DNA of 64,000 nucleotides from an uncultured archaeon (GTDB taxonomy: Archaea; Micrarchaeota; Micrarchaeia; Micrarchaeales; CABMGC01). Location: the NCBI GenBank assembly GCA_963787445.1, contig CAWBCT010000005.1, positions 544,001 to 608,000 of the forward strand, in the 5' to 3' direction. Below the pieces are notes generated by a model. That model saw only the letters and a program-made list of their open reading frames with translations, searched no databases and had not been told where the DNA came from. Position numbers and translations under genes: made by a program. Below, one piece after another: positions 1 through 64,000 of the stretch; the stretch's first letter is position 1, and every line of letters begins with the position of its first letter.

Positions 1-823
1 TATCGCAAGCCAGAAATGGTGCGAAAAGCAGATGGAACTGTACATGAAGGTTCCGTACAGCACGCCAGCCATGCAAAGCGGCGCCGCTGTGCACACAACA
101 ATGCAGGAAAAGGTCTACGTGAAGCTGGTCGCAGAACCGGTCACGTGGCAGGACAGGCAGTACAAGTGGGCCTACGAGAACTACGCCGGCCTCTCAAAGA
201 TGTCCGATGACAGGTACTGCAGGGAGATAAGGATCTACGGCTCGATAGACGGGTTCAAGATCTCCGGGCAGATAGACGAGCTTCTTCTTAGTGACGGAAA
301 GGTAATGATTGCAGAGGACAAAACCATACTCGGCGAGCCGGGCAAGGTCAGCCTCAGGTTTGAGTCAGACAAGGTCCAGTCTTTCATATACAAGCGGCTT
401 GTGGATGACATCAGGGAGGGCAGATATACCTACGCGACCTTTGCAAAGCAGCATGACATACTCGGCAGATCCCTCTCGCCAGCATTCAAGAAAGCGATTA
501 ACGAACTTGGAGTGAAGCCAGAGCTGCAGACGCTTGAAGGCATATACACCAAACTCTTCGAAAAACTGGTTTCTCTTCCCGAAACGAGCGACAAGATAGA
601 ACTGAGGTATCTTGACCGCGACTCAAAGGAACTTCTGACCGATCTGTACCTTCCATTTGAGTCGAAACAACTTGAAGAGTACCTAAACGACGCGATGAAA
701 TACTGGCACGGTGAGAGAGAAGCACAGCCAGTTCCTGAAAAGGAACAGTGGAAGTGCAAGATGTGCAAATTCTTCGGCAAGGAGTGCAAAGTCTGGTGGA
801 CAGAGCCGCAGAAAAGCCTCTGA
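1..823 (+). CDS. Exonuclease V (Exo5)/Cas4-like PD-(D/E)XK nuclease with Fe-S cysteines, 5'-truncated by window edge
   Basis: Frame is open from base 2 (IASQKWCEKQMEL...), so the gene starts upstream of the ATG at 32. Motifs: W-C-E-x-Q, G...VH, ISGQIDEL, AEDKT and C-terminal KCKMCKFFGKEC (1+3 Cys pattern of Cas4/AddB/Exo5). Confidence 0.75.
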   Translation, partial: IASQKWCEKQMELYMKVPYSTPAMQSGAAVHTTMQEKVYVKLVAEPVTWQDRQYKWAYENYAGLSKMSDDRYCREIRIYGSIDGFKISGQIDELLLSDGKVMIAEDKTILGEPGKVSLRFESDKVQSFIYKRLVDDIREGRYTYATFAKQHDILGRSLSPAFKKAINELGVKPELQTLEGIYTKLFEKLVSLPETSDKIELRYLDRDSKELLTDLYLPFESKQLEEYLNDAMKYWHGEREAQPVPEKEQWKCKMCKFFGKECKVWWTEPQKSL

Positions 824-875
824 CATCATCTTTAATATATCCTGCTAAATATACTAAAAATGACACGGTGCAATT

Positions 876-3554
876 ATGCTTAAGGGAGTCTCACTCAACA
901 AAAAAGAGCTGAGAAAGGAGTTTGCCAAGGACTACAAATCTTATTATACTACTAGCGTGTTTGAGAATGAAGGCTTCAAGCGGCATGTGTGCAAGGCCTG
1001 CGGAAAGGGCTTCTGGAGCATAATGGACAGGGAGATCTGCGACGACTCGGAGCACACGCCCTACTCATTTTTCAAGGAGAAGCCGAAGCAGATGGGCTAC
1101 GTTGAGCTCTGGAGGAAGTTCTCCAAGTTCTTCGAGGAGAACGGTCATGCCTCAATACCGCGCTATCCTGTGGTGAGTAGATGGCGCCAGGATCTTTACT
1201 TCACGATTGCCAGCATACAGGACTTCCAGCGTCTAGAGAATGGCGCGATGAACTTCGAGTACAGCGCAAATCCTCTGGTTGTTCCGCAGATCTGCCTAAG
1301 GTTTCCAGATATTGAGAACGTCGGGGTGACGGGCAGGCACCTCACAAGCTTCATGATGGCCGGGCAGCACGCATTTAACTATCCCAAGGAGGGCTACTGG
1401 ATCGACAAGACGATTGACCTGAACTACCGATTCCTTACCGAGCACCTCGGCGTGAAGAAGGAGAAGCTGATTTACAATGAAGACGTATGGGCGATGGGTG
1501 ACTTCTCCGAGTTCGGGCCCTCCCTTGAGTCCTTCTCCGGCGGCGTAGAGCTCGCAAACAGCGTTTTCACCCAGTTCGAAAGCGTAAACGGCCAGGTCCA
1601 CGAGCTTCCGGGCAAGGTTGTGGACGTAGGCTGGGGCTTCGAAAGACTACTCTGGTTCTACACCGGCCATGACAACATATACGAGGCCGTATTCAGCGAC
1701 GCCATCTCGAAGATCAGGAAGAAGCTGCCTTTCGAGCTTGAGACCAAGCTGTTCCACACCTTTGCGGAGTACGCAGGCGAACTTGACGTGACAGAGACAG
1801 ACACCTACAAGGAGAAGCTCCACGCCGCGCTCAAGAAGGCGGGGATTAGCGAGAAGGAGTACGCAATCAAGATAAAGCCGATGCAGGCATTCTACGCAAC
1901 GCTCGACCATACGCGCACACTGCTTTTTGCAATGGCGGACGGTGCGCTGCCTTCAAACATGGGCGGCGGATACAACCTGCGCGTGATACTCCGCAGGGCA
2001 CTGGGTTTCATAGGCGAGCACAACCTCGGAATCGACATGATGGAGATTGCGGAGCTGCAGGCCTCAGAGCTGAAGGGACTTTATCCTGAACTGAAGCAGA
2101 ATCTGGACATACTCTCGAAGGTCATAGACGTCGAGTCAAAGCGCTACACCAAGACCATCGAGAACTCAAGCAAGATGATAAACACACTGCTTCACAAGAG
2201 CCAGCAGATAAGCAAGCAGGAGCTGCGCACACTCTACGAGAGCCATGGAGTAACGCCTGAATTGATTGCATCTGTTGCAGCAAAAGAAAATCTCAAGATA
2301 ACACTGCCCGACGGTGCCTATGGGGGAATAATGAAAGGCGACTTCGCAGCCAAGGAGAAGGTGAAGAAGCTAGACCTTGAGATAAAGGAGAAGTTGCCAG
2401 GCACGGAACAGCTTTACTACGCTTTCGAGTCCGAGTCAAACTCGAAAGTGCTCTATGTCAACGACAAGTACGTTGTCCTTGACCGAACGCCATTTTATCC
2501 TGAAGGGGGAGGGCAGGCAGCCGATCATGGCACGATAAACGACCAGGAAGTAGTCGATGTTCAGAAGTTGGGCAACCTCATAGTCCACGTCATGAAAGTC
2601 TCGCCGAACAGCTCCATCACAAAAGGCTGGGTCGGAAAATGCAAGGTTGATACCGACAGGAGGGACAGACTGATGGCCCACCACACTGCGACACACCTGA
2701 TAAGCGCGGCTGCAAGATACGTTCTGGGCAAGCACGCATGGCAGGAGGGTGCGCACAAGGATGCGGACAAGGCGCACATTGACATTGCACACTTCGACAA
2801 GCTAAGCGACCAGGATGTCGACGCCATCGAGCATCATGCAAATCACCTTCTGCTCAAGGGGATAAACGTCGAAGTCAAGGAGATGGACCGCGGCGATGCC
2901 GAAAAGGATTATGGATTCAGCATCTATCAGGGCCACGGAGTTCCTGCAAAGCGCATGAGAATAGTAGTGATAACCGGAAAGGATGGCAAGCTGATAGACG
3001 CGGAGGCCTGCGGTGGGATGCACGTGGTCGCAAGGGAGAGCGGCATCGGCCTGATAAAGATAATCAACAGCTCAAGAATACACGACGGCGTCGACAGGAT
3101 AGAGTTCGTTGCCGGAAAGGCGGCCCTGGATTACTTCCAGAAAGAGCACAAGGAGCTTACGCTAGACGGAGAACTCACCAATGGGGATAGATTTGATGTC
3201 CACTCAAAGATAGAAAAACTGCGCTCAGATTACTCACAGCTTAACAAGTCTGTTCAAGAGAAAGATGAGCTACTGGCGCGCGTAATCGCCGGTGAATTAA
3301 TTGCCGAAGCCGGCAAGTCCACCGAGTTCAAGGTCGAAAGGAGCGAAGATCGTGCTGTACTTCGCAAGGCGCTCTCAATAGCAGTTCAAGAAAAACCGCA
3401 CCTGACAATCCTGGCTCACAACAAGAAAGGCGAGGTTGTGTGTATGTCTGGCACTTCTTCCAAGGTTAGCGCAATAGAGTTTGTTAAGAAGACTCTCGGC
3501 AAGGACTTCAAAGGCGGAGGCTCCAAGGTCATCGCAGAGGGAATAAGCAAGTAG
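876..3554 (+). CDS. alaS: Alanine--tRNA ligase, archaeal type
   Basis: N-terminal CKAC zinc motif, YPVVSRWRQDLYFTIASIQDFQ, VDVGWGFER, editing-domain HHTATH and EACGGMH, C-terminal DHHA1 GGG. TATA-like tttaatata at ~831-839. Confidence 0.97.
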   Translation: MLKGVSLNKKELRKEFAKDYKSYYTTSVFENEGFKRHVCKACGKGFWSIMDREICDDSEHTPYSFFKEKPKQMGYVELWRKFSKFFEENGHASIPRYPVVSRWRQDLYFTIASIQDFQRLENGAMNFEYSANPLVVPQICLRFPDIENVGVTGRHLTSFMMAGQHAFNYPKEGYWIDKTIDLNYRFLTEHLGVKKEKLIYNEDVWAMGDFSEFGPSLESFSGGVELANSVFTQFESVNGQVHELPGKVVDVGWGFERLLWFYTGHDNIYEAVFSDAISKIRKKLPFELETKLFHTFAEYAGELDVTETDTYKEKLHAALKKAGISEKEYAIKIKPMQAFYATLDHTRTLLFAMADGALPSNMGGGYNLRVILRRALGFIGEHNLGIDMMEIAELQASELKGLYPELKQNLDILSKVIDVESKRYTKTIENSSKMINTLLHKSQQISKQELRTLYESHGVTPELIASVAAKENLKITLPDGAYGGIMKGDFAAKEKVKKLDLEIKEKLPGTEQLYYAFESESNSKVLYVNDKYVVLDRTPFYPEGGGQAADHGTINDQEVVDVQKLGNLIVHVMKVSPNSSITKGWVGKCKVDTDRRDRLMAHHTATHLISAAARYVLGKHAWQEGAHKDADKAHIDIAHFDKLSDQDVDAIEHHANHLLLKGINVEVKEMDRGDAEKDYGFSIYQGHGVPAKRMRIVVITGKDGKLIDAEACGGMHVVARESGIGLIKIINSSRIHDGVDRIEFVAGKAALDYFQKEHKELTLDGELTNGDRFDVHSKIEKLRSDYSQLNKSVQEKDELLARVIAGELIAEAGKSTEFKVERSEDRAVLRKALSIAVQEKPHLTILAHNKKGEVVCMSGTSSKVSAIEFVKKTLGKDFKGGGSKVIAEGISK

Positions 3555-3562
3555 TTGATTGA

Positions 3563-4075
3563 TTGGACTTTTACGCTATTCTTTTTTCAGTAATAATCTT
3601 TCCCATAATCTACATCTTTCCTGCCTATGTCGCCAACGGGGCGCCTGTGATCTTCGGTGGGGGAACTCCTGTAGACTTCAACCGGAAGTTCAGGGGCAAA
3701 CCGATATTCGGCAAGCACAAGACGATGCGAGGGCTTGTATTCGGAATAGCTTCGGGAGTAGTGATAGGTGCTGCAGAGTCTCTAGCCCCAGGATATTCTT
3801 ACATGCTAATAATAGGGGTAGCTCTAAGCATAGGCACCCTCTTCGGCGACATGGTCGGCAGCTTCATCAAGCGCCGCCTGGGCCACAAGGAGGGCGCCAA
3901 CATCTTCCTCATGGACCAGTACCTATTCCTGGTATTTGCGCTGCTTTTTGCCTACCCCCTTGGCAACTTTCCTAGCATCTACGGCATACTCTTCATAGTT
4001 GCCCTGACTGGGGTGCTGCATGTAGCCACAAACCGCCTGGCCCACAAGGCCAAGATAAAGGAAGTGCCCTGGTAG
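3563..4075 (+). CDS. carS: CDP-archaeol synthase (DUF46)
   Basis: AYVANGAPV, TPVDF, IFGKHKT.RG, GDMVGSFIKRRLG and DQ motifs; multi-TM; TTG start. Confidence 0.9.
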   Translation: MDFYAILFSVIIFPIIYIFPAYVANGAPVIFGGGTPVDFNRKFRGKPIFGKHKTMRGLVFGIASGVVIGAAESLAPGYSYMLIIGVALSIGTLFGDMVGSFIKRRLGHKEGANIFLMDQYLFLVFALLFAYPLGNFPSIYGILFIVALTGVLHVATNRLAHKAKIKEVPW

Positions 4076-4151
4076 ATAGAATAACATCGGCGCTTTGAAG
4101 AAAGGAATATATACCTTTCAGGGCAATCTATACCTACAAACAGTTAGTGGT

Positions 4152-4451
4152 ATGGAGTACAATAATCAGAATATTGTTCTCCATGAGCTGATTGGCCTCA
4201 AGGCAAGGGTCTTAAAGTCCCTTGACAAGAAGCAACGTGGCGTCTCCGGCATAGTTGTCGATGAGACGAAGAACACCCTCGTGCTTGAGACACGGGAAGG
4301 CAAAAAGTCGGTAATAAAGAAAACTTCGATTTTCAGGTTTTACGCCGGCAAAAATGCCTTCAACGTCGATGGCAGAGAGATAAGCTTCAGGCCGTATGAG
4401 CGCATTGAGAAAGGTCTCAAGTACTACAGGAAAAGAGCTACGCTGTGCTAA
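4152..4451 (+). CDS. rnp1: Ribonuclease P protein component 1 (Rpp29/Pop4)
   Basis: HELIGL.A.V, G.VVDETKNTL, RPYERI; usual position before S17; ATG at 4152 preferred over TTG at 4095. Confidence 0.93.
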   Translation: MEYNNQNIVLHELIGLKARVLKSLDKKQRGVSGIVVDETKNTLVLETREGKKSVIKKTSIFRFYAGKNAFNVDGREISFRPYERIEKGLKYYRKRATLC

Positions 4452-4759
4452 AACAGCCATATAACGGTGCGAATGTGGAATGCAAGGATGTGAAATGCCC
4501 TATTCATGGCGCTCTCTCGACGAGAGGAGCCAAGCTTTCGGGCAAGGTGGTCAGCGCCCGCGCAAAGAAGACCGCCATAGTCGAGATCGACTACACCCGT
4601 TTTATCTACAAATACGAACGTTACCTGAGGAAGCGTTCACGTATTCCTGCCTACAACCCTGAGTGCATCAGCGCCAAGGAAGGAGACCTGGTCAACATCG
4701 AGGAGACAAGGCGTCTGAGCAAGACGAAGTCCTTCGTGGTGACCGGCCTGGTGAAGTGA
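4445..4759 (+). CDS. rps17: 30S ribosomal protein uS17
   Basis: C.D..CP.HG, KYERY.RKRSRIPAYNP, ETRRLSKTKSFVV. Confidence 0.96.
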   Translation: MLKQPYNGANVECKDVKCPIHGALSTRGAKLSGKVVSARAKKTAIVEIDYTRFIYKYERYLRKRSRIPAYNPECISAKEGDLVNIEETRRLSKTKSFVVTGLVK

Positions 4760-4763
4760 TATT

Positions 4764-5168
4764 ATGCGAGGAATCCCGTCAAGAACAATGAAAACGCTCG
4801 TCCCGGGCGCAGTGCTAGTGTGCGCGGACAACAGCGGGGCCTACGAATTCCGCATGATACACATAATCGGCAAGGGAGGCGGCGGACGTCACGGAAAGCT
4901 CGCCGCAGCCGGCATCGGAGACATTATTTCAGCAAGCGTCCGAAAGGGCACTGCAACATACCTGAAGAAGCCTGTACGCGTAGTCGTTGTCAGGCAGAGA
5001 GCGGCACTCAGACGTGCAAACGGGATGAGGATCCGCTTCGAGGACAATGCAGGAATCATGATAACAGACGAGAACCTGCCCATCGGCACAGAGGTAAAGG
5101 GTGCGATAGCGCGCGAGGTAGTCGAGCGCTTCGTGAAGGTCGCGGGAATCGCGGCCAGGATTGTGTGA
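4764..5168 (+). CDS. rpl14: 50S ribosomal protein uL14
   Basis: CADNSGA, AAGIGD, RRANGMRIRFEDNA, KGAIARE. Confidence 0.96.
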   Translation: MRGIPSRTMKTLVPGAVLVCADNSGAYEFRMIHIIGKGGGGRHGKLAAAGIGDIISASVRKGTATYLKKPVRVVVVRQRAALRRANGMRIRFEDNAGIMITDENLPIGTEVKGAIAREVVERFVKVAGIAARIV

Positions 5169-5173
5169 TATTT

Positions 5174-5539
5174 ATGCTGCAGAGCGCGCAAAGGAGGAAG
5201 CAGAGGCTGTACAGGTTCACTGCCCCTATGCACGTTCGCCAGAAGTTCACCCATTCCCATATTTCAAAGGATCTTGCCAAGAAGCTAGGCATAAAGAGGA
5301 GGAGCGCGCAGACGCACAAGGGCGACACGGTCATCGTGATGGCCGGCGCAAACAAGGGCAAGACCGGAAAGATAAATCTGGTAAACACAAGGACAGGAAT
5401 CATATTCATTGACGGGATAATGCGCAAGAACGCGAAGGGCAAGGAGCAGCCCATCCCGATAAAGGCTTCAGCAGTTTACATAACCGAGATGGACCTGGCG
5501 GACAAGTACCGCAAGGAGAAGCTCGGAATAAAGTCCTGA
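5174..5539 (+). CDS. rpl24: 50S ribosomal protein uL24
   Basis: RKQR...APMHVR, KGDTV.VMAG..KGK.GKI (KOW); start at ATG 5174, not the 4820 extension. Confidence 0.95.
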   Translation: MLQSAQRRKQRLYRFTAPMHVRQKFTHSHISKDLAKKLGIKRRSAQTHKGDTVIVMAGANKGKTGKINLVNTRTGIIFIDGIMRKNAKGKEQPIPIKASAVYITEMDLADKYRKEKLGIKS

Positions 5540-5543
5540 TACC

Positions 5544-6215
5544 ATGGCAAACAAAGGAGGAAGAAGGCACATCTTGAGGCTCGCTTCGAGCAAGTACATG
5601 AAGCTAGCCAGGAAGTCCGCGCCCTACGTGATGAAGCCCAAGCCGGGCCGCCACACCCTAGACTCAAGCATCTCCATTTCAACAGTCCTGAGAGAAAAGC
5701 TCCACGTCGCCCAGAACCTCCGAGAGGCGGAACTCATGATGCGCGCCGGCTCTGTCAAGGTAAACGGCAAGGTGATCAAGTCAGCCAACTACCCTGTCGG
5801 GTTCGGAGACGCAATAGAGCTCGTCCCAACCAAGGAGCAGTATCACGTTTCAGTGATGAAGGCGGGCGCATTCGCCCTCACGAAGAGCAAGGAGCACCAG
5901 CACTTCAAGATAATCAGAAAGTATGTCACAAAGGGAAGCAAACTTATGATCCAGCTGCATGACGGCACCGTGCTTCCGGGCACCAAGGAGATGCGCGTGA
6001 ACGACACGGTGAGCCTGAAGTCGGGCAAGGCCGAGCACGTGATCCACATGGAGAACGGCAAGGAGTGCTTCGTCATGAAGGGAACCCACGCTTCAGAAAC
6101 AGGAACAATCAAGCAGATAAACCTCGGAACATCGCAGAAGTCGGCTCTCGTTAAAATCGAGGGCAGCTCTGGTGAGTTCGAGACGCTGCTCGATAACATA
6201 ATGGTTGTTGGTTAA
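5544..6215 (+). CDS. rps4e: 30S ribosomal protein eS4 (S4e)
   Basis: KPKPGRH, V.VNGKV, YPVGFGD, QLHDG, C.VMKG.HA; operon position. Confidence 0.96.
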   Translation: MANKGGRRHILRLASSKYMKLARKSAPYVMKPKPGRHTLDSSISISTVLREKLHVAQNLREAELMMRAGSVKVNGKVIKSANYPVGFGDAIELVPTKEQYHVSVMKAGAFALTKSKEHQHFKIIRKYVTKGSKLMIQLHDGTVLPGTKEMRVNDTVSLKSGKAEHVIHMENGKECFVMKGTHASETGTIKQINLGTSQKSALVKIEGSSGEFETLLDNIMVVG

Positions 6216-6216
6216 A

Positions 6217-6732
6217 ATGGCAGATAATCCGATGCTTCAAATATATCTTGACAAGGTAGTCATCAACATAGGCATAGGCCAGAACGAGAACCAGCTCGAG
6301 AACGCAAAGGCGCTGATAAAGAAGCTGACAAACCGCGACGCCGGCACCACCGTGTCGAAGCGCAGGGACCCGGAACTCAAGCTGAGGAAGGGCCAGCACA
6401 TAGGCGCGGTCTCGACGCTGAGAAAGGACGAGGCAAAGGATCTGCTTAAGAGGGCTCTGGACGCAAACAACAACCTGATAACGAGAAATGCTATTGCGGG
6501 CAACTCTGTGAATTTCGGGGTAAAAGAGTACATCTACTTCACAGGAGTCAAGTACGATCCCAAGATCGGAATTCTCGGAATGAACATAAACGCCGCATTC
6601 GCCAGGAAGGGCGGACGAACAGCGCACAGGAAGCGCCGGGCGAGCACCCCGGGAGTGCACCACAGCAGGATAAAGCGCGAGGAGATCCTCAAGTACCTTG
6701 AGGACAACTTCAAGGTGAAGGTTCAGGAATAG
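6217..6732 (+). CDS. rpl5: 50S ribosomal protein uL5
   Basis: NPM...LDKVVINIGIG, GN.NFGVKEYI, KYDPKIGILGM. Confidence 0.96.
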   Translation: MADNPMLQIYLDKVVINIGIGQNENQLENAKALIKKLTNRDAGTTVSKRRDPELKLRKGQHIGAVSTLRKDEAKDLLKRALDANNNLITRNAIAGNSVNFGVKEYIYFTGVKYDPKIGILGMNINAAFARKGGRTAHRKRRASTPGVHHSRIKREEILKYLEDNFKVKVQE

Positions 6733-6740
6733 TGATATTT

Positions 6741-6896
6741 ATGCAGGTAAGTTTTGACGATAAACTCAAGGGCCGCGGCAACAGGAAGTGCAGGCTGTGC
6801 GGAACCTCCCGAGGGCTCATACGCAGCTACAACCTGAGAATATGCAGGCGCTGTTTCCGTGAGGCCGCGAGGGACCTGGGCTTCGAGAAGTATTAG
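6741..6896 (+). CDS. rps14: 30S ribosomal protein uS14 (Zn-binding), 51 aa, absent from ORF track
   Basis: Manual translation: MQVSFDDKLKGRGNRKCRLCGTSRGLIRSYNLRICRRCFREAARDLGFEKY; lies between L5 and S8. Confidence 0.96.
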   Translation: MQVSFDDKLKGRGNRKCRLCGTSRGLIRSYNLRICRRCFREAARDLGFEKY

Positions 6897-6904
6897 TGGT
6901 TATA

Positions 6905-7285
6905 ATGGACATTCTATCAGACGTATTGAACCAGATAAAGGTCGCCGAGATCTACGGTGCATATGAGTGCACGGTGCCGTCGACCAAGCTGATACGATCC
7001 GTGCTCGAGACCATGAAGAAGCACAAGTACATCGAGGACTTCACCCCGCTCAAGGAGGGCAAGTTCGACAAGCTGAAGGTAAAGCTTTCAAAGAAGATCA
7101 ACGACCTGGGCACAATCAAGCCTCGCTACGCCGTAGGGGCGCGCGATTTCACTAAGTTCGAGATGAGATACATCCCGAGCAAGGATTTCGGCATCCTGAT
7201 CGTCTCGACGCCCCAGGGCATAATGACGAACCACGAGGCCATGGCCGCGAAGACGGGCGGCAGGCTGATAGCCTACATGTACTGA
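6905..7285 (+). CDS. rps8: 30S ribosomal protein uS8
   Basis: D.LSD.L..IK.AE, INDLG.IKPR, LIVSTPQGIMT..EA, GGRLIAY. Confidence 0.96.
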   Translation: MDILSDVLNQIKVAEIYGAYECTVPSTKLIRSVLETMKKHKYIEDFTPLKEGKFDKLKVKLSKKINDLGTIKPRYAVGARDFTKFEMRYIPSKDFGILIVSTPQGIMTNHEAMAAKTGGRLIAYMY

Positions 7286-7294
7286 CTGATTAAC

Positions 7295-7819
7295 ATGCAC
7301 GAACTTACCATACCAACTGGTGTCCAGGTCGGAATCAACGAGAACGTTGTCTCCATCAAGGGCAAGCTTGGCTCCACCTCAAAGGCGTTCAACACGAGGC
7401 TGGTGGTAATCAAGATGGACGCAGGGAAGCTCTCCATAACCGAGGGGCCCAACAAGAAGCTGGTCAAGCGCGCAGGATACGCAACAAAGGCATTCGCTTC
7501 AGAGCTTCAGACCGCGATGGAAGGAGTCCAGGCGGGAATCACAAGAAAGATGGTAATATTCTACGCTCACTTCCCGATGACCATTGAGGTCAAGGGCAAG
7601 AAGATCTTCATAAAGAACATCTTCGGAGAGAAGACCGCGCGTGAAACCAGCATAGTCGGCGACACGACGGTAGAGATCAAGGGTGCAGACATCACCGTCA
7701 AGGGTGTGGACCGCTACGACGTGGGCCAGACCATCGGCAACATAAGGAAGGCATGCTTCGCAAGGGGCAACGACACGAGGGTGTTCCAGGACGGGGCATA
7801 CGTCGCAAAGGAGGAATAA
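7295..7819 (+). CDS. rpl6: 50S ribosomal protein uL6
   Basis: IP.GV.V, YAHFPM, KNIFGEK, VGQT, D.RVFQDG.Y. Confidence 0.96.
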   Translation: MHELTIPTGVQVGINENVVSIKGKLGSTSKAFNTRLVVIKMDAGKLSITEGPNKKLVKRAGYATKAFASELQTAMEGVQAGITRKMVIFYAHFPMTIEVKGKKIFIKNIFGEKTARETSIVGDTTVEIKGADITVKGVDRYDVGQTIGNIRKACFARGNDTRVFQDGAYVAKEE

Positions 7820-7820
7820 A

Positions 7821-8177
7821 ATGAACGTTAAAAGAAAGGTAAGGTTTGTAGTGCCCAATCTGGGTGCAAAGTCACGCAAGGGCGTCAAGGACAGATGGCG
7901 CCACCAGAGGGGCATCGACAACCACAAGCGCGAGAAGCGCGGCGGCTACGGCGAGATGCCACGAATAGGTTGGAAGAACACCCGCGAACAGCGCAACCTC
8001 GGAGCGGACGGGAGAGCGCGCATACTCGTACACAACCGGGCGGAGCTGATGGAAGCGGTAAAGATGCCCAATGTTTCAATAATATTCTCAAAGACGCTTT
8101 CAGCAAGGTCAAGAATTGCACTTCAGTCAGATGCGGACAAGCACGGCGCAAAGGTAGCCAATAGGGTGAAACAATGA
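7821..8177 (+). CDS. rpl32e: 50S ribosomal protein eL32
   Basis: WRHQRGIDN..R, MPRIGW, LVHN..EL; lies between L6 and L19e. Confidence 0.93.
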   Translation: MNVKRKVRFVVPNLGAKSRKGVKDRWRHQRGIDNHKREKRGGYGEMPRIGWKNTREQRNLGADGRARILVHNRAELMEAVKMPNVSIIFSKTLSARSRIALQSDADKHGAKVANRVKQ

Positions 8178-8671
8178 CGATTAAATTTGCAAGGCGCGTA
8201 GCAGCAGAGATCACAAAGAGGGGAGTGAACTCGATACGCATAGCGCCCACAAAGATGGAGGACGTCAAGAAGGCGATGACCCGGGACGACGTCCGCAAAC
8301 TGATCAAGGACGGATCCATAGTGGCGGTACTTCCAAAGCACAACGTCAGCCAGAACTCAAAGGACCTTAAGATAAGAAGGAGCAAGGGAAGGGGCAGAGG
8401 GCCCGGACACAGAAAGGGAACGTTCAAGGCCAGGCAGGGAGACACGCTCTGGATAAAGAAGGCGCGCTCGCAGAGGATGCTCCTGAAGAAGCTCCGCTCG
8501 ATGGGCAAGATAGACCGGCAGACCTTCAATTCATACTACATGAGGATAAAGGGAAACAGCTTCTCGGACAAGGCCTCCCTGCTTCTCCACCTGAAGGAGA
8601 ATGGGTTTGCGGTAAGCGAGGCGGAGCTTGCCGAGATAAAGGCGTTCGTGAAGGAGCAGTACAACAAGTGA
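8174..8671 (+). CDS. rpl19e: 50S ribosomal protein eL19
   Basis: RRVAA, A.TRDDVRKLIKDG, KGRGRGPGHRKG..KAR, Y...KGN.F. Confidence 0.96.
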   Translation: MTIKFARRVAAEITKRGVNSIRIAPTKMEDVKKAMTRDDVRKLIKDGSIVAVLPKHNVSQNSKDLKIRRSKGRGRGPGHRKGTFKARQGDTLWIKKARSQRMLLKKLRSMGKIDRQTFNSYYMRIKGNSFSDKASLLLHLKENGFAVSEAELAEIKAFVKEQYNK

Positions 8672-8675
8672 TGAT

Positions 8676-9245
8676 ATGGTAGTTAGAAAGAACATAGGAT
8701 TCAAGAGGCGACGCCAGGCGCTCACGAACTACCGCAAGAGGCTTGCACTGGTCAAGAGCAACGTCGAGAGGATTGCGCTCCGCAGGTCAAACAGGAGGAT
8801 AATCGCAGAGGTCATCAGGTACGAGCCAACAGGGGACAAGATAGTTGCCTATGTTGACTCAAACCAGCTCGCCGCATTCAGCTGGCCTGCGCGCAGCAAC
8901 CGCTCGACAGCCTACCTAACAGGACTTCTGCTCGCGAAGACGCTGGCGAAGAAGCAGCTGAACAGGAACGATTACATACTTGACATAGGATTGAGCTCAC
9001 CGGTGAAGAACTCGACGCCTTTCACCTTCGCAAAGGGGTGCATAGACGGCGGGATAAAGCTGCGCTCTGGGGTGGAGGTGGACGAGAAGGTCTACGGACT
9101 GGTCAGCGCCTACTCAACCCAGCTGAAGAAAGACGACGATGCAACCTACAAGAAGCAGTTCAGCGCTTACCTAAAGGACGGCATCGCGCCGGAGACGCTC
9201 GAGCATCTCTTTAAGCAGACCAAGGAAAAAATAATGAAGTCGTGA
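8676..9245 (+). CDS. rpl18: 50S ribosomal protein uL18
   Basis: RRRQALTNYRKRL, N.STAYLTGLL, ILDIGL, KGCIDGG. Confidence 0.95.
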   Translation: MVVRKNIGFKRRRQALTNYRKRLALVKSNVERIALRRSNRRIIAEVIRYEPTGDKIVAYVDSNQLAAFSWPARSNRSTAYLTGLLLAKTLAKKQLNRNDYILDIGLSSPVKNSTPFTFAKGCIDGGIKLRSGVEVDEKVYGLVSAYSTQLKKDDDATYKKQFSAYLKDGIAPETLEHLFKQTKEKIMKS

Positions 9246-9255
9246 TATTTTGGCA

Positions 9256-9897
9256 ATGGAAATGGATGAGTATTCAGACGAGCAGGCATGGAACCCCAAG
9301 ACAAAGGTAGGAAAGCTAGTGCAGGGGGGCCAGATACGCAGCATCGAGGAGATCTCGGCCAGCGGGAAGACCATCAAGGAGGTGGGCATAGTCGATGCGC
9401 TCATCCCCAAACTTGAGGACAAGGTGCTTGAGATCGCCTCAGTCCAGAGAATGACGAAGAACAAGAGAAGGCAGAAGTTCAGGGTCACCGTGGTGGTCGG
9501 GGACAGGAACGGCCACGTGGGAATCGGAGTGGGCAAGGACCTGGAAGTCAAGCCCGCCATCGAGACCGCGATCAAGGACGCAAAGAGGAATATCATTTCA
9601 ATAACCTTGGGCTGCGGCTCCTGGGAGTGCAACTGCGGGACAAACCACACCCTGCCGCTCACCAGGTCTGCAAAGTGCGGCAGCGTCGCCGTCACGCTTA
9701 AGCCTGCTCCAAGGGGAGTCGGCATAGTCGCCGCGGAGACGATGAAGTCGGTGCTCGAGCTCGCGGGAGTGAAGGACGTCTGGACCTATTCCAGGGGCAG
9801 GACGAGAAACATCTACAACATCTCCATGGCCACCTACGAGGCGCTGAAGAGCGTCGCCGGGATAAAGAACTCGGAAACCCTCAAAGCCCTCCAGTAA
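9256..9897 (+). CDS. rps5: 30S ribosomal protein uS5
   Basis: W.PKTKVGKLV, VVVGD.NGHVG.G, GCGSWEC.C, PAPRG.GIV, GVKDVWT. Confidence 0.96.
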   Translation: MEMDEYSDEQAWNPKTKVGKLVQGGQIRSIEEISASGKTIKEVGIVDALIPKLEDKVLEIASVQRMTKNKRRQKFRVTVVVGDRNGHVGIGVGKDLEVKPAIETAIKDAKRNIISITLGCGSWECNCGTNHTLPLTRSAKCGSVAVTLKPAPRGVGIVAAETMKSVLELAGVKDVWTYSRGRTRNIYNISMATYEALKSVAGIKNSETLKALQ

Positions 9898-9923
9898 TTC
9901 TGATCTGCGCCGCTGAGGATAAT

Positions 9924-9932
9924 CTTATAAAT
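9924..9932 (+). promoter_or_regulatory. TATA box of tRNA-His
   Basis: cttataaat ending ~26 bp upstream of the mature tRNA 5' end. Confidence 0.65.
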
Positions 9933-9958
9933 CAGCTTCGCGTATTACTCCTTGAAGT

Positions 9959-10029
9959 GCCTCAGTGGTGTAGCGGCAGCATAAGGGGTTGTGGACCCCT
10001 AGGTCCGGGTTCGACCCCCGGCTAAGGCC
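9959..10029 (+). tRNA. tRNA-His (GTG)
   Basis: GCCTCAG/CTAAGGC acceptor stem, anticodon arm AGGGG-TT-GTG-GA-CCCCT, T-arm CCGGG-TTCGACC-CCCGG, C discriminator, CCA not encoded. Confidence 0.93.
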
Positions 10030-10080
10030 TTCTCTCACTCAATCTTAAAAACCTTCCCATTCTATTAGATATGTGATAAA

Positions 10081-10476
10081 ATGGCAAAGAAGACTAAAGA
10101 AGTAGCGCCCAAGCGCCCCTGGCTTTCATTCGCTTTCACCTTCGTTGGTAGCGTCATCTTTCTAGGAGTAGTGTCCATGAGCAGCCTGCTGCTCAACGGC
10201 TCCACGAGCCTATGGCAACCTCTGCTTTATTCTGCGGCGATAATCGGCTCACTTGTGGTCTTTGTAGGAAACATCGTAAACCTGGCCTGCCCGGGCTCCT
10301 TCCCGGGAAGGAAGCTCGCAAAGGTCGGGCTGGTCACCGGCTTCAGCCTTATTGCGCTGACCTTCGCGCTGGCAAACCCGACTGTCTTCTCGCTCTCTGT
10401 CCTGGGCTTCCTCCTGGTGTTCTTTGGAAGCTCGATGGCTTCGCGCTGCGGTTGTGAATGCGGCTGCTGCGAGTAA
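10081..10476 (+). CDS. Small 4-TM membrane protein with Cys-rich C-terminal tail
   Basis: Four hydrophobic segments; ends SRCGCECGCCE; resembles ORF 34416-34787. Confidence 0.8.
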   Translation: MAKKTKEVAPKRPWLSFAFTFVGSVIFLGVVSMSSLLLNGSTSLWQPLLYSAAIIGSLVVFVGNIVNLACPGSFPGRKLAKVGLVTGFSLIALTFALANPTVFSLSVLGFLLVFFGSSMASRCGCECGCCE

Positions 10477-10555
10477 GTTCCGAGTCGCCTGTCTTTTTGA
10501 CCTCTTCCAGCTAGTTTTACCAAAGCCATAAAAATCTAAACTGTAATGCAGTACC

Positions 10556-12232
10556 ATGGCATTGTTCCTCCTTTCCCTAGGCGCCGTTGATGCGCTGGCT
10601 CCAGTGCTGGTCATCATCGTTCTCATAGGCGCCGCAGCGGGGATCACGCGGGGCTTCAGCTTCCTGGACCTGTTCGGGATAAGCACACTGGCCAACATCA
10701 TGGGGCGGAAGACCAAGGCCTCGTTCGCAAAGGGTACGTTCAGCAAGGACATAGTGCAGGCGCCGTTTGGAGGCCCAAGGGGAGGCAAAAAATTTAGCGT
10801 CCCTTTGAATAAAGGCGCGGCCCAGATTGGAGGCGCCCAGGCTCCAAAGGGAGGCAAAAAAGCAACAAAGTTTAGCCCTGTTAAAAACCTTCTTATGCCC
10901 AGCCCGGTGGTGAGCGGCATACCTGGATATCTTTTCACCAAGTCCAAAGCAACCGGCACGAACGTCAAAACAGCCTATAGCAGGACCAAGCAGGCAAGGA
11001 AAGCAGCCGGCAAGCGGGTCTCCACCGCGTACAAGAGCGCCCCGGGCATGTTCGTCAACCGGCGCGGCAGGGCAGCCTTCAGCGAGGCCTACAACAAGGC
11101 AAGCAAGACGACCGCAACCGCAGCGGGCAAGATGGCCTACGATAGGGCAACCCGCATAGCCAAGAGTCCGCACCCTGCAAAGTTGGCCACGCGCTATGCA
11201 AGGCGCGCAATATACAAGAGCGGTTTCAGGCGCCCCGGGTTCACCGAGCGGGTTGTGCGACGCGGTGTCCACCAAACCAAGCAGAAGGTCGCACAGAAGG
11301 CCGGTGAATACCACGCCGGCTACGTAAATTACGCGAAAAGAAACGCAACCCCACCAAAGCTGAAACCCCACCAGCGCGTAACGCTTAACCAGATCCGGCA
11401 AAGGAGCCCGGCCAAATCCTCCGCATCCCCCTCTCCGCCGCCATACCTTGAGCCACCGCCGGCTACCCCGCTAGCGGCTGCGGCGGTAACTGCAGGGGCC
11501 GCCGTAGCTGGGGCTCCAAAGCCAGACTGGAAGAACTACGAAGCCTACTTCCAGGGGTCTGATGGAATTGCCACACCACAAGCTCCGGGAATCAGCACCC
11601 AGGAGATGGTGGGTGCGCTTTGCGCCAGTAAAGAGAACTTTGAGAATCTTTACGCTGGGAAGCAGTTTATACAATTTGGAAGCCCTACCACCGGCGACGC
11701 CGAGGGCGGGTTCAAGGTGCACATCCGTGTAAGCGATAGTGATTACGAAAAATTTGCCATGGAGTACCTGCCCAGCCTCGCCCAGCAGGCAGAGAAGAAC
11801 AAGATAGATTTCAAGATAGTTGGATCCAAAGGCGAGAAGGCCTTCTCTGTGGACAACTGCCTTGAGCAGGCAGAGGCAGGCGGCAGGGAGGTATCCTCAC
11901 AGGTCGGAAAGATGATAACCATATACGTGCCTGAGAACAAGAGCGAGTTGGTTGCTGACATAGTCAACAACGCAGAGAAGGCGGCCCAGAGGATAAAGCC
12001 AAAGTCAACGCTCCAGGAACTGCGCGACAAGGGCGTAAAGGACCCGAACTCCGTGATGAAGGAGGTTCTGTTGGGCCAGAGCAACATTGTTTCGGTAAGA
12101 TGGTCATCTGATTTCTACGGAAGAGACCACGCGCTTGATGTCAAGGAGAGAAAGGCGGATGCGGCAGACGTGATAAACGCAGATCCCAAGCGCAAGCAGA
12201 TGTTTGACTCGATAAAGAACAAGATAAAGTAA
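10556..12232 (+). CDS. Membrane-anchored protein: N-terminal TM, basic low-complexity region, Pro linker, C-terminal phosphothreonine-lyase-like domain
   Basis: Hydrophobic N-terminus, K/R/A-rich middle, SPSPPPYLEPPP linker; C-terminal motifs GFKVHI, IDFKIV and QVGKMITIYVP resemble the LanL/LanKC lyase and OspF/SpvC-type fold. Confidence 0.6.
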   Translation: MALFLLSLGAVDALAPVLVIIVLIGAAAGITRGFSFLDLFGISTLANIMGRKTKASFAKGTFSKDIVQAPFGGPRGGKKFSVPLNKGAAQIGGAQAPKGGKKATKFSPVKNLLMPSPVVSGIPGYLFTKSKATGTNVKTAYSRTKQARKAAGKRVSTAYKSAPGMFVNRRGRAAFSEAYNKASKTTATAAGKMAYDRATRIAKSPHPAKLATRYARRAIYKSGFRRPGFTERVVRRGVHQTKQKVAQKAGEYHAGYVNYAKRNATPPKLKPHQRVTLNQIRQRSPAKSSASPSPPPYLEPPPATPLAAAAVTAGAAVAGAPKPDWKNYEAYFQGSDGIATPQAPGISTQEMVGALCASKENFENLYAGKQFIQFGSPTTGDAEGGFKVHIRVSDSDYEKFAMEYLPSLAQQAEKNKIDFKIVGSKGEKAFSVDNCLEQAEAGGREVSSQVGKMITIYVPENKSELVADIVNNAEKAAQRIKPKSTLQELRDKGVKDPNSVMKEVLLGQSNIVSVRWSSDFYGRDHALDVKERKADAADVINADPKRKQMFDSIKNKIK

Positions 12233-12298
12233 CCGTCGGCTCTGCAACTAGCACGACAGCTTGCATACATTTATATCAATAACGCAGTAAATACTTTC

Positions 12299-13534
12299 AT
12301 GCAAAGAAGCGCAGTAATTAGTGCACTGTTTCTGATGGCTCTTCTTTCCGTAAGCGTGCTGCACGCCCAGTCCTGCCCGCCACCCGCCGCTTCCACCTAC
12401 GCAACCGCATTGTCCAGCTCCACTTCCGGCATCGCGGTCGCAGCCTCGGCCATCGCGCTTATGGTCTCCTTCGCGGTGGTGGGCACGGGGTACATCGTAA
12501 GCAAGCTCTTTCCATCTGCAGGCCTCAGCCGCTGGCTGCAGAACGAGTACAAGGAGATTGCCAAGACGGCGATCCTGATAGTCGTCATATTCTCCGTGAT
12601 AGCCATAGTAAGCAACGTGGCGCTTCTGCTTACCGGCGCGCAGGGAGGGACGAGCTATGTCTCAAACCTGGGCGCGCTTACAACCCAATCCGAGCAGTAT
12701 CTCTGCACCGTAAATGCCAATGTCATCAGCGGACTGACAGCCATGACGGACCTGGAACTGGGCTACGGGCTTCTCAACAGCATAAGCATAACCTACTCTG
12801 GGTTTCCCATCCCTCCAGTGCCGCTTCCCCCTGCATTCTTCTGGGTGCCTGTTTTTAAGTCCGGAGCCTCGTTCACACTTCTAAAGAACGACTTTCTGAA
12901 CGTGCTCACTGCGCCAGGTCAACCGCCCTCACTGATGACGGATATCATAACCCTGATATACTTCCCGGTTGTCAACCTGTACACCGTGCAGATAACTTTG
13001 CTGCCGTTCCTAATATGGATAGGCATAGTAGTGCTAATTCCCATGGGCCTGGTGCTGCGTGCCTTGCCGTTGGTTCGCGGCCTCGGCGGGACCCTGGTGG
13101 CGTTGGGGCTGCTGTTTGCCCTGATCTGGCCGTCTATCCTGGTTCTTTTCAATGCACCAATCACCAATTATTTCTACAATGTGCTCAATTTGCAAATCGT
13201 GACCCCGCATGCGGCCTGCACCTCGTTCGGGAGCTCGATCTTCGCTCCAATCTGCACGGGCCTTAGCTCGTTTTTCACCTCGTTCGGAGGATTCCTTACC
13301 CCGGTCACCAATGCTGCCGGCACCGCCGTCGCTTCCGAAGCCATCTCGCTCTCCACCCTATTCTCGATATACCCGGCGCTCAACTACATCCTCGCCTGGA
13401 CGATCTACCCCATCTTCCTTCTTTTCTTCCTATTAATATTTGACCTGCTGATAGCGTACACGATAACCGACAACATCGCCAGGCTGCTGGGCGGCTCGGT
13501 GCGTCTCTCCATAGGCAAACTCAAGCTGATATGA
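12299..13534 (+). CDS. CedA/VirB6-like multi-pass membrane protein, paralog 1 of 6
   Basis: Signal peptide (VLHA-Q), TM plus LSRWLQNEYKEIAK, GLVLRALPLVRGLGGTLVA...IWP, C-terminal IARLLGG. Confidence 0.65.
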   Translation: MQRSAVISALFLMALLSVSVLHAQSCPPPAASTYATALSSSTSGIAVAASAIALMVSFAVVGTGYIVSKLFPSAGLSRWLQNEYKEIAKTAILIVVIFSVIAIVSNVALLLTGAQGGTSYVSNLGALTTQSEQYLCTVNANVISGLTAMTDLELGYGLLNSISITYSGFPIPPVPLPPAFFWVPVFKSGASFTLLKNDFLNVLTAPGQPPSLMTDIITLIYFPVVNLYTVQITLLPFLIWIGIVVLIPMGLVLRALPLVRGLGGTLVALGLLFALIWPSILVLFNAPITNYFYNVLNLQIVTPHAACTSFGSSIFAPICTGLSSFFTSFGGFLTPVTNAAGTAVASEAISLSTLFSIYPALNYILAWTIYPIFLLFFLLIFDLLIAYTITDNIARLLGGSVRLSIGKLKLI

Positions 13535-14772
13535 TGGATCTAACCCTCCTCTTCCAAACGGTGCAGGCCTGTTCCCCCTCGGCACTGAACGTGAACAACT
13601 GGATAGGCATAAACGTGCTCGTTGTGCTTGCGTTTCTGGGAGTCGCCTCATTCATCTACGCGACCAGCAACCTGATGTCGAACACCTACCGCGAGCGGGT
13701 CCGCAAGATACTGCGCGGCGAGTACACCGAGTGCATGATAAGCATCTTCCTCATAACCTCGCTCATAACGATCAGCTACGCCTCGTGCAACATCGGCGCC
13801 AGCCTCTCCGGCCTCGGTAGCAACTACCAGAACGTCTTCCAGGCGGACAACTACTACATCGGCACGCTCCTGTTCTCAAAAGGCACCGGCATAGTCTCCG
13901 GGCTGATAACCCAGGGGCTCTTCCTCTCCATTGACGGCCTGATCGCAAATCAGGTGCTTTCCTCGTATAACGCCTACATCAACAACCAGCTCCCTAATGA
14001 GGGGACCATAGCAGGCACACCCAATCCGCAGGTGGGACAGCCGGCCTACGCGATTGAGGCCGAATACGATGGCGATATCTACACCGTATACAACTCCTAC
14101 GCCGATGTATACACCACCTATGCTGGGTTCATAGTCCTGGGCTTCGGGGTGCTCTTCGTCCTCTTCTTCATGCTCCCCATAATAAGTTCCACCGCTCTTG
14201 TCCTGCTCGTTCCTGTCGCGATAATAATGCGTTCCCTGGCATTCTCCGGGCCCAAGCTCCGCGAGGCCGCGAACGCGCTTCTGGCCCTCTCCATCGCGCT
14301 TTACTTTGTCTTTCCACTGGCAATCTCCATGAACGGGTACGTAGTGAGCTGGGTGTACTGCACCCAGAGCCCCTACCAGTTGTCTGTGGCGAATGCCCCG
14401 TCCGCGCCGTCGACCTCGTGCAACCCATACCCCCAGTACGTAAGCGCCTACGCAATCAACAGCATACCGATCTCGACGTTCTTCGCGCAAAACGCGATCT
14501 CGGAGTACAACTCCGGCGCGCTCCAGAGCAACTTCCTCGGCGCCGCAAACCTGGGGACCGGAAACATAGTGAATACGGTCACAACCCTTGTACAGGGGCT
14601 TGTCGGACTGCCCTCCCTGATCTCCAATTACACCAACCAGGTTGCCGAGTACCTGTTTGAGTGCGTGGTGCTTGTCGCGCTGGACTTCGCGATAACCATG
14701 GGCTTTGCCCAAAGTCTTTATAAGGGCCTGAACTCCATCTCAGGAGTGCTCGGCGCGGGTTCGTTCTGGTGA
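13531..14772 (+). CDS. CedA/VirB6-like membrane protein, paralog 2
   Basis: VRKILRGEYTE, IIMRSL...LREAANALLALSI..Y.VFP, C-terminal SGVLG; ATGA overlap with the previous gene. Confidence 0.62.
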   Translation: MMDLTLLFQTVQACSPSALNVNNWIGINVLVVLAFLGVASFIYATSNLMSNTYRERVRKILRGEYTECMISIFLITSLITISYASCNIGASLSGLGSNYQNVFQADNYYIGTLLFSKGTGIVSGLITQGLFLSIDGLIANQVLSSYNAYINNQLPNEGTIAGTPNPQVGQPAYAIEAEYDGDIYTVYNSYADVYTTYAGFIVLGFGVLFVLFFMLPIISSTALVLLVPVAIIMRSLAFSGPKLREAANALLALSIALYFVFPLAISMNGYVVSWVYCTQSPYQLSVANAPSAPSTSCNPYPQYVSAYAINSIPISTFFAQNAISEYNSGALQSNFLGAANLGTGNIVNTVTTLVQGLVGLPSLISNYTNQVAEYLFECVVLVALDFAITMGFAQSLYKGLNSISGVLGAGSFW

Positions 14773-14773
14773 T

Positions 14774-16201
14774 ATGACAATGCAAAAGAGCTTCCTCATT
14801 GTGCTGGCTGCGCTCCTCGTGGTGAGCGTCTCGGCCCAGACCTACCCGATCGCAACAAACATCTCCTACTTCACGCAGTGGCTTCCCGTGGTCGTCCTGG
14901 CGGTCATGCTCAGCATAGGGATAGTCGTAGGATACTACCTGCTCGGGATGCTGCTGAACAACAGCCAGATGCGTTCCGGGGCCATCAACGAGTTCAGCAA
15001 TGTGATATTCACAATTGTGATTGTGGTCATAATCCTGGCTATATTCAACTTCATTGGCAACGCCGCCTACGCCACCGCGGTCATCCCCAGGTCTGTTCCC
15101 CAGTCCATCTGCAATACGCTCCAGAACGCGAACCTCAACTTCATAAGCACGAGCACCCAGTACAACTCGCCGGCCGAGCAGATCTGCGCCTCCCTGATAA
15201 ACAACAATGCCGGGGCAGGCCTCACCCCAAACATAGACTACCCTCTCGCATCCACCTACCTGATCATTGCCAACCTCACCAACCAGAGCGTCACCAACCT
15301 GAATGCGGTGTATGTCTTTGGCAGTTACATAAACTTTCTGGGGAGCTTCGTTGCGACGGACAGCATCTGCGTGCCCAATGAGACCTGCCTTTTGGGAACC
15401 TTTGGATCAGAGGCTGTGGGCTTTACGGCGATTGTCAGCTTTTCCCCATTTGCAGGAGAGACAAGCGTCGCCTACACCATGCGCGCGTTCACTACCCAGT
15501 CCACGCTCATCTTCACCTCCTTCATGCTGCAGCTGATCGGCATAATCGTGATGCTTTTCATGTGGCCGTACCTGCTTGCTGCTGGGATCATACTGCGCTC
15601 CACCTTCCTGACGCGCAGGCTGGGCGGCCTCCTCATCGCCATCTGCATAGGCGGCCTGCTGGTTTTCCCGCTGGTCTTCCTTGCCCAGTACGCCGGGCTG
15701 ACAAACGCCAACCTGGTGCCCATAGGCTCAAACACCTTCAACTCCATGAACTCAAACGCGATACCCATCCTGGCCATCAACGGCTTGGACAACAACGGCA
15801 ATCTCGTAGTCTACAACTCCAACTCGATCAACTTCTACGTCTTCCCCCGCGCAGATTACGCCATCCACGCCGCCGGATGCTGGCCCCATGTCGACCTGCT
15901 CACCCAGGAGCTTGCAATCGTCACCACCTACATAGCTCCGGGCTACGGCCTAGCCGTTGGGCTGTCGAATTTGGCCGGCAGCCTTGGGAGCTTTACCACA
16001 ACTGCCCTGCTGCCCACCAGCTGCAACACTGCAGCCTCGATAAACTCGCTTTACGCCCTTGCAAACATCTACGGCATCATGTCCATAATAGGAATATTCT
16101 TCCCCCTGATGGACCTGCTGATCGGGATCTCCGCAATCATCGGGATCTCGGACCTGATCGGAGGCTCCACCTCGCTGATCGGCTTGGAAAGGTTGTTATG
16201 A
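14774..16201 (+). CDS. CedA/VirB6-like membrane protein, paralog 3
   Basis: Signal peptide, MRSGAINEFSN, GIILRSTFLTRRLGGLLIA...VFP, C-terminal ISDLIGG. Confidence 0.65.
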   Translation: MTMQKSFLIVLAALLVVSVSAQTYPIATNISYFTQWLPVVVLAVMLSIGIVVGYYLLGMLLNNSQMRSGAINEFSNVIFTIVIVVIILAIFNFIGNAAYATAVIPRSVPQSICNTLQNANLNFISTSTQYNSPAEQICASLINNNAGAGLTPNIDYPLASTYLIIANLTNQSVTNLNAVYVFGSYINFLGSFVATDSICVPNETCLLGTFGSEAVGFTAIVSFSPFAGETSVAYTMRAFTTQSTLIFTSFMLQLIGIIVMLFMWPYLLAAGIILRSTFLTRRLGGLLIAICIGGLLVFPLVFLAQYAGLTNANLVPIGSNTFNSMNSNAIPILAINGLDNNGNLVVYNSNSINFYVFPRADYAIHAAGCWPHVDLLTQELAIVTTYIAPGYGLAVGLSNLAGSLGSFTTTALLPTSCNTAASINSLYALANIYGIMSIIGIFFPLMDLLIGISAIIGISDLIGGSTSLIGLERLL

Positions 16202-16202
16202 T

Positions 16203-17459
16203 ATGAAAAAACAATTGGTCGCCTTTGTCTTTCTGTTCCTTCTTCTGGGTAGCATCTATGCCCAGAACATCCCAGTTACCACCTCCGCGCCCTCCGGCAC
16301 CACCTCTTCCAGCACATCTCAACCTTATTGCACAGACCTCTTTACAAACTCGAACAGCCTCGTCAGCAATGCCCTGTACAACCCGTCCACCTACGGCAAC
16401 CTAAACATCCCGGGCAGCCTCATGGCGATCTCGTTCCTTATAATCATGGCGGTGCTCCTCACGATCTCCCTGGTATACGGGATAGGGATAGGCTTCGGCA
16501 TAGACTCCTTCGTGAGGTTCGCACGAAGCGAGTACCTCGAATCGTTCTTCAATATCATCATCCTGCTGCTCATAATAGGCGGCATAGTGTTCGCCAACTG
16601 GCTGCCCACCTTCTTTAACGACATCACGTCCGTGAGTCTGCCTGCCGCGGCAGCCCTGCCTACGACAACTGCGGGCAGCACCAACTCCGTATCGGCGGGC
16701 GTGTACACCGCGATATGCAACAACATCATCTCGAACCAGGTAATTCCCTCGCTTGGCGTATTTGTCTTGTCCACAACAATCGAAAATACGTACAAGGCCG
16801 TAGCCAGCCTATCCATCGTGATTATTCCTCCGACATTTCTGCCGTCATTCTCAATCAAACCTTTCTCAGGCCTCTCCGCAAACCTGGCCTTTGTCTCTGA
16901 GCAGGTGGGCGTAATCTTCGTCGTGCTGGGCATTGACGCATCCGTGATCTTCCTGCTGTTCATAATCTACTTCCTGTTTCCAATCTACCTTTATCTCGGA
17001 ATAGTCCTCCGCTCCTTCCCGTGGACTAGGGCGGCGGGCGGCACCTTCATCGCCATCTTCATCGCATTTTACATAGTCTTCCCGGCGATACTGTACCCAT
17101 TCACAACGGCCACCAGAAGCACAAGCACCGGCTCCGGCCTATGCCAAACCGGCGCCAGCAGCGGCACAAACTACTGCCTGACTCCTGTCACCAGCCTCTC
17201 CTCCTTCATCACCACCGCCTTCTCCGTGCTCAATAACCAGGGAGGCGGCACGGTCTCGGGAGGGGCTTCAACACTGATCCAAAGCTTTGGTCTCACCGGC
17301 ACAATCGCCATATACACTGCGGCGATTGCATTCTTTGTCGAGACGCTGGCGGGGATATTCATCGCCTACCTTGTCTCCTACGAACTGCTTGAGATGCTCG
17401 GCGACGTGCTGGGAGCGCCGTCTCTAAATGCCAACAGTCTCATAAGGGGGATAATATGA
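16203..17459 (+). CDS. CedA/VirB6-like membrane protein, paralog 4
   Basis: Signal peptide (IYA-Q), FVRFARSEYLE, GIVLRSFPWTRAAGGTFIA...FYIVFP, C-terminal LGDVLG. Confidence 0.65.
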   Translation: MKKQLVAFVFLFLLLGSIYAQNIPVTTSAPSGTTSSSTSQPYCTDLFTNSNSLVSNALYNPSTYGNLNIPGSLMAISFLIIMAVLLTISLVYGIGIGFGIDSFVRFARSEYLESFFNIIILLLIIGGIVFANWLPTFFNDITSVSLPAAAALPTTTAGSTNSVSAGVYTAICNNIISNQVIPSLGVFVLSTTIENTYKAVASLSIVIIPPTFLPSFSIKPFSGLSANLAFVSEQVGVIFVVLGIDASVIFLLFIIYFLFPIYLYLGIVLRSFPWTRAAGGTFIAIFIAFYIVFPAILYPFTTATRSTSTGSGLCQTGASSGTNYCLTPVTSLSSFITTAFSVLNNQGGGTVSGGASTLIQSFGLTGTIAIYTAAIAFFVETLAGIFIAYLVSYELLEMLGDVLGAPSLNANSLIRGII

Positions 17460-18550
17460 TCTTCTTCGCAAGCATAATACCGGCGCTCGTCTTCCTCCAG
17501 ACCAGCTGCGTGAGCAGCATCAGCAGCTTCCTCACCGCGCCCTACACGAGCTGGTTTCCGATCGCAGCGCTTGCGGTGCTCGCCTTCACCGGCATCGTCC
17601 TGGTAATCTACATGCTCGGCCCGCTTCTCGGAGACAGCGGAAACATAAGGGCCTGGTCGCGCATGAAGTTCTACGAGCTCATCACCTCACTCATCCTGAT
17701 AATCATCTTCGCAGCCATGGCCACCAGCATCTGCACCGTAGACCCCACGAGCGCGCTCGGCAGCGTAGGATTAATCTCCTCATCGTGCTCATCGGGCACG
17801 GGCAACAACATATACTCGATCTCGCTTTGCGACCTCTACACCTTCAACACCTACGTGCTGAACTTCAATGAGCTCCTGTACCTTGTGCAGGTGCGGTTCA
17901 GCACCTCGCTCTCATACACCTACACCTTTAAGTTCAATGTCGGCGGAAACCTCAACCAGAAAAGCAGCGTCAGCTTAGGTCCGATCGGCTTCGGCCCGTC
18001 GGTCGGCCTCGCAGTCGGCGGAGGCGGCGGCCTGGGAGACTTCGGGCTGTACGCGGTGCCCATAATATACACATTCATCCTGCTGAACCAGCTCCAGCTT
18101 CTCCTGCTCGCGGTAGCGCCGCTGATCTTCGCCGTCTTCATGGCGATAGGTCTCATCTCGCGCGCCTTCGGCTTCGCCCGCTCCTTCGGAGGCGCGATGA
18201 TCGCCTTCGGGCTCGGGATAGGCCTGATCTATCCCCTTCTGATAGCCGTGAACTACGGCTTCCTGGATTACGCGCTGGAGCACGTCTCCGCCCTCGGGAC
18301 CGCGGCGCTCGCCCCGATCATAGCCTATCCGGTTGCCACCTACGTGGCGATGGCCGTACAGTACTTCACCGGCGCATCGCTCCTTTCATTCATCCCGGAG
18401 TACCTCTTCGCCTACATCGGCCTGATATTCATCGGCATAGTCTTTATGGATGTTTTTAACCTTGTGATACTTGACACGTTTGTAACGGAGTTCTCCCAGG
18501 CGATTGGGGACCGCATCAGCTTCCTCTCGCTGCTCGAGAACGTGCTATGA
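17456..18550 (+). CDS. CedA/VirB6-like membrane protein, paralog 5
   Basis: IRAWSRMKFYE, GLISRAFGFARSFGGAMIA...IYP, C-terminal FSQAIG; ATGA overlap. Confidence 0.65.
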   Translation: MIFFASIIPALVFLQTSCVSSISSFLTAPYTSWFPIAALAVLAFTGIVLVIYMLGPLLGDSGNIRAWSRMKFYELITSLILIIIFAAMATSICTVDPTSALGSVGLISSSCSSGTGNNIYSISLCDLYTFNTYVLNFNELLYLVQVRFSTSLSYTYTFKFNVGGNLNQKSSVSLGPIGFGPSVGLAVGGGGGLGDFGLYAVPIIYTFILLNQLQLLLLAVAPLIFAVFMAIGLISRAFGFARSFGGAMIAFGLGIGLIYPLLIAVNYGFLDYALEHVSALGTAALAPIIAYPVATYVAMAVQYFTGASLLSFIPEYLFAYIGLIFIGIVFMDVFNLVILDTFVTEFSQAIGDRISFLSLLENVL

Positions 18551-18559
18551 GTTGAACCT

Positions 18560-19639
18560 ATGAAACTGCTTGCTGTTTTGATCGCGCTCGCCTCGCTCGG
18601 GCTGTTCACGGTAGGCGCCCAGAGCAGCAGCATCTGCAGCTCTACGAGCAGCAGCGTAATCTACCAGTACGCCCCCTGGTACTGCAGCCAGGCGAACCAG
18701 GCGATCGCGAACTACTGGGTCCAGTACGAGCCCATCGCCTTCCTGGCCATCCTCCTCTCGTTCTCGGTCGCGGTGCTGCTCTTTGCGATCAGCGCCTTCC
18801 TGCGGAGTGAGAGGCTGAGGAACTTCGCTGTTGGTGAATTTTACGAAGCCGCCGCGACCACCCTGATAGTCGTCGCCTTCCTCTTCGTCACTGCCGTCAT
18901 CGTTGGCCTCCTGCCCTCCCTCATACTCGCCAATACGAACCCATACGTCAGCTCGCTCAACTACATAAGCGGAACCATAACCTCCACCCAGGGTCTCATC
19001 ACCCAGATGCTCCAGATCACCATAGCCGACAAGTACTACGCGAGCCTCAACCTTCAACTGTGCTCCCCCATAGTGTCGGACACCACCTGCATCAGCAACC
19101 TCCTGGGCTACCTCACTCCCGCAATAACCGTATGGTTCGTGGTGCCGGCGCAGACCATAAGCGCCCTGATGTTTGACGGTGTGATGCTCCTCTACGGCGA
19201 GTTCTACCTTATAATGATCATGATGTACGCCGCAATCCCGGTCTTCCTCATACCAGGGATAATCTTCCGCGCGATACTACCGCTCCGCAACCTCGGAGGG
19301 ATGATGATCGCCATAGCGATCGGTGGCTTCGTGATCATGCCCACCCTCTTCTCCGTGGCCTTCTACTTCACCAACACCGCCCTGCAGGGCCAGATCGCAT
19401 CCACCACGGCGTCGCTCGCCAGGTACGGAACCGGGAGCGGTGCCCAGCTGAATGCAATCTCGCAGCAGTCGCCGCTGGTGCAGACGCTCGGGCAGATAAA
19501 CACCAGCCTCAGCGCGTTCTGGATGTCCGTCCTTTTCTATCCTTCGCTGATCTTCGCGCTGACCTACATTTTCATAACCGAAACCGCCAAGTTTATAGGG
19601 GGTGCCACGAAGTTCTCCGGAAGGCTCAGGATTGTTTGA
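18560..19639 (+). CDS. CedA/VirB6-like membrane protein, paralog 6
   Basis: Signal peptide (VGA-Q), LRNFAVGEFYE, GIIFRAILPLRNLGGMMIA...IMP, C-terminal AKFIGG. Confidence 0.65.
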   Translation: MKLLAVLIALASLGLFTVGAQSSSICSSTSSSVIYQYAPWYCSQANQAIANYWVQYEPIAFLAILLSFSVAVLLFAISAFLRSERLRNFAVGEFYEAAATTLIVVAFLFVTAVIVGLLPSLILANTNPYVSSLNYISGTITSTQGLITQMLQITIADKYYASLNLQLCSPIVSDTTCISNLLGYLTPAITVWFVVPAQTISALMFDGVMLLYGEFYLIMIMMYAAIPVFLIPGIIFRAILPLRNLGGMMIAIAIGGFVIMPTLFSVAFYFTNTALQGQIASTTASLARYGTGSGAQLNAISQQSPLVQTLGQINTSLSAFWMSVLFYPSLIFALTYIFITETAKFIGGATKFSGRLRIV

Positions 19640-19708
19640 GCCACTCGCCATAGCTAAAAAGATTAGTGTTGTATCCATATAGGTGCTCCTCTGGCTCTTA
19701 AAACGCAG

Positions 19709-20524
19709 ATGCTGTTGTTTCTCATACTCGCCAGCGCCTCGCTGGTCTGCGCCATAGTTCCATTCGTAATAAGCAACTTCGCCATCGACTTCTTTCTCGC
19801 GCTGCTCGCATTGCTGCTTGCGATAATCGCCTTCTCCACCAAATACTACACCTACCTTTACATCCCCGCGACCAGGATGAAGAACCGGAACATCGTCGTA
19901 AGTTCGGCAGAGCCCTACTTCGTCTCGCCTTCGGGAACCTCCATAGTGATAAGGGATGAGAACGGCACCTACGCCACCTCGTTTGTAAACATCCCGATGT
20001 ACCGCTCCGGCACCGAGATGACCGCCGCCGAGAAGCTGGACATCGCAAGGATGTTCAGCCGGATGCTTACGGTGACCAAGAGCACTGTCAAGTTCTCCTC
20101 CGAGCTCTACATGGTCAGCAAGGACGAGTACATAGCCCAGATTAGAAAGAGGCTCGAGCAGGCGGAGGAGCGCCTGCACAATCTCACTCCCTCCGACCCC
20201 AAGCAGCGCTCGCCGCAGGCCGATCGGGTGAAGGGAGAGACCCAGATGTGGCACAACCTGCTGAACAGCATAAGCGGCTCAAAATCCGAGTCGCTGATGT
20301 CCTACGCGATGGTGAGCGCCTTCGGCGGGAACGAGGAGGAGGCCTCCAACATAGCCTACCAGCGCGCCGAGGAGCTCGCCGCCGGAATAAGCTCCGTGTT
20401 CGGGATCTCAGCCTATGTGATCAAGGGTGATGAGATGCTCAAGCTGATCGAGCCGGAGTACATGATCCCTGTCGAGACCGTGAACGAGATGATCAGGCAG
20501 AAGAGCATAGAGGAAGGAATATAG
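19709..20524 (+). CDS. 2-TM anchored soluble protein, VirB4/TraC N-terminal-domain-like, paralog A
   Basis: Two N-terminal TMs, then YATSFV, KFSSELY, a coiled-coil hairpin and YAMVSA.G.NEEEA...EEL. A possible in-frame CTG start at 19691 follows a GGTG SD. Confidence 0.55.
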   Translation: MLLFLILASASLVCAIVPFVISNFAIDFFLALLALLLAIIAFSTKYYTYLYIPATRMKNRNIVVSSAEPYFVSPSGTSIVIRDENGTYATSFVNIPMYRSGTEMTAAEKLDIARMFSRMLTVTKSTVKFSSELYMVSKDEYIAQIRKRLEQAEERLHNLTPSDPKQRSPQADRVKGETQMWHNLLNSISGSKSESLMSYAMVSAFGGNEEEASNIAYQRAEELAAGISSVFGISAYVIKGDEMLKLIEPEYMIPVETVNEMIRQKSIEEGI

Positions 20525-20531
20525 TGATTCC

Positions 20532-21356
20532 ATGGATGAACAAACCGTAATGTATCTTGCATTCTCTGCAATCTCGATACTGATAATCCTGCTGGGTCTC
20601 GCGAACTACGGCCCCCTTGGCTCTGTTGTGGCTCTGCTCGCCGTAATAGCACTCGTATTTATCCTGCTGCTCAACTACGCCGACTTCCTGATCTTTCCCG
20701 CGGTGACGCGCATTCTTGGGGTAACCATAACCCTTTCAAAGGGCAACACGGCGCCCAAGGAGCAGAATAGGGTGGTGAAGTACGCGAACGGGCTGTACTA
20801 CGCCACCGGCTACCTCACGGCGAACATCTACAACTACGTATTCCGCCAGGAGTCCATACTCCAGCAGGACGACCAGATGATGGCCTCTGCGCCTGACAAA
20901 TGGGAGCGGATAGTCATGAACGTCGACTTCCCCTTCAAGTTCAGCATGATCTCCAATCCGCAGGACATACAGAAGTACAGGGAGGACCTGGAGGGCGACC
21001 GGGGCTACTACGAGTTCCAGCTCTCGAAGCTGGCGGGCTCCAGCGCGCCGAGCCAGATGCAGATGGACAGCCTGCAGCGCCAGATAAACATAGTGCAGGC
21101 GCGAATCGACCGCATCTCCGGCGGCGAGCTGCCGATAAACGCGCTTATGTACATCGAGACCACGGCTGTGGGAGTGAGCGACAAGGCCGCCGCAGACGCG
21201 CTGACCAACCAGCTCAACAAGCTCCAGACCGTGTTCAACGCCTTTGACCTGAACATAATCCGCATCGTCGGAAGGGAGGTGCACACGCTGCACAAGCTGA
21301 ACTACTTCCTCTTCGACCCGACGGACATGCAGAAGCTGTTCAACATGCAGAAGTAA
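20532..21356 (+). CDS. 2-TM anchored soluble protein, VirB4/TraC N-terminal-domain-like, paralog B
   Basis: Same layout as 19709: YATGYL, KFSMIS, coiled coil, YIETTA.G.SDKAA...NKL, I.GREV. Confidence 0.55.
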   Translation: MDEQTVMYLAFSAISILIILLGLANYGPLGSVVALLAVIALVFILLLNYADFLIFPAVTRILGVTITLSKGNTAPKEQNRVVKYANGLYYATGYLTANIYNYVFRQESILQQDDQMMASAPDKWERIVMNVDFPFKFSMISNPQDIQKYREDLEGDRGYYEFQLSKLAGSSAPSQMQMDSLQRQINIVQARIDRISGGELPINALMYIETTAVGVSDKAAADALTNQLNKLQTVFNAFDLNIIRIVGREVHTLHKLNYFLFDPTDMQKLFNMQK

Positions 21357-21397
21357 CCCGCTTGAAGATTTTTAAGCTTATACGTCATTGTATAATC

Positions 21398-22900
21398 ATG
21401 ACGCTAGTGCGCATCCAAACTCTGATGAGCAACGAGGCCGCTAAGCGCCTCTTCCTCACAAGGCCCCCGGAGCCTCCGTTCGAGTTTCTGCTTAACGACC
21501 CGACCAACTCGATCTTCATAGGCGTGACCAAGCTGTTCAAGGTGCCGTTCACCTGGTCCTCATCGCAGCTCACGAACCCGCATATCTCGGTGGTGGGAAT
21601 AACCGGATCGGGAAAGAGCTTCTTCGTAAAGACCTTCCTGACCAGGGCGAGCTACGTCTGGAACACCAACGCGATAATAATCGACTGGGCGGGAGAGTAT
21701 CTCTCCTGGGTAAAGCAGAGCGGCGGTGTGGTCGTCTCCTTCTCCCGCGGGGACTACATGAATATAATGGACCTGTCGGGCATGAAGCCGATTGACCGCG
21801 CAAAGCAGATCATGAACTCGCTGGACATACTCACGGACATCGCCGACTTTCCTGAACAGCGAAGACTCACTGCCGAGGCGATAGAGCAGGCCTACGTGAA
21901 CACCGGCTTTGCCCTGGCTGCGGTGCCTGCGCCCAACCGCGAGGCCCCAACGCTGAAGGAAGTAACGCACCTGCTTGAGGAGAAACTGCAGGAAGGCACC
22001 TACGCCTATCCCGCCGAGCTCGAAAATACGATCTACCGCCTAAGGCAGTTCTCAAGGGAGGGGGAGGACTACTTTGCCAACAAGAGCACCATCGACATAG
22101 GCAAGCTCTCAACGTCGGGCCTTGTGGACCTTGACCTTTCCGGCCTGCCCGACGAGCGTTTCCGCGCCATGGCAGCCCTGTTCATACTCCAGACACTCAA
22201 GGAGAAGATGAGGATGGAGGGCTGGAGCGCCACGGCTGGCATCAAGACCTTCGTCGTCCTTGACGAGGCCTGGAAGGTCGCGAGCGACGAGCGCAGCGAC
22301 GCGGTCACGATAATCAGGGAGGGCCGCAAGTACCAGTTCGGCCTCATTGTCGCCTCTCAGAACCCGACAGACGTAAACGAGGCGATCTTCTCCAACGTCG
22401 GCACGACCTTCATGCTCCGCATCCGCTTCGAGAAGTTCATGAATTATCTCCAGGGCTCGCTAAACTTCTCGGACTTCATACGCGGAGAGATAGGCAAGTT
22501 CGGAGTGGGCCAGGCGGCTGTCGACATGGCATTCAACACCAGCGTCAGGTTTCCAAACGTCTTCATACTGGAGCGGGTTGTGGGCGAGCTGCCGCTCGAT
22601 ACCTACATAATCTTCCTCACCGAGGTCCTTGACCAGAAGGAGCTTCAGGACCCCGCCGTTGTCAAGGAGTACTCGTTCGACAAGATAAACCTGAGCTCAA
22701 AGATGATCGAGAGCGGGATCGGCTCCGAGATAATAACAAAGTCGCTCGAAGCCATAACGACCGGCGGAAAGACCATAGACGTGAAGAACTTCGTAAAGTT
22801 GCTGACCGGGCTGGGCGTGAGCAACGAAACGATCGTAAACCTGCTGCGCAGCATAGGGCTGCTGGACCCGCTGATAACCCGCATCCTGGGCCAAATGTGA
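21398..22900 (+). CDS. VirB4/HerA/CedB-like (FtsK-HerA superfamily) ATPase
   Basis: NPHISVVGITGSGKS (Walker A), IIIDWAGEY, VVLDEAW (Walker B), REGRKY.FGLIVASQNP (Arg finger and Q sensor); ATG at 21398 after TATA-like ttttaag. Confidence 0.9.
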   Translation: MTLVRIQTLMSNEAAKRLFLTRPPEPPFEFLLNDPTNSIFIGVTKLFKVPFTWSSSQLTNPHISVVGITGSGKSFFVKTFLTRASYVWNTNAIIIDWAGEYLSWVKQSGGVVVSFSRGDYMNIMDLSGMKPIDRAKQIMNSLDILTDIADFPEQRRLTAEAIEQAYVNTGFALAAVPAPNREAPTLKEVTHLLEEKLQEGTYAYPAELENTIYRLRQFSREGEDYFANKSTIDIGKLSTSGLVDLDLSGLPDERFRAMAALFILQTLKEKMRMEGWSATAGIKTFVVLDEAWKVASDERSDAVTIIREGRKYQFGLIVASQNPTDVNEAIFSNVGTTFMLRIRFEKFMNYLQGSLNFSDFIRGEIGKFGVGQAAVDMAFNTSVRFPNVFILERVVGELPLDTYIIFLTEVLDQKELQDPAVVKEYSFDKINLSSKMIESGIGSEIITKSLEAITTGGKTIDVKNFVKLLTGLGVSNETIVNLLRSIGLLDPLITRILGQM

Positions 22901-22904
22901 TGAG

Positions 22905-23210
22905 ATGGCGCAATCAACCAACAACGTATCCGTCAAGAAGCTGGACCTCAAGAAGATGGTCACCTCGCTCGGGATAAGCGACGCGAGCACCGAGTCCCTG
23001 CTTGCCCGCCTGGACAAGATGCACAAGCACGTGGACGCGGTGAGCTTTGTCGGAATGCTGGAGAAGCTCGGCATAAAGCAGAAGGACATCGCAAACATAC
23101 TCAGGCGGATAGGCCTGAACGACACCTCCATAGTCGAGATATTCAACATGCTGGACGAGGAGAAGATTGAGGAGACCTTTGGCAAGATAATGCACCTGAG
23201 GGTGGAATGA
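22905..23210 (+). CDS. Small helical protein homologous to the C-terminal module of the upstream ATPase
   Basis: VDAVSFVGMLEKLGI...IANILRRIGLND aligns with IDVKNFVKLLTGLGV...IVNLLRSIGLLD of the ATPase. Confidence 0.8.
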   Translation: MAQSTNNVSVKKLDLKKMVTSLGISDASTESLLARLDKMHKHVDAVSFVGMLEKLGIKQKDIANILRRIGLNDTSIVEIFNMLDEEKIEETFGKIMHLRVE

Positions 23211-23569
23211 TGAAACAAAAAAACGTTTGCGTAGTTTGCGGCAAGGAGAAGAACGGGCTGGAGGTAAAGACGGACAACGTGATAAGGACGATACGCTACA
23301 TCAAGCTCAAGCTGTTCCGCAAGGTCAGCAACAACCGCCTGGTGGTGTGCAAGGAGTGCTACGAGAATTACAAGAAGTACAGGAAGAAGTATATCGGAAG
23401 GCAGAGATTGTACGTGGCACTGGGCGTGCTCTTCCTGATCTTCGGTATGCTGCTGAACCCCTCCTTCGTTGCGCTGTTTGTGGGAATTTTCATAACCGTC
23501 GTCATGTACCTGCTGTCCCTGCTAAGCTACCTCCCGGAGATTGACCTGGGCAAGGCGCAGAAGAAGTAA
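23207..23569 (+). CDS. Zn-ribbon protein with two C-terminal TM helices
   Basis: CVVC...CKEC, basic linker, two hydrophobic segments; ATGA overlap with the previous gene. Confidence 0.8.
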   Translation: MMKQKNVCVVCGKEKNGLEVKTDNVIRTIRYIKLKLFRKVSNNRLVVCKECYENYKKYRKKYIGRQRLYVALGVLFLIFGMLLNPSFVALFVGIFITVVMYLLSLLSYLPEIDLGKAQKK

Positions 23570-23577
23570 GTGATGCA

Positions 23578-24060
23578 GTGGTATTTGCAAAAAAGGTCCA
23601 CCACAATGATAACGAGTTGTTGACGAAGATAGAGAACATATTTATTGAAAACAAAAGCAAGAGGGTAGCTGTTGTAGGGACGACCTGCACCGGAAAGTCA
23701 ACCCTAATCCGACAATTAAGAGAGAGGGGAATAATCGTCCATGACATGGACGACCTTGTTTTTCCAAAACTCACGAAGCAGGAAGCAAACGAGGTCAATG
23801 CAACTCCCTGGACGGAAGAGATAGGCAAGTTGATGGACAAGCTCGCGAAGAAGTATGTAAAGGTTGTGGCCGGAGAGCCGGTGTTCGGTACAATCGTATT
23901 CGACTCCGATCTTATAGTACACCTGAAAATAGGTGATCAGAAACTCAAAGAGAGGGTCGCATCAAGAAATGTTAGTTTTGAGAATGCGAAGAACATGCAA
24001 AAGCAGATAGAGGAGCAGATTAAGAAATCAAAGATAGACACTATTGAAATTATTGTCTAG
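23578..24060 (+). CDS. Small P-loop nucleotide-kinase-like protein
   Basis: VAVVGTTCTGKST, DMDD, L.ERVASR lid motif; more AT-rich than its neighbours; start uncertain. Confidence 0.7.
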   Translation: MVFAKKVHHNDNELLTKIENIFIENKSKRVAVVGTTCTGKSTLIRQLRERGIIVHDMDDLVFPKLTKQEANEVNATPWTEEIGKLMDKLAKKYVKVVAGEPVFGTIVFDSDLIVHLKIGDQKLKERVASRNVSFENAKNMQKQIEEQIKKSKIDTIEIIV

Positions 24061-24071
24061 CGCTAACACAT

Positions 24072-24653
24072 CTAGTAAGGTCTAGGGACGCTGGGTGGCC
24101 TTGCGAGTATGTAGAAGCGAGTTTCGCCCTTCAGTTCAATAAGCACCCTATCGGTAAGAAGCTTGACCGGATCCTGTAGCAATGAAACACGCTGCCCTAT
24201 GTCCGCAAAGCTTTCGAATGGCTTCTCCTCTCGCGCATCGAGTATCGCCGCAAGGTGCTTCTTTCCTATCCCTGGCAGAAGCTCAAGCACGTGCATTCGT
24301 ATGTTGAGCGGGGAGGCGTTGTTGAAGAAGTCGACGAACTTCTTTTCGTTCCTCTTTATCACTCCGTGTATCGCGTTCGGGAGCTCGTTCTTCGCGCCCT
24401 CGGTCAGGTTGTTGTAGGTAAGCCTGGTCTTGATGAGCGCAATCTTGTCACGCTCGCCCTTTCCGATGTACAGGCGCTCCGCAACCTTTATGTCCGGGTT
24501 CTTCGGCACCGCTTCAAGTAGCGTGAATCTTGTCTCGCCCAGCAGCTGCGCCACCGGCTCTGACCTCACAGAAAAAGACTTGCCCGTTGGGAGATAGTCT
24601 AGGACTACTGCGTACTCTTCAAGCTCTTCCTTCCGTAGTTCAGCTTCTGGCAT
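24072..24653 (-). CDS. DUF655 family RNA-binding (OB-fold/HhH) protein
   Basis: EEYAVVLDYLP.G, FTLLE, FFN.A.PL..RMH.LELLPGIGKK; follows rpoF as in other archaea. Confidence 0.92.
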   Translation of the reverse strand: MPEAELRKEELEEYAVVLDYLPTGKSFSVRSEPVAQLLGETRFTLLEAVPKNPDIKVAERLYIGKGERDKIALIKTRLTYNNLTEGAKNELPNAIHGVIKRNEKKFVDFFNNASPLNIRMHVLELLPGIGKKHLAAILDAREEKPFESFADIGQRVSLLQDPVKLLTDRVLIELKGETRFYILARPPSVPRPY

Positions 24654-24670
24654 GCAAACTCCCCTCCCAC

Positions 24671-25006
24671 TTATTTACCTCTGTGCTTCTCCACTATCGC
24701 CATGGCCTTGTCCGCGACCTCCTGCTCTACGGTCTTCTTCTCGTTTGCGAGTATCTGCTTTAATTGGATCATCTCCGCCGGCATGGTGTCGACTATGGAG
24801 ATGGCGCCCTTCTGGCTGATTCCTAGCGATTCAAGTTCCTGAACGAGCTTCGCGCCCACCTTGGGCTCCAGCTTTGCGAACTTCTTAGCGTAATCATAGG
24901 ACAGCTGCTGCTCGTAACCCAACTCCCCATCCTTCTTCCTTGTCTCCAGTATGTCTAGAACGTGCGCTATCGTGACCTGCTTACTAACTCTCTCGCTGTT
25001 TGCCAT
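24671..25006 (-). CDS. rpoF: DNA-directed RNA polymerase subunit F (Rpo4)
   Basis: ELGYEQQ.SYDYAKKF.KL, IVD.MP; GGAGGTG SD upstream of ATG at 25006. Confidence 0.92.
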   Translation of the reverse strand: MANSERVSKQVTIAHVLDILETRKKDGELGYEQQLSYDYAKKFAKLEPKVGAKLVQELESLGISQKGAISIVDTMPAEMIQLKQILANEKKTVEQEVADKAMAIVEKHRGK

Positions 25007-25078
25007 CCATACACCTCCAGCAGTAATATGGGATAGGTATATTATAAAGCTTTTGTTCGATGTATTTATGGTTTTTAG

Positions 25079-25987
25079 ATGGATGCCAACGTTGTCTACA
25101 AGGAGATCCTTGAGGAGATGAGGAAGCACATCTCCGGCAAGATCGAGACCATCCAGCTAATGGTGATAGCCGTGGTGGCGAACGGCCACGCCCTGCTTGA
25201 AGGGGTGCCCGGCGTAGCCAAGACAACCATGACCAAGGCGCTCGCAGACACCATCCAGGCCGATTTCAAGCGTATCCAAGGCACGCCGGACCTCACGCCC
25301 ACGGACATAGTCGGGGCCACCTACGAGGACGTGGACAAGAGCATAAAGTTCAGGAAGGGGCCAGTCTTCACCAACATCTTCCTCATAGACGAGCTCAACA
25401 GGATGCAGCCGCGAACGATGAGCGCGCTGCTCGAGACGCTTGAGGAGCGCCAGGTCTCAGCCGGCGGCGCCGACCTGAAGCTGCCCAGCCCCTTCATCGG
25501 CTTCGCGACCCAGAACCCGCTCAACATAGAGGGCACCACGCCGCTGCCCAAGGTCCTGGCAGACCGGTTCATAATGAAGATAGACGTCGACTACCCCTCT
25601 GCCACCGAGGAGATCGTGATGCTCAGGATAAAGGAGAAGGAGGAGCAGACAGTGGTAAAGAAGATAATCGACACGGCAGCCATAACCGAGCTCCAGGAGA
25701 TGGCAAAGAGCATAATCCTGCCTGACGACGTCGCCGCCTACATAACGCAGATAGTCGGCGCCACCAGGGTCGACATGCACGTGGTCATGGGGGCCAGCCC
25801 GAGGGCCGACATAGCCTTCATGAAGTGCGCAAAGGCAAAGGCCCTGCTTGAGGGGCGAAAGGAGATAACCCGGGATGACATCCGCTTCCTGGCAAGGCCG
25901 GTGCTCAGCCACAGGCTCTCGGTGAGATCCACCGGAGGCATAGGCGTCCACGGCATAATCGACGGAATCATAATGTCAAACACCTGA
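25079..25987 (+). CDS. moxR: MoxR family AAA+ ATPase
   Basis: GHALLEGVPGVAKT, RIQGTPDL.P.DI.G, DELNR, ATQNP...EGT.PLP...DRF, GASPRA, VLSHR. Confidence 0.93.
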   Translation: MDANVVYKEILEEMRKHISGKIETIQLMVIAVVANGHALLEGVPGVAKTTMTKALADTIQADFKRIQGTPDLTPTDIVGATYEDVDKSIKFRKGPVFTNIFLIDELNRMQPRTMSALLETLEERQVSAGGADLKLPSPFIGFATQNPLNIEGTTPLPKVLADRFIMKIDVDYPSATEEIVMLRIKEKEEQTVVKKIIDTAAITELQEMAKSIILPDDVAAYITQIVGATRVDMHVVMGASPRADIAFMKCAKAKALLEGRKEITRDDIRFLARPVLSHRLSVRSTGGIGVHGIIDGIIMSNT

Positions 25988-26067
25988 GCTGGAAACTTTT
26001 TGTCCGGTCGTCCTCGCTTTCCTGGCTGTTTACGAGAGCTAAGAGCATAGAAACGTATTTAAATGTT

Positions 26068-26087
26068 GATAGTTACTAGTATCTATC
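26068..26087. promoter_or_regulatory. Near-perfect 20-bp palindrome (candidate operator) in the pilin promoter
   Basis: GATAG-T-TACTAGTA-T-CTATC (18/20 self-complementary), directly downstream of TATA tttaaat at 26058-26064. Confidence 0.5.
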
Positions 26088-26103
26088 GAATAAGGTCGTG
26101 TAT

Positions 26104-26553
26104 ATGAAACATAATGACTCATCTAGGCTAAGACTGCTGGTATTCTTTGGTCTGCTCACAGGCGTATTGGGCAGCTTGGTTGTGCCTTACGCATTCGCGC
26201 AGAACACAAGCGCTCTGACAAATGCGCTCTGCGGCATCGTAAACGGCATAGGAACTGTGCTGAGCATCCTGGCACTGCTTATGTTCATATTGGGCGGCAC
26301 GCTGTACGCATTCGCGCACTTCCTTCCTGCGACTGGTAACTTCAGGGGAAATATGCAGGGCTGGGGAATGGGTATGCTGATGGGCGGGATAATCGCACTT
26401 GTGCTGTACATAATCGCTCCGTTCATAGTCGGGCAGATTATAGGCATAAACAACGCAAACAACAACAACGGCATTAACACTGGCACTGGAAACAATGCAT
26501 CAGTCAATGGCCTCAGCAATGCCACATGCGCAGGCGTAACAGGCACCAGCTAG
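26104..26553 (+). CDS. VirB2/TrbC/CedA1-like pilin
   Basis: Signal peptide ending AFA-Q, amphipathic LTNALCGIVNGI, TM1, loop with R/W (FRGNMQGWG), TM2 ending IIAPFIV, Asn/Gly-rich tail with a second Cys. Confidence 0.6.
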   Translation: MKHNDSSRLRLLVFFGLLTGVLGSLVVPYAFAQNTSALTNALCGIVNGIGTVLSILALLMFILGGTLYAFAHFLPATGNFRGNMQGWGMGMLMGGIIALVLYIIAPFIVGQIIGINNANNNNGINTGTGNNASVNGLSNATCAGVTGTS

Positions 26554-26584
26554 TGTGATTTAAAATCATCGGCGCGTTTATCTG

Positions 26585-26607
26585 GTTTTTTTCTTTTATT
26601 TTTATTT
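26585..26607 (+). terminator. Oligo-T archaeal terminator after the pilin gene
   Basis: gtttttttcttttatttttattt run ~30 bp after the stop codon. Confidence 0.55.
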
Positions 26608-26642
26608 GACTTAAATTTAAATTTGTTTGAGGGTGTTGCTTA

Positions 26643-27371
26643 ATGGGAAACGTTTTATCGGACTCCTGGGAAGCATACCGCACAAACCGCAACCTAGTCC
26701 TTCTTTTCTCCATACCCTTCGTGATAGCATTCTTCATACCCCTACTGGCAACCTTCCCTACCTACGTCAGCTCCGGTGCAATCTTCATAAGGAGCGCAAG
26801 CATCTTCACAGACCTTAACTTTGCCACGGTCGCGGTGATAATAGCCGCCCTTTTCTTTTCGCTTCTCTTCATGAGCTTCGCCTTCGTTGCGATAAGCCTC
26901 GTGGTCAAGTCCAAGAAGACCAGCGTCGCTGTGTCCAAACGTGTCCTGCTTGAGATAGAGAAGTACATCGGCAAGGTCTTTGTTGTCCTTGTCCTTTACA
27001 CTGCACTTCTGCTAATAGCGAACGTCGTCGGCTACATATTTGGCATCCAGGCGCTTCTGACAAGCCTCGCAGGTTTCTTTGGCTTCCTCTTCATCTTCTA
27101 CGCGCCCAGCGCGATAGTGGTCGACAACAAGGGCATACTCCGCTCCATGAAGAACAGCCTCCTTCTGGTCGTAAAGAGCCCGCTCTACTTCATACAGTGG
27201 CTTGTCCTGATAACTGTCATCATCTCGGTCCTCGACGCAATCCTGATAGGGCTGACGGGCTTCTACGCGAGCTACATCCTGCTGCTCATAATCTCCCTCA
27301 TAGTGCTCCCTTACTTCGTCATCTTCCAAGCGGAGGCGTACATGCGGAGGTTCGCTCTGCTACGACACTGA
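26643..27371 (+). CDS. Conserved 6-TM membrane protein of unknown function
   Basis: LSDSWEAY start, ~6 TMs, YAPSAIVVD.KG...SMKNS motif. Confidence 0.8.
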   Translation: MGNVLSDSWEAYRTNRNLVLLFSIPFVIAFFIPLLATFPTYVSSGAIFIRSASIFTDLNFATVAVIIAALFFSLLFMSFAFVAISLVVKSKKTSVAVSKRVLLEIEKYIGKVFVVLVLYTALLLIANVVGYIFGIQALLTSLAGFFGFLFIFYAPSAIVVDNKGILRSMKNSLLLVVKSPLYFIQWLVLITVIISVLDAILIGLTGFYASYILLLIISLIVLPYFVIFQAEAYMRRFALLRH

Positions 27372-27412
27372 CTGATATAAATATTTTAAGCAACATCTTT
27401 TTCATACCCTAT

Positions 27413-27535
27413 GGCGGGGTAGCTCAGCCTGGTTAGAGCGCTAGACTCATATGCAAAGCACTATGAGTGAAGAGCAATTATTGCGATGACTGCTAAGAAA
27501 TCTAGAGGTCGCGGGTTCAAATCCCGCCTCCGCCA
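27413..27535 (+). tRNA. tRNA with CAT anticodon (likely elongator Met; Ile2 not excluded) and a 48-nt intron at 37/38 (27452-27499)
   Basis: GGCGGGG/CTCCGCC acceptor stem, GCTC-AGCCTGGTTA-GAGC D-arm, CTAGA-CT-CAT-A[intron]A-TCTAG, GCGGG-TTCAAAT-CCCGC; relaxed BHB (CTCA/TAAG); TATA-like tataaatattttaag upstream. Confidence 0.92.
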
Positions 27536-27589
27536 AATCCAGCATATAAAGACATTTAGAATGTCAAGTGCAGTTATAGCTGATTTTAG

Positions 27590-29425
27590 ATGAAATTTAA
27601 CATCAAAACCAGGCTATTCCCTATTTTCTACCTTGCATTAATCGTTGGCTCATTCTTCTTCATTTTTTCAAGCGTGTATCCCGGATATGCAACAACAATC
27701 GCCTGCTCGGCAGCCTTTGTAGCATTGGCAGGGTCGGTAATACTCGGCAGGGCAGAGATAAGGCGCGCGCTGGGCGGCCACATAAACAAGTACTCAGTTA
27801 TTGCCTTGCTTGCAATCATTGCGTTCTTTGTAGTATTCTCAATATTCTTTTTGAAAAAGACCGAGCTGATCTTCTTCGATGAGCAGATATACGAGAGCAT
27901 AGCCGTGAACATTGTAAACCACGGGAACGCGCTCTCATGCGCGTTTGGCACAGCCCAGCTTAAGAGCTGTTATCTAACCTCCATGGGCTTTGACCCTGGT
28001 GGGTGGCCGTTCCTGATTGCGATAGCATTTGAACTGCTCGGGGCCGGGATATCGACCGCCTACAATCTGGAGCTCTTCTTCGGCGCGGTTTCCATAGTCT
28101 CTGTTTTCTTGCTCTCCAGCCTCTTGACTGACAAAAAGGAGATTCCGGTGCTCTCCGCACTCACATTTACGCTCATACCGGAGCTCTTCATATGGTCCAG
28201 GACGATTACAAACCCAAACATACCCTTTTTGTTCCTCGCCACAATGGCTGTCTTCTTCTCTGTATTATTTGCCAGAAAACCGACAAAATCAACGCTTGCC
28301 ATGTTCTTGTCAAGCCTAGTGTTGGCCTCCTACATAAGGGTAGAAGCCCTACTGCTAATTCCTATTTTCATCATAATTTTCTTCACTTTTGGGGAGCAAA
28401 GCATCTCAAAGAGCCTTGCTTCAAGGGTCAAAGCAGTGCGAAATAAAACTACATTTTCCAAGGCACTGCCATTGCTGCTAGTATTTTCAATATTAATGCT
28501 TCCGGAGATTTATGCCATACTTGCCACGCAAAGTATACTGCTCGTAAATGCACTGCCTTTCCTGAACTCAAATAGCCAGATCTTCGCCATCTCTTACCTC
28601 CCAAACAACATACTACAGAATGCCTTGTTTTTGAGTGGCGGCGTTGCCACCTATCCGATAATCTTCTTACCTGAAATAGGCATATTTGCAATGCTCGGTG
28701 TTGCATACCTCACACTACACAAAGAGCAAAAGGGCAATAGCGTTTTGTTGATGCTTTTGTGCTTATTTTTTGGCTATCTCATATTCTACTGCCTTTATTT
28801 CTCTGGATCCGCATTGCTCGGTGGGTCAGTAAGGTTCCTTTTAATACTATATCCGGCCCTTTCCATATTGGCTGCCTTCGGGGTTTACGGGACGAGCAAA
28901 CTAATCTCCTCGCTTTTTGATAAAAGTCCCAAGAATAAAAAGTTGGTGTTCCAAAAGCCCACAATAACTGTGCTGGTGATACTATTTTTCATAACGCCAT
29001 TCTTCTACGCGATCCCATTTCTAACACACCCTAATTATCTGTATTCCGATTTCCCCACGATACCAAATACCACGTCACAGAGCAATCCATACTCAATGAT
29101 GTACGCCAATCGTTCACTGACATTCATCAATGAAAATTACAATCTAATCCCTTCAAGTTGCCTAGTACTCTCGCCCTCACCATACTTATGGTATGGACTA
29201 AATCGCAGTGCAGCCTATGTAAATTTATACAATTCTTCGGATCCGCAGCTTAAGAACTACGGCTGTTTCGTTCTTGATTACAGCTACTTCTGTGGAAACC
29301 CATTCAACAATACCTCGTGCAACACAATATTGGCTAAGTACAAGTTGAAGGTTCTAGCAACCGAGAGCGGCGACATGAGCACAAACTTCTCTCTATACCA
29401 GATAATGAATTATACCCCTTCCTAG
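27590..29425 (+). CDS. GT-C superfamily (PMT/ArnT-like) membrane glycosyltransferase
   Basis: IFFDEQIY..IA loop, D/HP.GWP, many TMs, R.EA, RFLL..YP, C-terminal extracellular domain; more AT-rich than flanks. Confidence 0.75.
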   Translation: MKFNIKTRLFPIFYLALIVGSFFFIFSSVYPGYATTIACSAAFVALAGSVILGRAEIRRALGGHINKYSVIALLAIIAFFVVFSIFFLKKTELIFFDEQIYESIAVNIVNHGNALSCAFGTAQLKSCYLTSMGFDPGGWPFLIAIAFELLGAGISTAYNLELFFGAVSIVSVFLLSSLLTDKKEIPVLSALTFTLIPELFIWSRTITNPNIPFLFLATMAVFFSVLFARKPTKSTLAMFLSSLVLASYIRVEALLLIPIFIIIFFTFGEQSISKSLASRVKAVRNKTTFSKALPLLLVFSILMLPEIYAILATQSILLVNALPFLNSNSQIFAISYLPNNILQNALFLSGGVATYPIIFLPEIGIFAMLGVAYLTLHKEQKGNSVLLMLLCLFFGYLIFYCLYFSGSALLGGSVRFLLILYPALSILAAFGVYGTSKLISSLFDKSPKNKKLVFQKPTITVLVILFFITPFFYAIPFLTHPNYLYSDFPTIPNTTSQSNPYSMMYANRSLTFINENYNLIPSSCLVLSPSPYLWYGLNRSAAYVNLYNSSDPQLKNYGCFVLDYSYFCGNPFNNTSCNTILAKYKLKVLATESGDMSTNFSLYQIMNYTPS

Positions 29426-31255
29426 CCCCTTGAAATCTTGTATATCCTGCTGTCGCTGTTGTTGAAGACCAGCGTCAGCGTGTAGTTTCCCATGCTGCAC
29501 GACGTGCAGTTGAGCAGTTCGATGTAGACTGTGCTGTCTAGGCCCGGCGGCGTGTAGTTGCCCTGCAGGTAATAGGTGCTGCCGTAGCCGCCCTCGATGG
29601 AGATGGCCAGGCTCTCTTCCTGCCATATCCCCCTGAAGAAGAGGTACGTCGGCAGGCCCTGCGGCAGGGAAGAGAGGTAGCTTGAGTTGGTGCTCTGACC
29701 GAAGACCCAGCGCGCGAAGGCGTAGGTTCTAGTCGCATTGAGGCTGCCAACCGTGTCCATCCAAACCGTCCGGTTGGCCACCGACTCTATCACCGAGCCA
29801 TCTGGCCAGAGGCTGACGATCAGGCTGTTGCTGGGCGTGTGCGAGCCCAGCCAGGCGGAAGCGTTGATAAAATTGCCGTTTATGTAATCTGCCGGGCGCC
29901 GTATTCCAAAGGGAAGCAACCGTGAATACCGGCAGCAGGATGATGAGCATGCCAAAAAAGTAGCGCATGTATCTCCTTAGCCTCCTGTCCTTCTTTCTTT
30001 CATCAAAGGTCTTCAGCACGACGAATGCGCTAAGGAGCCCAAGCGGGACCACTAGCAGCGTGGCAAACCGAATCACCGACATCGAAAGGTAAAGCGTGAC
30101 CGAGAACCATCCGAAAAGCAGGATGACTGCCTGGCTCTTGAAATATTTCCTCATGAAATACAGGGAGGCCAGGACTAAAACCGCCCAGAGCCCTAGAATC
30201 ACCGGAATGAATGGGGCAGCAGCGTTCCCACCATCATCCCCCAACCGATTGGCGTCATGAACATCAGCGAGCCGAGCGAATTGATGTAGGTAATCTGGTT
30301 GGGCGGCTGCAGCTCAGAGATGGTGCTGAAGAGAAGCGTATTCGGAGTGAACCCGTTTCCCACCACTATGTACTGCAAAAGGTCTGATTGCACAAAAACC
30401 AGGAGACCAAAAACGACAACACAAACGGCGTAAAAAACCAGCTTGTTCTTTGGTTTGCCATAAAAGATGGCCGTAAGCGACGCCATCCCTAAAAATATTA
30501 TGACCGACACGACTGCCCCGTCGAGGGCATGGGCACGATCCATCCTGCCGCAGCAAGAACTATGGAGAGTATTGCAAATGGCAGATACGCAATCGGAAAA
30601 GACCACATCCTGACCTTCTTCCCCTTGTAAAACAGGAGGAAAAGTGCGAATGCCACGAAGAACGCAAAAATACCAAACTGGCCGCCTCCCCAGAAAAGCT
30701 CGGCGAGCGCAAAGCTTACTCCCGCAGCGCAGGCAAAAAGATACCACCTTTCCGAATTCAGGGAATAATAGAGTGCTATGAAGGCAATGAGAATCCAGAG
30801 GGAGACAAAACCGTCTCCGCGATAGGTGCCCAACGCCGTCCTGGCTATGGACGCAACTGCAATGAAAACGAAGAAGAGCCCAAGGAGCAGGAACTGCCTG
30901 TCGTTCCAGATTAACCTTATGAATATAATTGCAAAAATGAATTCCAAAGCGTAGAAAATAAAAGGAGTGATGAGGATTGACACCATGGCGCTAAATCCGA
31001 ACGCCATCAGGAAGCAACGGAGTGAAGGTAAAGCCCAACAGGCTCCGGAATTATCGTGGCAGGATAACCGGACGTGCTTAGATATTGTGGCACATGCCCC
31101 ATAGCAATGGCTGTCCTGACGACTTCATAATGGTAGTAGACGTCCGGCTCGAAGAAAAAGCCGCTAGTGTAGAAATACTATCCTTAAAACAGGCCCGCTA
31201 CAAAGATGATGGCAACTAAAAGCAGCAGTTTCTGATTCTTGTCCAAACTTGTCAC
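29422..31255 (-). pseudogene. STT3/AglB-like oligosaccharyltransferase, split by several frameshifts
   Basis: Fragments in order: FFEPDVYYHY (~31155-31125), ARTALGTYRGDGF, TISELQPP, IRFATL, SLWPDGSVI (WWDYG position). Spread over ORFs 30498-31007, 30199-30747, 29729-30244 and 29422-29955; may be intact in vivo. Confidence 0.7.
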
Positions 31256-31545
31256 CAACCCTACAGATTAATTGCGGGCAAGAATTAAAAGATGACCAAA
31301 ACATCTTAATTCCCACCCGAGATAATCGCACTTATTATTTTGGAACCTTTTGCGCGACAGCTCCATGAATCAAGGATCCACCCTGTAGGTTTCTAACGGC
31401 TATATCGTCCGACAACATGTCGTCGAGACCAAACATCACCGAAAGGTTTAAATATCTTATGTCCAAATATTAATATACTCTTTTTAGAAAGATTTAAAAG
31501 CTATTCCAAATTTCACAAGGTTACGATCAATATTCGGTGATAGAT

Positions 31546-32592
31546 ATGGCAAAAACCCACAAACAGCCAAAAGAAGCAGCAATCAGGTCCAAAGCCCCTC
31601 ATGCACAGAACAGCAGGCCTACAACACCCACGATGGTCACGTTCCGAGCAGCATAGGAGCGAAGGAGCTCCCGAGCATGGGACGTGACATAAAGAGATGC
31701 CCGAGCTGCGGCAACACGGAGATCATTTTTGACAACGAGCGCGGAGAGTACATCTGCAACAACTGCGGACTCGTAATAGAGGAGAACGTCACGGACGAAG
31801 GTCCTGAGTGGCGAGCATTCGACTCTGACCAGCGCAATGCCCGCGCAAGGACAGGCGCCCCGATCAAGTACATGAAGCCGAACAAGGGCCTCGTCACAGA
31901 AATCGACATGTACAACAAGGACATCAAGGGCACGAAGCTCTCCTCAAAGCGCCAGGCGCAGCTGTACAGGATGCGCAAGTGGCACAAGAGGGCAAGCATC
32001 GCAAGCTCAAGCGAGCGCAATTATCTTGTCGCTCTGCCGGAGCTGAACCGCGTCTCAAGCTATCTCGGCCTGCCGGACAACATCCGCGAGCAGGCTGCAC
32101 TTCTCTACAGGCAGTGCGTGAAGAACAACCTGATCCGCGGAAGGCCTATCGAGACTGTGGTCAATGCGGCACTCTATGCAACCTGCAGGAGCGCGGGCAT
32201 GCCCAGGACTCTCGACGAGATCTCGCAGATATCCAACGTTTCAAAGAAGGAGATCGGCAGGACGTACCGCATAATCGCGCACGAACTTAACCTGAAGATC
32301 CCCCTGACAGACCCGTCGGCCTACGTGCCGAGGTATGTGGCTGCATTTGAAGCTCAGCGGTGAGGCGCAGGAGCGATCGCTCCAGCTGCTCAAGCAGGCG
32401 ATGAAGAAGGGACTGATAAGCGGAAGGAGCCCGACAGGGGTCTCTGCCGCCGCGGTATACATCGCAGGCGCGCTGGTAAGCGAGCGCCGCACCCAAAAGG
32501 AGGTCGCGGACGTTGCCGGCGTGACCGAGGTAACCATACGAAACAGGTACAGGGAACTCAAGCAGGAGCTCAAGATAGACGTTAATCTCTAG
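31546..32592 (+). CDS. tfb: Transcription initiation factor IIB (TFB), apparent frameshifts
   Basis: CPSC...CNNC zinc ribbon, [14 protein letters not shown], two cyclin repeats, [19 protein letters not shown]. An extra T at ~32346-32348 splits ORFs 31677-32363 and 32335-32592. The SD-preceded ATG at 31546 is out of frame, so the start could be 31677. Confidence 0.9.
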
Positions 32593-32600
32593 GTAGGGCC

Positions 32601-33018
32601 ATGAAGGCCTTACCTTCTTTTTCTTTTTTTGTTCTTATCCCACTGCTACTCTTGCCGGCGTCACAGCTGTACAACCAGAACTATACTGTCCAGCAGGCAA
32701 ACTTTTCGCTGGTCGCAGGCGGAGAGCTACATAAATTCCGTCAACCAGAGCTCGTACCTCATCTTCTCCCCAAACCTTAGCGCCGCCTACTCCTATCTGG
32801 GCAGGGCCCAGGAGCTGCAGAACTCCTCCCCCACCCTTGCGATAAGCTATGCGCAGCTGGCGACCACCCAGGCAAGCATCGCCTACGGCCAGATAAGCAG
32901 CTACAAAAAATACGCGGCGCTGATAACCCTCTTCCTTACGGCTTGGGTCGGTGCCATCCTGTATGTGTTAATGAAACCTTCCGCTAAATCAGATAAGAGG
33001 CGTTTTAATGGTAGATAA
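32601..33018 (+). CDS. Small exported protein with C-terminal TM anchor, probable frameshift near 32715
   Basis: ATG at 32601 gives a signal-like N-terminus; the downstream frame (ORF 32629-33018) gives a helical domain, a TM and a basic tail. Confidence 0.5.
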
Positions 33019-34276
33019 AGCCACTGCACTTGAGAAGCACAAGGAGAAGCACGGAAAGATCGAGATGATAGGCAAGGTTCCTGTAGAGACGACCGAGGAA
33101 CTCTCCACCTACTACACTCCTGGCGTTGCCTATGTCTCGCAGGAGATAAAAGCGCACCCGGAGGAGGTATTCACTTACACCAACAAAGGGAATACGCTCG
33201 CCATTGTAACCGACGGCACCCGCATCCTCGGCCTTGGCGACATAGGTCCGGAAGCAGGCCTGCCGGTCATGGAGGGCAAGGCCCTCCTGTTCAAGAAGTT
33301 CGGAGGCGTCGATGCTGTGCCGGTCTGCATCAAAAAGAGCAGCGAGGAGGAGATCCTCAAGCTTCTTCAGCAGATAGAGCCCTCCTTCGGCGCGATAAAC
33401 CTAGAGGACATCGAGTCGCCGAAGTCGCTGCGCGTAGTCCGGGAGGCTGCGAAGCTTCTCCAGATACCTGTATTTCACGATGACCAGCAGGGCACCGCCG
33501 TGGTCGCCTTCGCCGCGCTCACCAACTCCCTCAAGCTCGCAGGGAAGGCCAAGGATGTAAAGATAGTCCTTCTGGGCGCGGGATCAGCGGGCATCGGCAT
33601 CGCCAAGCTCCTGCACTTCGCCGGCTTCAAGAACCTGTACGTGCTTGACAGCAAGGGCGCGATATATCGGGGCAGGCAGGACGGGATGAACGAGTTCAAG
33701 GAGGAGATAGCGATATCCAGCAACCCGCAGAACCTTCAGGGAGGCCTTGAGCAGATGATCGAGGGCGCAGACGTCTTCATCGGCGTAAGCGGCGTGCCTG
33801 GTGCCTTCAGCAGGGAGCTGATAAAGAAGATGGCTGAGAGGCCGATAGTCCTTGCGTTGACAAATCCCACCCCTGAGATAACCTACCAGGATGCGCGCAG
33901 CGCAGGCGCATTCATAGCGGCGACAGGAAGCAGCGCAACACCCAACCAGGTGAACAACAGCGTCGCCTTCCCGGGCATCTCACGAGGCCTTCTCGAGGTG
34001 CGCGCACGCCACCTGAGCGAGTCCATGCTGTACGCCGCAGCGCAGGCGATAGCCAAGACTGTAAGTAAAAACCTCAGTGTTGAGAGGATAATGCCCAGGA
34101 TGACCGAGAGAAAGGAGGCCTACAAGGTCTCAGAAGGGGTGGCCTCTGCGATAGGCGCAGCGGCAATGAAGGAGGGCATCGCAAGGCTTAACAAGGACCC
34201 GAAGGAGATAAGGGCCAACACGCGAGCCCTGCTGAAGCGCTACGCGCGCCTAGAGAAGAGGGTCTCGAAGCTCTAA
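33008..34276 (+). CDS. NAD(P)-dependent malic enzyme
   Basis: [62 protein letters not shown]. Confidence 0.95.
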
Positions 34277-34415
34277 TATTAGCTATTCTATAGGGCAAAG
34301 AGATGGCCCTAGCCATGCCTTCGGCAAGCAACATTTACTATCAGAAGAAGACCCTGAAAGGGGTAAAATAAAAGAAAGAAAAACACAAATCGCTATCGAG
34401 AAACGCCTAGGGCGT

Positions 34416-34787
34416 TTACATCGAAGCTACTATGCTTCCTAGTGTAGCAAGGACGAAGCCGAGCAACGCATACCAAGCCCAAACTGAGCCTGCTGTAAGC
34501 GCTACCAGAGCGATTCCCGCCATGAAGGAGATCTTCATTCCCCATTCCACTGCCATCTTCTCGCCCTTCATAAGGCCGAAGCTGGTCAAGAATAGAGAGA
34601 CGGCGCCGACTGCTCCAAGTCCGAGCACTAGCGACCAGACCACATTAGCCAACGAGGCTCCTGCGCTCCATGCGCTTACCCCTCCCCCAGACACTAGGGT
34701 GAACGCTACATAGAGGTATACCAACGAGCCCAAAAAGGCTAGTACAAAACCCCATGTTTTGTTTCCAGACATTTCACTTTTTGCCAT
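34416..34787 (-). CDS. Small 4-TM membrane protein, paralog of 10081-10476
   Basis: WGFVLAFLGSLVYL ... GIALVALT ... LGFVLATLGS matches the layout of ORF 10081. Confidence 0.8.
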   Translation of the reverse strand: MAKSEMSGNKTWGFVLAFLGSLVYLYVAFTLVSGGGVSAWSAGASLANVVWSLVLGLGAVGAVSLFLTSFGLMKGEKMAVEWGMKISFMAGIALVALTAGSVWAWYALLGFVLATLGSIVASM

Positions 34788-34840
34788 GTTCTCACTTTCA
34801 GTAAGAAGGTAAACTCCATGCTATTTAAGGCGATATCCAG

Positions 34841-34876
34841 GTTAGACAACTGACGTTCAGTTAGACATCTGACGTT
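34841..34876. repeat. Tandem 17-bp direct repeat upstream of a TATA box
   Basis: gttagacaactgacgtt (34841-34857) and gttagacatctgacgtt (34860-34876), 16/17 identical; minus-strand TATA ttaaatag at 34821-34828. Confidence 0.7.
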
Positions 34877-34890
34877 GCCCTGGGAAGAGC

Positions 34891-35868
34891 TCACTGGACT
34901 GTTTTCTGCCTTATGCAGGCCATTATCTCAAGCTCCTTTAGGCTGAAGGGATGGACATTGTAGCCCTCTTTGTCGAGGTTGCTTGCCATTATTGCCGGGC
35001 TAGCGCCCTTTCCGTAGGTGTAGACCAGCCTCGGCGCGCAGGCGTCTATGTACTCCACCGACTGGGCGTAATCGGCATGGTCGCTCAGGCAGAACTGGAC
35101 ATCCGTGCCCAGGTGGAACACCTTGGCGAATCCGCTGGCAATTCCGGTATACACCTTCCTATCGTAGACCCTTGAGAGCCTCGCCTTCATGGGACCGACC
35201 TCTGACATGCTGACTATCCCGAAGAAGTTACCCGAGACCGCATCCTCGAAACCGGTCTCGTTATCCATGGAGATATAATCCAGCTTTGTCCCGTGCCTCT
35301 CGTAAACCTGGTTTACCCTGCCGATCTTGTTCCCTACCACGGGCGCTATGCCTGCCTCGTTAGCTATCTTCACGAGCTCCTGGGCCTTTCCGAGCGTGTA
35401 CGCTCCGAAGACGACTATCCCCCTCTCGAGCTTTGAGGAGAGGTAATGCTGGATGGCTGTAGTAACCTCCTCCTTGTCGTCAAACCTGAGCCTCTTGTCC
35501 GGGTATGTGGCGTCTATTACCAGAACGTCCGCCCTGCGCGTCTCTATGGGCTCGGCAACCTTCGACGGCAGCATCTGGAAGTCGCCGCTGTAGATGAATG
35601 AGAAGCCGTCCGCCTCGGCGTAGAGCTGCTTTGACCCGAGTATGTGGCCTGCGTCGAGCAGCTTCACGCCCTCCAGCTCTATATGATTGTCTATGCTCTT
35701 CTTGCTTCGAACCTCGATGAGCTCCTTCGTTATCCTGCTTGAGATTAGCCCCTTGCTCTTGCAGATGCCTGAGGTGTGGTCCGAGTGGGCGTGCGAGACG
35801 AAGTTTATGTTTGCCGCGGCGTCGCGCGTGTCGAGTGAGATGTTTGCGTCGCCGAGCCTAAGTCCCAT
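34891..35868 (-). CDS. Metallo-beta-lactamase fold, beta-CASP-like nuclease
   Basis: SHAHSDH, AGHILGS, YSGD, DATY, YTLGKAQE, LSDHADY. Confidence 0.88.
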   Translation of the reverse strand: MGLRLGDANISLDTRDAAANINFVSHAHSDHTSGICKSKGLISSRITKELIEVRSKKSIDNHIELEGVKLLDAGHILGSKQLYAEADGFSFIYSGDFQMLPSKVAEPIETRRADVLVIDATYPDKRLRFDDKEEVTTAIQHYLSSKLERGIVVFGAYTLGKAQELVKIANEAGIAPVVGNKIGRVNQVYERHGTKLDYISMDNETGFEDAVSGNFFGIVSMSEVGPMKARLSRVYDRKVYTGIASGFAKVFHLGTDVQFCLSDHADYAQSVEYIDACAPRLVYTYGKGASPAIMASNLDKEGYNVHPFSLKELEIMACIRQKTVQ

Positions 35869-35950
35869 CAAGTCGCCTATCTGGGTTGCACGTTAAGTCT
35901 TTTATACTTATTTTGAGCAACTCATTACCAAGGTTCTATTTTGTGATCTG

Positions 35951-36892
35951 ATGGCTGAAAAACTCATAATCATAGGCTCAGGCCCTGCGGGCCTCGCCGC
36001 CGCGATCTACGCCGCGAGGGAGGGCTTCGAGCCCCTCGTCATAGCGGGCACGCGCGGGGGCGGCCAGCTCGAGCTCACCAGCATTGTGGAGAACATACCG
36101 GGCTTCCCGGACGGGATAGACGGCCCCGAGTTCGTGAAGAGGACCAAGGCCCAGGCAGAGAAGTTCGGCACCAGGTTCCTGTACGAAGATGTCACCGCGG
36201 TCTCGCTTAGCTCAAAACCGTTTGCCATAACGGCCGGCGGCAAGCAGTACCTCGCCGATTCCGTAATAATCGCAACCGGCGCCAATGCAAAGTGGCTGGG
36301 CCTTCCCTCCGAACAGCGGCTCATAGGCAAGGGAGTCTCAAGCTGCGGCACCTGCGACGGGCCATTCTTCAAGAACAAGAACGTCCTGGTGGTGGGCGGA
36401 GGGGACACGGCCATGGAGGACGCGCTCTTCCTCACGAAGTTCGCGAGCTCCGTCACCGTGGTGCACCGCAAGGAGTCGCTCAGGGCGAGCAAGATCATGC
36501 AGGAGCGCGCAATCTCAAACAGCAAGATAAAATTCATCTGGAACAGCACCCTAGAGGAGGTCCTCGGGACAGACCACGTTGAAGGGGTGAAGATAAGGAA
36601 CCTTATCGATGGCCAGATAACCTCCATGCCGATGGACGGGGTCTTCGTTGCCATAGGCTATGCGCCAAACACGGACATGGTTAAGGGCCAGCTAAGGCTG
36701 GACGATGCGGGCTACATAGTGACCGTAGACGAGGTCAAGACAGAGATAGAGGGGGTTTTCATAGCCGGTGATGTCGCCGACAAGTACTACCGCCAGGCCG
36801 CCACAGCCGTGGCCAGCGGCGTTAAATGCGCCCTCCTGGCGCGCGAGTACCTCTCCCTGCTTGCCTACCAGAGGGCCAAGGAAAACAAGTAG
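35951..36892 (+). CDS. trxB: Thioredoxin reductase
   Basis: IIGSGPAG, GGQL, ATGA, GVSSCGTCDG, VGGGDTAMED, GVFIAGDV..YRQA.TA. Confidence 0.96.
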   Translation: MAEKLIIIGSGPAGLAAAIYAAREGFEPLVIAGTRGGGQLELTSIVENIPGFPDGIDGPEFVKRTKAQAEKFGTRFLYEDVTAVSLSSKPFAITAGGKQYLADSVIIATGANAKWLGLPSEQRLIGKGVSSCGTCDGPFFKNKNVLVVGGGDTAMEDALFLTKFASSVTVVHRKESLRASKIMQERAISNSKIKFIWNSTLEEVLGTDHVEGVKIRNLIDGQITSMPMDGVFVAIGYAPNTDMVKGQLRLDDAGYIVTVDEVKTEIEGVFIAGDVADKYYRQAATAVASGVKCALLAREYLSLLAYQRAKENK

Positions 36893-37372
36893 CTACTCAT
36901 CCTCGGTTCCGAGCATGTTTCTTGACCTGCCCTTCCTCTGCCTGGGTATCTCTTCTCCCTGCTCATCAAAATCATAGACCGGCTGCTGTTTCTGCGGCTT
37001 CTTCTTGACCTGCTGAGGCTCTTCATCCTTAACACCCTCATCGGCCACCGGCTCGCCTGCTAGGCCCGCGTAATCATCCGGGCTCTCCTTCTTGTCAAAG
37101 CCTTTCATCGCGTTTTTCCTGTCGTACCTGGGTGCCAGGCTCTCGCTAACCTTGGCCTCATAGGGCCCTGCCGTCTCCCTAGCCGCAAACTGCCTCCCCT
37201 CCTGGGCCCTGCCCTCCGCATGTATGACGTAGATCGAGTACAGTACCGCGACTATGGATATCGCTACCGCCCCTATCCCCAGATTCATGTCGCTTGTAAC
37301 CATGGATGCGACTGTCATCACCAGCGCCACGAGAATGATCACCGCGATTGCGTACTCCTCTTTTCGGTTCAT
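36893..37372 (-). CDS. Hypothetical protein, 2 N-terminal TMs and a charged tail
   Basis: Two hydrophobic segments followed by a disordered acidic/basic region; follows the surface protein gene. Confidence 0.7.
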   Translation of the reverse strand: MNRKEEYAIAVIILVALVMTVASMVTSDMNLGIGAVAISIVAVLYSIYVIHAEGRAQEGRQFAARETAGPYEAKVSESLAPRYDRKNAMKGFDKKESPDDYAGLAGEPVADEGVKDEEPQQVKKKPQKQQPVYDFDEQGEEIPRQRKGRSRNMLGTEDE

Positions 37373-37382
37373 AAATTCACCA

Positions 37383-40088
37383 TTAAATATCTGTTGAGAT
37401 GCTGACCTTCCTGCTAACCAATATCAGGGAACACATTGATAATCCTACCACTATCGCCGGAACAGCGTAGGCGCCGAACGGGTCGTCAGAATACTGGTAG
37501 GAGATGCTGTACGGGCTGTAGAGCTCGCTTCCCGCGGTCTTGAACGTGATGTTGTAGATCCCTGCGTGCGGAGGCGTGTAGTTTATTGTGTTGCCTGTCG
37601 AGCCGACGAACCTCCCGTTAACGAAGAGGCTTCCGATGAGGGACTGGTTGTAGCTTGTCACCTGCGCCGTTGTCGTGCAGCTTGAGTACGTGCTCTGGCT
37701 GCTCTTGCACGAGCCTGTGAAGGAGAGCTGCGGATTGAAGTACGGCTTGACCATCGTCTTGTTTACGAAACTGCCGGAGTCCAGGTCCTTGGCCTCGACG
37801 AGGTACCTTCCCGCGGGCACCCAGGTTGCATTATACACCGCCGTGCCGTTGCCCGAAGCCATCTGCACGCCGTTGAAGTAGATGCTCACCGTGTCGTTGG
37901 GCACAGAGCTTGTAGCGTTTATCACGTAGCCGTTTATGTTAAGCTGAAACTGCACGGGCACAAACGGCACCGTCGGCCTAGCCTGCAGGCGCGGGGTCAG
38001 TAGGTTCCTGCATAGCCCAACATCCGCGACCTGCACGGCGGCCGTGTAGTTCTGCGGCATGAGCTCATAGGTGTTAAAGAGGGTGAAGTAGTCGCTGTTG
38101 TTTGGGGCTCCCAAATACTGCTTCCCGCCCTCGGACAAACTGACCGTGGTCCCATTAAGTATGAAGGTTCCCGAGCCGGGCGAAAGATACTTTGTAAGCA
38201 GATCGTAGCTTGTACCGTTGAAGACAATCGTTTGGAAGGAGCTGACCGTTGTATTGACAAGAGAGCTGCAGGTCTGGTTTATCGAGGGCTGGGCCAGTAT
38301 CGGGGCGGTCCTCTTGTAGTTCGGGGAATAGAAGTAGCCGTTGAATCCGCTTCCGCCCGAAGAGCCGCCCTGGAAGGGCAAGGGCTGCGGCTGGTTGATT
38401 GTCAGCGAACTCGCCGGCGAGTAGGCTGTGTCTCCCGCGCTGTCGGTAATATCAACGCAGTAGAAGCCCTGCACCGAAGAGGCCGTGTAGGTGGGCGAAG
38501 TAGCCCCCCATATGGGCGAGTTCAAACTGCAGGTCGAGAAGGCCCCGCTGTACCATTGGTACGAGTAGGGCGCGACCCCGCCGCTCAGCGTTATGCTGAA
38601 CGTTACGCTCTGGCCTGAGAGTATCGTAGGGTTGAGCGGCGTTATTGACGAGATGGTAAGCGAGCTACCTCCCTGTATGGTGGTTGTTGTGCTCGTGGAA
38701 ACGCTCGTAGAAGCGGCCGTTGAGGTGCTTGTGGATGTGCTCGTTGATGTGCTTGTTGAAGTGCTCGTTGTGCCTCCACCCGCTATGGTGGTAGTCAGAG
38801 CGGTCGTAGAAGTGCTCGTGGAGACGCTCGTGGAAGGGGTCGTTGAGGTGCTCGTGGAAGTACTTGTTGAGGTGCTCGTCGAAGTGCTCGTTGAGGTGCT
38901 TGTTGTGCCGCCACGCAGTATTGTGGTCGTAGAAGTGCTCGTGGAGGTGCTTGTGGATGTAGAAATCGTAGTTCCGCTGCCCGGTATGGTTGTTGTGGTC
39001 GTAGGATAAACAGAGACGTAGGCTGGGGCGTACAGCGAAACGCCAGCGCCGTCTGTCGCGTTCACGCAGTAATAGAACGTGGCAGGGATTGAACCTGTTG
39101 AAAGTTGCTGGACCAGGGACCGCGAGTTCGCACCCTCTATCTCATTGCTCCTGATGCCGCAGAACGGGCCCTCCCCGGTGTACCACTGGTACGAGTAGGG
39201 CGCGACCCCGCCGCTTGCGACTGCTGTCATGGTGACCGACTGCCCGCTGTCTATCTGCTGGTTGCTGTAGGAGACAGAAACGCTGAAGGGCGGGATTGTT
39301 GGAGGCACCGTGGTCAAGAGCGTGGAGGTGGTTGTTGAGACCGTCGATGTCGTTATGAGCGTGGAGGTTGATGCGCTAACCTGATAGGTTCCTATGATCT
39401 CATAGTCGCCCTCAACAGGGCCTCCTATATATCCGGATGTTATGCACGGGCTTGATGCGACGGACGAGCCCACCCCCAGGCTCCAGCCTGAGAAGGTGTA
39501 CGACGGGACGCCGCCCCAATCCGAAGTGCAAAGATAGGTTATCATGGATCCCCAGGGCACCTCAACGCTCGCCGATGACTGGCCGTTGCCGGCGCAGGTT
39601 TGCGGTTGCTGAGTGCTTCCAGGCGGCGTGTATGCGAAGCATGCGCCCCAGCCATTTGCAGCAGCAGCCGGGCTTTCCAGTATCGAGACCGGCTCGTAAA
39701 GTATTGTGGTGGTTGTTGGGATTGAAGTCGTTGTGCTAGTGGGATACACCGAGACGTATCCCGGCGCGTAATAATAATCGCCCGCGCTGTCCGCCGCATA
39801 CACGCAGTAATAGAACGTGGCCGGGATTGAGCTTGTGGCCAACTGCTGCGTGACCGACTGGGAGGTCGCCCCGGCTATCGCATCGTTTGGAATCCCGCAA
39901 ATGCTCCCTGTTCCAGTATACCACTGATAGCTATAGGGTGGAACCCCGCCGCCTGCGACCGCTGTCATGGTGACCGACTGCCCGCTGTCTATCTGCTGGT
40001 TGCTGTAGGAGACAGAAACGCTGAAGGAGCTGGCGCTGACCAGGTGTGAGACCAAAATTAAGCCCAAAAGCGCGAACAAGAACCGCAT
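37383..40088 (-). CDS. Large cell-surface glycoprotein/adhesin with three Ig/PKD-like repeats, Thr/Ser linkers and a C-terminal TM
   Basis: Signal peptide; three GQSVT...GG..PYSYQWY.G...C...I.GA.S...YC repeats; long (TSTS)n stalk; N-x-S/T sites; C-terminal TM plus RK. Confidence 0.88.
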   Translation of the reverse strand: MRFLFALLGLILVSHLVSASSFSVSVSYSNQQIDSGQSVTMTAVAGGGVPPYSYQWYTGTGSICGIPNDAIAGATSQSVTQQLATSSIPATFYYCVYAADSAGDYYYAPGYVSVYPTSTTTSIPTTTTILYEPVSILESPAAAANGWGACFAYTPPGSTQQPQTCAGNGQSSASVEVPWGSMITYLCTSDWGGVPSYTFSGWSLGVGSSVASSPCITSGYIGGPVEGDYEIIGTYQVSASTSTLITTSTVSTTTSTLLTTVPPTIPPFSVSVSYSNQQIDSGQSVTMTAVASGGVAPYSYQWYTGEGPFCGIRSNEIEGANSRSLVQQLSTGSIPATFYYCVNATDGAGVSLYAPAYVSVYPTTTTTIPGSGTTISTSTSTSTSTSTTTILRGGTTSTSTSTSTSTSTSTSTSTSTTPSTSVSTSTSTTALTTTIAGGGTTSTSTSTSTSTSTSTSTAASTSVSTSTTTTIQGGSSLTISSITPLNPTILSGQSVTFSITLSGGVAPYSYQWYSGAFSTCSLNSPIWGATSPTYTASSVQGFYCVDITDSAGDTAYSPASSLTINQPQPLPFQGGSSGGSGFNGYFYSPNYKRTAPILAQPSINQTCSSLVNTTVSSFQTIVFNGTSYDLLTKYLSPGSGTFILNGTTVSLSEGGKQYLGAPNNSDYFTLFNTYELMPQNYTAAVQVADVGLCRNLLTPRLQARPTVPFVPVQFQLNINGYVINATSSVPNDTVSIYFNGVQMASGNGTAVYNATWVPAGRYLVEAKDLDSGSFVNKTMVKPYFNPQLSFTGSCKSSQSTYSSCTTTAQVTSYNQSLIGSLFVNGRFVGSTGNTINYTPPHAGIYNITFKTAGSELYSPYSISYQYSDDPFGAYAVPAIVVGLSMCSLILVSRKVSISTDI
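39223..40027. repeat. 67-bp exact direct repeat within the surface protein gene
   Basis: 39223-39289 is identical to 39961-40027 (starts of Ig repeats 2 and 1). Confidence 0.85.
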
Positions 40089-40223
40089 GTAATCTTATCG
40101 GCTAAATACTTCTTGTTTCTCATATATAAAGCTTGCTTTATTATTGTCGTCGCAAGCATTGACGACACATCTCCCGGGCGCCACCATTTTATAACTGCTC
40201 TGAGAACACTAATTGTGCATTGA

Positions 40224-41162
40224 ATGGTCTCTGCGAACGAGGAGAAGCTGGTCTTTGCCTACAAATACCCCTTCTCAAAGGAGGCGAAGGAGCTTATCTC
40301 GGAGATGAACGCGAAGTTCGACAGGAAGGCCCTGAGCGACGGCGGCCTGCGGGTGAAGAAGGCGCTCGAAAACAACCTCCCGTTCGACGAGATGAAGATG
40401 ACCAGCCTGATGCAGACCCAGCTGATAAGCTACGTCTATGCCCGCATGATCGCCAGCGCCATGCGGAACTTCTCCGTCCTCGACTCCTATGCAACTGCCG
40501 AGGCCCAGCGGGCCTCCGGAGCCCTGCGCCTGGGAACCGACGGAGAGCTTATCCGTCTCTCGCAGGAGCTCGGTGTCGAGCTGAAGAAGGAGAGGGAACA
40601 GTTTTGCACCTCGTTCGAGTCCTACCTTGCCGGCATGCCCAGGCTGGAAAGCTTTGCGCTCTCTCGGCAGATGCTGAAGGAGGGCAAGGTATACCTTTCA
40701 CGGGACTCGCTTGTTTGCATCCTGCGCGAGCGCATAAAGAAGGAGGTGCTCAAGGGTCTTCCGATCCCGATAAAGGAGCTGCCCCAGGAGGTCGTCGCCT
40801 CCTCCCGCCTCATTGCACCTCCCGCAGCAGAGAGGGCCGCAGGCAGCAGGGACAAGGACGGGGGTGTCAGGTACAGGTGGATAGAGCAGCTGATAGAGCA
40901 TCCAATACCCGATGTTCGCCACAGGACCGTCAACCTGATACTCGCCCCCTATCTCACGACCATCCGGGGGCTCAGCGAGGAGGAGGCTGTGAAGATAATT
41001 CACGACTACATAGAGCGCTGCAAGCTGATAAATCCAGACACCAAGGTGAACCTCACCTATATAAAATATCAGTGCCACTATTCTAAGACCAAGGGGTTGA
41101 AGCCCCTCTCGCAGGTTAGGGCGCGCGAACTGCTCGGAGAGCACGTGCCTTTTGACAATTGA
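40224..41162 (+). CDS. DNA primase non-catalytic subunit: PriL N-terminal domain fused to a PriX-like domain
   Basis: KYPFSKEAKE, ISY..AR, YATAEA, L..GKVYL (PriL-N); WIEQLIEHPI.D.R...ILAPYL...GLSEEEA..I...KGLKPLS (PriX-like); no PPC/4-Cys Fe-S motif. Confidence 0.75.
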   Translation: MVSANEEKLVFAYKYPFSKEAKELISEMNAKFDRKALSDGGLRVKKALENNLPFDEMKMTSLMQTQLISYVYARMIASAMRNFSVLDSYATAEAQRASGALRLGTDGELIRLSQELGVELKKEREQFCTSFESYLAGMPRLESFALSRQMLKEGKVYLSRDSLVCILRERIKKEVLKGLPIPIKELPQEVVASSRLIAPPAAERAAGSRDKDGGVRYRWIEQLIEHPIPDVRHRTVNLILAPYLTTIRGLSEEEAVKIIHDYIERCKLINPDTKVNLTYIKYQCHYSKTKGLKPLSQVRARELLGEHVPFDN

Positions 41163-41169
41163 TGATCTT

Positions 41170-41322
41170 ATGAAAGTTTTATTGTGTCATGTTTGTGGAA
41201 AGACGGCCGGAAGTACCTGCAAATTATGTGGGAGACCAGCCTGCGCTGCGCACTATGATGAGAAATTGGGCATCTGCCTAATGTGCAAGACGGGCCGGAC
41301 TTTAGCTACTCTTAAGAAATAG
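41170..41322 (+). CDS. Small double-Zn-finger protein (50 aa), absent from ORF track
   Basis: Manual translation: MKVLLCHVCGKTAGSTCKLCGRPACAAHYDEKLGICLMCKTGRTLATLKK; starts 8 bp after the primase stop. Confidence 0.75.
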   Translation: MKVLLCHVCGKTAGSTCKLCGRPACAAHYDEKLGICLMCKTGRTLATLKK

Positions 41323-41581
41323 ATTGGAAATCCTGTGCTGAGGTCCCCTGTGGGAAGGCCCTGCCATTTTGTCCTTCCACTGGGAGCTTTATCTCGTTTG
41401 CAAGCCTCGTCAGCTCAGACATGTCGATCTGGCGGTCTATGTAAAGCTCGGTGTAAACAACATTTCCGAGAGTGACCTTCTTGACATTGAAGGTCATCTG
41501 CTGCAGCATCCCACTGCGGGTCACGCGCACCTTCACCGAACCGAATCTTATTGCATTCCTTGCGATGTTTGTCAATTCCAT
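41312..41581 (-). CDS. Hypothetical protein (89 aa)
   Basis: Compact alpha/beta-looking sequence with normal codon usage. Confidence 0.7.
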   Translation of the reverse strand: MELTNIARNAIRFGSVKVRVTRSGMLQQMTFNVKKVTLGNVVYTELYIDRQIDMSELTRLANEIKLPVEGQNGRAFPQGTSAQDFQSIS

Positions 41582-41610
41582 TTTATTATCCGTTGATAAT
41601 TAGTATGATA

Positions 41611-41910
41611 TTAGGCAGGCACTACAAACGCTTCCATCCCGGGCTCCTGCTTGTCCCGCTGGGCTCCTGAAATAGCCGCAACTCTGTCCTCTTGCTGCTT
41701 TTCATGCAGGCTCTTCAACTCCGCTACAACTTCGGTCCTGCCGAGTCTCTCCGCAAGCTGCCTCGCCTTCTCAATCTTGTCCTCGCATTCCGTCCTGTCT
41801 ACCTTTTCCAACTGGGCCCTTGCCGTGGTTCTGCTCTTCTCGTCGCCCATGACCAGGGCGTACACTGTGGAGTCGCCTGCCCTCCTGGTTGGTGCCGTAT
41901 GATGTTTCAT
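41611..41910 (-). CDS. Hypothetical helical protein (99 aa)
   Basis: ATG preceded by GTGGG; candidate minus-strand TATA at ~42029-42036 implies a long leader. Confidence 0.6.
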   Translation of the reverse strand: MKHHTAPTRRAGDSTVYALVMGDEKSRTTARAQLEKVDRTECEDKIEKARQLAERLGRTEVVAELKSLHEKQQEDRVAAISGAQRDKQEPGMEAFVVPA

Positions 41911-42140
41911 TTTCCCACTTGTTTTGCAGTTGCTTACGCTTATCTAAAGCGAAATTCCTGTAACTGACTGAAAGCCAAAGCGATGAAAAATAGGTTTCGC
42001 TGGCTGTGGCTATATGTTGGTTATTAACATTTATAAGGGTATCGCTGCCCCTAGCGTCTTCGGTTCTGGATAGGGACAAAACGCCTGAAAAGCGCCGTAA
42101 AAACGACAATCCATATTAAGCTATTCCTCATTATACTCTC

Positions 42141-42506
42141 ATGGCATCCAGCTACGTTGTGCTCGTTGTATTCTCCATCGTTGCGCTCGCGATACCAGGC
42201 TCGATAATACTCTTCTCAAGGCTCATAAGGCACCGCAAACCGAGCAGTTCGGCCTCGCGCCTCAACTTCGAAAGCGGCGAGCACACCATAGGCGTAAGCT
42301 CTGGGATAGTGCACGAGTATTTCCACTACTTCACCAGTTTCCTAGCCTTTGAGGTGGTCGCTGTCGTGTTGATCTTTTGGGTTTATGCAGTGCCCTCCGT
42401 GTCCATGTTGACAGACATCTACGTTTTTGGTTTTCTCGCGTTTGCAGTGCTGCTGCAGTACGTTGTAATACTCTTTGCGGCAGGAGGTGCACCTTCCCAT
42501 GGATGA
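42141..42506 (+). CDS. nuoA: NADH-quinone oxidoreductase subunit A
   Basis: 3 TMs, FESGE loop, FLAFEV; first gene of the operon. Confidence 0.85.
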   Translation: MASSYVVLVVFSIVALAIPGSIILFSRLIRHRKPSSSASRLNFESGEHTIGVSSGIVHEYFHYFTSFLAFEVVAVVLIFWVYAVPSVSMLTDIYVFGFLAFAVLLQYVVILFAAGGAPSHG

Positions 42507-43050
42507 GCAGACTCTCAATTCAAGGCAGGAGATGAATAGCCTCACCACCGACTCCGCACCCTCGAGCAAAATAAAACCAAATGTGGCGTTCGCAAAGCTT
42601 TCCGACCTGATGAAACTTGCTGCAGGCGGCGTGGTGGACTGGTCCCGAATCAACTCCCTGTGGCCCATGCAGTTCGGCCTCGCCTGCTGCGCGATAGAGC
42701 TCATGTCCTTCGGATCCGCGAGCACCGACGCCGAGCGGAAGGGGTACCTGCTATTCCGCGCAACCCCGCGCCAGTGCGATGTGATGCTTGTTGCCGGGTG
42801 GGTTACAAAGTCGATGATTCCCGAGATAAAGCGCCTGTACGAGCAGATGGCCCGGCCCCGCTACGTCATAGCGTTCGGCGAGTGTGCCACCTGCGGCGGA
42901 CCCTGGTGGGAGAGCTACAACATAATAAAGGGGATTGACCAGGTCCTCCCTGTTGATGTTTACGTTGCCGGATGTCCTCCCCGGCCCGAGAACCTTTACT
43001 CTGCGCTGATGAAGCTGCAGAAGAAGATAGGTGGTGAAAATGAAGGTTGA
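42499..43050 (+). CDS. nuoB: NADH-quinone oxidoreductase subunit B
   Basis: SLWP..FGLACCAIE, TPRQCD, G.CA..GG, PVDVYVAGCPPRPE. Confidence 0.95.
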   Translation: MDEQTLNSRQEMNSLTTDSAPSSKIKPNVAFAKLSDLMKLAAGGVVDWSRINSLWPMQFGLACCAIELMSFGSASTDAERKGYLLFRATPRQCDVMLVAGWVTKSMIPEIKRLYEQMARPRYVIAFGECATCGGPWWESYNIIKGIDQVLPVDVYVAGCPPRPENLYSALMKLQKKIGGENEG

Positions 43051-43408
43051 CCGCGCCGCGCTCGGGAAGAACATCGAGCAGATGAAGAAAGAGGGCTTCG
43101 ACTACCTTGTAAAGATAACCGCCGTTGATTATGTTGAGCATGTGGACGCGATTTACATGATTAGGAATTTGGAGCAAAAGAAGGACGTGCTAATCGAGGT
43201 TGAACTGTCCCCTTCGGATCTCTGGCTCGACACGATAATGGGGTATTATCCGGCTGCCGATTGGTACGAGCGCGAGCTCCAGGAGATGTTCGGGATAAAA
43301 ATAAAGGGACGCAAGGCGCCCCGCCTGCTTCTTGAGAAGTGGGACGGGAAAGGCTATCCGCTGCGCAAGAGCTTTGAGTGGAACAAGCCCTACGAGAGGT
43401 CAGAGTGA
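43040..43408 (+). CDS. nuoC: NADH-quinone oxidoreductase subunit C
   Basis: ITAVDY, A.WYERE..EMFGI, YPLRK.F. Confidence 0.93.
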   Translation: MKVDRAALGKNIEQMKKEGFDYLVKITAVDYVEHVDAIYMIRNLEQKKDVLIEVELSPSDLWLDTIMGYYPAADWYERELQEMFGIKIKGRKAPRLLLEKWDGKGYPLRKSFEWNKPYERSE

Positions 43409-44502
43409 TGCCGCTTACACGAATAAACATAGGGCCCATCCATCCTGGCACCCACGGAGTGACCCGCCTCGTCGTCGATCTTGACGGGGACACCATAGTG
43501 AATGTCGAACCCCACATCGGCTTTCTTCACAGGGGCGTCGAGAAGCTGGCCGAGACGCGGATGTACATGCAGAACCCTCCCTACATGGAGAAGCTCGACT
43601 ATGTCGCGCCCATGAGCGCCGATGATCTTTATGTTTCTACCGTTGAAGCGGCGCTCGGCATCCAGGTCAAGGAGCGGGCGAAGTACATTCGCACCATACT
43701 GCTTGAGATCCAGCGCATAGCGAGCCACCTTTTGTGGGTGGGCATGATAACCAACGACCTGGGCCAGATGTTTACGGGCTTCATGTGGGCCTTCCGAGAC
43801 CGCGAGCTGTTCCTCCGGCTGCTGCAGGAGGCAACCGGCCAGCGCATGTTCTATGTGAACACCCGGCTGGGAGGGGTTCTCCGCGACTTTCCGAGCGGCT
43901 TTGAGGAGCACGTCCTCGGGACCCTCGATCATCTCGACAAGAGGCTGGTCGATTACCACCGCTTCATAGACCGAAATCCCATTTTCAAGGAGAGGATGAA
44001 GGGCGTTGGCGTGCTGAAGACGGAGGATGCGAAAGCGCTTGGCGTAACCGGTCACGTTCTCCGCGGCTCCGGAGTGCAGTACGATGTGCGCAGCTCGAAC
44101 CCGTACTATGTTTATAACGAGCTCAACTTCAAGCCGCAGGTGCAGAACGGGTGCGACAACCTCGCCAGGTACACGGTGCGCATGCTTGAGCTCAAGGAGA
44201 GCGCGAGGCTGATCCGCTACGCCTTCCAGAAGATGCCCGCCGGCGATGCCCTGGGCCAGCCCGTCAAGCTCGTCGCTCCAAAGGTTCAGAACAAGGTCGT
44301 CACAGTCGCCCGCGAGTGCCCGCGCGGAGAGGAGCTGATGTACCTGGTCGCAGGCGACCAGAAGCCCTACCGCCTTGCGATACGCTCGCCCACTTTCATA
44401 AACCTTGCAGCGCTTAACCAGATGGTGCGCGGGCACCGACTCGCCGACCTTTATCCTACCTTCGGGACTCTAGACCTAGTGATGGGAGATGTTGATAGAT
44501 AG
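43408..44502 (+). CDS. nuoD: NADH-quinone oxidoreductase subunit D
   Basis: NIGPIHPGTHGV, G.LHRG.EK, LDY, E.PRGE, D.VMGDVDR; no NiFe CxxC motifs. Confidence 0.95.
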   Translation: MPLTRINIGPIHPGTHGVTRLVVDLDGDTIVNVEPHIGFLHRGVEKLAETRMYMQNPPYMEKLDYVAPMSADDLYVSTVEAALGIQVKERAKYIRTILLEIQRIASHLLWVGMITNDLGQMFTGFMWAFRDRELFLRLLQEATGQRMFYVNTRLGGVLRDFPSGFEEHVLGTLDHLDKRLVDYHRFIDRNPIFKERMKGVGVLKTEDAKALGVTGHVLRGSGVQYDVRSSNPYYVYNELNFKPQVQNGCDNLARYTVRMLELKESARLIRYAFQKMPAGDALGQPVKLVAPKVQNKVVTVARECPRGEELMYLVAGDQKPYRLAIRSPTFINLAALNQMVRGHRLADLYPTFGTLDLVMGDVDR

Positions 44503-45490
44503 CATAGCGCAGTGGTTTTCGTCAGGGCTCGGCTCGCCCAGCCTGCTAGTCTCCGGAGCATTCGTGCTGCTCTACGCGATACTCGTCTCCATCCTGATGT
44601 TCGCCTTTGCCTACCTCTTCGGCTGGGTCGAGCGCAAGCTGCTCGCAAAGCTCCAGTACCGGCACGGCCCCACCTACCTCGGCCCGTTCGGCAGCCTGCA
44701 GAACTTCGCAGACCTGATAAAGCTCCTTGCAAAGGAGGCGGTCTCGCCGCAGGGCTCGGACCGCATCCTCCTCGGGCTGGTTCCGCTCGTGCTCGTTGCA
44801 ACGACGATCTTCATCGTCCTCCTTCTGCCGTTCACCCCGGGAGTCCAGGCATCCAACTTCGGCCTCGGCCTCCTTTTCGTATTCGTCATCCTGAGCTTCA
44901 GCCCGCTCCTGATGTTCATCGCAGGAACCTCAACCAACAACAAGCTCGCCGCGATAGGCGCCCAGCGTTCCGTGCTGATGCTGATAAGCTACGAGATTCC
45001 CCTGCTCATCGTCATGATCGGCGTGGCGCTCGCCGCGCACGGGTTCAGCCTAGACGCAGTGCTAGCTGCCCAGTCCTCCCTGCCGTTTGTAATACTGATG
45101 CCTCTCGGGTTCATCGTCTTCTTCCTGGTGATGCTTGCAGAGATGGAGCGCCCGCCCTTCGACCTCCGCGAAGCCGACTCGGAGCTGATCGCGGGCTGGC
45201 TCACCGACATCAGCGCGCCCTACTACGCGCTCGTGCTGCTGCTCGACTACTCGCGCATGTTCATGGGCTCCCTTCTCATTGCAATCCTGTTTTTTGGGGG
45301 CTGGTCCGGCCCAATCCTGCCGCCAATAGTGTGGCTTGTGCTAAAGGCAGTGATAATCTCGCTCGCCATAGTGGTGATACGCGCAACCGCAATGCGCATG
45401 CGCATCGACCGGGTGCTCAGGTTCGGGTGGCTGTACCTCATGCCCCTCGCATTATTAAACCTTCTAATAACATTTATCATTTTGAAGTGA
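44489..45490 (+). CDS. nuoH: NADH-quinone oxidoreductase subunit H
   Basis: ERK..A..Q.R.GP, D.IKL..KE, SYE, E..R.PFDL.EA.SEL..G, R.RID. Confidence 0.95.
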   Translation: MLIDSIAQWFSSGLGSPSLLVSGAFVLLYAILVSILMFAFAYLFGWVERKLLAKLQYRHGPTYLGPFGSLQNFADLIKLLAKEAVSPQGSDRILLGLVPLVLVATTIFIVLLLPFTPGVQASNFGLGLLFVFVILSFSPLLMFIAGTSTNNKLAAIGAQRSVLMLISYEIPLLIVMIGVALAAHGFSLDAVLAAQSSLPFVILMPLGFIVFFLVMLAEMERPPFDLREADSELIAGWLTDISAPYYALVLLLDYSRMFMGSLLIAILFFGGWSGPILPPIVWLVLKAVIISLAIVVIRATAMRMRIDRVLRFGWLYLMPLALLNLLITFIILK

Positions 45491-45494
45491 AACC

Positions 45495-45857
45495 ATGCTC
45501 GAGCCCCTCCTGGAAACGATAAAAGTGCTCGGCCGGCCCAAGTTCACCACGGAGTTTCCTGAAGAGAGGGAGTCCCTTCCCGACAGCTACCGTGGGATGT
45601 TCAAGCTCGACATGCCCACCTGCATAAGCTGCTCGGCCTGCGCCATCATCTGCCCGAACAAGACCATCGAGATGGTGGAGACCCCCACCGAGCGCGGGCT
45701 AAAGAAGATGCCCCAGATAGGGATAGACCGCTGCCTCTTCTGCGCCCTCTGCGCCGAGGTCTGCCCTCCCAAGTGCCTTACGCTCACAAAGAATTACGAC
45801 GCGCTCGAGGCCTATGACAAGCGCGACTTTGTAAAGAGGCCGGAGGAACTGGAGTAG
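45495..45857 (+). CDS. nuoI: NADH-quinone oxidoreductase subunit I
   Basis: Two CxxCxxCxxxCP ferredoxin motifs. Confidence 0.93.
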   Translation: MLEPLLETIKVLGRPKFTTEFPEERESLPDSYRGMFKLDMPTCISCSACAIICPNKTIEMVETPTERGLKKMPQIGIDRCLFCALCAEVCPPKCLTLTKNYDALEAYDKRDFVKRPEELE

Positions 45858-45862
45858 ATTTC

Positions 45863-46339
45863 ATGCTTGAACTCATCGCCTTTGTTATTGCTCTCGCATT
45901 CACCCTAGCCGCCGCCATCGCTATCTTCCTGGAGAAGAGCATGCTGCGCGCGGTCGTGGCGCTGGCCCTTGCGATGACCGGCAGCGCCGTGCTCATGTTC
46001 GGGATTGGCGAGAGCATGATAGCGCTTTTGCAGCTCCTCATCTTCGTCGGAGGGCTTTCCACCTACCTGCTCGTTGCGATAGCGCCGGAGAAGCGGAGGC
46101 CGACCGGGCGGGCATGGTTTATCGGACTCGCCGTGGTCCTCGCACTCTCGCTTGCCGCCGAGGCCTACTACGCGTCGGGCTACGTGATGGCCGTGCCGGG
46201 AACCGGTGCTATCCAGTCCTACGCCGGCTACGCGTTCCAGAGCTATTACGCGGTCCTCTACGTAATTGCGTTTGCGCTCTTCACAACTGCGATAGGCAGC
46301 GTGCTGGTGATCCGAAAGTTCACCAGGTTGATAGTATGA
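45863..46339 (+). CDS. nuoJ: NADH-quinone oxidoreductase subunit J
   Basis: 5 TMs, LQLLIFVGG; operon position. Confidence 0.85.
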   Translation: MLELIAFVIALAFTLAAAIAIFLEKSMLRAVVALALAMTGSAVLMFGIGESMIALLQLLIFVGGLSTYLLVAIAPEKRRPTGRAWFIGLAVVLALSLAAEAYYASGYVMAVPGTGAIQSYAGYAFQSYYAVLYVIAFALFTTAIGSVLVIRKFTRLIV

Positions 46340-46647
46340 TCATGATTTTCTCCTACCTATCGGTGCTGTGCGCTGCGCTGGTCGGGATAGCGCTTGCAGC
46401 AATCGCCACGCAGAAGAATCTGATAGCCATCGTGCTTGCGGTGGAGCTGATCTTCGTGGCCAGCACCCTGGCATTGGCGGACTTCTTTTCCTACGGGACA
46501 ACATCCCCTTCGGCTGGCCTGATACTTTTCGTCGCAATATGGGCTGTCGCAGCGATAGAGGCCATAGCGCTGATAGCGTTCTACGTTTACATGAAGGCGA
46601 AGGGCCACGATCTTGAGATCGATCTTCTCTCGAGGCTGAAGTGGTAG
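46336..46647 (+). CDS. nuoK: NADH-quinone oxidoreductase subunit K
   Basis: KNLI...AVEL, VAAIEA; 3 TMs; ATG at 46336. Confidence 0.88.
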   Translation: MIMIFSYLSVLCAALVGIALAAIATQKNLIAIVLAVELIFVASTLALADFFSYGTTSPSAGLILFVAIWAVAAIEAIALIAFYVYMKAKGHDLEIDLLSRLKW

Positions 46648-46648
46648 C

Positions 46649-48427
46649 ATGCTGGCAATACTCTTGATAATCCCGCTTCTGCTTGCGCTTATCCTAGTCG
46701 CAGCACTGCCCTCTCCGCTTCGAAAGTATGCCAAGTACATCGCTTTCCTTGGTTCTGTTGCAAGCCTGACCCTGCTCGCCTACGTCTCCACCGGAAGCTA
46801 CTCGTCTATCTGGTTCAACATCGGCACGCTCTCCTTCACCCTTGATCTCTCTGTCGGCTCCATAAACCTGCTGCTGCTTCTGATAGTCCTCCTCACGGCC
46901 CCGCTCGTGCTCCTGTACTCTTGGGGCTTCATGGACACGCCCAGCCAGCAGAAGCGCTTCTACGTCGAGATGCTCGGCTTCGAGGCCGCCATGGTCCTGT
47001 TTGCCATGAGCGCCGGCTTCATAACCCTGTTCATCGCCTGGGAGCTGCTGAGCCTCATGAGCTACCTGCTGATTGGCTTCTGGAGCGAGCGCAGGAAGGC
47101 CGCCCGCTCGGCGCGGAAAGCGATAACCTGCGTATTCATAGGCGACATTGCGCTGCTCTCCGTTCTCGCGATTGTTGCCGCCTCTTTCGGCACGTTCTCA
47201 TTCAGCTCGCTAATCGGCGCCGCCAGCTCAAACCTGCACGCAACAATTCTGATCGTACTTCTGCTCTCTGTCGCAATACTCTCCAAGTCCGCCCAGTTTC
47301 CTTTCGCGGAGTGGCTGCCCGACGCCATGGAGGGCCCCACCCCTGTGTCCGCCTTCCTTCACTCGGCCACCATGGTGAAGGCCGGGGTCTTCTTGCTGGT
47401 GCTCCTGCTGCCGCTCTTCCAGATCACCGGCCTTAACTATGTGATAATGGCTGCGAGCGCGATAACTGTGGTCATCGGCACTGTAAATGCGATGAAGGAG
47501 ACGCAGGTAAAGCGCGTGCTCGCCTACTCGACCGTCCAGGAGCTCGGCCTCATGCTCTTCGCGGTCAGCTCTGGCGCGGTTCTTGCCGGGCTCTTCCTTC
47601 TCTTTGCGCAGACCTTCTACAAGGCGGTGCTCTTCCTGGGCGCAGGGGCGACGATGAAGGCGACCGACAAGGAGGACATCCGCGAGCTCTCCGGCCTGCG
47701 CGAGAACATCCTGATCTATCTTCCTGTCCTGTTCGGTGTGCTCTCGCTTGCCGGCTTCATCCCCTTTGACGGATTCTTCTCGAGCCTGGTTCTCGGCTCA
47801 TCGTTCTCAGCCAACCTCCTTGCCTACCTTGGAATAAGCCTAGTCTCGATGCTGAGCAGCGCCTACATCTTCCGCTGGATGCTTAACATCTCCAGGAAGC
47901 CAAAGAGTCAGTCTGAGAGCATCCACTACGGCGCGATGCCCCTGAGCATGGTCATTCCAATCCTGATATTCGGCATCGCGACACTCGTTGCTTCAGCGGC
48001 CTTTGTTTACTTCCCCTCATTCATCAACTCAGGGCAGCCCAGCTTCTCCCTCCAGACCCCTCCCTTTACGTTCTCGCTGCTCGATGTGGTTGCCGTCCTG
48101 GCCTTTGTCGCGGCAGGCGCCGCCATAAGCTATTTTGCCTACGCAAAGAAGTGGCATCTTAGGTCCCGCGTACTCGGGTCACTGATGCTGAACGGCCTTC
48201 TCTTCGACAGCCTCTATACGCTGGTGGCAAACTTCTTCCTGCTGGCTGGCGAGGCGGCAGCGCTCCTGGACCGTTCCATCGATGGATTCTTCGAAGGCCT
48301 TGGGAGTGCGACCATGTATGCGGCAGGCGGAGTGCGCAGGGTTTCGTTCGGAAAGGTAAACCTCTATGCGTTGGCTGTGGCGCTCGCCATCCTAATAATG
48401 GTGGCGGTGGTGTACTTGGTGAGGTAG
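46649..48427 (+). CDS. nuoL: NADH-quinone oxidoreductase subunit L
   Basis: WE..S.MSYLLIGFW, KSAQFP...WLPDAMEGPTPVSAFLHSATMVKAG, K.VLAYST. Confidence 0.95.
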   Translation: MLAILLIIPLLLALILVAALPSPLRKYAKYIAFLGSVASLTLLAYVSTGSYSSIWFNIGTLSFTLDLSVGSINLLLLLIVLLTAPLVLLYSWGFMDTPSQQKRFYVEMLGFEAAMVLFAMSAGFITLFIAWELLSLMSYLLIGFWSERRKAARSARKAITCVFIGDIALLSVLAIVAASFGTFSFSSLIGAASSNLHATILIVLLLSVAILSKSAQFPFAEWLPDAMEGPTPVSAFLHSATMVKAGVFLLVLLLPLFQITGLNYVIMAASAITVVIGTVNAMKETQVKRVLAYSTVQELGLMLFAVSSGAVLAGLFLLFAQTFYKAVLFLGAGATMKATDKEDIRELSGLRENILIYLPVLFGVLSLAGFIPFDGFFSSLVLGSSFSANLLAYLGISLVSMLSSAYIFRWMLNISRKPKSQSESIHYGAMPLSMVIPILIFGIATLVASAAFVYFPSFINSGQPSFSLQTPPFTFSLLDVVAVLAFVAAGAAISYFAYAKKWHLRSRVLGSLMLNGLLFDSLYTLVANFFLLAGEAAALLDRSIDGFFEGLGSATMYAAGGVRRVSFGKVNLYALAVALAILIMVAVVYLVR

Positions 48428-48431
48428 TTCT

Positions 48432-49807
48432 ATGGTAGCTCTCTTTGTTTCCATCTTTATTTTGCTTCTGTGCGCACTTCTAGTCTCAAACGTACTGGCG
48501 GTGCTTCTCAAGAGAGAAGAGACTGCAGTTCATACTTAACATCCTGATACTGCTTCTCCTCTTCCTTTGCCTATACGGCATCTATTATGCTGGAAGCTAC
48601 GCTCTGTACGCCAACCTTGTCGAGATTACGCCCTTCTCCCTATTCTTCATGGGGCTGTTTACCCTGGGCCTGCTCATAAGCAATCTTATCTTTTACCAAT
48701 ACTCTGAGAATTACGAGTCCCTTACTCTCCTGAGCTCCTTCATGCTCATCGGCATGTATCTGGTTGCGGCCTCCTCCTCCCTGATCACAATCTTTCTCGG
48801 GCTGGAGCTTGCGACGATGCCCATGATCTTCTCAATCCTCCTCTCGAAGAAGAGCATGGAGGCGTCTGTCAAGCTGTTCGTAATGGGCGCCATAGCCGCT
48901 TGCCCTCTTCTCGTTTGGCATGGTTCTGGTTTACGGAGGAACCGGCAGCCTGAACCTGACCACCAGCTCCAATGCCCCATTCCTTCTGTTCGCCTTCGTG
49001 CTGCTCATAGCCGCCCTTGGCTTCGAGGCCTCGATCTTCCCGTTCAACCTACTGATACCCGACGTCTACGAAGGCTCTCCAGCCTACCTCACCGGGGTGA
49101 TGGGTGGAATAAACAAGAAGGTCGGTTTTGCAGCCCTCATGCAAATCCTGATACTGATCTTCATCGTATACCAGTCCGCATTCCTCGTGGTGGCAATCTT
49201 CTCGGTCCTTACGATGTTCTATGGCAACCTCTGCGCCCTTCGGCAGAAGAACCTGAAGAGGATGCTCGCCTACTCCTCCATAGCCCAGTCGGGCTACATA
49301 CTCATCGGCATCGCCACCTACTCCGCCGCCGGAATAACGGCATCGCTGGTGCAGATCTTCGCGCACAGCATCATCTTCATAGGCGCGCTTGCGATAATAG
49401 CCTGGCTCGAGGCGAACAACAAGCAGACCATAGACAACCTGGTCGGCCTGGCACATGAGAACAGGTTCGGGGCCTTTGCCCTCGCGTTCTTCCTCCTGGC
49501 CCTTGCGGGACTTCCATTTACGCTAGGCTTCGTAGGCAAGCTGCTTATTTTCTTGAGCGCCATAAACTCGGGGCTGCTCTGGCTGGCCGCCATCGGAATA
49601 CTGAACACGATGATCGCGCTTTACTACTATGCGAAGCCGATAATGGCGATGTACTCGGGGACCTCGAGGCGCAAGCTGCCCATGCCAACGCTGGTGCTGA
49701 CCGCAGTTGTCCTGTGCCTCCTGATAGTCCTGCTCTTCGGGATATACCCGCAGCCTTTGATAACATTTGCCAGCAAACGCCAGCGCCCAGCTCTTCCGCT
49801 GACCTAA
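48432..49807 (+). CDS. nuoN: NADH-quinone oxidoreductase subunit N, apparent frameshifts
   Basis: IFLGLEL, EASVK.F..G, PDVYEGSP, N.KRMLAYSSIAQ.GY, LAGLP...GF.GK; split across ATG 48432, ORF 48649 and ORF 48920 (extra base near 48900). Confidence 0.88.
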
Positions 49808-51192
49808 AGTATCAGGAGAAAGGGCAGTATGCCGAGCACAACGGTGCAGCATGCAAGGAACAGCCCGGAGAGATAGATCTCCCTATGTATCCGCTCGACA
49901 GGTTCGTTCTCCTCCTCACCGCCGATCATCTTCTCCACAACCCAGAACAGGAAGCCGGCCATAAGCAAGATCGCAAGGAGAGCAACAAGGCCGGGTATCC
50001 CGAATGCTCCGTAGCCTCCTATGAAAATCAACAGGTCGCCTAGGAAGCCCGCCGTGAGCGGGAGCCCAACCGCGGCAAAAACCCCGAAGATGAAAAGATA
50101 GGCCACTCCCCTGAACTCCTTGATCACGCCGTACAGGTTCTTTATCTCAAGGGTCTCGTAGGCCTCTCCCAGCGCACCCGCCATGAGGAAGAGCAGCGAG
50201 ACCGCTATCCCGTGCGCCAGCATTGCGTAGAGGGCGCCGTCCAACCCGACCGTTGTCCCGGATATTATCCCTATGGCGACTATTCCCATCTCCACTATGC
50301 TTGTGTAGGCTATGGCGCGCTTCAGGTTGCTCTGCCGGGTCGCCACGAAAGCGGCGTAGATCGCGGAGAATGCGAAGAGGACCACCAGATAGCTGCTGTA
50401 CTCCAGCGCCAGGGGTATCATGAGCGTAAGCAGTATCAGCCCGTAGCCGCTGAACTTGAGCAGGACGCCCGCGAGCACCATGCTGCCCGTCGCCGGCGCC
50501 TCGGTGTGTGCATCGGGAAGCCATCCGTGCAGCGGGAACACCGGCATCTTTATTATGAAAGAGAGCATGAGCAGCACCACCACCGCGAGCTGCACCATCA
50601 GCGGGATGCTCGCCGACTGCGCTATTATCGTCGCTATGTCGAAAGTCTGGGTGCTTGTGTAGATGAGCAGTATCCCGAGCAGCAGGAGCAGGCTGGAGAT
50701 GATTGAATATATGATGAATTTTATCGCGGCGTGCCTCTTGCCCAAGCCGCCGTAGAGCAGTATTATGAAGAACATCGCAAACTCGGCGATCTCCCAGAAA
50801 ACATAGAACAGAAGCAGGTTTGACGACAGGAAAAGCGCTATCGCGGAACCCTGCACAAGCGCAAAGAGTATCCCGTAGGTCCGCTGGTTCTCCCTTATGA
50901 AGCTCTTGAAGACCAGCGACGCTGCCAGGAAGACTATGGCGCTCATCAAGACCAGAATGACGGAGGTTGAGGTCGCCTGGAACCCGAAGCTTACCCCCAG
51001 CGAGCTGATGTAATTGTAGCTGAATGCGCTGGAGACGTTGATGTTTGAGTAGAAAACAAGGAGCAGCGCCAGCAGAAAGACCAGCACCGAGGCCGTTATC
51101 TGCACCAAGCGTATGCCTTCCTTATCAAGTAGAAACATCGGCAGTATTGATAGGAAAGGTATTAAAATAATGAGAGGCAATATTGGAAACAT
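49804..51192 (-). CDS. nuoM: NADH-quinone oxidoreductase subunit M (opposite strand)
   Basis: FYVFWE, IKMP.FPLH.WLPDAH.EAP..GS..LAGVLLK, K..IAY.S, AHG, GLP...GF.GD. Confidence 0.94.
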   Translation of the reverse strand: MFPILPLIILIPFLSILPMFLLDKEGIRLVQITASVLVFLLALLLVFYSNINVSSAFSYNYISSLGVSFGFQATSTSVILVLMSAIVFLAASLVFKSFIRENQRTYGILFALVQGSAIALFLSSNLLLFYVFWEIAEFAMFFIILLYGGLGKRHAAIKFIIYSIISSLLLLLGILLIYTSTQTFDIATIIAQSASIPLMVQLAVVVLLMLSFIIKMPVFPLHGWLPDAHTEAPATGSMVLAGVLLKFSGYGLILLTLMIPLALEYSSYLVVLFAFSAIYAAFVATRQSNLKRAIAYTSIVEMGIVAIGIISGTTVGLDGALYAMLAHGIAVSLLFLMAGALGEAYETLEIKNLYGVIKEFRGVAYLFIFGVFAAVGLPLTAGFLGDLLIFIGGYGAFGIPGLVALLAILLMAGFLFWVVEKMIGGEEENEPVERIHREIYLSGLFLACCTVVLGILPFLLIL

Positions 51193-51245
51193 CAGTGCAC
51201 CGAGCTAATCTGATTGAGTTAACAAAGTATTTAAATCGTGATTTT

Positions 51246-52028
51246 ATGGAGCCAGACCCTTCCCAATCTTCAAAAGAGTTAGAGGAAGAGATCAGCAGGA
51301 CCGTGAAGGAGCACGGGGAGCTGATAAGCAGAGAGAAGGCACGCGAGCTAATCTCCAACAAAAACCAACCGGCACCGCAGAAAAGAAAACTCACCGCCGC
51401 TGCCCTGATTGCTGCAAATCTCCAGGACGGAGAGGTTGTTGATCTGGAGGACAACGTTTATCGCGTATTCAACAAGGTAAAGTTTAATCGGAACGGCAGC
51501 GCAGGCGTGAATAGGATAGTAGTTTTTGGAAGCGAAGGCAACAGCGTTAAGACGATCCTATGGGAAAAGAGCGCGGAGTTTCCTGACGCCATGCAGATAC
51601 AACGCAAGGACAAGGTTCTCGCAACCAACCTGCGCGTGCACAAGAATGGAGATGAGACAGAGTTGTACAGCAGCACTTCTACGTATTTTTCAAGAATAAC
51701 ACCATCAAAATCTTCAGTGACCGACTTTTCACAATTGAAAGGTGGGGAGAGGAACATCGATATTATTGGGAGGATAGTTTCAATCGGCTCTTCCCGTTCC
51801 TTCAAGAGCCTAGGCGGCACAGAAAGTAGCGTCTCTGACTGTAACATAAGCGATGGCAAGATTGAGGCGAGAGTGTCATTATGGGGTTCTTGTAGCACTT
51901 ATACAACAGAAATGCATCCCGGCGAGTTTCTTAAAGTGGAATTTGCTTCGGCCAAGCTATCAGAAAACGGATTAGAGTTAAGTGCAAGCGACGCGTCACG
52001 GATGCTTATTAGCAAGCGTGCCTTGTAA
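51246..52028 (+). CDS. rpa: Replication protein A / ssDNA-binding protein, two OB folds
   Basis: Repeated F.R.G..G....D.G...V.LW OB-fold pattern; ATG at 51246. Confidence 0.8.
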   Translation: MEPDPSQSSKELEEEISRTVKEHGELISREKARELISNKNQPAPQKRKLTAAALIAANLQDGEVVDLEDNVYRVFNKVKFNRNGSAGVNRIVVFGSEGNSVKTILWEKSAEFPDAMQIQRKDKVLATNLRVHKNGDETELYSSTSTYFSRITPSKSSVTDFSQLKGGERNIDIIGRIVSIGSSRSFKSLGGTESSVSDCNISDGKIEARVSLWGSCSTYTTEMHPGEFLKVEFASAKLSENGLELSASDASRMLISKRAL

Positions 52029-52031
52029 GAT

Positions 52032-53321
52032 TTAGATTATCTTCTGTTCTATCAAGAAACTGTTTACGGCTTTTGCAACGTCCTTCGGATGCAGCCCGTA
52101 TCTCTTCGAGATCTCCCCTATTAGCAGGTTTATCGCCTTCTTGTTCGTTCTGCACTCCTCCAATATGCCCTTCTTCGAGTTGACGAACTCCCAAATTGCC
52201 TTTTCCATCTCCTTCTCTGTGAGTTTCTCGTAGCTTACGTCTATGTGGCCCTTGCTTACCTTCTGGAGCACCTCCTGGTTTATTATCACGTCCTTAGCTA
52301 TCAGCCCCAGCAGCCTCACAAAGCCCTCGTCGTCAAGATGGATCTCGTATTTCTCCATCCTCTGTATCGCATTTATTATGTGCTGCATGGGGTGCTTCTG
52401 CCTGAACTTGTCCATTAATTCTAATGATCTCCTGTTGAACATCGTCAATTCCATTATCGTCCTAGCGTTTGATTTGTACTTCGCCGCCATCTCGTTGGCA
52501 ATCTCTGTTATATAAGTTGGTTCTGCTGTCTTTATCCCATCCACATTGAAGATTGTCAGGTCCGGCTCGAAGATGTATCCATACTCCTCGTCTGTTTCCT
52601 TTTCCCTCATCGAGACTGTGTTCCTCCTTGTCTCATTGTAACCTCTCGTCTCGCCAATGATCTTCTTTCCTTCCGCGAGCACCTGCTTCTGCCTTTTAAT
52701 CTCGTACTTTGCGGCCTCAAGTATGTTCTTTATTCCCGTTATGTTCTTGACCTCGACCCGGTGCTCCGCGAGGGAGATGTTCAGGTCGACCTTTATCTCC
52801 TTGTTGATGTCTATGTTGAGGTAGTAGAGTATGCTCCTGAGCGTTCTCAGGAAGCCCCACAGCTCATGCTCATCAATTATGTCGGGTTCTGTGACCACCT
52901 CAACCAGCGGCGTGCCTGACCTGTTGAAGTCAATAAGCGTGAGGGCGCCCTCCCTAACGAGCTTTGCGGGGTCCTCCTCAAGCTGGATCCTCCTTATGCC
53001 AACTTTCTTCCCAGTTATTGTGAGATATCCTTCGCTTCCGATGGAGTGCTCGGTCTGGGTTATCTGGTAGCACTTCGGAAGGTCGGGGTAGAAGTACACC
53101 TTCCTCACGAATGAGATGTCCCCCCCAAGCCTGCAGTGGAGCGCGTTTGCTATGTCCCTTGCGTACTTGACTGCGGACCTGTTAAGCAGGGGCTTTGATC
53201 CTGGGAAGCCCATGCAGATTGGGCAGACAGAGGTGTTCGGCTCCTCTCCGTCCGCGCTGCAAGAGCAGAATAGCTTCGACCTAGTGGGCAAAGCTATGTG
53301 TACCTCCAATCCGATCTTCAT
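52032..53321 (-). CDS. gatB: Asp/Glu-tRNA amidotransferase subunit B
   Basis: IGLEVH, KLFC.C, C..C.G.PG, RKVYFYPDLPK, IDFNRSG.PL.E.VTEPD, EPDL. Confidence 0.95.
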   Translation of the reverse strand: MKIGLEVHIALPTRSKLFCSCSADGEEPNTSVCPICMGFPGSKPLLNRSAVKYARDIANALHCRLGGDISFVRKVYFYPDLPKCYQITQTEHSIGSEGYLTITGKKVGIRRIQLEEDPAKLVREGALTLIDFNRSGTPLVEVVTEPDIIDEHELWGFLRTLRSILYYLNIDINKEIKVDLNISLAEHRVEVKNITGIKNILEAAKYEIKRQKQVLAEGKKIIGETRGYNETRRNTVSMREKETDEEYGYIFEPDLTIFNVDGIKTAEPTYITEIANEMAAKYKSNARTIMELTMFNRRSLELMDKFRQKHPMQHIINAIQRMEKYEIHLDDEGFVRLLGLIAKDVIINQEVLQKVSKGHIDVSYEKLTEKEMEKAIWEFVNSKKGILEECRTNKKAINLLIGEISKRYGLHPKDVAKAVNSFLIEQKII

Positions 53322-54679
53322 AGTTCTCCCAGGTTATGCTTGAATCTGTACTTGAAGTGGTTCTCCCACTCTGTTACAAAATCCATAAGTGCGTAGTCGT
53401 TGCCCTGCCCTGTTATGAGCTGGGCGCCTGTGGGCAAATTGTCAATATAATCATACGGAAACGAGATGTGCGGGAAGCCTCCCAGGTTCGGAGGTATCGT
53501 GAACATGTCCAACGCATAGTTCTCCAGAGGCGAGAGCTTCTGCGCGTCCTTTATCTTCGGCGTCTGGACCGGCAGCGCAGGCGAGAGGATGAAACCGTCC
53601 TTCAGCATCGCGCTCATCTCCTTGATTATCGCACTTCTTATAACGGCCGCCTTGGTGTAGTACTTGTCCTTCTGGCTCTTTCCTCTTATGAAGCTGCCAA
53701 GTATGATTCTTCTCTTCGCCTCAATCCCAAAGCTCTTCCTCGCATCGGTGAAGAACTCATTGTAGTGCTTAGTGTAGTCGCCCTCCTGCAGCCCGTACTT
53801 GTAGCCGTCGTACTTGGCCAGGTTAGTCGAGGCCTCCGCCATCGCAATTATGTAGTAGGGGGCTATCGCCTTGCTCAATATTTTGGAGCTCACCGTCTCG
53901 ATTGAGTATCCTGTGCTTTCCAGTTTGCTCACGAACTTTTCGAAGTGCGATTTTATCGTCCCGTCCGTTCTCTCCATGAGCTCCTTGATCAAGAATATTC
54001 TTTTCTTTTTCGAATCTGTTATCTTGTCCACAACGCAGGTGGTGTCATAAGAGTCCGGCCCCCTGATCACATCAAAGACTCTCTTCGCATCTTCCGCGCT
54101 TCTCGCCATCACTCCTATCTTGTCAAGCGAGTTTGCGTAGTCTATCAGCCCGTACCTTGAGACCGCGCCGTAGGTCGGGGTGAAGCCCACAACCCCGTTG
54201 AAGGCTGATGGGGTTGTTATCGAGCCTCCCGTTGACTCTGAGATGGCCACGTGGTACTTGAGCATCGCCGTTGCGACTGCCGCGCCGCTGCTGGAGCCTC
54301 CTGCAACGTACTCGCTGTCAAAAGCGTTCCTTGCTGGTACCTCGCAGTTTAATCCAAAGGTGCCGAAGCCAAACTCATCCATGCTGGTTGAGCCCAGGAA
54401 GGAGAACTCCTTGGTGTTGAGCAACCTCTCGGTGACCGTGGCGTTGAACGGGGGCACATAGCCCTTGAGTATCTTCGAACCCGCCGTTGTTTCATGGCCT
54501 TTCACGCAGATGTTCGCCTTGGTGCTGAACGGAAATGAGTTCTTTTCCTTTGAAACCGCGCTGTTTATGGTTAGGAACGGGTGGTACTCCTTGTTTGTCT
54601 CGGTTATCTGCTGGATCAGCTTCTGGTAGTAGTCTCTTGGCTTCTTCTTGCCCGCGAACTCCCGTAGGTAGCTGGTCAT
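53318..54679 (-). CDS. gatA: Asp/Glu-tRNA amidotransferase subunit A
   Basis: TTAGSKIL, MDEF, GGSSSG.A, STGGSI..P, PTYG.VSRYGL, SLD, EASTNLAKYDG, KRRIILG. Confidence 0.95.
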   Translation of the reverse strand: MTSYLREFAGKKKPRDYYQKLIQQITETNKEYHPFLTINSAVSKEKNSFPFSTKANICVKGHETTAGSKILKGYVPPFNATVTERLLNTKEFSFLGSTSMDEFGFGTFGLNCEVPARNAFDSEYVAGGSSSGAAVATAMLKYHVAISESTGGSITTPSAFNGVVGFTPTYGAVSRYGLIDYANSLDKIGVMARSAEDAKRVFDVIRGPDSYDTTCVVDKITDSKKKRIFLIKELMERTDGTIKSHFEKFVSKLESTGYSIETVSSKILSKAIAPYYIIAMAEASTNLAKYDGYKYGLQEGDYTKHYNEFFTDARKSFGIEAKRRIILGSFIRGKSQKDKYYTKAAVIRSAIIKEMSAMLKDGFILSPALPVQTPKIKDAQKLSPLENYALDMFTIPPNLGGFPHISFPYDYIDNLPTGAQLITGQGNDYALMDFVTEWENHFKYRFKHNLGEL

Positions 54680-54945
54680 ATGCGCGGTCCCCTCACGTAC
54701 TTACCCTGTTTCCTGGTCTGGCCCAGCATCGACTCCGTGTCCTTGAACGGCATAATCTCGTCCTCCCTCAGCCTGCCGGGTATCTGTATCGGCTGGTAGG
54801 AGGGCTGCTCGTCCGCCTTTATGCTGCTAATCTCCTCAAAGTACTTTAGGATCTCCTCTATGTCGGCCTTTATCCTCCTCTTTTCGCCTTCGTCCAGGCT
54901 GAGCCTAGCTATCTTTAGGAGTCTATCAAAATCTTCGCTTTCCAC
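54676..54945 (-). CDS. gatC: Asp/Glu-tRNA amidotransferase subunit C
   Basis: LLKIARL.L, IL.YF..I, LRED, YV.GPRI; GTG start at 54945. Confidence 0.9.
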   Translation of the reverse strand: MESEDFDRLLKIARLSLDEGEKRRIKADIEEILKYFEEISSIKADEQPSYQPIQIPGRLREDEIMPFKDTESMLGQTRKQGKYVRGPRI

Positions 54946-54989
54946 GGAGTTATAATTATTTGAGCAATTTAATAAATGCTCCGACCTTA

Positions 54990-55280
54990 TCAGCAGCTTA
55001 TCTGCACATTGCTCAGGACATAGGAGGTGCCGTTGCACTCATAGCCGTTGCCCTGGCTCTCGCAATTGAACACCAGATGGGTGTTCGGCGCCGCAGGTAT
55101 GCACAGCCCGCTGCCGCCCACCCAGACTATCTGGCTTGTAGTGTCGTTTATCACCGCCACTGTGCTGTAGGTCATGCGCTGCGGCGGCGGGACCTGGCCG
55201 TTGAGAATCAGGAACAGCAGATAGAGCAGCAGCGCTATCGGGATAATCCACAGATAACGCCTCTTGCTCCCTTTGACCAT
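54990..55280 (-). CDS. Small exported protein with four Cys
   Basis: Basic N-terminus plus one TM, then a beta-rich domain with 4 Cys and N-x-T sites. Confidence 0.65.
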   Translation of the reverse strand: MVKGSKRRYLWIIPIALLLYLLFLILNGQVPPPQRMTYSTVAVINDTTSQIVWVGGSGLCIPAAPNTHLVFNCESQGNGYECNGTSYVLSNVQISC

Positions 55281-55323
55281 GGAATCCAACCACAAAATAA
55301 GGTAAATCAACAAAGCTATTAAT

Positions 55324-56667
55324 ATGTTTATTTCAAAATTACCTTATCGTGATCAGGTGCAGATTTCAGGGCAGATTGGCGAGGTTCCAAAGACGGCGGG
55401 CAGCAAGCTCAGGCTGGGCGGCAGGATCACCCGCATAAACGACACCAAGAACATCGCCTTCCTCTGGCTGCGCGACAGCACCGGCATAATCCAGATAACC
55501 GCCGTCAAGGAGAAGACCTCTCCCGACCTGCTGAAACAGGTCTCGGGAATCTCGATAAACGACTTCATCATCGCCGAGGGCGTTGTCCCGGAGCAGATAC
55601 GGTCCAACACCGGCTCGGAGATGATACTCGAGAAGATAACGGTGGTGGGCAAGGCGCTCGAGCCTTCACCGATCGACATAGAGAAGCAGATCGAGAGCGC
55701 CATGGACAAGAGGCTCGACTGGAGGGCGCTCGACCTTAGGGATCCCAAACATGCGGCCATCTTCAATGTGCAGTCCTCGCTCCTCTGGGGGCTCAGGAAG
55801 TTCTTCTCATCGGAAGGGGTAAAGGAGGTGTTCACCCCGAGCCTCATGGGCACCCCATCGGAGGGCGGCTCGGAGGTCTTCTCGCTGGAGCACTTCGGTA
55901 AGACCGCGTACCTTAGGCAGGACCCGCAGCTCCACAGGCAGTTCCTGATGCTCGCCGGCTTTGACAAGATCTACGAGATAGGGCCAAGCTGGAGGGCGGA
56001 GCTGAGCAACACCCCACGGCACCTCACGGAGCACAGGACCTGTGCGTCCGAGATCTCTTTCATAAAGGACGAGCGGGACGTCATCAAGTACGAGCAGAAG
56101 GCGGTAATCAGCGCGGTCAAGAGCGTGATCAAGAACAGCAAGGCCGACCTGGAGCTGCTTGGCGTGACGCTCGAGGTTCCCAAGCGCTTCCCCGAGCTGA
56201 AGTTCCCCAAAGTATACGATATCCTTGAGGAGCTGGGCTCTCCGATTGAGAGGGGCACGGACTACAACAAGGCCGGGGAGAGCCTGCTGGCAAAGTACGT
56301 GAAGGAGAAGTACAACACCGACTTCTTCTTCGTCAACCGTTTCCCGTTTGCGGTGAAGCCATTTTACGTGATGAGAGTGGACGAGGACCCGGAGTGGGCG
56401 AGGAGCATCGACCTCATATACAAGGGCGTCGAACTAAGCAGCGGCGGCCAGAGGGAGCACAGGTACGAAAAGATAATCTCGCAGGCGAAGGAGAAGGGGA
56501 TGAACCCCGAGAACATCAAGTGGTTCACGGACCTGTTCAAGTACGGCGCACCGCCCCACGGCGGCTTCAGCATCGGCATCGAGCGTTTGACGATGCAGAT
56601 ACTCAACATACAGAACGTAAGGGAGACGGTTCTCTTCCCGCGCGCCCCGGACAGACTTCTGCCGTGA
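55324..56667 (+). CDS. aspS: Aspartate--tRNA ligase, archaeal type (non-discriminating by context)
   Basis: LRD.TG..Q, RLDWR.LDLR, SEGG.E.F, AYL.Q.PQL, RAE.S.T.RHL.E, KPFY, ELSSGGQREH, YGAPPHGG..IG.ER, FPR.P.RL.P; exact start uncertain. Confidence 0.93.
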   Translation: MFISKLPYRDQVQISGQIGEVPKTAGSKLRLGGRITRINDTKNIAFLWLRDSTGIIQITAVKEKTSPDLLKQVSGISINDFIIAEGVVPEQIRSNTGSEMILEKITVVGKALEPSPIDIEKQIESAMDKRLDWRALDLRDPKHAAIFNVQSSLLWGLRKFFSSEGVKEVFTPSLMGTPSEGGSEVFSLEHFGKTAYLRQDPQLHRQFLMLAGFDKIYEIGPSWRAELSNTPRHLTEHRTCASEISFIKDERDVIKYEQKAVISAVKSVIKNSKADLELLGVTLEVPKRFPELKFPKVYDILEELGSPIERGTDYNKAGESLLAKYVKEKYNTDFFFVNRFPFAVKPFYVMRVDEDPEWARSIDLIYKGVELSSGGQREHRYEKIISQAKEKGMNPENIKWFTDLFKYGAPPHGGFSIGIERLTMQILNIQNVRETVLFPRAPDRLLP

Positions 56668-56830
56668 CAAACTGAGATAGGTATATAAATCTGATTTTAT
56701 ACTTATATAGTTGTATTTTTAGCTTAAGGCGCGACCAATGAAACATGTCCTACAGAATATGGGATTGCTAGAATCCTCTATCCCTCAGAGCCAATCCCCT
56801 ATTTTCTACTTAAATTAATTAGGTGACTAT

Positions 56831-57823
56831 ATGAATGACGATATCGAAATAACTGTTCATTCCGAAGGTGCAAAAGAGAAGCCCGCACGACCGAAGGAGA
56901 AGGCAGTAGTGATCGAAGAATGTCCGGATCACAGGTATACGGACAGCAACATCTCGGACCAGATTGCCGATGCGATTACAAACGGCAACTACAATGAAGA
57001 CGGCAGCAGACGCTATGACTTCAGCCAGAACCCTGTCTTCGGAGAGATGCAGGGACAGAAGCTAAACAAATTTATTGACAGCCACAATGGCGAAAAGGTC
57101 CTGTTCTCAACCAACGTGGCTGCCGACGCAGAAGAGAACATGGAAGCGATAAAGTACTTCCACAAGGTCTATGACATAGCTGTAGTGGAAGTGAGCCATC
57201 ACGACTGCGGCGGCGTAGGAATGAAGTGCGCCTGCGAACAGGGAATGGTATATGATAAGAACAGCGAACCCATAAGCCGGCAGATGGCCCACCTCGATGG
57301 ACTGCCGGGCGACAGAACCCAGAAAGAGGCTCAAAATGCAACTTTCCAGATAGCGAAGATACGAAGGAACCTTGCCGATGGAGGCGAGCTAGAGATGCTT
57401 CCGCTCACAGCCGACTTTTCTGGCTACCGCAAGGTCGAAGACCCGGCCAACAAGGTCCTCCTCATAGCAACTTCAGACGACATATCGCGTTCGGAACTCT
57501 GCAAGATTGCAGAGGTAGACCGTGCGACCAAGGGGGTGTACGTGCTACGCACGCACCTGACCGAAGATCCAAAGAGCCTTGAAGGAATACTCTCCAGCAC
57601 CGCCTGCAGCATTGTAGGCCTGCACATAAGAGACATAAGGCTTGTTCCCACCTCTCAAGAACGGAAGTCCATGATGGACAAGCTCAAGCCCGAACTTGAA
57701 AAACTTGGCGCAGTGGCAGAGCACGGTGCAAATGTCAGCGTGCCCAACTTCTACAGGGACACGGGCGGAGTTTCGCTAAGGAAAGAAGAGAGAACGGGTG
57801 CGCCAAAAAAAGTTAAGGCGTAA
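56831..57823 (+). CDS. Divergent beta-carbonic-anhydrase-like protein
   Basis: VVIEECPDHR and VSHHDCGG match the C-x-D-x-R and H-x-x-C-G zinc ligands; AGGTGA SD. Confidence 0.55.
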   Translation: MNDDIEITVHSEGAKEKPARPKEKAVVIEECPDHRYTDSNISDQIADAITNGNYNEDGSRRYDFSQNPVFGEMQGQKLNKFIDSHNGEKVLFSTNVAADAEENMEAIKYFHKVYDIAVVEVSHHDCGGVGMKCACEQGMVYDKNSEPISRQMAHLDGLPGDRTQKEAQNATFQIAKIRRNLADGGELEMLPLTADFSGYRKVEDPANKVLLIATSDDISRSELCKIAEVDRATKGVYVLRTHLTEDPKSLEGILSSTACSIVGLHIRDIRLVPTSQERKSMMDKLKPELEKLGAVAEHGANVSVPNFYRDTGGVSLRKEERTGAPKKVKA

Positions 57824-57902
57824 CGGCTGCGCCAGAAGGCTAGAAAGCCAAGCCCCACCCCTAACTTTTATATTTTGCGATGGCCATCTAGAGTGTGGGA
57901 TT

Positions 57903-58523
57903 ATGCCATTCATAGTTATCGAGGGTACCGACGGTTCCGGAAAGACAAGCGTCGCAAAAATACTGCAGCAAAAGCTCAACGCCACCCTGATCAAAACCTC
58001 CATGACTCCCTACCTGCCCGACCTGAGGCAGTACGTTGATGCGCATCCTGAAAACGTGATGGCACGCTTTACCTATTTTCTATCCCTGAACAAATATACC
58101 GCAGACACGCGCATGGGCCCGAAGAATGCGATAAATATATTCGACCGGTATGTTTTTTCGACGTTTGCGGCGCACGTCGCACTCGACGAGATATACAACA
58201 AGGGCAAGGATGTTGCTGAGATAACGCAAATTTACAACCAGGAACGTAAACTTTTACCGGCTCCCGATGCAATCATATTTCTCTACGCTGACTCCAAGGT
58301 TCGAGAGGAGCGCCTGAATTTAAGAAAGAATCAGCTCGACCACCTCGACACGAACAAAAAGTCAACCGACCGAAAGCAGGAACTCTTCAAGGCCATAGCC
58401 TCGGAACTGCTTGCGGAAAAGGTGGTAACTGTTGTAGAGATAGACACCACAAAACTTTCACTAGAACAAATCGTCGACAAGATATTGGGTTCTGCGAAAC
58501 TGCGAAAACTTCTGGCTTTGTAG
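57903..58523 (+). CDS. Thymidylate kinase-like protein
   Basis: FIVIEGTDGSGKTS, IFDRYVFST.A, PD.IIFL, R.ERL..R. Confidence 0.85.
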   Translation: MPFIVIEGTDGSGKTSVAKILQQKLNATLIKTSMTPYLPDLRQYVDAHPENVMARFTYFLSLNKYTADTRMGPKNAINIFDRYVFSTFAAHVALDEIYNKGKDVAEITQIYNQERKLLPAPDAIIFLYADSKVREERLNLRKNQLDHLDTNKKSTDRKQELFKAIASELLAEKVVTVVEIDTTKLSLEQIVDKILGSAKLRKLLAL

Positions 58524-58569
58524 GAAAAGTTTATATATTATTTTGTCCTTTATCAGTACGGTTGGGATA

Positions 58570-59133
58570 GTGTCAGTTAGCGTTACCGCTATAGATAGCG
58601 AGATTCTTAATGCGATACGTGACGCTTCGGACCTCTACAAGGATTTAAGCCCCCGGCAGATCGATTACATTAAAAGAGACCCCAGGGACCCCGAAGGCAA
58701 TGGCGTACTGCACCTTCTCAGGAGGTACAACATACAATCCAACAAGGTAAGCACGCTTGTGGAACTCGGATTGGACCCTCTGGCCCGCAATAGGCTGGGC
58801 CATCTTCCGATAGACTCCGCAATCATGCAAGACCCAGAGTCCTATGGAAACGGCTTCGTCAGGGAGTTCTTGATGCTGATGAAAAGCATCCCCGGATACA
58901 CCGATGAGGCAAAGCTGAAAGACCTGAACAATACCTACCGCATAGCCGGCGCCATGAACAACAATGGCGTAAGGCATGCCCTGGCCGACGCCATGGCTCC
59001 TCTTCTGCTTTCAAAAAAAAACAACGACGCAGATGAGGCAAATGTGGAAAGAAAGGTCACGCACCTAACTGGTGTGCACCGCAACCCCTCACAGGTGCGC
59101 CAAGTCAGGTCTAGACGCAAGCTCGTAGCGTAA
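58570..59133 (+). CDS. Ankyrin-repeat-like protein
   Basis: DPEGNGVLHLL...LVELGLDPLARNRLGHLPIDSA fits one to two ankyrin repeats; start uncertain (GTG 58570). Confidence 0.55.
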   Translation: MSVSVTAIDSEILNAIRDASDLYKDLSPRQIDYIKRDPRDPEGNGVLHLLRRYNIQSNKVSTLVELGLDPLARNRLGHLPIDSAIMQDPESYGNGFVREFLMLMKSIPGYTDEAKLKDLNNTYRIAGAMNNNGVRHALADAMAPLLLSKKNNDADEANVERKVTHLTGVHRNPSQVRQVRSRRKLVA

Positions 59134-59138
59134 TCTGA

Positions 59139-61445
59139 TTAAAGCTCCTGGGCCACGGTAGCTCCGTGCTCCGCCTTCTCCCTGCTCAGCATGTATATCC
59201 TCGCATTAGAGACCCGCTTGAGCTGCTCGTCGTGCGTTATGATGAACACCTGCCCCACCAGCTCGGGCAGCGTCTCGTTGAGCATGGTCACCAACTTGGA
59301 GAGCCCCTGCTGGTCTATGTTGTGCGTCGGCTCGTCCAGGATCAGCCACTTCAGGTTCGGCACCAGCACCAGCGAGAAGGCTATCCTGAGCGCCATGCAG
59401 GCTATGCTGCGCTCCCCGCCGCTCGCTATCGAGTTGACGTTCTCCCAGGCGGGCTCGCCGTCCCTCAGGCTCTGCAGCTGCAGGGCGTAGTCGCTCTCGT
59501 TCGCATCAAGCATTATTCCCGTGTAATCGCCGTAGGGGTACAGCCTCGGCCACATCCCCTCCATTATCTGGTTTATGGCGCTCACCAGATGGCTGCGGAG
59601 CGCTCCCTGGGTCTCCTCCAGCGCATTCTTGAAGCGCGAGAGATCGTCTATGGTGCCCTTCTTCTGGTTCAGCTCAGCGTACATCGCATCTATGCGCGCT
59701 ATCTCTCCCTCCTTGTCCTTAATCTGGACCGTCTTCTCGTCAATCGCATTCACGCTTGAGAACAGCAGCGCGCTTTTGCCCGATATCTGTGAACTAGCCT
59801 CGGTGTGCCTCTTCTGCAGCGCCTCAATCTTGGCGTTGTCAACGACTAATCCCTTCATCTCCTTCTTCCTGAGTTCCAATGTCGCCGAGTAACGGTCCCG
59901 GTCTGCGACCTGCTTTGTAATCCTCTCCACATTCTCCCTGGATGCCTTCAGTTTGGCAAGGTTTTCCGAGCCTTTTGTCACTGATTCCTCAACTGACGAA
60001 GCCGCGCTAGTAAGGGTTTTAATCTGATCGGAGAGTCTTGCAAGTTCCTTTGAAGCCCTCTCGCCATTAGCCTCAAGATCCCCGTAGGACTTGATCCTCT
60101 CAAGCGTCACCGTAAGGCTGTTCAGCTCCGCGGTAAGCTTTGCAACTTGCTCTCTCTTCTGAGTTCTCGAGGCTCCAAGAGTTGTTATTTTGGACGAGGA
60201 GTTCTTGATCACTTCCTGCCTGGATTTTACCAGCTCGGCATGCTTGTGTTCGCTTAGCTCACTGTCGCAGATTGGGCATTTGCTAATGTGCCTCCTTAGC
60301 TCATCGAGCGATTTTTCGGCCTCCTGCTTGAGCACTGCGCTGTGCGCGTACTCCTTTTCCATCGATTCCAACTCTTTGGTTATGCCGTCAAGCTGCACCT
60401 TTACCGTACTTTCCGATCTGCCCTTCATCTTCTCTTCTGCCAGCCGCTTCTCCTTCTTGTTCTTCTCTATGTCCTGAAGCTCCTTCTCCAGCTTGCCGAT
60501 GTTTCCCTGTGTGCTCTGCAATAGGCTTAAATGTTCTGTACGCTTCTTTTTCAGTTCTGAGATGGAAGTGTTTGTGAAATTGATTTGCTTTTCCAGTTCT
60601 TCAACAGATGGCAGCGTCTTCCCGTCAACCGCGCCTATCTCCTTTTCGAGAATTCCGACCTTGCTCTCAAGCTCTCCGGTCTCCTTCTCCAGCTGTATCT
60701 TCTTTTCGTAGAGCTTCTTCAATGCTAACAGTTCAGTGCCCATCTGGGTCTCAGCAGCTTTAAGCACCCTGAGCGCCTCCTCTGTAGCTACCTTCTCTTT
60801 TTCAAGTTTCGACAGCTCTTCCTTCATTTGAATATGCTGCTCCCTGAGTTTCTTGAGGTCGAAGCCCTTCGCCAGCTTCTCCGAGTCTGCGATCATCTCC
60901 TTTATCCTGTTTATCAGGCTTCCTGCGTTCTCCTGAGCCGCCGCGAAGCGGTCAAGGCCCAGCAGGTTGTCTATCTGCTTCTTCCGGTCCGACGCGCCTA
61001 GCTCCAGGAAGTAGTCTAGCCTGTTCTGCTCCGCGTATATCGCCCTTGCAAACAGGTCGTAGTCGACCTTCAGCACCTTCTCCACCTCCTCGGTGACCCG
61101 CTGCGGCTGGGACTGCACGTAAACGTCGTTCTTCTTGAAGGTCGCCTTGGCTGTCTCGTCAAGCGAGATGCTGCGCTCAACCGTGTACGGGATGCCGTCC
61201 ACCTCGAACCCCAGCTTCACCCTGGCGCTGCGCTTCTGCTCCGGCTTGTTCCTGATGAGGTCCTCCACCTTGACGCGCCGGTTCTTTATCGCAGGAAAGG
61301 TGCCGAAGAAGCCGAACGAGATGGCGTCGAGTATGGAGCTCTTCCCGGCTCCCATCTGGCCGATGAGTATGTTGGTGCCGTTTGAGAAGCTGAGCGTCGT
61401 GAGGCCGTGGGCCTTCCAATTCTCGAGCTCTATGTAGTTTATCAT
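59139..61445 (-). CDS. rad50: Rad50 (SMC-family) ATPase
   Basis: GQMGAGKSS, coiled coils with central CPIC zinc hook, SGGER, LILDEPT.N.D, ITHD. Confidence 0.93.
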   Translation of the reverse strand: MINYIELENWKAHGLTTLSFSNGTNILIGQMGAGKSSILDAISFGFFGTFPAIKNRRVKVEDLIRNKPEQKRSARVKLGFEVDGIPYTVERSISLDETAKATFKKNDVYVQSQPQRVTEEVEKVLKVDYDLFARAIYAEQNRLDYFLELGASDRKKQIDNLLGLDRFAAAQENAGSLINRIKEMIADSEKLAKGFDLKKLREQHIQMKEELSKLEKEKVATEEALRVLKAAETQMGTELLALKKLYEKKIQLEKETGELESKVGILEKEIGAVDGKTLPSVEELEKQINFTNTSISELKKKRTEHLSLLQSTQGNIGKLEKELQDIEKNKKEKRLAEEKMKGRSESTVKVQLDGITKELESMEKEYAHSAVLKQEAEKSLDELRRHISKCPICDSELSEHKHAELVKSRQEVIKNSSSKITTLGASRTQKREQVAKLTAELNSLTVTLERIKSYGDLEANGERASKELARLSDQIKTLTSAASSVEESVTKGSENLAKLKASRENVERITKQVADRDRYSATLELRKKEMKGLVVDNAKIEALQKRHTEASSQISGKSALLFSSVNAIDEKTVQIKDKEGEIARIDAMYAELNQKKGTIDDLSRFKNALEETQGALRSHLVSAINQIMEGMWPRLYPYGDYTGIMLDANESDYALQLQSLRDGEPAWENVNSIASGGERSIACMALRIAFSLVLVPNLKWLILDEPTHNIDQQGLSKLVTMLNETLPELVGQVFIITHDEQLKRVSNARIYMLSREKAEHGATVAQEL

Positions 61446-61541
61446 AGAACCATAGGAATTCCTGTTCTAAAGTATAAATTATCTTGCCTTTGAGCTTGGG
61501 AATGCCCTTCGGGGATAGTTATTTAAGATTGACCCCTGATA

Positions 61542-61556
61542 TATAACTGAGTTATA
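61542..61556. promoter_or_regulatory. Palindromic operator candidate in the suf promoter
   Basis: TATAACT-G-AGTTATA perfect inverted repeat between TATA (tatttaag, 61520-61527) and the GGTG SD. Confidence 0.6.
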
Positions 61557-61565
61557 GGTGGATGG

Positions 61566-61895
61566 ATGACTAGCGCGTATGAGACTGGGGAAAAGGAGAT
61601 CCTGCCCGCGGTGCGCTACGCGCTCATCCAGGAGCTCAGCGACAGGTACCACCAGAAGGAGGAGCAGATCGCGAAGGAGCTCGGGATAACCCAGGCTGCG
61701 ATAAGCAAGTACCTTAACGGCAAGATCTCGGACAAGGTAAAGGGGATCTCCGACAAGCTGGACCGCAAGCTCATAGACATCTACGCCAAGAAGATAGCAG
61801 AAGGCGACCAGAGCATGGTAAACGCGTGCATCTGCACGGTCTGCAACAAGCTGAACGACTTCGGCTGCAAGTTCTCGCACGCCAAGTCCGTCTAG
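61566..61895 (+). CDS. HTH transcriptional regulator with C-terminal Cys cluster (putative suf regulator)
   Basis: ILPAVR...EL, IAKELGITQAAISKYL.GK HTH, CICTVC...C; first gene of the suf operon. Confidence 0.85.
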   Translation: MTSAYETGEKEILPAVRYALIQELSDRYHQKEEQIAKELGITQAAISKYLNGKISDKVKGISDKLDRKLIDIYAKKIAEGDQSMVNACICTVCNKLNDFGCKFSHAKSV

Positions 61896-61912
61896 ATAGC
61901 ACAGGTATCAAA

Positions 61913-63328
61913 ATGGCCGATCAAAAAACAGCCGCTAGCGTAGTTCAATCCGAGGAGTACAAGGAGAGGTACGGATTCAACGTCAACGTCGAGTACGACG
62001 ACTTCGAGAAGGGCCTTTCCGAGAAGGTTGTGCGCAAGATCTCCGAGATAAAGGGCGAACCGGACTGGATGCTCGAGAAGCGCCTGACTGCGCTGAAGAT
62101 ATTCTACAGCAAGCCGATGCCCAAGTGGGGTGCGGACCTTAGCGGCATAAATTTTGATGATATCTGGTACTACAGGAACCCGAAGCACGTGAAGGCGAAC
62201 AAGTGGGAGGACGTTCCTGAGGACATAAAGAAGACCTTTGAGAAACTCGGAGTCCCGGAGGCGGAGAGGAAGTTCTTTGCCGGCGCCGAGTCGCAATTCG
62301 ACTCTTCGGTGGTTTACTCCCACGTAAACAAGGAGCTCGAGAGGCTTGGGATAATATTCGTAGACACCGACACTGCGGTAAAGAAGTATCCTGAACTGGT
62401 GAAGAAATACTTCGGGACAGTGATTCCCTCCACAGACAACAAATTCGCAGCCCTAAACACCGCAACCTGGTCTGGTGGTTCGTTCATTTACATTCCAAAA
62501 GGCGTCAAGGCAACAATGCCGCTTAATGCCTACTTCAGAATCAACGCAAACAACTCCGGCCAGTTCGAAAGAACCTTAATAATCGCGGATGAAGGAGCCG
62601 ACGTTACGTACATCGAAGGTTGCACTTCGCCAGTCTACTCGGCAAACTCGCTTCATTCAGCGATAGTCGAGCTTGTGGCGATGAAAGATGCGCACATACG
62701 ATACGTCACAATACAAAACTGGTCAAAGAACATTTACAATCTTGTTACGCAACGCGCGCATGTAGGGGAGAACGGGCGCGTTGAATGGATCGACGCCAAC
62801 ATAGGCAGCAAGATCAACATGAAATATCCCTCAATATACTTGATGGGCAAGGGTGCGAGCGGAGAGGTCCTCTCAGTCGCGGTCGCCGGAGATGGGCAGG
62901 TGCAAGACTCAGGCGGCAAGATATATCACCTAGCCCCCAATACAACCTCAAAGATAATTTCAAAGAGCGTCTCTAAGGGCAGCGGAGTCAGCACCTTTAG
63001 AGGGTTGCTGCACGTGGCAAAGAACGCCGCCAATTCAAAGTCGCACGTCTCGTGCGACGCGCTCCTGCTCGACGGCTTCGCAAAGACCAACACCTATCCT
63101 TACAACCAGATAAACCGCAGCGATGCAATCATCAGCCACGAGGCCAAGATCGGCAAGATAAGCGATGAGATGATCTTCTACATGATGTCGCGCGGCATAC
63201 CTGAGGAAGATGCAGTTGCCATGATTGTGCTCGGCTTCATAGACGACCTCACGAAAGTGCTCCCCATGGAATACTCGCTTGAGCTAAAGCGCCTGATAAA
63301 GCTGGACACGACGGGCGGAGTGGGCTAA
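61913..63328 (+). CDS. sufB: Fe-S cluster assembly protein SufB
   Basis: IS..K.EP.WML..R, DNKFAALN.A.WSGGSF, GQFERTLII, YIEGCT.P, QNWS, KYPS, HEA.IGKI. Confidence 0.96.
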   Translation: MADQKTAASVVQSEEYKERYGFNVNVEYDDFEKGLSEKVVRKISEIKGEPDWMLEKRLTALKIFYSKPMPKWGADLSGINFDDIWYYRNPKHVKANKWEDVPEDIKKTFEKLGVPEAERKFFAGAESQFDSSVVYSHVNKELERLGIIFVDTDTAVKKYPELVKKYFGTVIPSTDNKFAALNTATWSGGSFIYIPKGVKATMPLNAYFRINANNSGQFERTLIIADEGADVTYIEGCTSPVYSANSLHSAIVELVAMKDAHIRYVTIQNWSKNIYNLVTQRAHVGENGRVEWIDANIGSKINMKYPSIYLMGKGASGEVLSVAVAGDGQVQDSGGKIYHLAPNTTSKIISKSVSKGSGVSTFRGLLHVAKNAANSKSHVSCDALLLDGFAKTNTYPYNQINRSDAIISHEAKIGKISDEMIFYMMSRGIPEEDAVAMIVLGFIDDLTKVLPMEYSLELKRLIKLDTTGGVG

Positions 63329-63343
63329 ACCGCGGTGAATTGA

Positions 63344-64000
63344 TTGAAGGACTACGGCGAGTTTAAAGAGGATGCGCTACAGCAGTACGCTAGCCTTCCG
63401 GACGAGCTCAACGAGCTTTACACGCGCTATTACCAGCCCATCAAGCTTCCGGAGCCTGATTCACTGAACGCCGCCGCAGCCCCCGCCTCTGCAAAGAAGG
63501 TCGAGGCTCTTGTCGCATCCATAGAGAAGAAGACCCGGATAAACTTTGACCTTGTCTTCTCAGACTCGTTCGTGCGCAACAACACCGATTTCATACAGCT
63601 AAAGAAGGTAAGCGAGCTTGGCGAGCTGCTCGGGCGCAAGATCTACAAGAGCCAGAACAACAAGCTTGCCGCATTCGTAAATGCGTACTCAACCGATGCA
63701 ATACTCGTGAAGCTCAAGAAGGGCGAGAAGAGGAGCGTAAATGTGCTCTTCATAAACGACTCAAACCTGCTGTTCCAGGGCATCTTCGAGGTAGGGGAAG
63801 GCGCAAGCCTCACTATTTCGGAGCTTTTTGCCTCAACCGCCGTTTCCGAGTCGCTTGTTGCGCCGCTTCAGGAGTTCCACCTGGGCCAGGACGCCCACCT
63901 GGAGCTGAACCTGATAGGCGACTGCAATGAGCAGACCACTTTACTTAATCTATCTAAAGGCGTCCTCGGCGAGAACGCCAAGGCCCACGTGAACTTTGTG
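63344..64000 (+). CDS. sufD: SufD-like Fe-S assembly protein, 3'-truncated by window edge (absent from ORF track)
   Basis: TTG at 63344 after GGTGA; frame open to the window end (MKDYGEFKEDALQQYASLPDE...NKLAAFVNA...EVGEGASLTISE beta-helix); follows sufB. Confidence 0.8.
   Translation, partial: MKDYGEFKEDALQQYASLPDELNELYTRYYQPIKLPEPDSLNAAAAPASAKKVEALVASIEKKTRINFDLVFSDSFVRNNTDFIQLKKVSELGELLGRKIYKSQNNKLAAFVNAYSTDAILVKLKKGEKRSVNVLFINDSNLLFQGIFEVGEGASLTISELFASTAVSESLVAPLQEFHLGQDAHLELNLIGDCNEQTTLLNLSKGVLGENAKAHVNFV

What the first reader, a model, noticed from the sequence alone, without database searches (positions are those of the whole stretch)
10556..12232. Membrane-tethered phosphothreonine-lyase-like domain heading the secretion-like locus
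Seen: N-terminal TM, ~250 aa of K/R/A-rich sequence, a poly-Pro linker, then GFKVHI (~11708), DFKIV and QVGKMITIY (~11900). Established: G-x-K-x-H, a downstream K and G-K/Q-x-x-T-x-Y are the catalytic signature of OspF/SpvC-type effectors and LanL/LanKC lyase domains, which eliminate phosphate from pThr/pSer. No kinase, cyclase or precursor peptide is visible nearby. Inference: an effector or polymorphic cargo domain, with the basic region acting as DNA binder or translocation signal.
Basis: partly seen in the sequence, partly recalled or inferred. Interest (0 to 1): 0.75.

Follow-up and report, generated by a model that had tools for sequence, protein, structure and literature searches.

The report
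Membrane-tethered phosphoprotein lyase in tiny archaeon
A small-genome archaeon has fused an enzyme domain of the type that bacteria use to strip phosphate irreversibly from proteins onto a membrane protein of its conjugation-like gene cluster, an arrangement seen in no related genome searched and whose target is unknown.

Summary
ORF 10556-12232 (+) encodes 558 aa in four parts:
- one strong N-terminal membrane helix;
- a 243-aa K/R/A-rich region (pI 11.6);
- a Pro/Ala linker;
- a folded C-terminal domain of about 214 aa.

No single-sequence search names that domain. A profile of its six relatives found among 1.84 billion proteins matches LanKC/LanL-type lyase domains (hhalign 98.3%, E 1.8e-14). 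The AlphaFold model (pLDDT 86.9) matches ThurKC (Z 13.8) and SpvC (Z 10.3). Residues K387, H389, K420, K452, Y457 and R515 occupy the catalytic positions.

The N-terminal module is single-copy and was found in 32 of 41 related genomes. It sits in a conserved cluster with six polytopic membrane paralogs and a VirB4/Ced-like ATPase. The lyase domain appeared only in this genome among 201 genomes of the order.

The tails of all 19 orthologs measured are basic. Two orthologs end in J domains, and their genomes encode Hsp70. The domain therefore most likely faces the archaeon's own cytoplasm.

The lyase identity is well supported. The effector reading is possible but disfavoured. The substrate is unknown. 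The upstream membrane protein uniquely ends in SRCGCECGCCE.

The parts
10556..12232 (+). Whole ORF, 558 aa: TM anchor, basic region, Pro/Ala linker and lyase domain
   Evidence: ORF. Identical protein P0001 on 2 contigs and the 99% variant P0021.
10556..10711 (+). aa 1-52: conserved N-terminal module. One strong TM helix (aa ~3-31), an AAAG-x-TRG motif and a weaker hydrophobic segment (aa 33-50)
   Evidence: Hydropathy. Matched in 32 of 41 related genomes, one match per genome.
10712..11440 (+). aa 53-295: K/R/A/G/T-rich low-complexity region, net +47, pI 11.6
   Evidence: Ortholog tails are not alignable but all 19 are basic (pI 9.3-10.6; first 100 aa net +5 to +23).
11441..11587 (+). aa 296-344: Pro/Ala-rich linker
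   Evidence: Composition. pLDDT is below 50 for the first 15 residues of the model, which starts at aa 329.
11588..12229 (+). aa 345-558: phospho-Ser/Thr lyase-fold domain
   Evidence: AF2 pLDDT 86.9. ThurKC Z 13.8 and SpvC Z 10.3. Foldseek top 12 are all class III LanKC chains. hhalign 98.3% to RamC_N domains.
11708..11725 (+). GFKVHI: K387 and H389, aligned with ThurKC K65/H67 and SpvC K104/H106
   Evidence: HMM alignment to ThurKC. 21/21 conserved. Residue roles from passages of PMC10604976.
11807..11821 (+). DFKIV: K420, aligned with the catalytic base ThurKC K94 / SpvC K136
   Evidence: (20/21).
11900..11926 (+). QVGKMITIY: K452 (ThurKC K117, the position of SpvC R148) and Y457 (SpvC Y158)
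   Evidence: (21/21).
12098..12109 (+). RWSS: R515, aligned with the YRYG arginine of LanKC-type domains (ThurKC R163 / SpvC R213)
   Evidence: 9/9 in the family, 10/12 in RamC_N-type sequences.
10081..10476 (+). Upstream 131-aa membrane protein with about four hydrophobic segments (read by eye), ending ...GSSMASRCGCECGCCE
   Evidence: The Cys-rich tail occurs in 1 of 30 homologs, this one only.
12299..19639 (+). Six tandem polytopic membrane paralogs (411, 413, 475, 418, 364 and 359 aa)
   Evidence: Same six in the same order in G002, G022 and G039.
19709..21356 (+). Two conserved proteins without a family (271 and 274 aa)
   Evidence: Orthologs in G002 and G021.
21362..22900 (+). VirB4/HerA-type ATPase, 512 aa
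   Evidence: Pfam DUF87 1.2e-14, AAA_10 and TraG P-loop. NCBIfam, all below cut-off: VirB4-like CD1110 7.9e-19, CedD 2.9e-18, CedB 1.4e-15.
26098..26553 (+). Candidate VirB2-type pilin: signal peptide plus two hydrophobic helices
   Evidence: PF18895 T4SS_pilin E 0.0013, 19.2 bits, below the cut-off of 26.6.

Best explanation
The gene encodes a single-copy membrane protein of a conserved VirB4/Ced-like gene cluster. In this species alone it has gained a C-terminal phospho-Ser/Thr beta-elimination lyase domain of the LanKC/LanL-OspF/SpvC superfamily.

Shown:
- the four-part anatomy;
- the lyase fold;
- the conserved catalytic set: K387 and H389, K420 as base, K452, Y457, R515, and E503 at the acidic position;
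- the synteny with the cluster;
- the restriction of the lyase domain to this genome among those searched.

Inferred:
- The helix inserts N-out/C-in, so the basic leash and the lyase lie on the archaeon's own cytoplasmic side.
- The leash of about 290 residues (roughly 100 nm if fully extended) keeps the lyase near the membrane machine.
- There the lyase removes phosphate from a phosphorylated Ser or Thr of a membrane-proximal protein, leaving dehydroalanine or dehydrobutyrine. This change is irreversible.
- The phosphate would have to be put on by a separate kinase. The genome shows only three small, sub-cut-off kinase-like ORFs, none nearby.

The substrate is unknown.
For: Lyase identity:
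- The family-only profile (7 sequences, no LanKC) finds LanKC synthetases as 9 of its 10 PDB hits, E 0.007-0.13.
- hhalign of that profile against 12 RamC_N-type domains gives 98.3%, E 1.8e-14, over 93 columns. Eleven of the 12 were scanned and all 11 exceed the Pfam cut-off.
- The AF2 model has pLDDT 86.9 and pTM 0.86.
- VIA-align against 48,161 chains gives ThurKC Z 13.8 (169 aa), CuvL 11.7, SalKC 11.7, SpvC 10.3 (156 aa), LxmKY 7.2 and HopA1 6.6. Next come eIF4E at 6.0 and BLES03 (1ztp) at 5.8.
- Foldseek ranks 1-12 are all class III LanKC chains, followed by SpvC, VirA and OspF.
- The ESM Atlas nearest clusters carry RamC_N and VRP3.
- Residue roles come from passages of PMC10604976 and PMC4159009.

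Cytoplasmic side:
- There is one strong TM segment, directly followed by a basic flank.
- All 19 ortholog tails measured are basic.
- 2 of 25 orthologs end in a DnaJ domain. Hsp70 is encoded in 3 of 3 genomes checked, including both of those.
- 5 of 8 relatives of the lyase domain carry C-terminal hydrophobic anchors and no N-terminal signal.
- L020 joins a RamC_N domain (3.4e-30) to Zn ribbons and a hydrophobic, apparently polytopic region read by eye. Membrane tethering of a cytoplasmic lyase therefore recurs.

Locus membership: synteny. In G021 the ortholog has moved but stays inside the cluster.
Against: - No activity, topology or substrate was measured.
- Pfam RamC_N and VRP3, NCBIfam and phmmer against PDB sequences do not detect the window protein itself.
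- The good AF2 model used an alignment that included RamC_N-type domains. The single-sequence model was poor (pLDDT 46.1).
- I could not read the model's coordinates, so clustering of the K/H/K/Y residues rests on alignment to ThurKC and not on distances.
- The acidic position is Glu here and Asn in 3 of 9 family members.
- No dedicated kinase is nearby.
- A second weakly hydrophobic segment (aa 33-50) leaves a hairpin topology, with the tail outside, not excluded.
Confidence: 0.6

Rival explanations
1. Translocated effector. The protein, or its released C-terminal part, is passed through the VirB4-type machine into the host cell. There the lyase irreversibly inactivates host phosphoproteins, as OspF and SpvC do to MAP kinases.
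For: - The N-terminus is conserved and the C-terminus highly variable, with occasional folded add-ons. Among 25 scanned orthologs these are DnaJ in 2 and LRV in 1, plus the lyase here.
- The gene lies in a secretion-like cluster.
- The lyase domain is species-specific: own genome only among 201.
- Other stand-alone RamC_N proteins are sporadic in the order, in 3 of 200 other genomes, one of which has three copies.
- The solved stand-alone members of this fold that ranked among the matches are bacterial injected effectors.
Against: - The N-terminal module is single-copy in all 32 genomes with a match, so it is not a multi-cargo family.
- The strong TM helix with a basic flank predicts a retained, cytoplasm-facing protein.
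- 22 of 25 orthologs carry no recognisable cargo domain.
- The J-domain orthologs have their own Hsp70.
- No processing site or secretion signal is known for this machine.
Confidence: 0.2
2. Local cross-linking chemistry of the lanthionine type. The lyase dehydrates phosphorylated serines in the cytoplasmic tail of the upstream membrane protein (GSSMASRCGCECGCCE). The neighbouring cysteines then add to them to form thioether links.
For: - Both adjacent genes carry species-specific C-terminal additions.
- The Ser-plus-Cys-rich tail occurs in 1 of 30 homologs of the small protein.
- The lyase occurs in 1 of 201 genomes.
- The domain is closest to lanthipeptide-synthetase lyase domains.
- By the hydrophobic segments (read by eye) the tail would be cytoplasmic, on the same side as the lyase.
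Against: - No LanC-like cyclase was found in the genome, which is 82% complete.
- No kinase is fused or adjacent.
- A CxCxCxCC tail could equally bind metal or be acylated.
- Two coincident gains in one genome are a single observation.
Confidence: 0.07
3. Non-catalytic use of the fold. The domain binds phosphorylated proteins, or another ligand as eIF4E binds caps, without eliminating phosphate.
For: - eIF4E and BLES03 share the fold and appear at Z 5.8-6.0.
- The acidic position varies between E and N in the family.
- No kinase partner was found.
Against: - The base Lys, the K-x-H pair, Tyr and Arg are invariant in the family.
- The lyases score far above eIF4E: Z 10.3-13.8 against 6.0.
Confidence: 0.08

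Closest known systems
N-terminal lyase domain of class III/IV lanthipeptide synthetases (LanKC/LanL; ThurKC PDB 8SAM/8SAP, CuvL 8CAR, SalKC 9UGQ; Pfam PF25816 RamC_N)
   Same: - It is the best fold match: Z 13.8, 11.7 and 11.7, with Foldseek E 5.5e-6.
- It is the best profile match.
- Motifs GWK-x-H, F-K and Q/S-x-GK-x-ITIY are shared, with Lys (K452) where SpvC has Arg148.
- The YRYG-type Arg is kept as R515.
   Different: - There is no fused kinase or cyclase.
- The Pfam model does not detect the window protein, and its nearest relative scores 23.1 bits against a cut-off of 27.
- The stretch after the ITIY strand is longer, and the family has its own RWSS-x-F and E-R motifs.
- It is archaeal, and it is tethered to a membrane helix through a basic leash of about 290 aa.
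OspF / SpvC / VirA phosphothreonine lyase effectors (PDB 2Q8Y, 2P1W, 3I0U, 3BO6; Pfam PF03536 VRP3)
   Same: - Same fold: Z 10.3 over 156 aa, Foldseek E 2e-3 to 2e-2.
- Equivalent K-x-H, base Lys, Tyr and Arg residues.
- Like them, it works without a fused kinase.
   Different: - No sequence-level match to VRP3 was found, even at E up to 10.
- It is membrane-anchored and not a soluble injected protein.
- Lys replaces Arg148.
- No docking motif was examined.
Stand-alone RamC_N-type proteins in the same archaeal order (G112, G190, G134)
   Same: They are kinase-less lyase domains in related small-genome archaea: 3 of 200 other genomes, 220-320 aa.
   Different: - They belong to a different subfamily (GYKLHVNVS, QQGKLLTIY, SYRY).
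- They are detected by Pfam RamC_N, whereas the window protein is not.
- They have no TM segment, carry an extra C-terminal domain, and are not in the VirB4 cluster. The last three points were read by eye.
Ced/Ted-type archaeal VirB4 systems and bacterial type IV secretion (for the locus)
   Same: - The ATPase gives its best, though sub-cut-off, hits to VirB4-like CD1110, CedD, CedB and TraC.
- The cluster also has a tandem polytopic membrane array and a pilin-like gene.
   Different: - There are six membrane paralogs.
- No described Ced, Ted or T4SS component is a TM helix with a long basic tail (recalled, not searched).
- All family scores are far below their cut-offs.

Membership tests
Phospho-Ser/Thr lyase fold superfamily (OspF/SpvC, HopA1, LanKC/LanL lyase, LxmY) | Compact alpha/beta lyase fold | tested here: met
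   Z 13.8 (ThurKC), 10.3 (SpvC), 7.2 (LxmKY) and 6.6 (HopA1). Foldseek top 12 are all LanKC. Model pLDDT 86.9.
Phospho-Ser/Thr lyase fold superfamily | K-x-H pair (SpvC K104/H106; ThurKC K65/H67) | tested here: met
   K387 and H389, 21/21 in A2. Aligned to ThurKC GWKIH. Roles from PMC10604976 passages.
Phospho-Ser/Thr lyase fold superfamily | Catalytic base Lys (SpvC K136; ThurKC K94) | tested here: met
   K420, 20/21. Aligned to ThurKC IEFK.
Phospho-Ser/Thr lyase fold superfamily | Tyr that supports the base (SpvC Y158) in the T-x-Y strand | tested here: met
   Y457, 21/21. Role from PMC4159009 passages.
Phospho-Ser/Thr lyase fold superfamily | Phosphate-binding Arg (SpvC R213; ThurKC R163) | tested here: met
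   R515, 9/9 in the family and 10/12 in RamC_N-type sequences. Aligned to the YRYG Arg.
Phospho-Ser/Thr lyase fold superfamily | Acidic residue (SpvC D201; ThurKC D152) and second Arg (R220/R191) | tested here: inconclusive
   E503 stands at the aligned column (E 6/9 and N 3/9 in the family; D/E 11/12 in RamC_N types). R532 is invariant in the family, but its column has no RamC_N counterpart.
Phospho-Ser/Thr lyase fold superfamily | Catalytic residues line one pocket; beta-elimination activity | not testable with these tools
   Model coordinates are not readable in the script box.
Pfam PF25816 RamC_N / class III-IV lanthionine synthetase | Match to the family HMM over its gathering score | tested here: not met
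   No hit for the window protein or for the own genome. The nearest relative, P0002, scores 23.1 bits against a cut-off of 27.
Pfam PF25816 RamC_N / class III-IV lanthionine synthetase | Profile-level homology to RamC_N domains | tested here: met
   hhalign 98.3%, E 1.8e-14. The family profile hits LanKC in the PDB at E 0.007.
Pfam PF25816 RamC_N / class III-IV lanthionine synthetase | Lyase fused to a Ser/Thr kinase domain (and a cyclase), with a precursor peptide gene | tested here: not met
   The protein has no Pkinase or LanC domain. The genome has only three sub-cut-off Pkinase hits, all outside the window. No LanC was found.
OspF/SpvC effector family (Pfam PF03536 VRP3) | Match to the family HMM | tested here: not met
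   VRP3 is not among the hits even at E up to 10. It appears only as an annotation on the nearest ESM Atlas clusters.
OspF/SpvC effector family (Pfam PF03536 VRP3) | Delivered into a target cell by a secretion machine | not testable with these tools
   The sequence argues for a retained membrane protein, but nothing was measured.
TM-plus-basic-tail protein of the VirB4/six-paralog cluster (unnamed family) | Conserved N-terminal module, one copy per genome, located in the cluster, with a basic tail | tested here: met
   32 of 41 genomes, one match each. Synteny. All 19 tails have pI 9.3-10.6.

The most novel reading that the evidence does not exclude
The lyase is a host-directed effector. A host-dependent archaeon would use its conjugation-like machine to place a phosphothreonine lyase, and in other lineages a J domain, into its archaeal host and irreversibly erase host Ser/Thr phosphorylation. 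This would be an archaeal counterpart of OspF/SpvC-type virulence and the first effector assigned to this machine.
Probability: 0.17. Interest if true: 0.9.

Novelty: new variant of a known kind. Interest (0 to 1): 0.6.

Why it matters
Phospho-Ser/Thr lyases are known in two settings: injected bacterial virulence effectors, and kinase-fused lanthipeptide synthetases. Here the same catalytic domain appears in a third setting. It is kinase-less, tethered to a membrane helix, and belongs to a small family of its own: six relatives among 1.84 billion representative proteins. It is fused to a core protein of an undescribed VirB4-type cluster of small-genome archaea.

This gives a concrete, assayable handle on what that machine does. 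The domain predicts irreversible erasure of phosphorylation at the membrane. It also offers two testable leads: the neighbouring Cys-rich tail, and a possible host target. A full-text search found no paper that holds both 'phosphothreonine lyase' and 'DPANN'.

Tried and rejected
Searches and models that gave nothing:
- Single-sequence searches: Pfam, PDB sequences, NCBIfam and the word-index search (self only).
- The single-sequence AlphaFold model was unusable (pLDDT 46.1).
- The word-index search with residues 1-75 found only 2 orthologs, too few to survey C-terminal domains.
- No relative was found in viral contigs.

Hits dropped:
- P0007 (1008 aa, 10 short stretches matching query 164-193) was left out of all alignments as a repetitive match.
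- The only other hit to the lyase domain in the order (G026, E 0.005) lies in a MoxR ATPase that is 58% identical to the window's own MoxR. It is spurious.

Ideas rejected or weakened:
- That the N-terminal module is the VirB2-type pilin. Its second segment is too weakly hydrophobic, and a better pilin candidate lies at 26098-26553.
- That the J-domain orthologs must rely on host Hsp70. Hsp70 is present in 3 of 3 genomes checked.
- Recent transfer of the lyase domain judged by composition. Its GC3 is 0.673 against 0.698 for the rest of the gene and 0.69-0.82 for the cluster, so there is no clear signal.

Other blanks:
- No RNA holder was listed among the sequencing runs, so nothing can be said on expression.
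- Runs X5 and X6 held only fragments that do not bridge the junction.
- No structure-based complex prediction was run, because I claim no binding pair.
Full report
**Setting**

The window is contig 5, bases 544001-608000, of a 1.05-Mb genome in 19 contigs, 82% complete. TFIIB, Rpb4/RpoF and DUF655 genes mark it as archaeal. I did not determine its taxon. The name Micrarchaeota comes only from earlier notes of this scan on other genomes.

**Observation**

ORF 10556-12232 (+) encodes 558 aa.

Hydropathy and composition give four parts:
- aa ~3-31 is a strong hydrophobic helix (19-residue mean 2.2-2.55). It is followed by AAAG-I-TRG and a weaker segment at aa 33-50 (mean 1.1 or less).
- aa 53-295 holds K31, R21, A36, D2 and E3 of 243 residues, with net charge +47 and pI 11.6.
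- aa 296-344 is a Pro/Ala linker.
- aa 345-558 has ordinary composition (pI 7.0).

The fusion is reproducible:
- Variant P0021 has three substitutions, all in the basic region, and the same length.
- One 957-base contig of a public run covers 10898-11854 without a difference. That run may be the source sample.
- One other assembly has a frameshift near aa 99 (P0022 plus P0020).

**What the C-terminal domain is**

Single-sequence searches are blank: Pfam, PDB sequences, NCBIfam and the word-index search.

An exhaustive HMMER pass over 1.84 billion representatives found 8 proteins at E up to 0.001:
- the protein itself;
- six true relatives, P0002-P0006 and P0008, with E from 3.9e-36 to 3.0e-5 and 30-40% identity;
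- one repetitive match, P0007, which I dropped.

Two more relatives came from the word index (P0009 and P0010).

The seven-sequence family alignment (A1) has these invariant positions in protein numbering: G385, K387, H389, Q449, K452, T455, Y457, R515-W-S-S and E531-R532.

Sequence-level evidence for homology with lyase domains:
- A1's profile, which holds no lanthipeptide synthetase, finds class III LanKC enzymes as 9 of its 10 PDB hits (E 0.007-0.13). It aligns GWK-x-H, F-K and GK-x-ITIY residue for residue with ThurKC.
- 4 of the 7 members touch Pfam RamC_N below its cut-off.
- P0002 and P0003 touch the NCBIfam LanL and LanKC models at their lyase ends.
- I built a separate alignment of 12 lyase domains from metagenomic and genomic loci (A4). 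Eleven were scanned and all 11 exceed the RamC_N cut-off. Five also carry Pkinase over its cut-off, one carries it below, and two also carry LanC. hhalign of A1 against A4 gives 98.3% probability, E 1.8e-14, over 93 columns.

Structure-level evidence:
- With the combined 21-sequence alignment (A2) AlphaFold gives pLDDT 86.9 and pTM 0.86.
- Foldseek ranks 1-12 are all class III LanKC chains (best E 5.5e-6). SpvC, VirA, OspF, HopA1 and LxmKY follow.
- The Foldseek-independent scan of 48,161 chains gives ThurKC Z 13.8, CuvL 11.7, SalKC 11.7, SpvC 10.3, LxmKY 7.2 and HopA1 6.6. Then come eIF4E at 6.0 and BLES03 at 5.8. PMC4159009 (passages read) describes these last two as sharing the fold without the lyase residues.
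- The ESM Atlas's nearest clusters carry RamC_N and VRP3.

**Catalytic residues**

Passages of PMC10604976 list the ThurKC residues and their SpvC equivalents: K65/K104, H67/H106, K94/K136, K117/R148, D152/D201, R163/R213 and R191/R220. PMC4159009 adds Y158.

By the alignments, the window protein has:

| Window residue | Equivalent | Conservation |
|---|---|---|
| K387 | ThurKC K65 / SpvC K104 | 21/21 |
| H389 | ThurKC H67 / SpvC H106 | 21/21 |
| K420 | ThurKC K94 / SpvC K136 (base) | 20/21 |
| K452 | ThurKC K117 / SpvC R148 | 21/21 |
| Y457 | SpvC Y158 | 21/21 |
| R515 | ThurKC R163 / SpvC R213 | 9/9 family; 10/12 RamC_N type |
| E503 | acidic column (ThurKC D152 / SpvC D201) | E 6/9, N 3/9 in family |
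| R532 | candidate for the last Arg | 9/9 family; column has no RamC_N counterpart |

I could not read model coordinates. Spatial clustering is therefore inferred from homology and was not measured. The good model also used an alignment that contained RamC_N domains. The family-only profile results are the evidence free of that circularity.

**What the rest of the protein is**

The first ~50-100 residues match in 32 of 41 related genomes (20 of 28 genera). There is one match per genome, in open frames of 313-988 aa. That tally includes the unpublished genome G038.

In same-genus genomes the ortholog sits exactly as here: rpS5, a small membrane protein, this gene, then the first of six polytopic paralogs. 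Synteny further afield:
- G002 keeps the whole cluster through the ATPase.
- G022 and G039 keep the six paralogs.
- In G021 the ortholog lies between paralog 6 and the 271-aa gene.

The ATPase has DUF87, AAA_10 and TraG P-loop domains. Its best NCBIfam hits, all sub-cut-off, are VirB4-like CD1110, CedD, CedB and TraC.

The ortholog tails do not align with one another, but all 19 measured are basic (pI 9.3-10.6; first 100 residues net +5 to +23). Pfam on 25 orthologs found a C-terminal DnaJ domain in 2, LRV repeats in 1 and nothing in 22.

The lyase domain was found in the own genome only among 201 genomes of the order. The single other hit is a MoxR ATPase. A different, Pfam-detectable subfamily of stand-alone RamC_N proteins occurs in 3 of 200 other genomes of the order.

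**Which side of the membrane**

Several points favour an N-out/C-in orientation with the lyase in the archaeon's own cytoplasm:
- One strong helix is followed at once by a lysine- and arginine-rich flank. This fits the positive-inside rule (established knowledge).
- J domains work with Hsp70, and Hsp70 is encoded in all 3 genomes checked, including both J-domain carriers.
- 5 of 8 relatives of the lyase domain have C-terminal hydrophobic anchors and no N-terminal signal.
- The 1293-aa protein of L020 joins a RamC_N domain to Zn ribbons and a long hydrophobic region, the latter read by eye.

Membrane tethering of a cytoplasmic lyase is thus a recurring design. A hairpin topology with the tail outside is not excluded, because aa 33-50 is moderately hydrophobic.

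**Mechanism proposed**

A conserved cluster protein, anchored by one helix and carrying a flexible basic leash, has acquired a phospho-Ser/Thr lyase at its end in this species. The enzyme would abstract the alpha proton with K420. K387 and Y457 would support this step. H389 would protonate the leaving phosphate, which K452 and R515 hold. The product is dehydroalanine or dehydrobutyrine. These residue roles are taken over from SpvC and ThurKC.

The phosphate must come from a separate kinase. The genome shows three sub-cut-off Pkinase-like ORFs of 193-264 aa, none in the window. No LanC cyclase was found. The substrate is unknown.

**Rivals**

- Translocated effector. It fits the conserved-head, variable-tail pattern and the species-specific gain. 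It is opposed by the single-copy head, the predicted retention in the membrane and the mostly domain-less tails.
- Lanthionine-type cross-linking. This rests on one observation: the upstream 131-aa membrane protein ends in GSSMASRCGCECGCCE, a tail found in 1 of 30 homologs (one row is from G038). Both neighbours therefore gained C-terminal additions in the same genome.
- Non-catalytic phospho-binding. The invariant catalytic set argues against it.

**Novelty**

The fold and its chemistry are known. The following are new:
- the small sequence family;
- the kinase-less, membrane-tethered architecture in an archaeon;
- the attachment to a core protein of a VirB4-type cluster.

The library holds no paper with both 'phosphothreonine lyase' and 'DPANN'. 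A search for Micrarchaeota, VirB4, type IV secretion and DPANN (at least three of the four terms) listed no title on such a cluster in these archaea; only the listing was seen. I read no supplementary files.

Earlier notes of this scan describe a stand-alone lyase in another archaeon, and the six-paralog VirB4 cluster in several other genomes. I treated them as leads only.

Noticed in passing
window 10081-10476 (+): The 131-aa membrane protein just upstream ends in GSSMASRCGCECGCCE. None of 29 other homologs in related genomes has a Cys-rich tail; they hold 0-3 Cys in total. The addition is species-specific and lies next to the species-specific lyase.
   Followed up: partly
window 26098-26553 (+): A 151-aa protein with a signal peptide and two hydrophobic helices. 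It gives a weak T4SS_pilin match (E 0.0013, below cut-off). It lies 3 kb downstream of the ATPase, behind housekeeping genes, and is a likelier pilin of the cluster than the target's N-terminus.
   Followed up: partly
window 9250-24060: The 13-kb VirB4-type cluster starts right after the rpS5 gene of the ribosomal-protein operon. An AAA_28/AAA_18 P-loop (nucleotide-kinase-like) gene follows the cluster at 23578-24060. Same-genus genomes also have rpS5 directly upstream. I did not look for where L30, L15 and SecY lie.
   Followed up: no
L079-L081 (G134:C1:80412-81573 and 360142-360387): One complete 1.2-Mb genome of the same order carries three stand-alone RamC_N-type lyase genes. Two are in tandem beside an ORF that looks like a transposase by eye.
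   Followed up: no
L020:5737-9618 (metagenome contig of 301 kb): A 1293-aa protein joins Zn ribbons, a RamC_N lyase domain (3.4e-30), a Gly/Pro linker, more Zn ribbons, a long hydrophobic region and a large C-terminal part. It is another membrane-attached, kinase-less lyase. Its organism and neighbours were not examined.
   Followed up: no
L031:2428-4866 (G032) and L039:2426-4057 (G033): Orthologs of the target in two other genera end in a DnaJ J domain (1.4e-17 and 1.6e-09). This would tether an Hsp70 co-chaperone to the same cluster protein.
   Followed up: partly
window ~10850 (aa ~99 of the target): Another public assembly splits the gene into 106-aa and 445-aa products by a frameshift in a G/A-rich run (P0022 and P0020). 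Whether this is an assembly error or a real variant is not known.
   Followed up: no
window 10520-10555: An A/T-rich box (ATAAAAAT) ends about 24 bases before the ATG of the target (sequence printed). It could be an archaeal TATA box for a leaderless transcript. This was read by eye only.
   Followed up: no
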